In this document: one piece after another, positions 1 through 64,000 of the stretch
Position numbering within the stretch: the first letter of the stretch is position 1
Layout: each line of letters begins with the position of its first letter
NCBI GenBank assembly: GCA_904063045.1
Contig: CAJFCJ010000007.1
Coordinates: forward strand, 1,208,510-1,272,509
DNA: 64,000 nt
Source of the DNA: Dimorphilus gyrociliatus
Lineage: Eukaryota > Animalia > Annelida
Direction: 5' to 3'
Notes under the pieces: generated by a model
Databases searched by the model: none
Seen by the model: the letters and a program-made list of their open reading frames with translations, nothing else
Told to the model about the DNA's origin: nothing
Translations under genes and position numbers: made by a program

Positions 1-3000
1 GCACCGATACAGGAAAAACCTGTCGTGTATGATCGACCCCCGGGAGTAACCGGCGATCCACCCTTATCAAAAGGTGAACGAGTAGTTTGGATGACTGACC
101 ATTCGCCTGAATTTGGAACAGTTCGTTGGATAGGTTACCTTGCGGAATTGAAGGAATCGAGTTGGACGGTCGGAGTAGACTTCGTAAGTGTAACGCAGCT
201 GCATTTACTAATACCACTAAGCATAATTACTAATGCCCTCTGTTATGTCCCCTTATCCAGGATAATCCCATTGGCACTGGAACAGGAAAATACAAGGATC
301 AGCAGCTGTTTAAGACTGCAGTGAATCACGCGTCCCTCATACCAATAATGGGTCTTATGAGGGTCTCGGAATTGGGACTACCTGATCCCAAATATACTCC
401 AAAGAATATTCCTTCGAGAGTGTCTGCTACAATACCGAGGACTCGTCAAAATACCCAGGACCATGTGAATAGTAAACACAATTTCATTAGGGCATCAACG
501 CCTGATCGATCCGACAATTCACCATGGGAAAGGCGTACCCCACCGACGACAATGAACTATTCAACAAATGGAGGAACAGGCATGGGCAGCGGATCTATAT
601 CGACGCCCTTGCGGGAAGGGGACCCCTCATACAATATTATAGACAAAGTTGGACGACCAAAGGGTAGAGCAAATGCTGCTCACTCTGCTAATTTATCTCC
701 AGCAGTTAATCCTCGTGATTTATTACCAAAAGACTGTAATTCAGACGATGTTGAAACAATGAGTTTGGAAAAACGGGCGGGAGCTGCCGTAAAAAAGCAA
801 GCGAAAGCCGCAAAAAACGCGATTATGAATCAGTTAAAAAGAAAGAAGGCGTCAGTTGGAAGTGGTGGTGGTAGTGGTGGCGGCGATAGTACGGCAAATA
901 CAAGTACGGACTCTGGTAAGTAAATCAACATTGACGGTTTTGCAATTTATAATCAATAAGATTAGGGAAAAATCTATTTTCTCTCTCTGCAGAAACGTTC
1001 AATCTGGACGATTTGGCGTCATCTCTTGGTCGTGGAATATTATCTTCTAACACCCGCAATGCTAGGCAATCGAGCGAGAGTGAGGGAGGAAGTCTAGCCA
1101 CGCCCCCTCAATCAAAGCCTCCCTCTAAGGCGCCAAGCAAAAGTGGGTCGTCAGATGAAAGAGGCAAAACCTCATCTCCGAAACCCTTAGATCCCGCCTC
1201 CTTAAACACGCAGTTAAGTTACGGTTCCATGGTTGAAGTAAATAGTGAAGATGGCTCACATTTTGGTGTTGCCAGATGGTTTGGTTATAAAGAAGACATC
1301 AATTCACCTATTGTTGGTTTAGAAATGGACGATCTAAATAGTGAGGAAAATAACAGTACACAACCGACACCGAAAAGAGAAGGAGTTCTGGGGGGAAAGT
1401 CACTGTTTGAATGTACATCTGGTGGCAAACCAGCTTTTTATCCATTAAAGGTCTGTCAGAGAGACAGACGTTTTGAAGAAAATGCAGTTAGTCGAAACGG
1501 TGCTGGTCAACATTCCCCGTTCGGCAACGTCGACTGTCCGGAAGTTATCGGTCACGTAGATCCGTTGAGTTTCGATTGCATTGCAGATTTAAATCCGTAT
1601 TGCGGCAAAAATAAGGGTATTCAAGGCCATAGAAAATCTTGCTACCTCGACACGACTCTTTTTTCTATGTTCGCTTTTACGTCCGTATTTGATGAAATTC
1701 TTTGTCGACCCAAAAAAGAAGCGGATATTATTTGTTTTGAAGAGATACAAACTATTTTAAGAGAATCAGTTGTTAATCCCCTACGAAAGTTTGTATTTTC
1801 TATATTATTATTATTATTCGATTATTCATTTTCTGTTCTTTAAACGAATTTAATTTATGTAGGAACTTTTTCGTACGAGCCGACAAAGTATTGAATTTAC
1901 GTGGAATGCTCGATAAGAATTCATCTGTCAAGGGATTGACGAACGAAGAAAAAGGTTCAATTTATAAAATACTCGCACAAACGATCAACATTCGATTTCT
2001 ATTTGCTTTACTATTGTTTCTACTCTCGTACAGATCCTGAAGAATTTTTAGAATGTTTACTGCAGCAAGCCTTTGTCGTTTCTCCACCATATCTGCGTCT
2101 TAGCTCGGGAGTAAATGCTTATTACTATCAGTTATTTGTTGAGAAAGATGACTGCGTTCTACCGAATACACAACACCTATTAGGTCTCAGTTTCTTCCAG
2201 AACGACTTAAAATTGATGAGCGTTCCTTCGGTACTTATTCTGCAAATGCCGAGATGTGGCAAAGACTTTAAGATGTATCCGAAAATAATTCCATCATTAT
2301 ACCTAGACATAACGGATGTATTAGAATATAGTAAGTATCTTGTACCTTTCTATCTAATTGCCGATATTATTATATACCTAATCTTATGAATTCGTCTTAT
2401 CTAGGCGTTCGGCAATGCGCCATATGTGGGACTATTGCAACCCTGGAGTGCCGAGAGTGCTTTTCGCATTTCGGCAATTCTCTCGACAAAATAGCGTTCT
2501 GTGCCCCTTGTAGTAACAGAGTGAGTTGACTTTTGCAGCGCGGTCACTTAGACTGCCTTTTAGTCCACTCAATAAAATCCCCGCTTTTTTTTTCACTTCG
2601 CAGTCTCATGGTCATCAAAGACGCAAACATCATAGACCAAGACCTTTAAAGTCACCAAACGATGCCAAGTATCGCTCGAATATGTCTTTAGCTTCTTTGG
2701 ACTCGAGACGAGAAACTTTAACAGCTGACGAAGTGTCCTGCAGAGAGGTTATGGAATTATTTGCCGTTATATGCATCCGTACTAGCCACTATGTTGCATA
2801 TTGCAAGACCGCCTGTTCGGAAAAGGCGCCTTGGGTATTCTTCGATAGTATGGCTGACAGAGAAGGTATATGCACAGTTTATAGTCGTTTCATTGATTTT
2901 TCCGTAAACGTTTCATTTCTATGCAGGGCAGGAAAACGGTTATAATATACCCGAAGTGAAATTAGTTGATCGTATAAGGGAGTATTTATCGGATAAAGAG

Positions 3001-3108
3001 AGACTGCATACTGCCAAAGACGTCGAATTAGACGAGTTACTCAGGCGTCTAGTTTGCGACGCGTACATCTGCTTTTACCGACACTCTGTTATGTGTCAAT
3101 ATAGTTAA
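1..3108 (+). CDS. CYLD: CYLD-type K63/M1 deubiquitinase (CAP-Gly domains + USP domain with B-box-like Zn insert); 5' end lies outside the window
   Basis: Spliced exons 1-183, 261-915, 993-1788, 1863-1954, 2034-2330, 2405-2520, 2604-2865, 2927-3108, all GT-AG and frame-consistent (860 aa visible). Motifs: CAP-Gly GVDF|DNPIGTGTG..NHASLIP; Cys box KGIQGHRKSCYLDTTLFSMF; K|NFFVRADKV; EEK|DPEEFL; LQMPRCGKDFKMY; CAICG..ECREC; His box CIRTSHYVAY; WVFFDSMADREG. Confidence 0.96.
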
Positions 3109-3658
3109 AGTTTTTTGCTTTCTTTGCTTTAACGTATATATAAAATATCTGTATATATAGAGTATTTATAAATCTCTATATGTATACTTATACAATGTAA
3201 CATATATAATATATATGTATATATGTATATGAAATTATATACATATATATATCTATATACATATATATGTTGGAACTATGTATAAAATATGTAAATCTGC
3301 AAAAAATAATCTCATGTACATAAATTGGTTGTGCGAGCACTTTTTTCTGCATTTGCAGTACGTTTTATCTATGCTGACTAAGTTTAGTATTTTTGCCTGT
3401 GATGTTCACTGCATCTTTTTACACTGATTTGTTGAGAAAGGTTGAAGCAAACATCTGAATGTATCACGTTTTAATTTATTCCTTCTTCTATTTATTTTTT
3501 CATCGTTTGTCTCGCGATCAAGAAAATTCTAGAACAAGAAGTAGGGTTGTAAATGTTTTTTTCTTTCGACTGCATGCAAATTGTTAAATGATTGTTGAGC
3601 AGCAGATGAAAAAATGGAAAAAAAAACCAATACATAGTGACACATAAATATTCACGCA

Positions 3659-4465
<807 letters not shown>

Positions 4466-4730
4466 CTAACTAGCTCTCGTTTCAACCAGTAGATGTCGTT
4501 CTTTTTTTTTTTTCGAGCCAAATAAAATCTCATTCGACTGGTTGTAGCGACGTCTAGTGTTGATATATTCTTTTTCGGTGAAGTCATAAGAAGTCTAGTG
4601 CGATACTCTCCAGCGTGATAAGAGGTGGACCAGTCTATATAAATATACCGCCAAATACAGGCCATAGCTGACAGGCTAGAACCGAATTTTTATTATTTAT
4701 CCCAACTAGGTAGGCGATTGAAGCAAGAAA

Positions 4731-6451
4731 ATGGCATCAGAAAGGAAATCAGATGCGGATATAGAAAGTACATTGGAATCGTTGATGATCTCTGTAAGTA
4801 GAAGTCACCTAATTTATTATAATAAGTCGTAATCCTGTATATTTAATACATCTTTAATTTTATTATCAAAAATATTGCATATATATAATATATATCTATG
4901 TGTATTTAACTTTACGGAGAAAAGAATATTTTTCAAATAGGCCTATAATGGTAAAGATTCTACAAAGCAGTTTAGGCAAATATTTATATTGTTTGGTATA
5001 CACGCCTTGGACTTTTTTTTTTATCAATACCCCGTAATGTCTTTTATAACAAGATTTCTTTCGATGATCAATCGAGCTAGATAGCTGGTTTCACGCCTTT
5101 TTGCTCTGTAAATTCCATTAATCTCGTTGTCATTCGCTAGACAAATGCATATATAAATAGAGTATATATATATATATATATATATAAATATATATGTCCA
5201 TTCAAATATCTATATAGGTTTGAAGAGAATATTTTTTATATTTGATTTAAAGGAATCAGACAGTAATCTTGAGGGAGATCTTGATCCCACTTCGAATACG
5301 ATAAATAAATTAAGTGAAACTGATAAAGACGTAGGTGGAAATAAAGAAGATGACAGCAGTGGAGAGCAGACGAAAACATCAGTTAAGTCCAACGACACAA
5401 TTTGCACAGAATGTAATATATCGTTGTCTGGAAAAAAATATCTTATGAGAAATGAGAATTCATGTTGTGTCCAATGTTACGAAAAACTCTATTCCAACAC
5501 CTGCGAAGCGTGTCAAAAAGTTATTGGAACAGAATTCAAGGTTGGTTTTAATATTTTTTAATATTTTCTATATTTGCTTTTAACGTTTTTCTTTACGGAA
5601 AGAGAGAGTTATTAAGTACGTAAGTACTTTTATATGGGTGTCTGTTCGTGTGAAAAAGAATAAAGTACCTTGAAAAAAACAATAAACTAATAATAATAAA
5701 AAAAACAACAGGATGTTTGTTACGAAGACAAACACTGGCATGAAAACTGTTTTATTTGCTGCTGTTGTGAAAAATCGCTTGTTAACGAGCCATTTGCCAC
5801 TAAAGAGAATAGTTTGTATTGCGCAAATTGCTATGAGGAACAATTTGCGATGAGATGCGATTCCTGCACTAAACCTCTAAGAGGAGGGATGAAAAAGTTT
5901 GAATATGATGGGAAGAAATATCACGAAGAGTGTTTTGTGTGTTTTTTATGCTCAGAGCCCATTGGGAGTAGGTCGTTTGTTCCGAGAGAGGGTAATATTA
6001 CTTGTATTGGTTGTTATGAGGAGAAATTTTCTCAGAAATGTACAGCCTGCACAAAACCAATTACTAAGGGAGGGGTTGGCTATAAAGGAAATCCCTATCA
6101 TAAAGATTGCTTTACTTGTACTGAATGTAGTCTACCTCTTGCTGGAGAGAAATTCGCTTCGAAAGATGAACAGCCATACTGCATAAATTGCTATGCAAAA
6201 CTATTTTCAAAAACTTGCAGCCGTTGTTCAACGGCAATTACAGGTCGGTAAATAGAAGAATTTCTATATAATAATATTACGTTATCTGTTTACTTTGCTT
6301 TATAGGCTTAGATGGATCTAAGGCGGTGGTCTACGAAGACCGACACTGGCATACTAACTGTTTCTCCTGCAGCAGCTGTTCAACTTCATTGGTTGGTCAA
6401 GGCTTTGTACCTAGTGGAAGTGATATTTTATGCGAAAAATGCGCGCAATAA
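4731..6451 (+). CDS. FHL: Four-and-a-half LIM domain protein (FHL/Limpet family), 342 aa
   Basis: Exons 4731-4793, 5253-5540, 5712-6243, 6306-6451 total 1029 nt. One half-LIM (CTEC..CVQC) plus four full LIM domains (CxxC..HxxCFxCxxC..CxxC). Confidence 0.93.
5163..5186. repeat. Intronic (TA)n microsatellite in the FHL gene
   Basis: Direct reading of the sequence. Confidence 0.95.
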
Positions 6452-6806
6452 GAAAGCTTACAAGAATGTAAACAACTCATCCTTTGGTTATTTTTTTTCT
6501 TTGATACTCTACTCCAAATCATAAATTTCGTAGTTATAGGCAAAAATAAATCGGCTATGTAGAGAGAGCAAATAAATAATGAATCTTTTAAGATTAATTA
6601 CCAGATTTTCTATATTATTTTGTATTCTTTATCAATCAGTTATTTTCGTGACTAGATTTTCTTACAACAACACGTAAAATGTACTGAAATCATTTATAAA
6701 AAAAAAGGCAGCACCGTACTGCATATACTGTAAGAATAATAAATAGTTCAACTTGCAATTAGTATTAAAAAAAAGAAGGAAAGCCAAGAAAAAAATTGCT
6801 ATACAA

Positions 6807-9800
6807 TTATCGGCAGTTCACTTTTTCCCTAGAAGACGACCTTTCACGATCGATTTGATAAGATTTCTTCCTTGTTCCTCTTTTCATTTTTGCAACGTCT
6901 TCTCCAAAGGCCACTCCTGATCTTAAGGCCGATATCATAGAGTCGAATTCTCCGCCGGCTGTTTTATAATAAATTATAAGAAAATAAAAAAATAATAAAA
7001 ACAGATTGAAGACATTGGTTTTAACATAGTAATATAAAAAATAAAACGAAAATTAGGTCAAACCTTTATTTTCCAAGTCTTGCGGTGGTCTAGGTAATGT
7101 TCCTCGAGAGCTACGTCGTTGAGCTTGCATTTCCATAATTCTCTTACGTTTCTCTTCTTCTTCTTTTTGTTTCTTAATCTTTTCCATACTAGCCTGAGCC
7201 TCACTCATTGAAACTAAAAACAGATCAAATTCAGTAAAGAAATCCTGCGGTGTTGTTTCACTTTCGGCGAATAGTTTAGATACTTTTGCGTATTTTTCTT
7301 TCATTTCAATTAAAAGTTTCTCTAAATCGTTCAATTTATAATTGGCAACTGTTTCGAAATTAGACATTACAATAGAGAACTTGTCATTCGAATCCCTTTT
7401 CTTCTCAAATTCTGTCTCCAGTTTGATCTCTCTTAATCCTTTTCGTAATAGCCTAATCTCCTTTTCCAATTCGGCTACTTCAACTTTACTAGCTTCTTTA
7501 ACAGAACTTAATTCATTTTGAATTTCCATGACTTGTGGGCATCTTATTTGTAAACTCTCAATTAGATAATGAAGCAACGAAATTCGTTTATCGACACTTG
7601 ATTTTGTGTCGGCTAGTTTATTTAAAGATGATAATTTAAAGCCAGCTGCGTTTCCCCGCTGTCCACGGTTCATGTAGTTACCCATAGCAAGAACAACGCT
7701 TAGTATTATTTTCAAATTTTTACTCTTATCAACTTGCTCTGATGCTTTTATAACACTTTCTGACTGATTTCTATAATCTGACACTCTTTCATTGAATTTC
7801 TTTTTATAATATAAACCTTTTAGACGCTCTTCGTAATGCTCTACTTGACTCATTTCGTATAAGAATCGATCAGTTGTTGCCATTTGTTCGATTTCATGTG
7901 CATGTTCACTTAATAATTGTACTTCTTCAGTACTCGGAATAAATTTAAGCAATTGTTCGCACATATCTTTTGCCAGTTTTTCGCTAGGATCAACATTCCG
8001 TATTGCGTGGGCTAATTCGCCGTTAGATAATTTCAGCTTCGACAAGAGAATATTACAATTTTGAGCACGTCTGCCGTCTACAACCGATAGCTCTCGAATC
8101 ACTGTTGCAGATCGCCCTTTTAAAGAATCTCCCCCACCATTCTCTTCTATTTTATGTTGATAGGCTGAGAAATTTTTCTCTACGTCAGGCAGATCTAAGA
8201 TATCAAATTTTTCACTGATTCGTTTCCAAATAGTTCCATCTAGTTGATTGGCCGGCAATTTAGTCCAATTGAACGATTTGAGTGGCTGAGTCGGTTTGGG
8301 TCCTGCGTACGGCCTTTCGATAAGACTTAAAGGTGCACCAGGAGCACCAGGTGGAGGTGGAGGTGCTGGAGGAGGCGGTATAAGAGAAGATCCTAAGCCA
8401 GGTGGAGGCGGCGGTGGTGGTGCCGGAGCAGGCGTTGGTGATTTGAAACTTCCAACCCTAGATGGCGTTGTATCATGCCCATTTTGCATAGAAACAGCTT
8501 TTCCACCATTCTGTTTTAAAGCATTCGCTAATTTTAATTCTGCCTCTTCTCGACGTCGTCTCTCATTTTCCAAGTCCCTTTTCATACTTTCTAAGATGTT
8601 GGCCAATTCTTCAATTTCTTTTTCCTTAACTTCGATTTCCCTTTCTTTCCCCAAAAGTTGAGCTTCTACATTCTCCCTTTCCTTTTCCGCTTTACGTATA
8701 TCTTTTTTTAGTTGTTTCATCTCTCCTTCGGCAACAATAGTTTTTATAGCAGCAGCAACGTTTAATTCCAGTGGAGCATCGTCTGGATCTCCTTCCTTCG
8801 TTTGTAAGATAATCTGCTCGATAACTCGCTCAATTAAAAGCCACGATGGTCCGTAGGAAGCGTGACTGATCTGCATAAGATGGAAAAGTATGGAAACAAA
8901 ACAGGGATAGGCAGGCGAAACGGTCATTCTCTTTCTCAAATAATCGAATAACGAGGTAGCAGAACGGGAATCTACATGTTTCGTTTCAAATTTTTCAGCA
9001 AAGTTTCTCTCATCCTCTATTCTCAAAGCTTCGAAGAATTCGGCGTGTCTTCCCAAAGTTTCGTCGTTATATTGGTGAAGAGCATCTATTGCCGGTTCTA
9101 TACCCAGCATGAGGAACTCAAAGCGGATATGCAATCGGAATTCAAGGTGCTTTTCCCCTGCACCATATTTAATTACGGCATTGACTAGTGACAAGATGGC
9201 AGTTTTCATTCTAACTTCCTCGTATGGATTATTCCATTTACGTCCCAATTCGTAAATCAATGTTTGAAAGCGTGTTCTTTCACTAGCCCATCTTGAAAAT
9301 GCAAAGAAAGCTTGAAGTACTTTTCTGTGACCTCCTGGTACCATACAGAGTGTTGCTAAAATCTCTAGAACATTAACTTTTACTTGAACAGATTGTGAAG
9401 TTAAAATACGGGCAAGGCAAGCAATAGCTGTTGGGTGGCCTAAAATATGAGAACGTCCTTCAGACACATTCAACAGTGCGTTAACGCAACCGACTACTGC
9501 CAAATGGATGTAATCGATCTCTTCCTGCTGTTCGCTTGACCACGTTTCTAATTGTCTTAGCACATTTAATAATTCGTCAACACCATTTAACGTAAGAAAT
9601 CTTGTAACAAAGCTGAGAGTTTGAGTACGAAGGGCAGTCCTTAAAGCGTCAACGTCCTTAACAGTCTCTACCTTTTTTAACTTTCCGAGAAATTCTTCGG
9701 GGCTAGCCAATGTTCGACCTGTATCTATATCTTGAATTCTACTGCAATAAATTTGCCACTTTTTATCAGCACTTAGAGTAAGCATAGCCTGTTTTTGAGG

Positions 9801-9971
9801 TTCAGGTAAGCCCAATTCGTCGACTAGAGATGAGAACATTGCCTCCAAACGTTCGTCGTTTGGCCGAGCGGCTTCGTTTAATTTGACTGGTTGTAAATCC
9901 GGAACAGGAACATGATTAATGTTCGGTAGCCTTTCCTTTTTTGCAAAGAGGGTTCTCAAACAAGAACACAT
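6807..9971 (-). CDS. DAAM: DAAM-family formin (GBD/FH3, coiled coil, poly-Pro FH1, FH2, DAD), 1019 aa
   Basis: Coding exons 9971-7064 and 6958-6807. Motifs: ALRTQTLSFVTRF, RTRFQTL, HLEFRLHIRFEFLMLG, poly-Pro FH1, PLKSFNWTKLP, VDGRRAQNCNILLSKLK, GNYMNRGQRGNAAGFKLSSLNKLADTKS. The DAD (GEFDSMISALRSG..MKRGTRKK) lies in the second exon, which the ORF track misses. Confidence 0.96.
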
Positions 9972-10818
9972 TTCTATCAAAAAAAAGAAAAGAAAAGAAG
10001 AATAAGAAATGGAATGTTTTTTCTAAAAATTAGTTTATATTTGCCAAATTCAAGACCATAAGTAATTTTAGTAGAACAACCTACGCTTACTAATCGAAAC
10101 TTAATACAAATAAATTTTCATAGGCGGAAAGGAAAGACGCAAATATTTATATTCCTATCATAAAAATTTACGATAGCGATTTAAAATGGTATTTTATCAT
10201 TAAGACAAAGAATAGAACATTTGACAAGAGTAATCAAATTTTATATTTAATCATAAAAATTCTTGAAGAGATGGTTTTTTTTCCTTCTTATTTATATATA
10301 TATATATATATAAGTATATTGAATGATTTATGAACATTTTGTACCTGTTCAAAATAAGACCTTCAGGCCTAGAGTATAGCTATAATAATCATAATAATAA
10401 TAATGAAAGGAAAAGGTTTCATAATAGATTCTTTCAGTTCGTTGCCTTTCTAATTATATATTCAAAACTGCTTACTTTTTGGTTCAACTAAATTCACGAA
10501 TTTACTTTTGTACTGAATTTTATTACCGTTTAAAAATAGTATTAGTAGCGTAATATTCTATACTAACTTTACTGCTTTTTTTATCGAGAATACTTTAAAC
10601 AGGAATCATTATTAGACTTTTTAGGGCAGATGAAGCTGTTTAATCTGAAAAAAAACGATGTGATGAGTGGTGTGGGTGACTAACAAAGAGAAAATCAATT
10701 ACCCTACCTCCGTTTATCGCCTTGAAAAATCCTTGGGCCAAAAACCATAAAGCTAAAACATCCCAATATTACGTTTTACACTTGTTAGGATGTTAAAAAC
10801 AGATCAATAGCCTTAAAC

Positions 10819-10980
10819 TTTCGCGGCGTAGGCCAATCAGTAGACGTAAATAAAGTCGGCCTTCTCCAATACCTGCGGCCCTCTGCAATTTACATTTCGC
10901 TGTCTAAACCTCCAAAGCGTTCATTGGCTGCTTGTGACGTCATTTCGGTGGCGCGGAATTCCAAAAAGTATATATTTCGA
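10819..10980. promoter_or_regulatory. Promoter element cluster in the divergent DAAM / hydrolase-like intergenic region
   Basis: E2F-like TTTCGCGG 10819-10826; CCAAT 10833-10837 and 10866-10870; inverted CCAAT (ATTGG) 10923-10927; perfect CRE palindrome TGACGTCA 10935-10942; E2F-like GGCGCGGAA near 10950-10958; TA-rich TATA-like run near 10969. Confidence 0.5.
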
Positions 10981-11024
10981 ATGTGACAATTAATTTTACG
11001 CCCATAATTTAATTAGATATCGAG

Positions 11025-13160
11025 ATGATAATTAGATTCTATCTTTTCGTTTCACTTCTACAAGCGGCGTTTTCTTATCAAACGTATCCTAACCCCGACT
11101 GGTTAGTATCAACAATTAGCCACTCAGCTAATGTTTCAACAACTTCCCGAGGAAACTTAATAATTCAAAATTCTCTAATAACTAGAGAGTTTTCAATTAA
11201 ACCTGATTTTACTACTGTTGATTATTACTCATTCGATAAGGAGGCATCAATCCTTCGGGCTCTGGGACCTGAGGCTGTTATTTCACTAGATGGCATTACC
11301 TATTTCGTTGGACATTTAAATACTTCAACAATTACTCGAGGCTATTTGAATCGGACTGAATTGAGGGAAAAAGCAACCTATGATGTAAAAGCATTTCATT
11401 TTTCTGCTTATAGAATTACAAAACCCGAGGAACCCTTCCCTTATAAGCCGAAAAGAGGAGCTCCAGAAGATATAGTGTGGCCTCCAGCAGGCGTAAGATT
11501 AGAAGTTGATTTTAAAGCTCCTAATTCCGCGCCAGATCCTCACAAAGGAGTATTGATAACTATATCATATGAATTATACGATGGGGTTCCAATTTTATCA
11601 AAGAAGATGAGAGCTAAAACTTTATCCGAGGAGGCGGAGAGCGTAAACTTTTCTTTACTCTCGCTCGAATTCCTAGCTGTTAATTCACCATGGGCTTCGA
11701 GGAATTGGCACGTTGATACTCAATACGGCAGAAACGGTTACGGGTGGATGCATGTTGAAACTGATTGGGCTCACGGAACACAAGTTGTGTGGTCTGATGA
11801 TCCATCACAACCATCCATGCCTGGATCTTTCATGCCTACTTTAAACGTATCTTTTTCGCCACCGGCCTTCGCATTAAAGCTTGATAAAGAAGGCTTTGAA
11901 TCCTTCTCGGTTCGCCAATTAGTACACGCGTCAGACGACGATGAACGTATTGGCCTATCGAAGAGAAGAATGCTCCGTCTTCTTGCTCCCCATACTCAAG
12001 AGAATCCCATTTTCTTTCATATGGTCGACTCCAAATCTGTGGCGGTTAGATCTCTTATTGATCAAATGGCTGAAGTTGGTTTTGAAATGTTACTATATAG
12101 CTTTGGATCCGGATTTGATCTTGAATCGGAAGATCCTGCTTATATTAAGAGCATAGCGGAAGATATCGCTTACGCACATGCTAAGGGTATTGAAGTGGGC
12201 GGTTACGACCTAATAGCATTATCTAGAAGAACCATTCCTAAATATATGGCACTCGATGAAACGGGTAATTCGACCGATAGTACGTGTTTTGCATCCGAAT
12301 GGTATGATGTCCTTTTAGAAAAGATGATATCATTTATGGACAAAACGGGATTGAGCGCAGTAGAAACAGACGGTCCTTATGGTGGTTATTCATGCTCTTC
12401 CAAAAATCATAAATATCATAGAAATAATCAAGACTCAGTATATAGACAGCAGAAAAAGCAGGGAGAAATGTATAGGCTTCTTAGAAGACGAACTGTTTAC
12501 ATTAACCAACCAGACAATTACTTTTATGATGGCGGTTCTAAAACGGGTATGGGCTATAATGAAAACCAGTATTCCCTTCCAAGGTGGCAGGACATATCTA
12601 TAAGTAGACAGACAGTTTTTGATAATACTTTCCTTAAGACACCTACAGTCGGTTGGATGCATGTGCCCTTAGTTCAATATCATGGCGGTGGTGCTGCTGC
12701 TATTTTCGAACCTTTGACACAGCATTCTTTAGAATATAAGTGGGCGTTAGAACAATATCTTGGTGCTGGAGTTGCGGCTTGTTACAGGGGATATAGGCTA
12801 TTCGATTCTAACACTACCAAACGAATTGTCAAGGAAACAGTAGACTTTTACAAAACATATAGACAACTATTAATTAGCGACATTATTCACGTGCGGAGAC
12901 CGGATATGCAAAGCATAGACGCTTACTTGCATGTCAATCCTAAACTAAAGGATAAAGCCCTTCTTATGGCGTTTAACCCTACGGAATCAAGATTAAGAAC
13001 TACTATGACAATTCCATTGTATTATACAGGTTTAACCAAAAGCTGTATCGTATCAGAAAGAGGAGGAAAATCATGTGAAATTTTCTTGTCTAGAGACTAT
13101 ACGATAAGGCTTGATATAGAATTGAACGCCTACTCTATCACTTGGTACGTCATCAATTAA
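11025..13160 (+). CDS. Secreted 711-aa uncharacterised protein, putative TIM-barrel glycoside hydrolase (GH27/GH36 clan-D-like; resembles a family usually labelled hypothetical or alpha-galactosidase in bacteria)
   Basis: Single uninterrupted ORF with signal peptide MIIRFYLFVSLLQAAFS. Motif series ENPIFFH, AEVGFEMLLYSFGSG, YAHAKGIEVGGY, CFASEW, AVETDGPY, YINQPD..KTGMGYNE..SLPRW, GWMHVPLVQYHGGGAAA, GVAACYRG, SDIIHVRRPD, IPLYYTGL matches that family from memory. The ORF itself is certain, the function is inferred. Confidence 0.75.
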   Translation: MIIRFYLFVSLLQAAFSYQTYPNPDWLVSTISHSANVSTTSRGNLIIQNSLITREFSIKPDFTTVDYYSFDKEASILRALGPEAVISLDGITYFVGHLNTSTITRGYLNRTELREKATYDVKAFHFSAYRITKPEEPFPYKPKRGAPEDIVWPPAGVRLEVDFKAPNSAPDPHKGVLITISYELYDGVPILSKKMRAKTLSEEAESVNFSLLSLEFLAVNSPWASRNWHVDTQYGRNGYGWMHVETDWAHGTQVVWSDDPSQPSMPGSFMPTLNVSFSPPAFALKLDKEGFESFSVRQLVHASDDDERIGLSKRRMLRLLAPHTQENPIFFHMVDSKSVAVRSLIDQMAEVGFEMLLYSFGSGFDLESEDPAYIKSIAEDIAYAHAKGIEVGGYDLIALSRRTIPKYMALDETGNSTDSTCFASEWYDVLLEKMISFMDKTGLSAVETDGPYGGYSCSSKNHKYHRNNQDSVYRQQKKQGEMYRLLRRRTVYINQPDNYFYDGGSKTGMGYNENQYSLPRWQDISISRQTVFDNTFLKTPTVGWMHVPLVQYHGGGAAAIFEPLTQHSLEYKWALEQYLGAGVAACYRGYRLFDSNTTKRIVKETVDFYKTYRQLLISDIIHVRRPDMQSIDAYLHVNPKLKDKALLMAFNPTESRLRTTMTIPLYYTGLTKSCIVSERGGKSCEIFLSRDYTIRLDIELNAYSITWYVIN

Positions 13161-13818
13161 AACTAATAAAAAACGTTCGTGATTATCCATCTCAAATAGG
13201 TGTATATAGTAAATAGTGGTATTGCGCACCATTGCAGAATTGTCAGTAAACTGGGAAATAGAAACGTGTGAAAGGGTCGGTGGAGGAAGAGATAGTGTTT
13301 ATGACAAAAAAAAAGAGAGAAAGGGTCGTAGAAAGAACCAGCGGGGTAATAAAGTGAGAATATAAGAAACATACTTAGATAAATGAATAGTATATAGTAA
13401 AATTACAAAACAAGGTAGATAAAAAGGTTTATATAATATAGTATAAGTGTATTTATATATATATCTTGGTGTATATATATATATATGAATGAATATATTA
13501 GTATAAAGAAAGAAGGAAGAAAAGCGAAATTTATGAAAGCTAACGGAAAGAGATAGATGAATGAACCATATGACAGAGACAAAAAAATGAGGAGATACAT
13601 AAATCGAATGATATTATAGATTGGTGAAATGTGAAATAGATACGAGAATAATGAATACGACAGCTAACAAATTAGCTTCATTTCTACTTATATTTTCCTT
13701 TTGCTGACCGAAAATCTCAAACGGTGCGCAACTAAACACTCGGCGTACGTTGGCGCGGCGCTTAATGAATATTAATGAGAATAGTGGCAAAAGGAGGCAT
13801 ATAAGCGTCGAAACGGCG

Positions 13819-14070
13819 ATGCGCGTCTGGCTGCTCCTTTCCTTATCGTTCCTCGCTTTAGCGCAAAACGTGAAGGCGTCTTGTCGAGGTCGGTGTTTAA
13901 ATGGTGGAGTTATGGTCATGCCGTCGAATATTTTCGCAAGGTGCCATTGTCGGTGCGCTAACAACTTCCGCGGTCCTCGCTGCCAATTTGTGGCAAAACG
14001 TTCTGGCTTGCAGCTACCTTCGCTACTACACCATTTAGCAGTTTATGGAAAAGATAAAAGTAAAAGGTGA
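13819..14070 (+). CDS. Small secreted precursor of an atypical EGF-like peptide (signal peptide - 39-aa six-Cys peptide - KR cleavage site); 3' end may splice on at 14066/14067
   Basis: ATG 13819 begins a 20-aa signal peptide MRVWLLLSLSFLALAQNVKA, followed by SCRGRCLNGG..ARCHCRCANNFRGPRCQFVA-KR. A GTGAGT donor at 14067 overlaps the TGA. Confidence 0.8.
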   Translation: MRVWLLLSLSFLALAQNVKASCRGRCLNGGVMVMPSNIFARCHCRCANNFRGPRCQFVAKRSGLQLPSLLHHLAVYGKDKSKR

Positions 14071-15276
14071 GTTTGTTTCAACATATAACGACACCTTAAA
14101 AGCCTCAATTCGCAGTCTCTTGTGTACATTCAACACCTAGTAATTCGTTGGTAGGCGGCTTACTCCTTGTAAATGCCATCTTCTCGGCACGTTCCGCATC
14201 GACAAACTAGATCAATTATATACACGGACGAATGTAAAATGTAAACAGTCAGTCGTGATTTTGAGTACAGGTTGCCTTGGCGCTTCGCAACCCACGCCGC
14301 ATCCTTTTGTAAATAAATCAAAATGACGTTAGCATCGAGTTTCGTCGCGTTGAAAATAATCGGAAAACTCAATTTTCGATTTCGAAGCATAGGGTCAATT
14401 CCATCTGGTAATAAAATATGCAGGGCGGTATCTTTTGGTCAAATACATTCGTTCTCAGCTAATTACAGTATTTCCGGTTCAATTCACGGTTTGTACAAAA
14501 CGTAAAAGCGATTCGAGAAAACGTTCATAAATTATGGATAGCGTAGATATCAAACGGCACCTATAAATGTCATCAGTTGGCAAAATATAATCATACTGCT
14601 CTATATTTTTACTACAGATCCGGATGGGAAATACTTCCGCGATGACGGAGTTATTTTTATAGACTTCATTTTACTTGTTTATCTCACTTATAGTAGAAGG
14701 ATAATACACTAAAATGTTCTCTCGCCTCTATATCTTTATTCGCGTAGCTTCCACGAATTACAATTATCTATTCATACGATTGATGTCATAAGATGAAAAA
14801 GCATATTATCCTAAATCCATTATCAAGTGACCGAGAAAATGAAATAGTATTATAATGTAAAATGGATAGTTCTACACATAAAATCATATTTCTTTGCATA
14901 ATATGGCATCGCACACTTAAAATACAATATTTTGTGTTGGCGCGAAAATATTAAAACGAGTTGTTAACACAGGAAAAAATAATTAGCAAAATCAAAACCA
15001 TTATGTACAATTATACTTTCTTCAGAATTATAAAGTTCAACAAAACAAATGCTTCTATCACAGTGCTAACACAACATTGAGTGTCGTCGACATTTTTTAA
15101 ACATATAACTCTAATGGGTGAAGGGAAATGGTTAATACGCAATGATCCTAGGTAATTGTTTCATCTAATAAAAACACGAACGATCCAAGGCTATGCTTAA
15201 ATTTTTTCCGGTGGTTGACTTCTTTAAAATAGGTGTTATTGGAATGTCTTCTGTTCTACTTACAAACTTTACTAAT

Positions 15277-18200
15277 CTAGAGGGCGCCGAAAGGATCGTT
15301 AACGTTTTGTCGCTGTTGGGCTTGCTGATAATTCGGTGGTGCCATCTGACGAGGTTGTCCCATCATCATTGAATTATTAGGATGCTGCATCTGAGGGCCA
15401 GGCTATTAATAAAGAAAATAGATAATAAACTTATTGCACAGGGGAAAAGGAAATGAATTTTGCACCCAAAAACAACAGATAATTCGGGGATAACGTAGTG
15501 AAGAATAAATAAATTAAAAAAATAATAGATTGAAGTACAACTAACTAACCCAGGGAGTACCATTTGCTGGTGGATGATTCATTACTGCAGGACCGTTATT
15601 ATACATATTGAGCGGTGTTCCAACGGGGAACATTTGATGTTGACCATACATGCCGGATACCTGGGGCTGCATGCCATTTGACATCTAAACACAACGAAAA
15701 CCACATGCGACACAAAAAAAATAAAATATAAGTAAAGTAAATGAAAAATAAATGAAACTCAACAATTAGGAAGACTAATGCATGCATAATTTTGTATAGA
15801 AAGGGAATGGGTGTTATTTTCATTTATTTTCCAAAACTTACCACCATGTGGCCACCTTGACCCACCATATTTGTATTTGGTTGCTGGAAACTCGGCATAA
15901 AGGGCTGCTGTTGCATAGCTCGTCCAGTTAATTGCTTATTTTGACCGCTAGCCGCAGTCCAGTTATGTTCAGTTTTCTTTAGCTATAACACATGGAATTT
16001 CAACGTATAATACAAGTAATATAAGTAGTAAGAGTACCGCGTTCATGTTTCCTACCTGCATTCCTGGCCCGTTTATGTTCAAATTTCCAGCCAAAGACAC
16101 CAAGCTAGAATCCAAGTCGCCGCCTATTAGCTTATGTTGTGGTGTTATAGTGGGCTGAGACGCAGTACCAACAGGAGAAGTTGATTGTTGTTGCGGCTGC
16201 ATTACGTTACCACCAAAGGAATCAAAAGCTGTTTATAAAAAAATAAAAAACCGTATTTTTAATATAAGAACTCATATGAAACAGCTGGATTAACAGAAAT
16301 AAAAAATAAAAATTGAAATAGGAGTTATAAGCAAACATTAAAATCACGCATTTTTGTAATCAATAAACACTCATAACACGTAAAATTAAACATCAAGGAT
16401 CTTAAGGGAGGGGTTTGGTGACAAACCTGCCATAGATGTTTGTTGCGGCTGAGCCATAATAGGAACCGGTTGTGCTTGTTGTACAACTGCAGGTTTAGCC
16501 ATAAAGTCCATTCCGGCTTTAATTTAGTAAAGCATGGGGATCAATTTTAATAATTAGTTTATGGGTTACTAGGATTTCCTAACTTATTAATAATGGAATT
16601 TGGAAAGCTATGGAAAATAATTTTTTTATTTAGTCAATTACCGAGTAAATCTATTGAAGACGATGGTGGCGCTGAAGATGTAACGCTCACCGTAGCGGCT
16701 GCAAAAGTTTGTGATGTTGATAATTTAGAAATTGACGAATATACTAGACGACAACGACATACCGTCTAGTAAAGGTGCTGGGACGCCTGATGGCGCATTT
16801 ACTGGAGATGTTGTAGGAAGAGTGGCTAGAAAATGAAGTTTGGTTAAAACAAGTTACAAATAAGACGCTGGAATTTGTCTGGGGAAACAAAACTTTTGCC
16901 ATACCGGGAGACGAGCTGGGAGCAGGCTTAGCGGCGGCTGTCACGCCCGTTTCATTCAAATATTCTGTTCGGAGCGTTTTAACATATTACATCACAAAAT
17001 ATTGTTAGAAATTGGGATGAAAACGACATAATCATGCCAATTCAAAACCTGACGCGGTTTGTTAATTACACAAAACACTAAAGCGATCGTTGTTCAAAAG
17101 CGATAGAATAGATAAGTGAGACTGAGCATTATGAGAATTTTTCACGCGTTGTACCTGAAGACGGCGAACGAACTGTTTGACCAAAAACGGCGGCAAAATG
17201 ATCATCCGTCGATAACGTTTGCGGTATGGATGTGCAGCCACCGTACGAATTCATCACATTCACCGTACCTGCTATGAAAACGATCAAGAGAGAATTTTTT
17301 CGCTAGATCGCCTAAGCAAGCTTTCAGTCGAGTATCTCAAAGCCTCAACTTGAGGATCGTTACCTGTAGTTTTTTGAGGAGGAGACTGATCGTCAACACC
17401 ACCAAATGGGTTAGCCGATGCATCTAAGCCAATTAAATCATTTGATGCTCCTGAATTAACGGGGTTATTTGGTTTAGCCGCTTGTGGGACTGTTGTGGGT
17501 GCTGTTGTCATGCTTGGAGGATCGGAATCCTTTGAGTGTTGAGCTTTTAATTGTTGAAGATGTCTGCTCTCTTCCTCAATTAACTTTTGCTTATCTTCAT
17601 TCGTAAGATTGGACGAATTGCTCGTCATTGTTGATATAGCTGATGAAACAACAGCAGCGTTGGTTGTTGTTTTCACTCCTTTCTTTCCCTCAAGACTGGC
17701 CAAGTGTTGCTCGAGGGCCTCTAGGAGTGACGAGGGAGCCTGTAATAGTTATTGAAAAAGTACCATATAAACAAAAGTTCTAGTGTTCCACATTAAGGAA
17801 ACATACAGACTGCAAATTAGCGTTCGAAGCCAAAGTCTGTAACATGCAATGAAAAAAAACCGACTGGTACAATATCCACTAAAGGGAAATGAGGGGGGAG
17901 GGGAAGGGATTTGGCTACTAAGTTCTAAAAATTTTTATGTGACGGAGAGGGTAGTCAGATTTACAACAAAGGCTAACGTAGAAGTAACTTAGCTAAGTAG
18001 GACAACATAACTTTTGAATACTCATACCTTTGCTAAATCAGGTATTTCTCCTTTATCTATTCCCATATTCTGAAAAAGAAATAAACAATTGATATATTCT
18101 TGAAGAAAGACTGATCTTGGAAAGCAAGATAAAGATAGATATACCACAATCAAGCAATAGTTAAAGAAACAGAAAACAATATAATAATCTTGTAATTTTT

Positions 18201-20311
18201 GAAAAAAAAGCATAACCGTTTAAAACTGTTAAAGGAAGAGTAAATAAAATTTTTGCATTACACTTTTAAAGCATACTTCAGAATTGATCACTAAGATTGC
18301 ATTTTATCATATACATTGTGGAGAATATTTGATTAAGAAAAACAAATAGATATTTGCTTGTTACTTGATAAATATTGTTTTTGGTTTGATATTTTATCAG
18401 GTGAGATAGAGAGAAGAGACATAATTGAAATTAAAAGCCTTTTTACTACTTTTTCTTGATAGTCAATTTGCTTTTTATAAAAGTTATGAATACCATTTAG
18501 TAATGATTTTTCAAAATAAAAATTCTTGTTACAATATAAAAGTAGCATAAAAGCGATGATTTTTCCTCGAATTTCATCAAAATACTTATGCTAGTGGTTG
18601 CCATACGTAATAAAAACGTTATCTGAAAATCACCTGATGACTATGAGACGAATTTTGCTGTGTAAGACGAAAAACCACGAATTTGATTATCGAAATTACT
18701 TTTAAAATAATTTGTTTTTTTCAAATCAAACAAATCAAGGATGTATCATGCTTAAATCAATTGCTAAAATACCTCAGCAACTTTTAGGAACTCAGAAACT
18801 CTTTCCATGCGATTTAAAAAATTTGTGTAAATTTCAAACGCCGTCTTACAGTGCTTTTTGGTCATATCGAAATATCTTTCTGTTGAGGGTAACAGAAGAA
18901 ACTAACTACTATACAACAAATAAAAGAAAGTAAAATAAAAACAATATTCAAACCAACAATATAATAATTTATGACATATATAGCTAAAGAAAATATATTA
19001 TATTTGTTGGCTTGTTTTTTAGCGGTGCGAAAACTAGAAAGGACTAGATGAAAAGCTAAAAGCATCCATATTCCGTTTAGATGCAACCAAAACAACAGCA
19101 TCCTATACCTCAGCTGTTTTCAAAAATTTAGCAACATTATCCATTCGAGCGACGAATTTTTTGTATATATCCAATGCTTGTTTACATTGTTTCTTGTTCA
19201 TTTCAAAGTACTTCTCTGTAAAAATTGCGGTTTAACCAAGTTTCTCTTAGTTCATTAAGTTTTGCACCGGAGTTTATGATATATAATTGATATAGTTCAA
19301 CTTTTGACTAAGTACTTACCCAGTAAATTAATAATACCATCGTTGTAGCATGCGAATAACCTAATAAGGTCTTTAAAAAGAAGCATAAAAGAAGCATTTA
19401 TGACTCCGTTGCTTAATTCATTGGGAGAGCAGTCAAATTCGAGTAAAGCATCAATCTGACTTTGTAAAACAGGTAGCGACTTTAATAATTTCTCGGTTGC
19501 CATCTTACGTAATAATCCATCATCTTTTCTGTTGAAACAATATAGAATATTCTAATACAGAAAATAAGCGTGGTAACACAATCGAACCGAGCCATAACTA
19601 ATCTGATATTTTTTTTACAAATTTTTATCAGAATGCTTCGAGTTTGGAGAAATTAGGAATTGAGTAAAGTTTTAGCAAGTGTCTAGGTTCAATATAAGCG
19701 GGATTGTGTTATAAAGAGATTCGACTGTAATAAAAATTACCCTCGTTTCACTTTACAAAAATCAAACGCCATATGACGGTACGAGACACATTTTTCACTC
19801 AAGTATTTAGCGTATCTTCTTACAAACGTTGACATGTCGTATCCTGTTTATCAGAAGTAAAAGATAACCAAATATTTATGTTATTTTGGTAATAGAAATT
19901 TATCCTACCCTGCGCCGCTGCTTTATCGAGGAAGTTTGACAGATTGAATGTACAATTATTCGAGGCTAAGTATTGTGTGAATCTTTCGTTTCCGAAGTTC
20001 ATTATGTTATGGATTGTTACTAGAGACTTAAACACAACGACCCAACTCGCATGAGATGTTCTATCAATAAGTAGATTCGCTAGATTCGGAATGGACACAT
20101 TCGGCTCATTCGTACAATTTACTAGGTCTGGAAAATTTTCTGATATAGTTATTTCTCTTAAATTAATAATGCAATATTTACAATCTAAATGTTTCTTTTT
20201 CGGACCCATTATTTCTTCAGTTGTAGCTTTACAAACCGATTTTGCTAAACCTTGGCCGGCTAAGCTGTGTCTTACAGCTTGTACTCGGTCCATCACACTT
20301 TGCCCAGCCAT
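15277..20311 (-). CDS. PICALM: PICALM/AP180 (ANTH-domain clathrin assembly protein), ~715 aa (+10 aa with the optional micro-exon)
   Basis: 16 frame-consistent exons: 20311-20182, 20127-19909, 19843-19741, 19528-19320, 19215-19109, 18069-18028, 17739-17364, 17271-17155, 16964-16905, 16825-16763, 16698-16642, 16516-16427, 16228-16056, 15982-15842, 15684-15550, 15402-15277. Motifs [81 protein letters not shown]-terminal NDPFGAL. Confidence 0.96.
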
Positions 20312-20407
20312 TTTGAAACAATAATTCTAATATCTCTTATTTATTTCTACGAATAATACTTAGTCTGTAATGAAAAAAAAGAATTCTGAGGGGTGTCTTC
20401 TGAATTT

Positions 20408-20440
20408 AAAATGGCGACAGCATACATAAAGTCACGTGAT
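20408..20440. promoter_or_regulatory. PICALM proximal promoter: YY1-like site and palindromic E-box (USF/TFE-type)
   Basis: AAAATGGCG at 20408-20416 and GTCACGTGAT at 20431-20440, about 100-130 bp upstream of the PICALM ATG. Confidence 0.45.
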
Positions 20441-20928
20441 TTTACATTTGTGTGTATGTTTTCGTAATTTTTTTGCAGCGTACATGGCTTAGAGAAGACA
20501 TATTTTGAAGGTTGACGAATTGGCAAATTTATCGACATTTATTTACGAAAATAAATTTTTTTAGCCGCAGTTCCGGTAATGGCGAAAGAAATTATTGGAA
20601 AGAATATTTTACAGCAATTGTAGTATTACTCACAATTTAGGCAAACGCCAATTGCATTTTAAGAAATATAATTATGTGCCTTCGGTGATAAAAAGAATGA
20701 TGACGGTAATTAAAAATATAAATGTTTATATTAAGTTTCCGCCCATTTTTTTACTATTATACTCAAAGCGGTGTTTATGTATATATGAATTTTGATATAC
20801 TATGCATTCTTAGATTTGAATTATTATGAGTAAAAAGCGTCTGAATTGAGCAAGTTTATTAATTTTTATTTGATTGTGTATAAATTATCACACTTATATT
20901 TATATACATACACTCATATATTTATTCA

Positions 20929-20978
20929 TGTGTATTGTGTGTGAATGTGTGTGTGTGTGTGTGTATGTGTGTGTGTAG

Positions 20979-21017
<39 letters not shown>

Positions 21018-21026
21018 TGTATATAA

Positions 21027-21068
<42 letters not shown>

Positions 21069-21102
21069 GTATATAAATTTATATATATATATATATATAT
21101 AT
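20929..21102. repeat. Compound (TG)n/(TA)n microsatellite with an internal duplication
   Basis: TG run followed by TA runs; the block TATATGTATATAAATTTATATATATA occurs twice. Confidence 0.95.
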
Positions 21103-21885
21103 CTGGGATTGAACGGTGTTGGCACGCTACTCCGGTGCAATACTATTTACTGTCCACGATCTGATATATGCTGGTCATAAGGGTGGATGTCGTGTAAACT
21201 GAGAGAATTAATTACGTTGCGAAAAAAATTTACGTAGATATTTGAAATTTTTTTTTTATAAGACAATTTAAAAAAAGAACGAATGTGTAAAATGTTCTAT
21301 TTATTGATGAACTGAATGAAAATGGATGGGAAATTCTTTTCTAAGAATAAAAAATGACGATATACCTTATAAATGTAATGCAGTCCGTTATTTGAAAATT
21401 GTTTAATGGTTTGGCCTCGTAATTAAGCTTGTGACTGATTCATTAAGTACGATTAATGCTGGTTTACTCGTAACGTTATTGCCACAGCAGTACTATGGTA
21501 GTGAATGATAGTGAGTTTATACGTTTATCATACTGATGGTAATATATTGTTTTATTGGGCACGTTGCTGATTTTCTATTTCATTTTGCTATGTTATATTT
21601 TTTTTCTTTGTAAATTCATATTCCTTTATCAGCTGGAAGCGAATAGTACAAACACTTTACGTTTGCATTAAGTTTTTTTGCTCCAACTTAACAATGCTTT
21701 GTCGTTATCCAAGACGATCAATTTGCGCAGCACTCTTTTAATAAGTTAAAGACAATCGGCGAATAGTCGAACGGCGTATGTTGAAAGTACAGATGTTAGT
21801 TATCGATTATGAAGATTATTTATCCAGTTGATATGGCGCAATTACAGTGTTTCCTATTTTCGCAGGTAGGTGGTGCTAGCGTGCA

Positions 21886-22953
21886 ATGTCGACAATAAGA
21901 AATCTGATGTTAAGTTGCGTGTCGGATCGTGCTGGCTCTGCACCTACTCAAGTCGTCAAGTTCAACTCTCCCTTAACGGAAGCTTTTAAATACGGCTTGC
22001 CCACACCCATCATCGACATACTTGTGTACATCGCTCGGGAAGGCGTCACGACGCCCGGCTTATTTCGGCGACCCGGAAACGCTGCCGACCAGCGAGTCGT
22101 CATGAAAAGGCTGGTGGAGGGCAAACCAGTGATTTTGAAGGAATATAACTTTTATACATTGGCTTCTGTGCTCAAACAATTCCTTCTACGCATTCCAGGC
22201 GGCATACTCGGTAGGGAAGCAGAAACGGATTTACTAGCTACTCTTAATTTCAATTCGAAACTCGAACAATACGATCAGATTAACTCCATTTTATCCCGGT
22301 TATCCCAGGCTACTCAACAATTATTAGCTCTTCTTTTTGGAACTTTCTTCCGAGTAACAAATCACGCCGAATTCAATACAATGTCAACTGAGGCTTTGGC
22401 TAAATCCGTAGCTGGATCTCTGTTTCACACTTGCGCTCATTCAAAGGAAGATGTAGAAAGGGCTTCGACTTTGATTCGACTGCTAATAAACGATTTCGGA
22501 GTGCCCTCTTTATTCGGCAACCGAAATATTACCTACTTTTGCCATATAACCAATACTTATATACGCGTTAAGGAACGATTCAGGTACGAAGAGCGGCCGA
22601 CGACACCGTCACCAACCGTTGTACATAGGCATCAACCATTACAAGCGGTCAATTCGGTATCTGCACCTGAAGTATCCACTGCTTGTGAAAATGAAAAATG
22701 TGGAAGCCTCAACAGATTTAATTCCGTCAAGCGTCGTCAGGTTGCTCGAATGAAAGAAAGGAGGAACTGGTTTGAAGGTACCGAAAGTACAACAACTTCA
22801 TTCGCCTCCTCTTCGTCCCAGGCAGCCGATTCGTCCGACTTATTAACTCACAGTTCACCGCCTTCGCCTAATCGGCAAAATTTGCAGCAGTACGCCAACC
22901 GAAACGTACGAGTTGTCTTAGTCGAACGGATATATAAACCGGACTCCTTTTAA
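21886..22953 (+). CDS. RhoGAP-domain protein with a Ser/Pro-rich tail (355 aa, single coding exon)
   Basis: KFNSPL..LPTPIIDIL..EGVTTPGLFRRPG (Arg finger), ASVLKQFLLRIP, NTMSTEALAKSVAGSLF. An in-frame TAG just upstream supports the ATG at 21886. Confidence 0.9.
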   Translation: MSTIRNLMLSCVSDRAGSAPTQVVKFNSPLTEAFKYGLPTPIIDILVYIAREGVTTPGLFRRPGNAADQRVVMKRLVEGKPVILKEYNFYTLASVLKQFLLRIPGGILGREAETDLLATLNFNSKLEQYDQINSILSRLSQATQQLLALLFGTFFRVTNHAEFNTMSTEALAKSVAGSLFHTCAHSKEDVERASTLIRLLINDFGVPSLFGNRNITYFCHITNTYIRVKERFRYEERPTTPSPTVVHRHQPLQAVNSVSAPEVSTACENEKCGSLNRFNSVKRRQVARMKERRNWFEGTESTTTSFASSSSQAADSSDLLTHSSPPSPNRQNLQQYANRNVRVVLVERIYKPDSF

Positions 22954-23530
22954 CAAATGATTGTTTCGATCTCTTTTTGTTTTTCTTTCGGACGTTAGCG
23001 GTTTTAGAGAATGTTTGTTTGCTTGTTATTATACCGGAACTGTATACGTTGTTGTTGTCTTATCTATTTACATACGCTTTAGCTAAAACGATGCATTCAA
23101 CACGTTCTACCTACTTAATTCGTTTAGGACTGGTTGTCTTTTTTTATTCAAAAATTAACAATTTTTTTTTAAAACCGCTAAAAACCTTCAAGACAAAACC
23201 AAGAAAATTGTTTAGTTACTATATTATAGTAAAACAATAACAATTCTTATTTTAAAACAATTCATATATTCTTAATCAGAAAACCTTTATATTTTCCTTT
23301 TAAAGAAAAAATAGTAGAAGGTGCTTGATGGACAAAATTCTCCAATTTACGTTACATTAATGTCTTGTGACATACTGCCTCTTTAAGTGACTCTTCCTTT
23401 GGTAGGAATTACAGTTTTAGCTTTACGTTATAAAATCTGTTACGACATAAATTATATTATTTTTGCTACTAAATATGCAAATTTTTATTGTTGATTATAA
23501 AAAAAAAAAAATTGATTAATGAAATTATGT

Positions 23531-26500
23531 TCATAATAAAGAGCGAGTATAGCTTAGCAGTCCGTTAATAGTTAAAAGTAGGACATAACAATTTATCCTA
23601 ATTATATTAGCATCTGATCCGGTAGTAACAGTAGAGGAAGATAATTTAGATGTTGTAGAACTTTCTATATCACAAATGGATGGAATACCGTCCTTAACTT
23701 CGTTACAATAATTTTTAGAACAGTAGCAAAAGTCCTCTTTACCACCAGCTAATATTTTCTCAGTACAACCTTCCCTATAGCCCATCCACGCTAATTCAGC
23801 GTTCAATTGACTTTGACAAGTTCTATAAATCATTTCAATGTCATCTGTTGAAAATAGAAAAATCAGGTATATTTATTATGCAATTTTACTTAATATTTAA
23901 ATGATAAGTTGATGGTAATTGTATATATGATTACTCTTTTTCCAAACAACTCTCAGCAAGCATGAGTCACATCCAGTTGCAACCGATGCATCTGATGTGG
24001 ATTTTGGAACTGAGAACTCGGTACCATATCCACATCTTCCATCATATGTGTCGTCTAATGGTCCTCTCTTCCAAAAACAGTTGAAACAGATCAGATTCCG
24101 CTTTAATTCAACAGACGGTGGAACTTTACATGTTAAATTGCCTTTTTGTTAATTTTTTTTATTTTAAACGAAAATTAATGTTTTCATCATTACCAGATAT
24201 AGTTTGTTCAATTGAATTGTTTGTCATATGACAAACATCTGTGGCTTCGTTGTCTTTATTACAGTAATTGTTCTCGCAATAGCAGTAAGTACGCTCGCCG
24301 CCCAATAAAAGTTCTCGAGAACATTGACTCTTTGGAAGTTTCCATTCTTCTTCTCCAAAATCCCTTAAACAATACCTTTGTACTTCATAAATGAAGTTAT
24401 TTCTTTTCAGTACAATTAGACCACACTGCTTGCAATTTCTAACGATTCTTCGATCGCTAATATCCTCGGGGATTGTAAAATTATCGGCCCACGAACAAGC
24501 CGGATCGCTAAAAGGGTCATGAGGTCCGAAGGAGCATTCGAAACAATTAACGGTACCCTGTAAAAAGATGAGCTAGACAAAGAGATTACAGATTTTGCGT
24601 ATTGCACACTTCCTTACACGAGAAGAATTATTGATCGTTTCACATGTCGAATTTAAACCGGCGCTATTTTCATTGCAATAACTATCCGAACAATAGCAAT
24701 TTATCTCCGTCCCCCCATTTAACTCATGCTCGGAGCAGCTAGGAATCGGAGTAAGCCATTCGTTAACAGACGAATGGTTGGGTAGGCAAGTTCGTGAAAT
24801 CTCATAAATATCATCTATAAAAAAAAGGGCACAACATAAAAACAATAGGTTAAGGAGTTAATCAATAACCTTTCTTGTAAACTATGGTAAGAGAACAAGA
24901 ACCGCAATCAGTATCAACGGAAACGTCAGAAGTATTTTTTGGAACAGAAAATTCTCTTCCATATCCGCATCTGCCATCGTATGGATAAGCACTTCCCCCC
25001 CGAAGCCAAAAGCAAGAAAAGCAAGTTAATAATTCTTTGGAAGCCAAAGGAGGGACTGTTTGATTCGAGATATCAATGTTTATTGTCAAAAATTACTATA
25101 GAATGAATACCTAAGGCTATGTCCTTCTTGGTGACCTTTTTAGCTAAATTATCGCAATTGTGTTTAACGTTCTTATTTCTATTGCAATAATTTCCTTCAC
25201 AAAAGCAAAAATCATGTTGTCCTCCGTGAAGTAATTCAGTGGAACATTGATTTTCGTACCCCATCCATTCCTCTTCGCCAAGCTCATTTAGGCAGAATCT
25301 CACTGCCTCATAGACCAAGTCTATTGCAAACAATGATTAAGCGAACGTATATATATGTATGCTAATATTAGATTAGGAGTTCCAACCTCCTTTTAACGTG
25401 AGAATAAGTCCACATTTAAGACAATTTTTAACAACTCTATGATCATTAGTATCTTCTGGTATTGTAAAATTATTTCCATAATTACATTGAAAATCAGTAA
25501 ACGGATCGCCGTACCGATAGGTGCATTGGTAACAATGGTACTCTTTCTATTAATACGAAATCTAGATTACTCATAATTTATTCAAATTTAATACTTTAGA
25601 CAAACCGGTTTAGGTTCAACTTGAACTTGACAAAATGATTTGATACCGTCCTTATTCTCATTACAATAATCTTCTGAACAGTAACAATATTCATCAATGC
25701 CGTCTTTTAATTTTTGTTTTGAACAATGTGGAACATAATTCTGCCATTCGTTCCCCACACTATAAGGTCTTTGGCAAGTTCTACTTATTTCGAAAATTTT
25801 GCCTACAAGTTTTCAAATGTTACAAGCTACAAGTTTAGTTGTTTTGTAAGAGAGTACTAACCTCTTTTCCAGAGGATGGAGATAAGGCATGAATCGCAAT
25901 TCGTTTTCACTGACGGATCGTTAATATCTCTTGGAATTGTAAAATTGTTACCATAGCCACATCTAGCTTCGTACGGATAGTCGCTTAATCCATCTCTCCA
26001 ATGGCATAGGAAACATGTAGTTAATTGTTTAGGTGAGCTTAAGGGTTGAATATTTGAGAGTTTGTTGTATAACGCAAGTTTATTTGTAGGTTTTCTATTA
26101 GCATTATAATTAACAGATGTAACATCTGTATTATTTTGACCAAAATCGTCGCATTCGTGAGTAGCGCTATTGTTCCTATTGCAATAATTACCATCGCAAT
26201 AACAAAATTCGTATTCTCCATTTTGTAACAATTCACTTGAACATTGACTTTCTATTTCAGACCAAGGTTCGTTACCCAATTCTAAAAGGCAGTAACGGCT
26301 AATTTCATAGATTTGGCCTATAATAAGTTTATATATAGAATCAAAAATTGGTAATTGGGCGTATTAAACAAATACGAAACCGAATTTCCATATAAGTATA
26401 AGGCCACATTTTTTACACCCACTTTCAACTCTGTTGTTATTAATAGGAGTTTCCGGAACTGTAAAATTATTACCCCATCCACAAGCCTCATCCCTATAAA

Positions 26501-26697
26501 GATCCCATGACAAATAAGTACAAGTAAAACAATTGTAATCTTCAATGCCAAACACTAGAACTCCTTTATTTTCAATAAAAATTATGATATTATAATAAAG
26601 AATTAATATTTACAAATAATAAAAAAAAGAATAAAGAAACAAGTGATTTACCTTTGAAAACAATTAAGCATAGACAAATATTGATGATTGTATTCAT
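23531..26697 (-). CDS. GPI-anchored protein with six tandem Ly6/uPAR (three-finger/quiver-like) domains, ~839 aa
   Basis: 11 exons (26697-26652, 26563-26381, 26317-25862, 25802-25606, 25546-25387, 25320-25111, 25055-24870, 24814-24618, 24557-24194, 24141-23935, 23844-23531) join in frame (2520 nt). Signal peptide, six CxxC..C..CxxC..RxC..C..CYCxxxYCN..C units, then an S/T spacer and hydrophobic C-terminus. Confidence 0.85.
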
Positions 26698-26734
26698 TTT
26701 TCAAATGCGAATGTGAAGATAAAGTGAGAGAGAT

Positions 26735-26740
<6 letters not shown>

Positions 26741-26771
<31 letters not shown>
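26741..26771. repeat. (GA)n microsatellite immediately upstream of the hexa-LU gene
   Basis: Direct reading of the sequence. Confidence 0.95.
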
Positions 26772-26774
<3 letters not shown>

Positions 26775-27885
26775 TCAGTAAGTAAAAGAATATAAATATA
26801 ATATATAAAGATAATTTAAAAGAATAAGATTAAGGTAAAGAAAGAAAAGATGACTAATGAAGAGATAGACAGATAGATAGATGGATGAATAAAGGGAAAG
26901 ACAGTAGGGAAAGGAGAGAGAAAGATTTAAAAAATTTATATTTATTTATATATATATATATATATATAATAGAAAAGTCTTGTAAAAGAGAGTTCTAAGA
27001 GAAGAATAAAAATTTTTTGTTTAATATTTTTAATAATTGTAATAAAAAAAAAAAAAGAAAAAGGTCATATTTGAAACAATATGAATTGTTGATTAATATT
27101 AATAAATAAGTTATTGATACTACCTTTTTTAAGTTATCTCTCTACATACATCAGTTTATTGTTTTATTATATAGAAAGAATTTAAAGAAGAGAACAAGCT
27201 ATGTATAGGTTTTTTTTTCTTCTTCAATAAACCTATAAGATATCGTTTAATCCTATATTTCATCCATTTTTTTTAACACTGTATAATATTTTATTACTAA
27301 TTGTTATATATTAATTTATGATTACAAGGATTGATAGAAGAGTAGTACTACTGCAAATTTTATGGGAAATAATAAAGATCTCTACGTTAAAAAAGATCTA
27401 GTTTACTTTTTTATGATTTTATTATATTCAATCGATTTTTTGATAAATTTTAATAATTATTTTCTGAAAAAGAGAAAAAAAAATCCTCTATCGTATCATC
27501 TATTTATTCACCGGAAGTAAGATAATAAAAAATACTGATAATAGTAAACAAGAATAAAAAAATAAAATTATAAAAAAAAAGCTGTGAATGATCAATTTTT
27601 TTTTATTTTTCAGTTTGATGGAAGCTATAGACCTTTATTCATTAGATTTTGCTGAATTTCGAAAAAACATCGATTTATTCTGATATTTACATAAATAAAT
27701 TTCAACATTCTATCTAAAAATATATATATTTATTTAATATTTTTATTTATACACATACTTTATTATTGAACTTTTGAACTTTTAGTCAAATAATTATTAT
27801 CTTCATTTAATTATTCGTTGATTTTCTTCCTTTATAAAAGTTAACACACATCATCTAAAGAATTTTGAATTTTTAATATAAAAAC

Positions 27886-29113
27886 ATGAATAATTGGAAA
27901 AAGAATAATTTATTTAAAAAAGATCAAACTCTAATCATTCAATCAAAATCAGAATATTTAATTCAAAAGAGAAAATTTGAAACTAGTTTGCCTAAAACGT
28001 CAATAGAAATTCCGGCAATTGGACCTAATTTCAACTCTTCGGATAGGTCGAACTCTGTTGTTGAACCACCAATTAGAAAAGATGTAAGTATTAAAAGTAG
28101 TTCTTTTTTATTATTATCATTTAAAGGGAATTGATGGAAACACTCTGCTATAGATTTTATATCAAGTTGCAAAAAATATAAGACGGTTAAGAGAGGATAA
28201 GAAATCGTTGGGAAATGATAAAAGATGCTCTAATAGTAAAATTAATGGAAATTCTGTTGAAAACAATGCAAATTCAACTGGCGAAAGTCCTAATAAAAGT
28301 ATTAAATTTTCATTATCGAATAATGATACTGGTAAGAATTTAATGGATGATTTTACTATTAATGGAGTGGGGAAGTATGTTCAAAAGTCAATATTAAATA
28401 AAGATGAGCGAATATGTCAATTCAATTCTAATGATATAGAATGGAAGAAATACTTCTCTAAATTTCATTCATTAGATAGATTAACGCCTATTCGACGTCG
28501 TAGAATATTTAAAAGAATTGATTATATCCCCTCCAAGATGAATAAAGTCTATGATAATGTATATTTGAACGGTAGATATTATATGGATGATAAACCTTAT
28601 GAATATTCTCAAGTTATTTCTCTATTGAATGAGAAACCGAAAAGACAAACTAGTACAAACATTGATATTTTAGAGGAACGTGCCTCTGATAAAAATTTCA
28701 AACCGTTTACCTTTTTACAAAATGAAGAGAGGAGCAAGGAAGAGCAAAGGCGAAGATTGAGAAAGGATTTTTGGAAATTTTATCCAGAATATCTAAAGCG
28801 TTTTGAACAGATTCGTAGGCCTATGAAATATGATTCGTGCCTTAACAAAACAAATGAAACTAGAGAAAAAGAAGATAATGCTAACGAAGAAGAGGAAGAT
28901 GAAAATGATAAAGAAAACAAAAAAGATAATAATATACCATTATATAGAAAGAATTTAGTAGAAATTCGTGCAAAGAACGAAAAGAAAGATACTTTTGTTA
29001 AATTTAACTTTAAGAATAAATTAGATAGAAGAGAATTCAATGATTTAATGTGGAAAGATTATCCTGATTATATAGAAAGATTTAAATCCATGTATACGCC
29101 TATTGAACAATAA
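27886..29113 (+). CDS. Uncharacterised Lys/Asn/Glu-rich protein (~385 aa), no recognised domain
   Basis: Exon 27886-28083 (GTAAGT donor) splices in phase 0 to 28154-29113; about 960 nt stay open in very AT-rich DNA; internal repeated WKxYP[ED]Y[LI]xRF motif. Confidence 0.65.
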
Positions 29114-29148
29114 TAAAATATACAAATAAAATGGAAAAAAAATCTTTC

Positions 29149-29151
29149 TCT

Positions 29152-29181
<30 letters not shown>
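29149..29181. repeat. (CT)n microsatellite
   Basis: Direct reading of the sequence. Confidence 0.9.
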
Positions 29182-29182
<1 letters not shown>

Positions 29183-29710
29183 TTTAAAAATCGTACAGTA
29201 TTAATAAATTAATCCTTTTTTGTGTTTTATTTATAAATAATTAGTAGATTTTTTTTAAAAAAAAATTAGTTAATTATTTATTAATTTTATTTTTTTTATT
29301 AGATATAAGTAAGGATGTTATATAGGCCTATAATAGGTTTATTATTTAGTTTTGTACCGTGAAGTATGTAATAAATAGAATATAGATTAATTCTTCTTGT
29401 ATTCTTTATTGAAATTTAGATAGGCTTAGAAAAAGTTATATTTATACGATTTTTAATCAAAAATTAAAAGCAGACGGTTAAACGAGTAAAAGAATCAAAG
29501 AAAAAACACTTTGGATAAAATGATCATAAATAAATAGAGACTTTTTTTTATAAAAAAAAAAAGAAAGAAACGATTTGGTCTTATATTTTATTATGTTTTG
29601 TTTATATTTTATATTTTCTCTTTTTTTTTTTTTACCTCACCTAAACAACAAGCTAGCCAGCCACCCACTCACCCGCCTACTCAACCTTCCTCTTCAGTTT
29701 ATCTGTCGTC

Positions 29711-32700
29711 TTATGAGGGATTTATATCAACTCTATTCAATTTGCTGTTACGTTTAACGTAAATTGAAATAAATATTAGAATAACTATAAATAACGATCC
29801 GAGTACTCCAACGATTATTCCTGGGTTAAAACTGTGGCTCGTGTTCGATTTATTCTGCTCATTTGCTGCGTGAATTTTTAAATAAAATATCAAAGATATA
29901 TGCTGTATATTTAGAACGTGCAATACTCACTCGCCTGTTTATTTTCTTCTCCTTCCTCTCCATGCAACGGCTGACTATAGCTGGGTAATGGATTGTTGTT
30001 TTCGAAAGATTGTTCAGAACAACTTTGAGGGGGTAAAGTGCAATTGAAAGGGCTATTTATCTGGCAAACTACAACATCCGAATGAAGGGAGCTTAATTCA
30101 ATTCCATGATTAGACAGTAGTGATTTATTAATACTAAATCTAAATTCGTGAATAGGTGAATATAGGCTAAAGTTCATACCATCTTCCAAAATGCACCTGA
30201 GAATATTAAAGCTAAACTTAGTTAAATATTAATTTATATAATCTAATTTCTTACCTATCATCTACCAGTTTTCTGGTAATATTTCCACCCTCATTTACGA
30301 ATAAGTTAATTAAATTAACTGTAAAACCTAGCAAGCCTTCAAAATGTAGTTTGATATAGACTTCAGAGGGCGCTTCGTCTGTCTTATTCAAAGTATCAGT
30401 AAAATTAATATTTTTAAAGAAATCCATTCTTATTGAGAAATCGCCATCTGATTCAACGAAGTTTGGAAACGGTGAACTCGTTGAGTATGTTACATCTACT
30501 GTGACTTCTGCATCTGACGTTAATTCCCCTGAAGTCGTTGGGTTGGATACTTCACTATTTGTTGAAAGTTGAATTAAAGTTGTTTCTGTTATATTATCGT
30601 TAGTTAATGTTGAAAATTGTGTATTAAGTGTTGGTACTTTACCAGTTTGTTTACTCGTTGTAAAACTTTGCGAGCTATTTTCATCTTGAGTTACTCCAAA
30701 AGTTGACTGGAAATTTTGCGTAACTGTAGAATGAGACGATTTCGTTGCTGTCATTGGTGAATCGGAAATGGTTGTACTTTTCTCGGATAATGTTCCTGTG
30801 GAAGTTGTCCATTCAGTTTTTTCAGAAATTGTACTCTCCTCATTACCGTTTGAAGTTGAAGAAAACGGCAAACTCGTTATTGTAGACATCGTTTCTTTAG
30901 AAATTGCCTCTGTACTTTGGACATTCACGTCTGTGGCTATACTTTGTGATGATGCCGTAGGTGTTTCTATCTCTACAGTTTGTTTACTAGAGAAATAATC
31001 TGTAGATCTCGTTTCTTCATTAACTTCTGTTGATGAACTGGACATGAAAGATGGTGAAGTTGAAACGCCATTCGAAGAGGATATTTCTCCCTTTGAACTA
31101 GAGTAGCCAACAGATGACACGGTAAGGATTTTCTCTGTAGTTACTATATCACTACTTCCGGATAACGAAGACCCACTTCCACTATTTGTTGTTGAGCCTA
31201 AATCTGGTTCAGTTGTATGAATTCCAGTTATATCATTCCCGGATGAAGTTGTTTCAGCTATCGGACGTGTTGTTCTTCCTGTAGTATCTGACGATTCCGT
31301 CGTATTAGTAGAGTTAGTGAAAAGTTCTGTTGTTATATTTAGACCATCAGGTGATGGAGTAACAGTGTGAATATCTCCTGTTCCTGTTACGGTAGAGGCA
31401 TCGTTAGAAGAACTCGATCCTATTGAAATACTAGTTTTGGTTGATGATTCAGTTGGACCTGTTCGAGTGCTGTCAGATTCTTGAGTTTGTGTTTGTATTG
31501 TTGCAGTTCCAGCAGAAATATCCGGAGAAGATGTTGAAGAATCTGTAGCTTCTTTTGTTGCAGTTGTATCTGTTGCTGCATCACTAGCAAAGGTCGATGA
31601 TATTTCTGTTAGACCTGTTCGAGTGCTGTCGGATTCTTGGGTTTGAGTCTGTGTTGTTGCAGTACCACCAGAAATGTCTGGAGCAGATGTTGAAGAATCT
31701 ATAACTTCTTTTGTTGCAGTTGTATCTGTTACTGAATCACTAGTAAAGGTCGATGATGACTCAGTTGGATCTGTTCGAGTGCTTTCCGATGCTTGAGTTT
31801 GAGTTTGTGTTGTTGCAGTAGCACCAGAAATGTCTGGAGAAGATGTTGAAGAATCTGTGGCTTCTTTTGTTGCAGTGAAAGCCGTTGCTGTATCACTAGC
31901 AAAGGTCGAAGATGACTCAGTTGGATCTGTTCGTGTGCTGTCAGATTCTTGGGTTTGGGTCTGTGTTGTTGCAGTACTACCAGAAATGTCTGGAGAAGAT
32001 GTTGAAGAATCTGTGGCTTCTTTTGTTGCAGTTGTATCTGTTGCTGCATCACTAGCAAAGGTCGATGATATTTCTGTTGGACCTGTTCGAGTGCTGTCAG
32101 ATTCTTGGGTTTGAGTTTGTGTTGTTGCAGTAGCACCAGAAATGTCTGGAGCAGATGTTGAAGAATCTATAACTTCTTTTGTTGCAGTTGTATCTGTTAC
32201 TGAATCACTAGTAAAGGTCGAAGATGACTCAGTTGGATCTGTTCGTGTGCTGTCAGATTCTTGGGTTTGGGTCTGTGTTGTTGCAGTACTACCAGAAATG
32301 TCTGGAGAAGATGTTGAAGAATCTGTAGCTTCGTTTGTTGCAGTTGTATCTGTTACTGAATCACTAGCAAAGGTCGATGATGACTCAGTTGGATCTGTTC
32401 GAGTGCTTTCCGATGCTTGAGTTTGAGTTTGTGTTGTTGCAGTAGCACCAGAAATGTCTGGAGAAGATGTTGAAGAATCTGTGGCTTCTTTTGTTGCAGT
32501 GAAAGCTGTTGCTGCATCACTAGCAAAGGTCGATGATATTTCTGTTGGACCTGTTCGAGTGCTGTCAGATTCTTGGGTTTGAGTTTGTGTTGTTGCAGTA
32601 GCACCAGAAATGTCTGGAGCAGATGTTGAAGAATCTATAACTTCTTTTGTTGCAGTTGTATCTGTTACTGAATCACTAGTAAAGGTCGAAGATGACTCAG

Positions 32701-34990
32701 TTGGATCTGTTCGTGTGCTGTCAGATTCTTGGGTTTGGGTCTGTGTTGTTGCAGTACTACCAGAAATGTCTGGAGAAGATGTTGAAGAATCTGTAGCTTC
32801 GTTTGTTGCAGTTGTATCTGTTACTGAATCACTAGCAAAGGTCGATGATGACTCAGTTGGATCTGTTCGAGTGCTTTCCGATGCTTGAGTTTGAGTTTGT
32901 GTTGTTGCAGTAGCACCAGAAATGTCTGGAGAAGATGTTGAAGAATCTGTGGCTTCTTTTGTTGCAGTGAAAGCTGTTGCTGTATCACTAGCAAAGGTCG
33001 AAGATGACTCAGTTGGATCTGTTCGAGTGCTTTCCGATTCTTGAGTTTGTGTTTGTATTGTTGCAGTTCCAGCAGAAATATCCGGAGAAGATGTTGAAGA
33101 ATCTGTGGCTTCTTTTGTTGCAGTTGTATCTGTTGCTGCATCACTAGCAAAGGTCGATGATATTTCTGTTGGACCTGTTCGAGTGCTGTCAGATTCTTGG
33201 GTTTGAGTCTGTGTTGTTGCAGTACCACCAGTAATGTCTGGAGCAGATGTTGAAGAATTTGTAACTTCTTTTGTTGTAGGTTCGTTAGTCGAAGTGGTAT
33301 CTCCTGCTGAATCACTTGAGAGTTCAGTAGTTGACGACGTTATACTAGTACTTTTGTCATGACCTGAAGATGGAGTTACTGATCCAGTGTTGGACGATAT
33401 TGTTGAAGGCGTATGATCCACTGATTTGGATGGGGTTGAATGACTAGTTGTCTGTTCTGAAAAGGTTGTTTGAGAGTTTGCAAAGGTAGTTTTTTCAGAA
33501 CTCTCTGTCTGGTGATTGCTAACTTTATTTGTTGTCAGTGTACTCATTTCCAGATCTGTTTCGTCACTCGTAGTATCTGTTACCTCTTCAGTTGCGTCTG
33601 TTCTCATTGATGAACTATCTATCTTTGTTGCAGTTGTTTCTTCTGTGGAGTCAGATGATACTTTTTGAGAATTAGATGATGAAACGAAGGTTATTGTATT
33701 TTGTTCTGCAGTTGTGGTTTCAATACTTGTTGGCTTCGTATCTGAAATTAAGGTTGATGTTGATAATTATTAGTTTGACTTTTGTGATGGTATTCTCACC
33801 AGAAGTTGTTGATTGTATAGAATCTGTAGTTCTAGATGGTGAGTCACTAGGATGCGAAGTTTCTGTAGAGGTTGCTTCATTCTGCGGTACAGATTCTGTT
33901 GTTTGGATAGTTTCATCTATATCATTTGTTGAAGAGGTTTGAACAACAGATTCTGATGTTTGCGTAAACGGTTCGCTATGTTTTATAGTAGAACCGTCAT
34001 CATTCGTAGCTGTTCCACTGGGTAAATTGGATGTATTTGACATATCTGGAGTTGAAGTCGATTCGTGTTTTGATGTTTGTACAACGGTTTGTTGCGAATT
34101 GGCGATTGAAGTTTGGGGTAAATTCGTAGTTGAGTGTGATGAAGTTCTTGTGTGGGTAGAGTCCGTGCTTGTATCTACACTGTGCGTAGTCTGATCTCCG
34201 TTAGCTACTGTGGAAATTGTAGCTTTACTCTCACTGTGAACCATTGTACTAGGTTCAGTAGATTCGCTTGTCTTTTGGGATGAAACATCTGTAGGTTTCA
34301 AAGTTGTCCCATCTCCACTCCCAACAGTTGTTTCTAGAGTTTTTTCTGTCGTTAAATCAGGCAAAGTCTCACCGGAAATTGTTGATAAAGTATTTTCATC
34401 TATATGCGTACTTTGTGCAAAGGTTGTTAGCTTTGTTGTTGAATCTGAAATTACTGTCGAAAGTGTTTTATCCTCCGCTTCAGTTGATAAAGTTGATGCT
34501 GTTAGTTTAATAAGTCGAATATTTTTTATTTATGATCATAATTTATGATTTTATGATTTAACTCTTACCTTTATCCGAAGTGGTTCGAGCAGCTGTAGTT
34601 ACAGTATTGGAAAAACTGGTCAGAGTAGTGATTTCAAGTTTCTCAGTTGTGGAAAGTTTTGAAGTTGCTTTTGTAGGTTTCTCTGTAATCTCATTTGTAG
34701 TTGAAATATCGGATACTGTAGTAGAATCTGCAAGACAAACGTCGAAGCAGGTCTTTCCGCACCAACCAGGGCGACATAAGCACTTAAAGTCATTTCCAAC
34801 TGGAACGCAAGTTCCACCGTGAGAACACAAGTATTCTAAGTCATCACATATATGCCTGTTTTCGCTTAAAGTAACATAAGGGATAAAGCTAGAAAATAAA
34901 GAAATATACTCAATAATTAACTATAAACACTTTTAGAATTGGAATATTAAAAGTTTACCTTAATAAGATGACTATTTCAAAAATGTTCAT
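29711..34990 (-). CDS. Type-I membrane mucin: signal peptide, N-terminal EGF-like domain, long Ser/Thr stalk with tandem repeats, Cys-containing membrane-proximal region, TM helix, short tail (~1652 aa)
   Basis: Exons 34990-34959, 34888-34569, 34498-33800, 33741-30255, 30196-29931, 29865-29711 are frame-consistent (4959 nt). [37 protein letters not shown]; [23 protein letters not shown] followed by KR. Confidence 0.88.
31441..33275 (-). repeat. Coding minisatellite: ~12 copies of a 156-bp (52-aa) Thr/Ser-rich unit
   Basis: The anchor AAAGGTCGA recurs every 156 bp (~31589, 31745, ... 33149); there are 12 TRT[GD][PL]TE motifs in the translation. Confidence 0.97.
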
Positions 34991-36187
34991 ACTTTATTAC
35001 TCAACACTACTACATTTGACTAGTGTTCATCATTATCTGGGTGTGACAGGTATATTCCATTTCATGACGTGCCTTATCGTAATATAATCTCTAATCTCTA
35101 TTTATAGCCTCAATTTTAAGCGAAAGAATCATTCTCTTGTGTCCTCGTCTCCTCTCCCTCTGAGCCCCCCCGCAAGCCTGACCTTTTAATTATAGTACTT
35201 GAATAAGCCTATTCTAAACATGGGAAAATGAGCAATTTTTAGTAATTTTTCTCAAGTTTTCTTTCAATTTTAGCAACTTGGCTTATTGGTAAATTAACGA
35301 TGTTTAGATGCTTCCTACTCTCTCAAGTAGATATGTCCTATCTATCGAGTGAAGGATATTTTTTTCTATTATTTCTCTATCGTACGACACGTTGTAACAT
35401 TGACCTGTGTACGATGCGGATGTCATTTTTCCAACTTCCTCACACCTTTCTCAGTCTCGCTTTCCTAATGAAATATTTGACTGATTTTTGCATTAATTCA
35501 TATATTCATATTGTACATATTGCCAGTGAAATGGAATATTGATGCCGGAAAAAGGAAACACTATAATGGAATTCTCGCGTAGTTTATTTTATCCATTTTT
35601 TTTTCATTGTTTTTTGCTTTTTTGATGTTTTTTGTTAATTTTTACTTGTTTTTCTGTTACAACAGAAATTCTTGACACAACGCTGCAGAAACAGATAAAT
35701 TTTTTTTGTAGTTATGTTTCTTTCACAACAATTAAACACTTATTACTTTGAATTACAATAGAGAGGACTATAATGACTACTATTCAAGACATAACATAGT
35801 CATAATTGGATTCTTCTTTTCCTCCAGTTTTTGGTTAAAGAGAAGAGTTTTAGGGAAAAGGTTTCAAGTAAATTATTTATTTGTTTGTTTTTTCTGACAG
35901 TCTTTTTTTAAATATTTCTTACCTACGTAGCTCTTTCCTTGAAACAGTTTTCTATTTTCTCTTCTTGCAGTGCAGTTGAGTTTTTTTTTTGTAAAACATT
36001 TAAAGTTGTTAAAAAAAATGATAGTTGAAAGAAAAACAACAGTGCTGTGACAAAGAGAACAAAGCACCACCAAAAATTTCCAAAAAGAAAAACACATAAA
36101 AAAACGAGACAGTCAAGGTAAGAGGAATCGTTCTTTTAATCAAGTAGGAAGGTATGTAAGCACATGAAGATTATTGGGCAAACGACA

Positions 36188-39134
<2,947 letters not shown>

Positions 39135-40002
39135 TGCTCCTTCTTATCTATATAGATTACAGTAATCCGGAATATGTACAAGAGCAAAGAGATGATTCCA
39201 GACTTGGCTTTATGTCATAAATTTTCGTTTTGGAAGAATCAGGAATATATAAGCAAACCACACTAGAACTCTAGTGGCCTTGACCGGAGTTTGTGTTGTG
39301 CACGGAAAACTCACTGCAACTGCAGCGAAGTGGGGAAGATGCAGCGCCATATTGATTTTGTCTTTCGGCGGGAAATTCAGTGTTTTAAATATCCGCATAA
39401 TTAATTATTGATATCTACTAAGTGCGTTATATAGCGAGTGTATTGTAACTGATCCATTAATATTTTAATTATTAATCAAAAAGTCAATTTAAAGAAACAT
39501 GATAATTAAAATAATTACATTCGGGAAATCTATTTTAAAAACCAAGTGTCATATAAATATATAAGATATAATTTAATGAATAATAGTTCATTTCAATAGT
39601 AATAACTAATAATCTCCTATAAAACTATACACTATAACTGCTTTCTAGTTGTTTACTCTGCTCATGATCATACTCTTATTAAGAAATAATAAACATTCAG
39701 TTTTTTAAGGCTTACCAAATGGATTTTTCTTTTTTAAAAGACCTTTATTCTTTTTAATTCTTTTCTTTAATTTCTTTCAAAGGTTATAAAGATTATCTTT
39801 CTTTATTCGTGAAAAATTCTTAGAAAATATACCATTTCATGGATTTTTCTATTGTAAAAATCGTCTGCTATGCCGCTTTTTTTGTTTATCGCTTAAAGTT
39901 AGTTTCGTAAAAAGTTTAATTGTAGAATTTTTAATTTTACTGTTGTTAATTGCATGTTAATTATTTTTCGAATTAATATTTTTATATTATGCGAAAAAAG
40001 CG

Positions 40003-40015
40003 GTTGCCTAGGAAC
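40003..40015 (+). promoter_or_regulatory. RFX X-box upstream of the dynein heavy chain gene
   Basis: GTTGCCTAGGAAC fits GTHNYY-N(0-3)-RRNAAC and lies 128 bp before the ATG of a ciliary-type gene; a forkhead-type TGTTTAC is at 39650-39656. Confidence 0.65.
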
Positions 40016-40142
40016 CCGCATTATGGGATAAGTTACAAAAATGTGTTCTTAGCGCGAATCATAATTTTGTGCCAAACTCTTTTGTTAGCTATCAAGTGCC
40101 AAATTTTATATTGAATGCGTAAAATAAGTGCCAATTTACAAG

Positions 40143-43100
40143 ATGGATGAGAGACATTGGTGGATTGCTAGTAAAATTCAGGAAAGTTTCCACATTGGTG
40201 GATTCGATAATCCTACTATGTTAGAAGATTTTCTGTGCCAACCAAAAACTTTGGAGACTATCAATGATTTCCTAAGGGCTGGTGGAGAGACAACTCTAAT
40301 ATTCTACTGCGAAAAGCCAGTGTCAGGAACAAGAACAACCAGAGAACTTAACCTTGCCACCAGCCTAGAAGATATCATTCAAGTTCCAATGAATGAAACA
40401 AATATTATTTATTTTCTAAGAAGTAGAACAGATAATGATGTAGATATGAGCTATATGCAAAAAGATATATTTTGTGGAGAGATTAAGGGAAGCATACTAG
40501 AAACTTTAAATTACTCGATGGGAGAATTATTTCTTCCATTATTAAAAGAGAAAAAGGATTGGAGCGATTGTTCTAACGACAACAAATCAGTTCTTTTTCA
40601 CAACTTAGATAGAGTTATGGGCATAATTCGAGACAGTTCGGTACATTCTCAAACTACAAAGCAAATGGTAAATAGTTAAACACTTTAAACACACAAGTCA
40701 ATTGATTATAGTTATTGTTGTTATATATCTTTGTATATCATATAGGTTTTAAAACGACCTGAAAATATAGAAACGACGGACTTTAAACAGCAGAGAACCA
40801 TTGCTCAAGATAGTAATGCTGTTGCTAGTTACGAGGCCTTATTAGCCGAATGGATAGCCACAAGTGAAGCTGTATTGTCTGACGCTAGAGTTGATAAGTA
40901 AATACTTTGGTTTTACTCTTAATTAATCAAATTATTTTGAAATACTTTTTCATTGATAACCTAGGCATTTTGACCCAACTTCCGGTCCTCTAGCTGAATT
41001 AGAAAGATGGCAAAGACGACAAAGACTTGTAGGAAGTATAACGGAACAGTTAAAAAGTAAAGAATGTAAATCAGTTCTTAGTGTTCTGATTGCTGCCAAA
41101 TCCAGAATGTTGAAGAAATGGAAGCAAATTGACGCCGCGTGAGTATTTATTAAATTAATATATATAGAATATATAGTATAATATTTCATCGCCAACTATT
41201 ATAGGGTTACGGACGCCGTTAATGAAACTAAAGATAAAGTAAGATTTCTCGAATCTCTAAGAAAACATCTAGAAGGATTCTATGCGGACAGTACACCTTA
41301 TTCACTAATGACAAATGTTCTACCCGCTCTCTTGACAACCTTAAAGCAAATGGAATCCGTTTCTAGGCATTATGCTAGAACCGGATATCTAGGCCTACTC
41401 TTGAGCAAAGTAATTTCCGATTAAGAAGATTTAATTGACTTTTTTCCTTACCAAATGAAATTTGAAATTCTTTTCTAGATAACGAATCAAATTGTTACAA
41501 TATGCAAGAATTACATCAGTGATTGGACCATGACAGATGATGTAGATTGTTTCTGGAAAGTTATAGAGAAAGAGATATTCGGAACGAATCAAGCAATTCC
41601 GGAGGATGTTAGACAGCTTATAAGTGAATACGGTGAAAATTTAGAACCATCGGAAAAAAAAGTATATTAAAAGTTAATATTTAATCATTTAATCTATAGA
41701 TTTGTTATTCCTCTTTATTTAGATAACTAAAAAGGAAAAACAGTCGAGGACAAAGGAGACTAACGGGGAAAAAAAAGGATTTTTAGTTAGATTGGCTATC
41801 TGCTTTCAATTGCAAAGATATTATAGAGATTTTCTGCAAAAAATTCCGCAGGCTATAAATTATACTGCTGCGCCTATGTCAAATTATACATCAATGTCCA
41901 GTTTAGCTATGAACTCGGCCACAGGGTACAAGCAGTTTTCATATATCTTTTCGTTTGTCAGCTGCTATTTATTTGTTAATAATTTATTTCCGCTTTTAGA
42001 AAATCAAGGCCTAGTGCTTCTGATGCAAAAACTGGCCAGAGGAGTAGTGTAACAACATCACCTAATAAGCGAAATGTATTACTTGCTGATCCTAACGGCA
42101 TAAATATACAGGATGAGCAAAATATTCTTGCTCATCTTGACTTTTTCTGTATGAGATTGCGTAAAGTTTATGATTTAACGGGAACATTGTCCCAATTCCA
42201 TAGGTATACAAAACAATTAATCTTTGTTTCATTTCAATATACAATAATTTGTAGGCTGAGAATTTCATCTATGGGTTTACCTAAACCGTCTATGGACGAG
42301 GTAGTTATTGATGAGAAAGGAAACGAAAAAGAATACGATAGATACAGACAAGGAGGAGCGGATATTGTGACAATTGATGATATTACTATACCATCAAATC
42401 CGGCAAATTCTTTAAAAGCGATAGTAGAAGACGACGATGAAAAAGAAGAGGGCGAGAATTCTCAAGGAAACGAGGCTGACGAATATTATGATGCCCTTCG
42501 TCGTCAATCACCCACTCGGCTAACTCTAAATGAAGCCGATTTACTACGTTAGTTCTTAAATGAGGAGAAATATGTTATCCTTACATTTATCTTCGTTTGT
42601 AGATGAGTTCTATCCGCCAACTAAAGATTTAAAGTTATGCGACAGTTTCAACGATGTCATAAATAACCAATTTAGCAAGATAGCCAAGCAATTAGCTGAT
42701 TGTCTAAGCACACGAATTATTTTCGATTTACAGAGCAAAGTAAATGTTTCTCCTAATCACTATTGATTATAATATAAACTAATTTTGTCTCTTCTACTCT
42801 TATTTTGTAAAAGGATAAAGATAGATTTGAATCGGCCTACTCCGAATTTAATTTTAATATAGAAAAGTTAGAGCTTCTCCTTTCGGCTTATCTTAAAGCA
42901 ATATTTATGAGGAAGATGGAAACTAGGGAAGCATTACAACTATTGTCAAAGTAAGATATATTTTTTCTAGAAGAGAGAGAGAGAGAGGGGGAGAGAGAAT
43001 AACGATTATATATTTAATTTTTATGCTTTTTGTAGATTTGAGTCTGTTCAAGATCGAATAAGTACCAGACTAGTTATATCGGATAAATATTCCCAGGTTT

Positions 43101-46100
43101 TATCATGGTACGAAGATGATGTGGATAGAATTGGAGAAATATATGAAGCAGAAAAATCAAAACCACCCATTGTTAGAAATGTTCCTCCCATTGCTGGAGC
43201 TGTCAGCTGGGTTAGACAGCTGCTTAATAGAATTGAACAGCCTATGAATATTTTAAGTTCAAAAAGTGCTGTTAGTCAATTAAGAGAATTTAGGAGGATA
43301 ATCAGGTCCTACAACAGATTAGCAGAAACTCTAGTAACTTTTGAAAGTTTATGGCTGCAGCGTCTAAAGCGTGACGTTGAAGTCGCTAGACGTCTTATAT
43401 CTTCTCCATTATATAAAGTTGAAGATGGAGAAGTTGCTGTTAACCTTGATCAAACTCTCTTTCAAACAATGCAGGAAGTTAGATGCCTGAAAAGACTCAA
43501 GATACCTTTAACTGATCAGAGTAAAAACCTTTTAGAGTATGAAGAACGATTTAAGTATTATAGAGATCAGCTTGAATTATGCATATCAGACTTTAATGCA
43601 GTTAAGAGTCTTATCCCGGATCATTTATTAGGACTATTTACGCCTCATATTGATGAATGTAAAGCATCATTCCAACCAGGTTTCGCAACAGTTACCTGGA
43701 CTAGTATGAATATCGATGCTTTTCTACATCAAACTCATAGGGCTATAGAAAAATTAAAGGCCCTGTGTAAAAAAGTTCAGGATATAATGGATCTAAAAGT
43801 GGGCGGAGCCATGCAAACAATTCAACAAATGGTTCTATTCGATTATAAATTAGCGTTTGACAGGTAAAATATTTAAATTAAACACTTTTTATCTATTTAT
43901 TCTTTACTAATTTTTCCTTGTTTTCAAGGTGTTGGCCACCAAATGAATTTACAGCTGCTATTGTAAGTTCTATACAATCTAAGGGACAAAGGTAAACAAT
44001 TTTAATAAAAAGAACATTCACTGTTTATTAAATCTATAATAATAAAAAAAACATATTTATGCAGATTACACGATTTAGTTACGACAATGGAAACTGGAAT
44101 AAAAGAATGCGCAAATCTATTAACAAAGAGTAAAGTATGTATAACTTTTTTTATATCTGTTTTTTTTTACTTTGAAAGATAAATTGATAAAGGAAGATAC
44201 TTTAAACATGAACTAAAATTAATATAGCTTTCTTTTGGAATCAATAACATTCCTCTATATATTATTATTAAAAAAATATTAGCCTTGACATTGAAATGGC
44301 TTAATCAGCAATTAATTCGTTTTTTTTTACCCTTATGCTGTTTCTTGCATTGTTCCCTATCACTAATAAATCACCTAATATATAATAAACAATCCCATTC
44401 CCTATTTACTTTTCGTACCCCACTTCTCCGAAACTACTACTTTTAAAAAACAAATATCTCATTCATTTTAAATAGTTTTGAACCATATTCTATTAATATT
44501 CACTATTTATACATGGACAATCAGGGTCACACATTCTATACTCTCTTTGCAACATTGAAAGCACTTAAAAAATGGCGTCAACGAATCGTTATTAAACGAA
44601 AACCGGTAATTAGGATGATGGTGTACCGTCTATCTTATTAAAAAATTATTTGAAGAAGATATTTTATTATTTAATTTTATTTTTTTAAAAAAAAAAAAAA
44701 GAAACAAAAAAATATCATTTCTCTATTTTGTTTTCTTTTTGTTTGTCAAAAACTTTTATCCTATTTTTACTTTTTTTGTTATTGTTTTTTTCTTTTTTTG
44801 TTTCAGTTTTTGGCTTTTTTGTGGTTTTTTAATTTATAATCTTAAAAAAAGAAAAAAACAAACAAAACAAACAAAAATATCAATTACACAAGTGTGATAA
44901 AACAAACTACTTAACACAACTTTAGTTGTTTTTTTTTTTTTTTTGTTGAGAATTTTTATTAATACGTTTTATTGTTCTATCTATTCTTAATATTGATAAT
45001 TTGAAAAATGTTAATTGTTTATTAATATCAAAACACAGCCTAATACTGCAAGAAGTACATCTTCTCATCAATCTAGCGGTGATATACCATTTTCTGTACA
45101 AAAACAAACTAAAGCTGATCAAGCGGCAGAAGAATTATTAAGTAAAAATAATCAAATATATAGTAATTATTGTAAAAGTTCATAGTAATTTTAATAATGA
45201 ATTATTTACAGATTCGTATGTTGAAGAATTATATATAGTCGTTGAAAAAGCGATATTGAGATCGTTACTTATACTGGCCGAATCATCTGGTTGTGATCCA
45301 GATGTACTTAGATCTGAAACACCCGATTCGTTTGACTCACCGTTATCTAGTCGAATATTACGGGCTCAAAGCGCAAGAAGCTGTAGTAGACCTACATCGG
45401 TTTTATCAGTTCTCTCGAATATGACTTGGACTACAGAAGAAGCCGCAAACGTAACTTATTTGCGGTTTAATGTGTCCCTTAACTTCAATATTCCCACAAT
45501 ATCTATTGAGCCTAGATTGGAATATATTCAATCGAGTCTGATAACCGTTGCTCGGGCTATAGTTAATGTAGCTTCGGGTATAGTCTGGTTAGGAGGAGAC
45601 ATGTTGGGAGAGAGGTTGCTCAGACGTCTACAAAATGACAGTTGTGTCTCAAAGATATTGGCTCATTTAGGAGGTGTTATGGGCCATTTAGAACCCACTG
45701 TCCAACAGCATATTCAGCATTTGCAAATGCATGAATTTTTATGGAAAGACGACATGGTCGGCAATTACAATGAGTTTGTGTCATTCGATCCAGGAGATGA
45801 AGCAATGAAAAGAGAGGTCGAAAGACTATTACGTATTGAGAATCAGGTATTATCTATCCCAGAGAGATTGCCAGTTGGTTGTGTCCTACTCTCCACTAAT
45901 CCAGTCAGGGATGCTCTCCACGGATTTGCAATGACTTGGAAACAAAAATATGCATCTGCCCTTCATGAACAAGCGAAGGTAATTTAATTTCTACACTTGT
46001 CTGCCCTTTAAGCAAAAAATTTTATTATTCTATTAGACAAAACTGGATGAAGCCTTGCTCTATAGAAACAATGTTAGGAGAAGATTAGATGTAGAGGTCA

Positions 46101-49100
46101 TTAATCTAGATCAGTTGAATACCACCCTCTGTCTACTAGAAGAGCTGAGAGATATGGAAAATAAAATAGACGCTATTTATCGACCAATAGAAAAGATGTA
46201 TACTCAACTACAGTAAGTCAAAATTTAAGCTTTCAATTTAGAAAGGTATTAATGCATTTAAACTGTTCACCTTAAGGGAGTTCAACTTAAGATTACCAAG
46301 GAGAGAAATTGACGATCTAACATCCCTTCGCTCTGAATGGAGCGACTTGCTAAATTTAGCTGAAGAAGTTAGAAATCGTTTACTAAAAGAGAGACGAAAC
46401 AACTTTGAACAAGAACTTGACAAACAAGTCAAAGTAAGTTTTAAAAAGAGAACAACAAACATTTACAAATAAGTTTTCAATTAATTAATAAATATTTTTT
46501 ACCTTTTGTAGAATTTTGTTGTTGAAGTAATGCAATTTCGAAATGCTTTTGATGCACAAGGACCGGCTGTTCCTGGAATATCTCCAATGGTGGCAGTTAA
46601 TCGACTAAAGGATTTCCAAAATCGATATGCCCTCTACGAGACGAAAAGAAAAACTTTAGATTCTGTATCGAAATTATTTGGCATACCTTGCAAACCGTTC
46701 GAAGAGTTAGACAGAACGGGTGAAGAATTAAATCTTCTTGGTATGCTGTATGGGCTCTTTCAAAAGTTTATAAAGTTTGACGAAGAATTTCGGGATACAC
46801 TATGGGCTGATGTTGATTTAAAAGGGGCCTACTCGACTGTTGAAGAGTATTGGGACGAATGCCTCGCCCTTCCAAGTAAATTAAAGGATTGGGACGCCTA
46901 TCACGAAATGAAAACTGCTATTAACAATTATTTAAATATTCTCCCGCTTCTTCAACGGTTAGCCACAAGAGAAATCCGTAATAGACATTGGCTTCAGGTC
47001 ATGCAAGTGACTGGTTCCGCTTTTCAATTGGAAGCAAATGTTTTCAAATTATGCCATCTTTTAGATATTAATTTAATTAATCATTCGGATGCCATTGAGG
47101 AAATTTGTTACAATGCCGCCCACGAACAGCAGTTGGAAATTAGATTAAAACAAACTGAGGACGAATGGACTGATCAAGTTTTAATTTTCACTCATTATAA
47201 GAAACGCGGGAATATATATTTAGATAAGAAACATACAGAAAGATTGTTAGAACAACTTGATGATAGCAAAGCTATGCTTGCTAATATGCTTACCTCTCGC
47301 CATGTTGGTCCTATGAGAGATGAAGCCGCAAATTGGGCTGAGAAATTAAAGCAGGTATCTCTTGTTTTAGAAGAATGGCTTGCTACTCAGGATCTTTGGC
47401 AATACTTGGAAGCCGTTTTCAGTCAAGAAAAAGCTGCTAAAGAATTACCGCAAGAAGTTAAAAGATTCACAAGAATAGATAAGGGATGGACAAAAATGAT
47501 GAAGAGAGCCGCCGAAACTCGTAGCGTTTTGCAATGCTGCTACGGTGACGATGTTCCCAAAGCAGCAGTTCTCCGTAACATTCACGAAGAATTAGAAATA
47601 TGCTTCAAATCTCTAACGAATTACTTAAATGCCAAGCGTCAAATTTTCCCAAGATTCTTTTTCGTTAGTGACTCAGTATTGCTTGCTATATTATCCAAAC
47701 CCAATGACCTTGAGTCGGCTCGACCACATCTGAAGTCGATATTCTCTGGTATTAACAACATACTTGTAGAACAAGTGAAGGAAACGGAAAAAGATAGAAG
47801 ATCCTCCATGACGGAGCGCTCGAATAGTAGACTTTCAACTTCTCCATATTTAATGACCCATTCAGAAACTCCCCCAAAAATTGATAAACGATTGCACACC
47901 TTACATACAGCTAGTCATACTTCAACAGCAAACGTTCCTACTGCTCTACCATCCGAATTAATGGCAGATGAGATTGTCAATTACGAAGCAGTCGCCGTGA
48001 CAAGTATAGATGGGGAACATCTTAGATTAAGAGACAGAGTGCAACTTGCAGAAGGTGTTGAAGTATGGTTAAACGGAGTCGAAAAATCTTGCTCTAGTCT
48101 CATCAGGCAGTTACTAATAGATATCTGCGAAGATGCCCTAAGTGAAGGTTCATGTGCTGATTGGGCTTATAAGTATCCCGTACAAGTCTGTAAAGCAGGT
48201 TTACATTACTTATGGACTTTAAATTGTGAGAAAAGTATCACTGATATGAAAATTGACAGAAAATCATTGGCAAATGGTACTAAAAAGTTTGCTTCATTAG
48301 TTTCGAAAATACCATCAACTTTAATTAGAGGTTTTTGGAGGAATTACGGTAATGAGCCAATTCGAGTAGTACATAGAAGAAGATTGGAAGCTCTTTGTTC
48401 TCAAGCACTCTTTTTGAAAGATATGTTTGATGAAATAGCTCGAAGAAAGATTCGTGACATTACCGATTTTGATTGGCGTAGGACCGTACGATTTTACCTC
48501 TCTTATACAGATGTAGAACAGCGTTCTCCATCCGTTCATATTCTAGATGACCGACTAATCTACGGTTGTGAATTTTATGGCTGTGAGTCGTTTGTTGGTC
48601 TATCTCCTGCGACAGATAAAGCATTTTTCAACATGTCGCAGGCCCTTAGTCGCTATAAAGGGTCTCTATTATGCGGTGGACCATCATACGGTAAAACGGA
48701 TACTGTCAGGGGTTTTGCACAAATTACCGCAAACTTTCTTGCAATGTTTCAACTGAGCAATAAAACAAGTACAGCAGCTTTTTGTAGAGTTTTAAGAGGC
48801 TTAGCAGTTTGTGGCTGTTGGGGTTTAATTGAAGATATACAGTCCGCTTCACCAGGAATTGTCAACGTACTTCTTGATCATGTCTCAAGTATTCAAAGGG
48901 CATTAAAAACTGCTGCAAATTGCTGTAATTTAGGAGATGGACAAGAAGTATCTTTAAAGCCAGGCACTGCTTTCTTTCTAACCTATTCTACAGTCGAAAC
49001 TCCTTTCGATTCACGAGTACCAAATCAATTAAGACCCTACTTTAGGACAATTAGTATGCTAAAACCAGATCCTATAGTTGTGCTAAAGGCAAAGGCATCA

Positions 49101-52100
49101 GCTTATGGATTAAAGTCACCGTCTATATTAGCCCAGAGATTATCCTATTTCAACGATATATGTTCCGAACAGTTGTAAGCCTTTTACTAATTATATTACA
49201 CCTTAGCGTGTGTTATAATTTCGATTCTTTTTCAGTCCCGATGAACCTCAGAGTCGTTTGAGCTTGTCTGCGCTTATATCAGTTCTACAGTGCGCTGGTC
49301 AACGCTTACAAACTCTTAGATTGGAAAAGGAACGCTCAACGGATGATATGAAGAGTGCAAGATTGGATATGGGTTCAAGATCAAATTCTCAATTATCAAA
49401 TCCAAATCAGCAAGGTTCGTTTAGAGTTCCGATCCCTCCTGGTAATACTCCTCGTTCCGTATCCGCTACTAATCTAACGAGTATTTCGAACGTGTTTGAG
49501 GAAACTTACGACACGATAAAAGTAGTTGAGGATCAATATAAACCTAAACTCTCCAAACCAATTAGACAGGCGTTAACCTTTATTAATTTGCCGAAGCACC
49601 TAAAAATTCTAGGATACTCGAATCAGTTTTTTGAATTTCAACCTAGGGAACCACCGAAGAGAAAAATACCGCCCCCTTTTGAGTGCGAATGGTCAAAAAC
49701 AGAAAATAGATACTATTTAAAGCCAATTTACAAACCTATTTATCTTTCTCAGAGTTTGTTATAGAAAATATTAAGACCTAATAATCTCTAATCTTATCAT
49801 TTCTTTAGTGTAGTTAATGTGGTTAATAATTTTTTTCTCTCATCAGAATCATCTCTAAAAACAACACAACCAAGTCAGTTAACCATAAATCAGGGAAGAC
49901 CAGGGGCAGCCCTTTCAGAAAAGAGGAGAAGTACTCCTAATTCTCTTACGCAGGCTGCCAAAGCAGATCATGCTCTTGTCGGTCAATGTATGAACGAATT
50001 AATAGTTGGAAAATATTCACCGGAGCACGCAGGGGTTGTTTCGTTTTTGATAAAAGATATATTTAGCGGTCTACCGGAACCACCTAAAAATATTCCAATG
50101 AATTCAGCAGGTGAGCCTATTGTGAAAGCAGTTGAAAGTGTTTTAAGAGAGGAAGGAAAAGTTGCTTCTGGTATCTTCTTGGATAAGTGCATTAAATTTT
50201 ATCAAATTTCCTGTGTTCAACAAGGCATAATTGTTTGTGGATCGGCGGGTAATGGTAAATCCACAGTCATATCCTCTGTTATAAACGCACTTTCCCAAAC
50301 TAAACCTGATGGAGATTCAGTTGATACCAGTCATAAATTCATTCAGCTATATCCATTAGTTACAGACCAGTTACAACTGATACTGGGCTCGTTAAATAAG
50401 GATGGAGAATGGGTTGATGGAGTCTTAACGAACACTTGGAAGAAAATAAACCGTAATCAATCAACTACATGGTTATGCTTGGATGGGCCAATAAGATCAA
50501 ATTGGGCAGGAATTTTTAATACTGTTCTAGATAGTACACAAAGGATGACTCTACCAACTGGAGATGAACTTTTTATGTCATCAAACGTTCGAGTAATATT
50601 TGAAACGGATGATCTGTCCAATGCTGCTCCCGCTATTGTTTCCAAGTGTGGTATAGTTTACGTAGACCATGCAGCAGTTGGTTGGAAACCTTTAGCTAAA
50701 GCCTGGCTTGAAAACAGGTCTCCTCAAGAATCGACTGTTTTATCGAAGGCTTTCAACAAGACTGTCGATCCTGTCTGTAATTTCATTTGTAATGACTGTA
50801 AACCTCCCATTAGATTAACCGATTCGGGTATGTTTGCAACAACCTTACATCTACTCTCTGCAATGCTGGCAGATAATATAGAAATTGGCGGTGACTTACA
50901 TATTGAAAGATTATTCATATTCTGCCTTATGTGGTCATTTGGAACGTTCCTCGATCAAAAAGAACGTAAGCAGTTCTCCGAACTATTAACGACCTTAACA
51001 ACGTCACTTCCGGATGATGATAGAGATATCTGCGTTTTCGACTATTACGTAGATGACAGCGGTGAATGGGATCCTTGGACTGCCAGAGTACCGGAAGTAG
51101 CTCCATTAGACCATGTAAATTTACTACAAGAACCTTTTATAGACACTATTGGAACTATACAAACTCGAATGCTTCTTGATTTTGCTGCTCAAAATGGTCA
51201 GAATGTTCTCCTAATTGGACCTCCAGGCTGTGGCAAGAGTACAATGATGGACGATTATCAATCAGCACTTGAATCAGCTAAAAGTATTAATAAAAGAATC
51301 GTCTTTTCTGGCTCATCAACAGCTTATCAATTCCAACAATTTATCGAATCAAATATTACACATAGGCAAGGATTTGTATATGGTGCAAAAGATAATAAGT
51401 TATTTAAACTGTTTATCGACGACATCAATCTACCGCGCCCGGATGAATATGGCGTTGTTCGTCTCTCAGAGTTAACAAGACAAATTGTCGACTCAAAACT
51501 CATGATTACTCAAACTTCCCCGTTTGAATGGAGGACCGTGGAAGGTTTAAGTGTGCTGGCAACGATGAAAATATCTAAACAGCCATCGTTCAAAAATAAA
51601 CCCCTTGACTCTCGTCTAATGCGTCACTTTTGTGTACTTAACTTTCCAGACATGGGTGATGAAGCGTTAAAAACTATCTTCAGAGGAGTATTAGAATGCG
51701 TTATGCTTCAAAATGATAAGCCTGGTCTTGATATCGAAGTTTACGACAGGATTGTTCAAGGTTAGTTAATTTTTAAGTATTCTTTTATATTGCTCTAAAA
51801 CTGTAAACTTTTCAGCTTCTTTAACAATTTACAATGAAGTAAGCAGTGTACTAAGACCATCTTCACAGCCTGGAAGAAACCATTATCTCTTTACGCTAAA
51901 GACCATGACAGCAATATTCTCCAGTCTGAAGAAAATGGCTGATGAAAGTAGGGAGGACGAATTATTCATTGTTAGCCTATGGAGGCACGAAACAGAAAGG
52001 ATTATAAAAGATAGTTTAGCTCGATTTTCTGATATAAATTGGTTTGATGAAGTTTTGAGCAGAGTTTTTAGCGAAGTTTGGACGGAATTAAAAGAAGAAG

Positions 52101-55100
52101 ATTTACATTCCCATTTTGTTACTTTCCCAATTGAAAGTAGATCTTTTCAACAAATTCCAGCCAGAAAGGAACAATCTACCGCAATGGTAATTATAATATT
52201 TAAATAAGAGAGTTAATATAATTCTTTCTATTATTATCCGTTAATAGGGATGTAGTTTACTACCCATTCAAAATTTGACTGACGTTCACGCGTGCCTTCA
52301 AACTCACTTAAATCGTTATAACGAAGAGCTGGGCAATGTTCAATTGGACATGATGCTATCGGAAAACATAATTGCCCATGTTGTGAGGTTGCATAGAGTA
52401 CTATCGCATCAGAAAGATGCCAATATCGTATTTGTTGGACCTATTGGAACACATCTAAGTACCCTATGTCGACTCGCACTTCATATGAATGAGTTAGAAA
52501 TACATCAGATGGATACATCTAAATCTACAACCTTTATGGATGGCTTAAGAAGTGCTATAAGAATGACAGGCGCAGAGGGTAAAGTGCTAACAATATTTTT
52601 AGATGGAAGACAATTAACAAATGATCAGTATTTAGATGCTATAAATTCAGTATTAATATCTGGGGAATATCCTCACTTATTCTCTAATGATGAAATGGAT
52701 GGTTTGCTGCAGGCTTTGCAACCCGTTATGAAAAGAGAATTACCTCATTCCAGCGCCAGCTTACACGATTATTTTGTATCAAGAGTTAAATCAAATTTAC
52801 ATATTATTTTATGTTTACCACCGTCGCATAGTTTATTGGCAAGTGCGATTTATGATTTCCCTGGACTATTCTCTCATTGTCAAGTAATATGGCTTAACGA
52901 TTGGCCTAAGGCTGTTCTATTGGGTGATGCCAACTATTATATCCATAAGAATAAAGTATGCGAAAATTGCTCATCAGAGTTAACAAGTAGAGTTGTAACA
53001 ACTTTAGCAAATATGCATTCGTTTGTCCTTGAAGAGTGTGGCCAAATGAAATGGGCGGGCAATACAAATCCTCAAATACAAGTCAAAGAGATAAAGTTTC
53101 AAGAAAAGAAGAAAGAACAAATAAAAGTTACAGATAAGAAAGTTTCTAATAAACCATACTCGAAATATCTTTTAATAGACGCCATCAAGAGAAAGCAGAA
53201 ATTAGCTTTCGAAAGTCAACCTCATCACGTCTTTGTTGGCCCAACAACTTTCCGTAGATTTTTGGATACATTTCATCAGTTATTGAAGCTTAAATCTACA
53301 GAGAGAACCGAAAAAGTTGCTAAATTGGAAAAGGCTTTGTCTACTTTAGATCAAACGAGAAAGGATGTAAAAAAGACTAAGGCTGATATTAAACAAGTAT
53401 CTCAACAATATGAAGCGGCTAAAGTCGAAACAACTGATTTATTAAATAATTTAATTAGGAAAGCAACCCTATTAGAAAAGATAAAAGCTAAAGTTCTCAA
53501 ACCAAGCGCATTGTTGGCTTTCTTACAAATGTCTGATGATGAAACTGTTCACGATAGCGAAGTTGAAGAGGACGAATTACTAGAACAAGCATCCAAAGAC
53601 GAAAGAGATACTTATGATGAAGAATTTGAAAAGCTTCGAGAAGCAAATCTACGATCTAGGGAGGTAAAGGCCCACGAAGAATTACAAGTAGCTGAAAAGA
53701 ATTTGGCAATTTGTCAAGAACAATTGGAAAATGCCAGAAAGCAAGTAAACGTTTGGCGTAGTAAAGTAGATAGAAGTACAATTGACAGATTGAAAGCTTT
53801 TCAAAATCCAACCATTCTTGTTGGACAAGTTATCGAGATGGTTATGATATTAATTGGCAAAAGACCACCAACAATGAGATTAGGAGATAGACCAGATTAT
53901 CCAAAGGATGAATCTTCCACTAGGTTTTCAGCAAGTTCTAGTTCAACAAAAATGACAAATCCACCTCAAAGATTAAAACGTAAGTCGTTCCAGAATATTC
54001 TATTCTTTTAAAACTTTATTTTGTACTCTAATCAAAAGAAAAAGATTGAAACGTGATCATCTATTTCTTTCTTTTCATTTTCTTTTCTTTAAAACTATTA
54101 CAAACGACAGCTTTCTCTCGTCCTTTATCCGCTTTGAGCGATACAACTGATTCGGATAGCAGTGGTAAGACACAGAACGAAATTTATACCCCACTTACGC
54201 AATATATTCATGTGCATATATTAGAAAGATATTAGAATTAACTAATATCTAGCTAATATGACTTTTATTCATGGCTAGGCCTTCCCAAATCCCTCAAAAC
54301 CTTTATTTAGCTTCTTTTTTTTGTATCTAGGAAGATTACTAGAATCGTTTATGTAGAAACAATCAACTATACACTTTACTAATTGCATGTCAAGCTATTT
54401 TCTCCTTAGTTGTTTTTATGATGTTCCCCATTAGAAGTTTTTAAAGGAGAATATTGATTTAAGGAGAACAATAAATTAACCTGTTTAGGTCACGCGTCAC
54501 TATCGGCATTTTAAGATTATAAAAGCATGCGTAGAAAAGAACAAAGTTCTCACTGCAAAAGTTAATTTCCTTCTGTTATTTTTTTGCACGTTCCTAATGA
54601 TAGTTTTTCTGCTCTTTTTTTTTTGTTCTTATACTCTCTCAATTTATATAAACTTTTATCCTGTTTTATCTTTGAAATTAGTTAAGAAACCTGATTTGGA
54701 ACAATCTTCAAGTGGAACGGGAGGCAGATACGATAGGACTACTTGGAAACAATTGCAACAAGCTATGAATGATTCCCCGAAATTTGTTGATATGCTCCAC
54801 AACGTCAGATGGGAGGAAGGCATACCGGATGATGTAGCTGCTGCTGTTGAAAGCTATTTTGCTAAATCGGCTGATGGGAAATTAGGTGGTGAAGGTTCCA
54901 CTATGTTGGAAAATGCAAAAGATAAGACGTTTGTCGCTCAGAGAAGTACCTCTCCAGAACCAAAGGGGATTACAGTCGCCGCTGCTAAATATTCGTCGGA
55001 AGATGCTGCCACCCTAGTTGAATACACTCTGGCAATTATCGAATTTAATAGAAGGTAAAAGGAAATTGTTATCTTATTAAAAAATATATTAAAAGGCTTT

Positions 55101-58100
55101 TTCTTGTCAGATGTGGACCATTAAAAGCCGCTATAGATAAGCGTAATGAATTAGTATTGGAAATTGAGGAGATGGCAAGAGCTGCCAAGGAAAAGTCAGA
55201 TTCTGCAAATGGGAAAGAAAAGGACGAATCTGAGGAAAGAGATACAGAGAAGACATCAGAGGAGGTGTACAATGAAGAAGCTTTGGCCAGAGTTCAAAGT
55301 GAAGTTGATGAAATGCAGGAGAAGTTTGATTCAACGATCGAGAAAAAGCATGGTCTAGAAATAGAGTTGAGTTCAATGAAAGATCGTTTAAAAGCTGCTA
55401 CTGATCTGCTTGAATCTATAAGAGATGTTGAACGAACTTGGAAACAATACGTAAAAGAATATTCCTCTAATGATATTCTCCTTTGCAATTGTATAGTAGC
55501 CGCAGCTTGCTTAGTATATTGTTCCCCTCTTGACATTGATGGTAGATCGAGAATGGGAACATTCTTTATGACAATATGTCGTCACAATGATTTACCAACC
55601 TCAAGTAGAGTTCTACTTGAAAATGTCAGCTTACACAACTTCCTTTTGGAACCTTACGTTGATATTAAATGGAAAAGATCAGGATTACCCTATTCGCCAT
55701 CAGCTCTTGACAGTAGTTGCCTTATAATTCACGATCATTTAACTAATTCGTGGCCAATGCTGTGCGATGTATCTGCAAGATCACCATCTTGGCTAGAAAC
55801 TTTTATCAAATCTAATGGTCAAAAGTTGACAACTGTTCGGTATTGCGATATTAAATCACAGTTGGAAACAAGTTTAACGGATGGCTCGGCACTTTTAATC
55901 AAAGATGTAGATGCTGATGAGATTATATCGGATAAAAGGTTTTCAAAGTTAATATTAGCTAGAAAGCGTTTTACAGAATCAACTAGTCCATTTAAATTAC
56001 AAGTTGGACGACATGAAGTTGAATGCCGTCCTTCTTTTCGCCTCTTCTTACACACGACAACTGAACCTTCAAAGTTACCCTCTGAACTGTCAGCTTATGT
56101 TACTGTTGTTAATGTCAGCGACACTAGAATGAACATTGAGGAAGAATTATTAGATAGATTCACCCGTTTGGAGAAAACTAGATTGTGGACCGAACGGAAT
56201 CAATTACTAGATGAACGTCTTGAACAGCTAGAGAAAAAGAAGATACTCGAAGAAGATATTAGCTGTCATCTGGCGTCTGGTACTCGTCTACTTAGCGAAC
56301 TAAATCATATTAGGAAAATTGCTGAATTAAAGAAACATTTAGATGAAACAAATGAAACAATGTCGAAGATTGATCAAAACGATGAAGGCGTTAACAAAGG
56401 TAGAGAAGTTTACAGGGTTATTGCTCGTCGAGCAGCTGTTTGCTATGATGTAGGCCAACACATGGCAGTTTTGAAAGCGTTTTATCGCATGTCTTGGAAT
56501 CAGTTTGTAGAGATATACGATAGTGCTATACTTCATTCAGATAGATCGGCTGTTAACGTAATTGTTGAACGATTAATGTGGAGTTGCTATAGTTATACGG
56601 GCAGGATGTTGCTTGAAAAGGATAGACACATCTTTAGCGTTATCTTAGCCTTAGAAGTTGAAGAGAGTTGTGGTCGTCTTGGATTAGGGGAGAGAGAGTT
56701 CCTAATATCTCCACACCTTGGGTCAATTACCATGGCAAAAATAGCTAGTCAAGAAGAAACTCGAGAACATACAAAAGTTGGTCAGATGAAAAAACCTTTT
56801 GATTGGATGAACGACGACGCGTACAATAATCTACAAATACTCGCAGTCCACTTTCCTTGGTTCAGGGATATGTTTGAGCGAATGCCTAGAGATGGGCGAG
56901 AAACTCAATGGAGAAGCTTGTGCGAAAATGAGATGGCGGAAAATGTTCCGTTGCCCGATAAAATGGATGATGAATTTACTCCATTACAGAAAATGTTGAT
57001 AGTGAGGGCCGTACGATCGGATAGATTATTACAACTCACTACCCTTTACGTAAACACAGTATTGGGAAAACGTTATACAGCTGAACCTCCAGCGGATATA
57101 GGAACGCTTCTTAGGACATCAAAACCAGCCTCTCCGATAGCTTTTGTTCATATAAATGAAGATGCCGAAAGTGCAGAAAAAGTAATCAGAGAATCAGCCT
57201 TGAAAAGGAATATAAAACTAACAACATTGACAATTTGCGGTCTAGAAAAAGGTCAAGATAAATCGATAAAGAAACAAATAGAAAAAGCTGTCAATGAACA
57301 ATGTTGGATATTATTATTTTCAGCACAAAATGGACCAAAACTATTAGATAATCTAGCAACTTTCCTTCAATCAAAAAATCCGCCCGAAAGTTTCCGTTGT
57401 TTCGTAATTGCACGCTACACGGAACAATTACCCACTTCTTTCTTACACTCATCCACAAGGGTAACTTTAGATACTCCAACAAATTCGAAAGTAACAATGC
57501 AAAGAGCCCTGTCCAGCATCGAAAGCTGCATCAATCGAAATCAAACAAGACAAGAATTGAACATTGTCCTTCACAATATTATTTATTTATACGCTGCTGT
57601 TAGACTGAGAGCTCAATTCGGGGTTGCGGGCTTTGTTGAGGCTTCCTCAGCCCTGTCTGTCGATATCGGGGATTTGAACGAACTATTATTATATGCAATC
57701 AATGAGTTTAATGATGGTTTACAGTGTCCCTTGCCGGATGGTTCTCTCTTAAATCGGTCACCATCTTGGTCTGGTGTAAGATTTGGTCTCAGTGATGGCC
57801 TATTTGGTCGTGCCATTGGGCATCCCTTGGATTTGTCAGCGATATCGTCAATGGTTGATTATTGGATCAGTCCTAACGCAACGAAAAAAGACTTTGAGCC
57901 TCCTAGGATAAAGTATAGACCTCCTGCTATGTTCTTTAATCCGACTGCGAAAATGCAACAATTAATTCAATCTCTAGACGCAATAAATGTTCAGCACTTG
58001 GAAACTCCGGAGGCATGTAATATTTACTCATCATCGGAACTCGTTCTGGCTAACGACCAATATGTATTCACTCGTATTAATCTAATCTATGATCATATGC

Positions 58101-59143
58101 CGTCCAGTCGCACTCTGTCTCACCTTGCCTTTCCCCGTCCACCAACTCCTTTGGAGGGAGCGCCAATAGCAGCAATCAGTCAAAGTGCCGCACAGCCAGC
58201 AGTTGCAGCTAGAACAGGAGTTTTCGCATCAGCATCGGCGGCTCTCGTAAAAATGCGAAAGGAGATTGAATTATGGGAGATTTGTCATACATCTCTAAAC
58301 AAATTACCGAAGGGTTATACTAGGGACTATGTGATTGAAAGAGCAAAGAAAATTGGAGGTTTTACACCATTTAATTTATTTATTATAAACGAAGTTGAGT
58401 TAATGTTCAAGCTATTAGCCGAGATGAAAGTATCGTTAAGTGCTATAAAACAGGCATGCGAATTATCTAGCTTTGGAGATAATCTAAAGGAAAATCAACT
58501 TCAGATTGCATATGATTTATATAATCAATGCATACCAGCTATTTGGAGAAAGTTAGCCTATGAAACCGCTCCACCACCCCACCATTCATTACTTTCTTGG
58601 ATAAATGATTTAAATAACCGATGTCAGCATTTGGATAAATTATTGGTTCTTGGACGAGATAAAATGCCTGCATATTGGTTAGGTGCTTTCTTTCAGCCAA
58701 GTTCGCTCTTTGCCGTCCTCAAACATGATTTCTACAAGAAAACTAGTAATGAAAGAGCTGGCAATATAGATAAAGTAATTTTGCAGACCGAGGTGACCGC
58801 TAGAGATAAAGAACATATTAGGGAACCTCCAGTAGAAGGAATATTTGTCTACGGAATTTATATGTGGGGTTGTCACTACGATAAAACAGCTGCTGAAATG
58901 GTGGATCAACCATCCAGAAACTTGTGTTCCTCCCTACCAGTTTTACATGTTACCTGTTGGAATAAAAGTGACAAGCCTGTACTACAAGATTCTAACAAAG
59001 CTAATGAGCTTTATTCGTGTCCGGTGTATTCTTCTCGTTTGGCAAGGAATAATCCGATCCTTCACGTTGATGTCAGGAAGGAAGGTATACCGTCCGCCAG
59101 ATGGCCTCTCCGAGGACTTCACGCTACAATTAGACCATATTAA
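40143..59143 (+). CDS. Divergent axonemal outer-arm gamma-type (DNAH5/DNAH8-like) dynein heavy chain, ~5344 aa, 25 exons, with degenerate AAA1 and AAA4 sites
   Basis: Exons 40143-40667, 40746-40897, 40965-41138, 41205-41409, 41479-41661, 41723-41925, 42000-42203, 42255-42547, 42603-42739, 42814-42950, 43036-43863, 43929-43991, 44065-44134, 45039-45141, 45212-45978, 46037-46212, 46277-46433, 46512-49174, 49236-49753, 49847-51760, 51816-52186, 52248-53979, 54111-54164, 54682-55054, 55111-59143 are frame-consistent (16035 nt). Gamma-type motifs PPIVRNVPPIAGAVSWVRQL, GPAVPGISP..RL..FQ, IRNRHW, LQCCYGD, FPRFFFVSDSVLLAILS, WVDGVLT, WLCLDGP, SGEYPHLFSNDEMD, LYSCPVY, WPLRG. Confidence 0.95.
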
Positions 59144-60050
59144 AAATAACTGCTTTCCTTTTTATAATAATAATTTAACATCGAAAAAGACGTTTACCAG
59201 AAATATATAAAACTTCATAATTTTATTATTAAACTTATTAATAAATTGTCGTTATTTCTTTTATTCTTTTTAAAGTTCTAAAATAAGAAAGATGGTTTGA
59301 TATGAAAGATCTATTACCCATAGATTAAAGACTTAGAGAACAAAATAGTAGTATTCCTTTTTAAAACAGACATAGTTGTTTTGATTACATTACTGTTAAA
59401 TTGTTTATAATATAACAGTCGTTATGGAACAATTATATATTCTACATTAATATCTAATATCAATATTTTCAATTGATTTTAATATACATTAACATTTTTA
59501 TAATGTATTATATATAAAACGCTATATATAGCATCCATATAGTATCTCATTCTTTCACGGCTACTTTTATCATTCTCTACAAGACTTGCCAGATACATTT
59601 CTTTCCTGTTTTCAGTTTCGAATAAATGTGAAATCTATCTTAAATTTTTAATAATTCGAAAATCTACTAAACGAATTGGTATGTTATTATTATTAATTAT
59701 TCGTATAATATTAAAATTTTTTGCGTAAACTTCTTGACATATACGTAATTTCTTATTATGTTCCAAGTTTCGTTTTATGCCTATTTTTCGTATGCTTGTT
59801 ATTCGTAACTCATTTTTGTTGATCTTCAACGGAGAAAGAGTAAACTTTTTTTATTGTTGAAAAATGTGTTTATGTGTCATACCAAATGTTCGTAGATAAC
59901 ATGATTCCTGTCTAGTCAACAATAGTGTCAGAGAATTTTGCAAATGCTACAATTATGTAGGCATAGAGTATGTTTATAGAAGGAGTCTTTTATTTATTTA
60001 TTTATTTAATTGTCAACATTTTTCTCCGTTTTAGGAAAAGATTTGAAAAT

Positions 60051-63000
60051 ATGGAAGAATCAAAAAAAATTGTTATTCACTTTTATTCCTACCCCCAATT
60101 AAAAGTATTTGAGCCGCTGGAATTAGATTTTTCTGAAATAAAGGCGGAAGAAGCTATCATGTTTGCAGCAGAAAAATTAAATATCAGAACCATTACAATG
60201 TATTTGTTGTCTTTGTTTGACGAGAACAAAAAGGAATGGATCTTTTTCAAAAGCACAATAACTCCTAATATATCACAAAAACTCTATTTAAGATTTAGAT
60301 GGTTACCTCCTGAACCGTCTAAGATTCGAGATGATGTGAACGGATGTAGATATCTACATTTACAGTTTTATAATGATTTTAGGAACAATAATCTAAAATT
60401 ACAGCAGCATGACGTTATTGCTAAAGAGAGAAAAGAAACGTTATATAATACCATTGTTTTTTACAGTATCGATCATTGTATTATATGGTATAATTCGGAA
60501 CTACCGGAAGACAGCTCGGACAAAATAACATGCAATAATGTTCATAAAAAAATAAAGGCCAAAAATTTTTATCCAAATTCGCATGAGGTTAAAATTACGG
60601 AATGGTTAAGAACGATCATATGCTTACCTAAAGCTCTTAAGAAACATTTAAAGAATGAGAATAATCCTTTATTATCTGATCCATTTGAATTCGTTTACAA
60701 TCTGTTAGATTTTTTTTACGAATACTTCGACCTAGGATTAGAAGATAAATTTCCAGGTTACATTGCACAAATAGAAAGCGAAACTGGAGTTGATAAAGTG
60801 GATCTTATTATTTCTCCTTATAATAAAGATATAAAGTATAGAGGAGTTTATTTTATAAATAAAAATCGATTGGAATCGAGTAATCTAAAAGGCAAATCAG
60901 AAATATGTAAATTGCACATTGTCCAAAATTGTTCATTAGTGGAAGATGTCATACGAAAAAAATGGAAATTGGTTTGGATACCAACACGAATAACCGTAAA
61001 AACTCCTTTTTTTAGTTATATTTAATAATATATGTGGTTAATTTTCCTTTTCAGAATGTTTATTTTGACAGTAAGGAGGAAGGATATCAATTTATTTACT
61101 GCCTGCAAGGTTATATACGACTCACATGCAACTTTTATGTTAACATCGACAACCATACGAATGTCGATAAATTATTTTCTATTGAAAACGTCCAAATATT
61201 TGGACCGATTAAAGATGAAAAGGCTTGCGAACGTCTTAACTCAATGGCAACAGAGCTAAGAGACCCCAACTTCCTCATAAAACATAGAGTTAGCACCCCA
61301 AGTGGCTTTAAGCTTTTGTATATTGATAGCGCCGTAGATCCTAAAATCTATAAGAAAAATATCGTATGGAAAGAAAGACAATATCAACTCGAAGATGTAA
61401 TATCTTGTTGTTTAAATATATTATTAATTTGTAGACTGTACTCTCTATTTATAATTTACAGGGTGATATTCGGTTCGATTCTTTGGCAGACCTTATTAAA
61501 TATTACCAAGATCATAATATTGAAAGGCTACCAGGAGATATTAACATAATATTGAAAAAATCAGCACCAGTCAATGCGAATAGTAACAAAATCATTTATT
61601 TATTTTCTTAAAGAAATCATATATAAATCTAACTGAACTTTTTCTAAAATTAGCTGTAGAATTATACATCTGTCAGTCGGATGATATGTTTGTGCCTGAA
61701 ACGTTCATTAACAAAAGAGGTGTTAATAATCAGTCTGAGATAGCAATTGTTAATTCGGAAATAAAACTTTATCGTAAGTTTTGTATTATATTTTGGAATA
61801 TATTGAACAAATTCTCTTCCTTCTTTTTAAATAGCACTGGACAGTTTACGTTTGGGATTTTATACGAATGTTTGTAAAGCTTCGGAAGACAAAGAGGACA
61901 AACCCGACGGAGAATTTGTATTTGCTGTAAAACGTATCAGGGATAGCAAAATATCTCAGCATCCTCATCAAGTTTCTATTGCACTAAGTAAAGCCGCTCA
62001 AAAGCTTGCTGCTTGGAAACACGATAACATCTGTCAGATATATGGTGTTCAACTTTATCCGTTCAAAATCTTTTTGGAATATTCCGAACTTGGAAGTTTA
62101 TGTAGTTATTTGGCAAGACCACCTAAAGATGTAACATTTTCTTTTTTGGTTAGCGCTGCTGAGCAAGTTGCACGAGCTCTAGAATATCTTGTAAATCTAT
62201 AAGTATTTATAAATTCAAATGATTAACTAACTTTATTTTATTTAGTCGAACATAGAAGATTCTTTTCTACGAGTTCATGGCAATATACGATTACGTAATG
62301 TTTTGGTTTTCGAAGAAAACTCTACTTTTACATTCAAATTAGCCGATAGTGGATGCGGCGAAGTTTATCAAAATAATAGTGAGAGAAAGCCACCAGAAAG
62401 CATCATATCTCACTATTCAGATATATTCGCTTACGGTACTTTTCTGGTCGAATTGTTTAATCTTGGAAAATATAACATGTGGAGCGAAATGGGAAAATGC
62501 CCTAAACATATCTATGATGATGTTGTTTCGAAGTGTTGTGATTTTGATATTTACAAAAGATTACCTGCTGAAAAAGCAGTAAACTATTTTGCGGAAGTTT
62601 TATCAACTTTTTCACAAGAAAACCTCCAAAAAGTATGGGTAGTGGCGAAAAAATTTGAAGTTAGGGGAGTTAAAATGACTTTTTCGGAAGTTCCACAGGA
62701 CTATCTAAATAGTTTACGGATAGACAAAAGTGATATCGTCATAAAAGGGAAACTCGGAAACGTTAATATATTTATATTTCATCAAAAAAAATGCTTTAAT
62801 TCTAATATTTTCTTCTCTTTTTCAATTTAATAGGGTCATTTTGGAGAAGTAAATGAGGCTTTTATGGCTGCCAAAGACAAAAGTGTTGCCGTTAAACAGA
62901 TTAGGATTGACAGAAATGAGTATGAGTTAATACTTGCTTTCGTTTTTTTTTTCTAATAATAATAAGCAACAATTCTTTTTTTGTTTTAGGAATTTAGAAA

Positions 63001-63776
63001 GAAGCATCCACGATTTCCAAAAAGAGTTTTTGATTATGTCAGAGCTACATCACGAGAATATTGTGAAAGCTATTGGATTTATGTCCGATGATGATGAAGG
63101 TTTGTAACGTCTTTTCTTTTCAATTTGGTTTCAAATATTCACTCTTTCAAATGTCTTAAAAGGTATGTCCAATCTAAAAATTGTTGTGGAGTTTCAAAAA
63201 CTAGGATCTTTAGAAAAGTATCTTAAGTCAAGAAAATCAGAAATTGCTTTGGATATGAAGTACAAATGGTTGAAAGAAGTTGCACAGGGTATGGCATATC
63301 TATCAAGTGAAGGAATTGTTCATCGAGATTTAGCTGCTCGTAATGTGCTTTTGAACGAGAATTTCACTGCAAAGATAACAGACTTTGGCCTTGCTAGATG
63401 CACAGAAGATGGATGCTATCAAATGGTAAATAACGAGATTCCAATGTTCTATTACTCTCCTGAGGTGCTATTAAATCGCAAGTATAGTACTGAAGGAGAT
63501 GTTTGGTCATACGGTGTATTTAGTTGGGAAATTATGATCGATTGTCAGAAAGCGCCTAAAACACATATAGTGGAAATGGACAGCAGATTTAGAAGTCACA
63601 TCACACGCGAAAATGTTGGAGAATACCTTTTAAACAATCCAGGTACATTTTACTTAACTGAGATTTATAAATTTGAAGATAGATTTAAGAATTTACTGGA
63701 CAAGTGCTTCAAAGTGGAAGAGAAGCAACGTGCAAGCTTCGACGCAATTGTTAAACATTTACAAAACAACTTTTGA
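60051..63776 (+). CDS. JAK: Janus kinase (FERM - SH2-like - pseudokinase - Tyr kinase), divergent, ~1069 aa
   Basis: Exons 60051-60995, 61055-61396, 61462-61582, 61654-61773, 61835-62190, 62246-62761, 62834-62919, 62990-63099, 63163-63776 join in frame (the 60880-60995 part is less certain). FERM LYLRFRW and [11 protein letters not shown]; SH2 [11 protein letters not shown]; JH2 VHGNIRLRN and FKLADSG; JH1 [31 protein letters not shown]. Confidence 0.9.
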
Positions 63777-64000
63777 ATGCACCTTTTCTCGAAATATTAT
63801 TATGCTTGATGTAAAAGTTTTGTTCAAAACACTAACATTAAATACTTATCAATTGATAAATATGTATCCATAATATTACAAACTAGTAATATCGTCTTTA
63901 AAACCTTATATCAATTTTTAAGTATTTAATAAAAAAAATACTGAAGGATTTTTCCGTAATTATCAATTTCCAAGAAATTTAAAATAATACGCTGTAGATC

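What the first reader, a model, noticed from the sequence alone, without database searches (positions are those of the whole stretch)
48600..50650. Intact ~5,340-aa dynein heavy chain with an apparently dead AAA1 engine: candidate pseudo-dynein
Seen: a complete, frame-consistent gamma-type heavy chain with no premature stops. AAA1 Walker A is GGPSYGKT (48675-48698; canonical GPAGTGKT). Walker B is WGLIEDIQS (ED at 48831-48836; canonical WGCFDEFNR). Sensor I is TYST (48981; canonical TMNP, Asn lost). Sensor II is LSLSALISVL (Ser at 49267 where canonical FGLRxxxSVL has Arg). The AAA2-donated Arg finger is AIVSKCG (Lys at 50644; canonical ATVSRxG). AAA4 Walker A is also broken (GPIGTHLS, 52437-52460), while AAA2 (GSAGNGKS) and AAA3 (GPPGCGKS, FIDD) P-loops are retained. 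Established: AAA1 hydrolysis drives the dynein powerstroke, and Walker A or B mutants there are immotile. Inference: this chain may bind nucleotide but work as a scaffold, brake, tether or load sensor in the axoneme rather than as a motor. Degenerate dynein-like proteins such as DNHD1 are a precedent, so novelty must be checked.
Basis: partly seen in the sequence, partly recalled or inferred. Interest (0 to 1): 0.85.

Follow-up and report, generated by a model that had tools for sequence, protein, structure and literature searches.

The report
Annelid copy of non-motile dynein DNAHX
This is an intact, expressed and strongly conserved giant dynein gene of the tiny worm Dimorphilus gyrociliatus whose main ATP engine has lost its catalytic residues. 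It belongs to DNAHX, a non-motile dynein family first described in sea urchin sperm in a 2025 preprint, so it is a new member of a known kind.

Summary
The window is Dimorphilus gyrociliatus. The gene (40143-59140, + strand, 24 exons) is the public model DgyrCDS5878, 5,326 aa.

- **AAA1 (the main ATP-hydrolysis domain):** it keeps the P-loop Gly-Lys-Thr. Walker B reads ED instead of DE, sensor I Asn is Ser, sensor II Arg is Ser, and the AAA2 arginine finger is Lys.
- **AAA4:** the P-loop GK is replaced by HL.
- **Not a pseudogene:** against a relative about 90% identical, pN is 0.069 and pS is 0.74 (saturated), so omega is below about 0.05 in every domain. A public run holds a 15.7-kb spliced contig that is 100% identical.
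- **Not new as a kind:** the protein nests with support 1.0 inside the clade of Lytechinus XP_041462850, the type of DNAHX (Chai et al., bioRxiv 2025). DNAHX is a non-motile offshoot of outer-arm DNAH5/8.
- **Family marks present:** length above 5,200 aa, the AAA4 small-domain insert, the stalk and microtubule-binding-domain inserts, and the GSHLxTL motif in AAA4.

Smaller new points: this member has lost more catalytic residues than most. Its males inject sperm, which argues against the preprint's link to external fertilisation. The mRNA contig skips a 113-aa coding-like segment that the public model keeps.

Another scan note (s1-082424) reports a dead-AAA1 dynein on another piece of this genome. 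I did not examine it.

The parts
40143..59140 (+). DNAHX-type dynein heavy chain gene (public model DgyrCDS5878, CAD5117057.1): 24 exons, 5,326 aa as annotated
   Evidence: Exact peptide mapping of P0151 onto the window. The exon tested is 99.9% identical to P0151. Pfam finds DHC_N1, DHC_N2, AAA_6, AAA_7, AAA_8, AAA_9, Dynein_heavy and Dynein_C.
48675..48698 (+). AAA1 Walker A GGPSYGKT. Gly, Lys and Thr are kept; the fifth residue is Tyr where canonical dyneins have Thr.
48831..48836 (+). AAA1 Walker B pair reads Glu-Asp instead of Asp-Glu. The following Asn-Arg is also lost (IEDIQS against FDEFNR).
   Evidence: The 90%-identical relative also has ED.
48981..48992 (+). AAA1 sensor I: TYST in place of TMNP, so the Asn is lost
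49175..49235 (+). 61-nt GT..AG intron just before the sensor II helix
   Evidence: Sequence. Spliced RNA contig joint 49174/49236.
49267..49269 (+). AAA1 sensor II position: Ser where canonical dyneins have Arg (SRLSLSAL against YDFGLRxx)
49415..49846 (+). 432 nt that the RNA contig removes (GT..AG). The public model keeps 49415-49752 of it as 113 coding residues, so this is probably an optional insert in the AAA1 small domain.
   Evidence: Joint and translation. The segment is open and coding-like in the relative (pN 0.157, pS 0.677, 70% aa identity).
50239..50262 (+). AAA2 Walker A GSAGNGKS, retained
50644..50646 (+). AAA2 arginine finger that points into the AAA1 site: Lys in place of Arg (AIVSKCG)
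51217..51240 (+). AAA3 Walker A GPPGCGKS, retained. The FIDDIN Walker B matches canonical axonemal chains.
52437..52460 (+). AAA4 P-loop GPIGTHLS, with Gly-Lys replaced by His-Leu. It matches the DNAHX-wide motif G-x-x-G-[STAC]-H-L-x-T-L.
53046..53219 (+). Insert of about 58 aa in the AAA4 small domain (the 'PS2i' of DNAHX). It is predicted as a beta-hairpin followed by a helix.
   Evidence: The insert is shared with Lytechinus, Haliotis and Rhinatrema DNAHX and absent from DNAH5/8/10. The AlphaFold2 model shows strands at fragment residues 273-282 and 288-297 and a helix at 303-314, with pLDDT 45-69 there.
53508..53774 (+). Acidic insertions in stalk coiled-coil 1
   Evidence: Shared by DNAHX members and absent from canonical chains. 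This part has no significant match to solved dynein stalks.
53871..54743 (+). Ser-rich disordered insert before helix 3 of the microtubule-binding domain. The 702-nt intron (53980-54681) interrupts it.
   Evidence: Alignment. RNA joint 53979/54682.
54867..54965 (+). Insert at helix 5 of the microtubule-binding domain, containing the conserved GEGS motif
   Evidence: Alignment.

Best explanation
The gene is the Dimorphilus gyrociliatus orthologue of DNAHX. DNAHX is an animal-wide paralogue of the outer-arm heavy chain DNAH5/DNAH8 (the Chlamydomonas gamma type) that has given up motor activity.

Shown here:
- The gene is intact.
- It is made as a spliced mRNA.
- It evolves under strong purifying selection.
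- It sits inside the DNAHX clade.
- It carries the family's insertions.
- It keeps the AAA1 P-loop Lys and Thr, but has lost or displaced the Walker B Glu, sensor I Asn, sensor II Arg and the arginine finger.

Inferred from the sea-urchin cryo-EM work: AAA1 binds ATP but does not turn it over. The AAA4 small-domain insert holds the C-terminal cap so that the ring stays in the pre-powerstroke shape. The remodelled stalk and microtubule-binding domain grip microtubules poorly. Through its conserved tail and linker, the chain pairs with a second, active heavy chain.

The most likely job is a non-motile partner that keeps another axonemal dynein autoinhibited and/or helps deliver it while cilia or sperm flagella are built. 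This is a hypothesis of the DNAHX authors and has not been demonstrated.
For: - **Identity:** the window exon is 99.9% identical to CAD5117057.1 of D. gyrociliatus. The gene model was mapped.
- **Family search:** the top 18 hits are 3,525-5,421-aa proteins (14 of them above 5,200 aa) from molluscs, echinoderms and a tunicate, scoring 473-569 bits. The hydrozoan Hydractinia protein (identified) follows at 334 bits, and canonical DNAH5/8 at 257 bits or less. One top hit is XP_041462850.1, the type DNAHX.
- **Tree:** in a maximum-likelihood tree of 42 heavy chains, the DNAHX core clade has support 1.0, Dimorphilus plus molluscs 1.0, and canonical DNAH5/8 form a separate clade at 1.0.
- **Shared insertions:** the AAA4 small-domain, coiled-coil 1, pre-helix-3, helix-5 and coiled-coil 2 inserts are all shared.
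- **Catalytic residues:** the table is.
- **Selection:** pN 0.069 against pS 0.738 over 5,243 codons; for the AAA1 large domain, pN 0.094 against pS 0.739.
- **Expression:** a 15,739-nt spliced contig with no mismatches over 4.7 kb.
- **Shift of constraint:** AAA1 is the best-conserved domain among canonical DNAH5/8 (77% identity) but among the least conserved in DNAHX (47%). Tail, linker and AAA2 are as conserved as in the canonical chains, or more so.
- **Mechanism in the orthologue:** bioRxiv 10.1101/2025.01.18.633724.
Against: - No biochemistry or localisation exists for the Dimorphilus protein.
- Sea-urchin and most mollusc DNAHX keep Walker B DE, sensor I Asn and the arginine finger. The worm's AAA1 pocket therefore differs, and its nucleotide state is untested.
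- The hairpin-plus-helix insert is predicted at only low to moderate confidence.
- The 'phi template and delivery' role is a model built from 8-10 Å maps in one species.
- The DNAHX work is a preprint.
- Dimorphilus injects sperm, so a role tied to free-spawned sperm does not fit.
- I could not confirm a canonical DNAH5/8 gene elsewhere in this genome.
Confidence: 0.88

Rival explanations
1. It is a decaying pseudogene copy of DNAH5/8, and the AAA1 changes are random decay.
For: Several catalytic residues are lost together. The protein has many low-complexity insertions.
Against: About 16 kb of open reading frame runs over 24 exons with no stop. Replacement changes are about ten times rarer than silent ones against the relative, in every 200-codon window. 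A full-length spliced transcript exists. Orthologues about 5,300 aa long with the same insertions occur from sponges to amphibians.
Confidence: 0.01
2. It is still a slow or unconventional motor. The Glu-Asp pair and the Lys finger would support some ATP turnover at AAA1, or AAA3 would drive movement.
For: The AAA1 P-loop Lys and Thr, an acidic pair in Walker B, and intact AAA2 and AAA3 P-loops are all kept. The linker is highly conserved, with dN 0.03.
Against: Sensor I Asn, sensor II Arg, the arginine finger and the Walker B catalytic Glu position are all changed together. In established dynein work, single Walker A or Walker B mutations in AAA1 abolish motility. The sea-urchin orthologue keeps DE yet still holds unhydrolysed ATP and shows no post-powerstroke class. 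The stalk and microtubule-binding domain carry the family's disruptive inserts.
Confidence: 0.07
3. It is the worm's orthologue of DNHD1, the 'orphan' degenerate heavy chain of mammals.
For: Both are long heavy chains with a degenerate AAA1 and disordered inserts. The DNAHX authors call DNHD1 a possible structural counterpart.
Against: The gene branches within the DNAH5/8-derived DNAHX clade. None of the 91 named or unnamed hits is annotated DNHD1. The paper states that the two lack specific sequence homology and carry their inserts at different sites. I had no DNHD1 sequence to test directly.
Confidence: 0.03

Closest known systems
DNAHX (type: Lytechinus variegatus XP_041462850, 5,272 aa; Chai et al., bioRxiv 10.1101/2025.01.18.633724 / PMC11785096)
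   Same: - It falls in the same clade with full support.
- It has the same unusual length.
- It shares the AAA4 small-domain insert, the stalk and microtubule-binding-domain inserts and the AAA4 GSHLxTL motif.
- The AAA1 P-loop Lys and Thr are kept, while the Asn-Arg after Walker B and the sensor II Arg are lost.
   Different: - The worm protein has lost more. Walker B is ED (DE in echinoderms and most molluscs), the sensor I Asn is gone, the arginine finger is Lys, and the P-loop fifth residue is Tyr instead of Val.
- It has a probably optional 113-aa insert in the AAA1 small domain.
- The host has hypodermic insemination, not free spawning.
- No structure or biochemistry exists for it.
Outer-arm dynein heavy chain DNAH5/DNAH8 (Chlamydomonas gamma chain; called the OAD alpha chain in the sea-urchin work)
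   Same: These are the best solved-structure matches. The domain order is the same (DHC_N1, DHC_N2, six AAA modules, C-terminal domain). The linker is very similar: 336.5 bits over residues 1-412 of the 882-aa exon that holds the linker and the AAA1 large domain.
   Different: Canonical chains are 4,500-4,700 aa, keep every AAA1 catalytic residue and the AAA4 GK, and lack the inserts. In them AAA1 is the most conserved domain; here it is among the least conserved.
DNHD1 (mammalian 'orphan' dynein heavy chain domain protein)
   Same: It is also a non-canonical heavy chain with a degenerate AAA1 and disordered inserts. It is needed for sperm flagella and nodal cilia, according to the literature cited.
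   Different: It is reported as a separate lineage, with inserts at other sites and no Walker B catalytic residues. I did not test this by sequence.

Membership tests
DNAHX | Forms one clade with XP_041462850, apart from canonical DNAH5/8 and all other heavy-chain classes | tested here: met
   FastTree (LG+gamma) on 42 sequences and 4,352 columns. The DNAHX core of 17 tips has support 1.0, Dimorphilus plus molluscs 1.0, and the canonical clade 1.0. P0165 is XP_041462850.1.
DNAHX | Unusual length, above about 5,200 aa against about 4,500 aa, caused by insertions spread along the chain | tested here: met
   The annotated model has 5,326 aa. The assembled transcript gives about 5,214 aa.
DNAHX | Folded insert in the AAA4 small domain (pre-sensor-II insert: beta-hairpin plus alpha-helix) | tested here: met
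   A homologous insert of about 58 aa aligns with that of Lytechinus, Haliotis and Rhinatrema and is absent from DNAH5/8/10. AlphaFold2 predicts two strands and a helix there, but at pLDDT 45-69.
DNAHX | Insertions in stalk coiled-coils 1 and 2, and before helix 3 and in helix 5 of the microtubule-binding domain | tested here: met
   All are present at the same alignment positions as in other DNAHX members. One search's precomputed Pfam lists give no PF12777 (stalk) match for the DNAHX hits. My Pfam scan of two large exons holding most of this gene's stalk (52275-54011 and 55157-59143) found none either; the exon between them (54684-55052) was not scanned.
DNAHX | AAA1 motifs depart from the canonical dynein consensus | tested here: met
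   the Walker A fifth residue, the Walker B pair, the Asn-Arg after Walker B, sensor I, sensor II and the arginine finger are all non-canonical.
DNAHX | ATP trapped in AAA1, a permanent pre-powerstroke state, no motility | not testable with these tools
   Known only for the sea-urchin protein by cryo-EM.
DNAHX | Forms a two-headed 'dynein-X' with another heavy chain, partly as a phi particle | not testable with these tools
   The tail dimerisation region DHC_N1 is present. No partner is known.
DNAHX | Occurs in externally fertilising animals (a correlation proposed by the authors) | tested here: not met
   Dinophilid males dissolve the female epidermis and inject sperm (abstract of bioRxiv 10.1101/491886). 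From general zoology, the caecilian, caenogastropod, heterobranch and cephalopod carriers seen also fertilise internally. This weakens the correlation, not the membership.
Canonical outer-arm DNAH5/DNAH8 | Complete AAA1 catalytic set (GPAGTGKT, DE, sensor I Asn, sensor II Arg, arginine finger) and the AAA4 GK | tested here: not met
DNHD1 | Groups with vertebrate DNHD1 in a tree | not tested
No hit carried that name.

The most novel reading that the evidence does not exclude
DNAHX is not a device of free-spawned sperm. In Dimorphilus, with its very compact genome and hypodermic insemination by dwarf males, a 16-kb DNAHX gene is kept under strong constraint after losing even the catalytic residues that sea-urchin DNAHX retains. 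It also appears to be made with or without a 113-aa insert in the AAA1 small domain. This would point to a general, nucleotide-binding but hydrolysis-independent role in building or regulating motile cilia, possibly somatic ones, with isoform control. It would also make Dimorphilus a tractable animal for knocking the gene out.
Probability: 0.3. Interest if true: 0.45.

Novelty: new member of a known kind. Interest (0 to 1): 0.3.

Why it matters
That validates the reading but removes most of the novelty. Three modest points remain.

1. An annelid member shows that the AAA1 pocket can lose the Walker B order, sensor I, sensor II and the arginine finger while the P-loop Lys and Thr and the rest of the 5,300-aa chain stay under strong selection. 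This supports a role based on nucleotide binding, not hydrolysis.
2. The gene is present in an animal that injects sperm, and in other internal fertilisers. This argues against the proposed tie to external fertilisation.
3. The public gene model differs from the assembled transcript by a 113-aa segment that looks coding.

Dimorphilus is small, easy to culture and has a compact genome, so it could serve for a loss-of-function test, which the DNAHX preprint does not report.

Tried and rejected
- **Pseudogene reading:** rejected on the selection and RNA evidence.
- **Shifted catalytic residues:** rejected. Pairwise alignments to solved dyneins and a 42-sequence alignment put the substitutions at the canonical columns.
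- **DNHD1 orthology:** not supported by the tree or by hit names, but not tested with a DNHD1 sequence.
- **Direct translation across intron 49180-49818:** I used the splice sites instead.
- **tblastn of the public protein on the window:** it missed many short tail exons. Exact 8-mer mapping replaced it.
- **Canonical DNAH5/8 in this genome:** no tool reaches the rest of the genome. The scan's notes give only an unverified 'outer-arm dynein' 1.42 Mb downstream, and the word 'DNAH8' occurs in no note. I ran no further search on it, because a Dimorphilus hit would be buried among thousands of equally similar DNAH5/8 sequences.
- **True dN/dS:** silent sites are saturated against the only close relative (dS above 1.5 or undefined). 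I therefore report only an upper bound on omega.
- **RNA evidence:** it rests on one run kept as contigs (kind not on record). It shows splicing and presence, but not level, tissue or sex.


Full report
**What is in the window.** The + strand from 40143 to 59140 carries one very large gene made of long exons and introns of 50-100 nt. Pfam finds the full dynein heavy-chain set on its exons: DHC_N1, DHC_N2, AAA_6, AAA_7 with its lid, AAA_8, AAA_9, Dynein_heavy and Dynein_C. The next gene downstream, from about 59970, encodes a FERM domain and a tyrosine-kinase domain. Upstream lie a RhoGAP gene, a diaphanous-type formin on the minus strand and a KRR1 gene.

An exhaustive profile search with the 882-aa exon that holds the linker and the AAA1 large domain returned a 90%-identity cluster. 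That cluster contains CAD5117057.1, 'DgyrCDS5878' of the annelid Dimorphilus gyrociliatus, 5,326 aa. The window exon is 99.9% identical to it. Exact peptide mapping places all 24 exons of that model at 40143-59140.

| Site | Canonical | Here | Window coordinates |
|---|---|---|---|
| AAA1 Walker A | GPAGTGKT | GGPSYGKT | 48675-48698 |
| AAA1 Walker B | DE | ED | 48831-48836 |
| AAA1 sensor I | TMNP | TYST | from 48981 |
| AAA1 sensor II | Arg | Ser | 49267 |
| AAA2 arginine finger | Arg | Lys | 50644 |
| AAA4 P-loop | GVGGSGKQ | GPIGTHLS | 52437-52460 |

- Alignments to solved dyneins show these are substitutions at the canonical columns. WGCFDEFNR becomes WGLIEDIQS, and FLTMNPGYAGR becomes FLTYSTVETPFDSR. 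ATVSRAG becomes AIVSKCG. GVGGSGKQS becomes GPIGTHLST.
- Sensor II spans an intron. The donor and acceptor seen give CSEQFPDEPQSRLSLSALISVL. A spliced RNA contig uses exactly that joint.
- GGPSYGKT still satisfies GxxxxGK[ST]. The pocket has lost its hydrolysis residues, not its phosphate-binding loop.
- The best solved relatives are a 4,730-aa heavy chain in entry 9fqr, human DNAH5 (8j07) and the Chlamydomonas gamma chain (7kzm_C). 'Gamma-type' is therefore correct.

**It is a living gene.**
- Contigs from a lineage about 90% identical at the protein level (Logan assemblies of SRR23372228 and others) carry the same gene, exon for exon and with no stops.
- Over 5,243 aligned codons, the proportion of replacement differences is 0.069 and that of silent differences is 0.738. 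Silent sites are saturated, so omega can only be bounded; it is below about 0.05 overall. No 200-codon window with a defined dS exceeds 0.09.
- The AAA1 large domain behaves the same way (pN 0.094, pS 0.739). The relative keeps ED, the sensor I Ser and the sensor II Ser.
- A public run holds a 15,739-nt contig that is identical to the window over the 4.7 kb laid. It is spliced at five GT..AG introns within 48760-54750. This is a full-length mRNA.

**What it is.**
- A word-indexed search with residues 2100-2900 gave a block of 18 top hits scoring 473-569 bits. They are 3,525-5,421 aa long, 14 of them above 5,200 aa. They come from molluscs (Haliotis, Lottia, Littorina, Pomacea, Lymnaea, Aplysia, Mytilus, Solemya and others), echinoderms (Asterias, Lytechinus, Strongylocentrotus, Antedon, Anneissia) and a tunicate (Styela). 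The hydrozoan Hydractinia protein (identified) follows at 334 bits, and canonical DNAH5/8 at 257 bits or less.
- The exhaustive search added a caecilian, two frogs, a bichir, the coelacanth, a cephalopod and a sponge.
[quoted passage not shown] Its type protein, XP_041462850 of Lytechinus variegatus (5,272 aa), is my hit P0165.
- In a maximum-likelihood tree of 42 heavy chains, the worm protein lies inside the DNAHX clade (support 1.0) as sister to the molluscs (1.0). The clade broadly follows animal phylogeny. Canonical DNAH5/8 form a separate clade (1.0).

**Family marks.** The paper defines DNAHX by its length, by insertions in the stalk and before helix 3 and in helix 5 of the microtubule-binding domain, by a folded insert in the AAA4 small domain that clamps the C-terminal cap, and by non-canonical AAA1 motifs.
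- All the insertions are present in the worm protein at the same alignment positions. They show recognisable sequence similarity to the sea-urchin, abalone and caecilian proteins, for example a conserved Trp-Ala-Gly start and a Pro-Tyr-Ser/Thr-Lys motif in the AAA4 insert, and GEGS in the helix-5 insert.
- An AlphaFold2 model of the AAA4 module predicts two strands and a helix inside the insert, as described for the sea-urchin protein. Confidence there is only pLDDT 45-69.
- The AAA4 P-loop replacement G-x-x-G-[STAC]-H-L-x-T-L is a shared derived motif of the clade.

**How this member differs.** Across DNAHX the P-loop Lys and Thr never vary, which argues for conserved nucleotide binding. The sensor II Arg and the Asn-Arg after Walker B are lost in every member of the 17-tip core clade and in the hydroid and sponge proteins. 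The cephalopod protein keeps the Asn. An unnamed 4,481-aa outlier on the stem of the clade keeps the sensor II Arg.
- Most echinoderm and mollusc members still have Walker B DE, the sensor I Asn and the arginine finger.
- Dimorphilus has ED, Ser and Lys, and a Tyr at the fifth P-loop position where most members have Val.
- Vertebrate members have independently reached DD and Lys or Gln.
- Domain-wise identities show the shift of constraint. Among canonical DNAH5/8, AAA1 is the most conserved part (77% and 71% for its large and small domains). Among DNAHX it is among the least conserved (47% and 37%). Tail, linker and AAA2 are as conserved as in the canonical chains, or more so. The species sets differ, so this is a rough comparison.

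**Most likely mechanism.**
- By homology with the sea-urchin protein, AAA1 binds ATP and holds it.
- The AAA4 insert prevents the swing of the C-terminal cap, so the ring stays in the pre-powerstroke state.
- The stalk folds back and the microtubule-binding domain is impaired.
- The conserved tail (DHC_N1) and linker allow pairing with another heavy chain. The authors saw two-headed 'dynein-X' particles, some in the autoinhibited phi form. They propose that DNAHX templates inhibition and delivery of other axonemal dyneins during flagellar growth.

For the worm, I regard 'non-motile, nucleotide-binding partner chain' as likely, at about 0.85. The specific delivery role is plausible but unproven, at about 0.35.

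**Points that go beyond the preprint.**
1. The paper links DNAHX to external fertilisation. Dinophilid males inject sperm through the female epidermis (abstract of bioRxiv 10.1101/491886). From general zoology, the caecilian, caenogastropods, heterobranchs and the cephalopod that carry the gene also fertilise internally.
2. The transcript contig removes 49415-49846, which is 432 nt and in frame. The public model keeps 113 residues there. That segment is open and coding-like in the relative (pN 0.157, pS 0.677). It is probably an optional insert between the sensor II helix and the next helix of the AAA1 small domain.
3. The 702-nt intron inside the microtubule-binding domain is spliced out directly, with no micro-exon in this transcript. 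A separate 370-nt low-depth contig lies inside it.

**Not settled.** I could not verify a canonical DNAH5/8 gene elsewhere in the genome. The only lead is an unchecked scan note of an 'outer-arm dynein' 1.42 Mb downstream. I had no DNHD1 sequence for a direct test. Another scan note (s1-082424) reports a dead-AAA1 dynein on another piece of this genome, which I did not examine.

**Verdict.** This is a new member of a known kind, and it is of modest interest.

Noticed in passing
window 49415-49846: The assembled mRNA splices out 432 nt in frame, whereas the public model DgyrCDS5878 keeps 113 residues there. The segment is open and coding-like in a 90%-identical relative (pN 0.157, pS 0.677). 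It is probably an alternative insert in the AAA1 small domain.
   Followed up: partly
window 54139-54508: A separate 370-nt, low-depth contig of the same run lies inside the 702-nt intron of the microtubule-binding domain. It could be unspliced RNA or a rare extra exon. The main transcript joins 53979 to 54682 directly, so the micro-exon suggested in note s1-084736 is not in it.
   Followed up: partly
window 30251-33607 (- strand): An ORF of 1,118 aa with no Pfam match sits in a stretch with strong GC and AT skew, upstream of the dynein gene.
   Followed up: no
window 59970-63776 (+ strand): The next gene downstream encodes a weak FERM F1 match and a tyrosine-kinase domain (FAK- or JAK-like). 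It runs towards the window end.
   Followed up: no
P0018 (Bufo gargarizans DNAH8, XP_044147017.1): This canonical-clade toad DNAH8 also departs from the AAA1 consensus (GPAAAGKT, DEFSR, and sensor I TMSP with Asn replaced by Ser). Some relaxation of AAA1 may therefore occur outside DNAHX.
   Followed up: no
P0003 Rhinatrema, P0163 Littorina, P0164 Pomacea, P0169 Lymnaea, P0011 Argonauta: From general zoology these are internally fertilising animals. The first four fall inside the core DNAHX clade and the cephalopod just outside it. This runs against the published correlation with external fertilisation.
   Followed up: partly
P0006 (4,481 aa, ENA, unnamed): This sequence branches on the stem of the DNAHX clade. 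It has a canonical-like P-loop, sensor II Arg and arginine finger, Walker B DN, and no long inserts. It may be an intermediate or an early offshoot of unknown organism.
   Followed up: no
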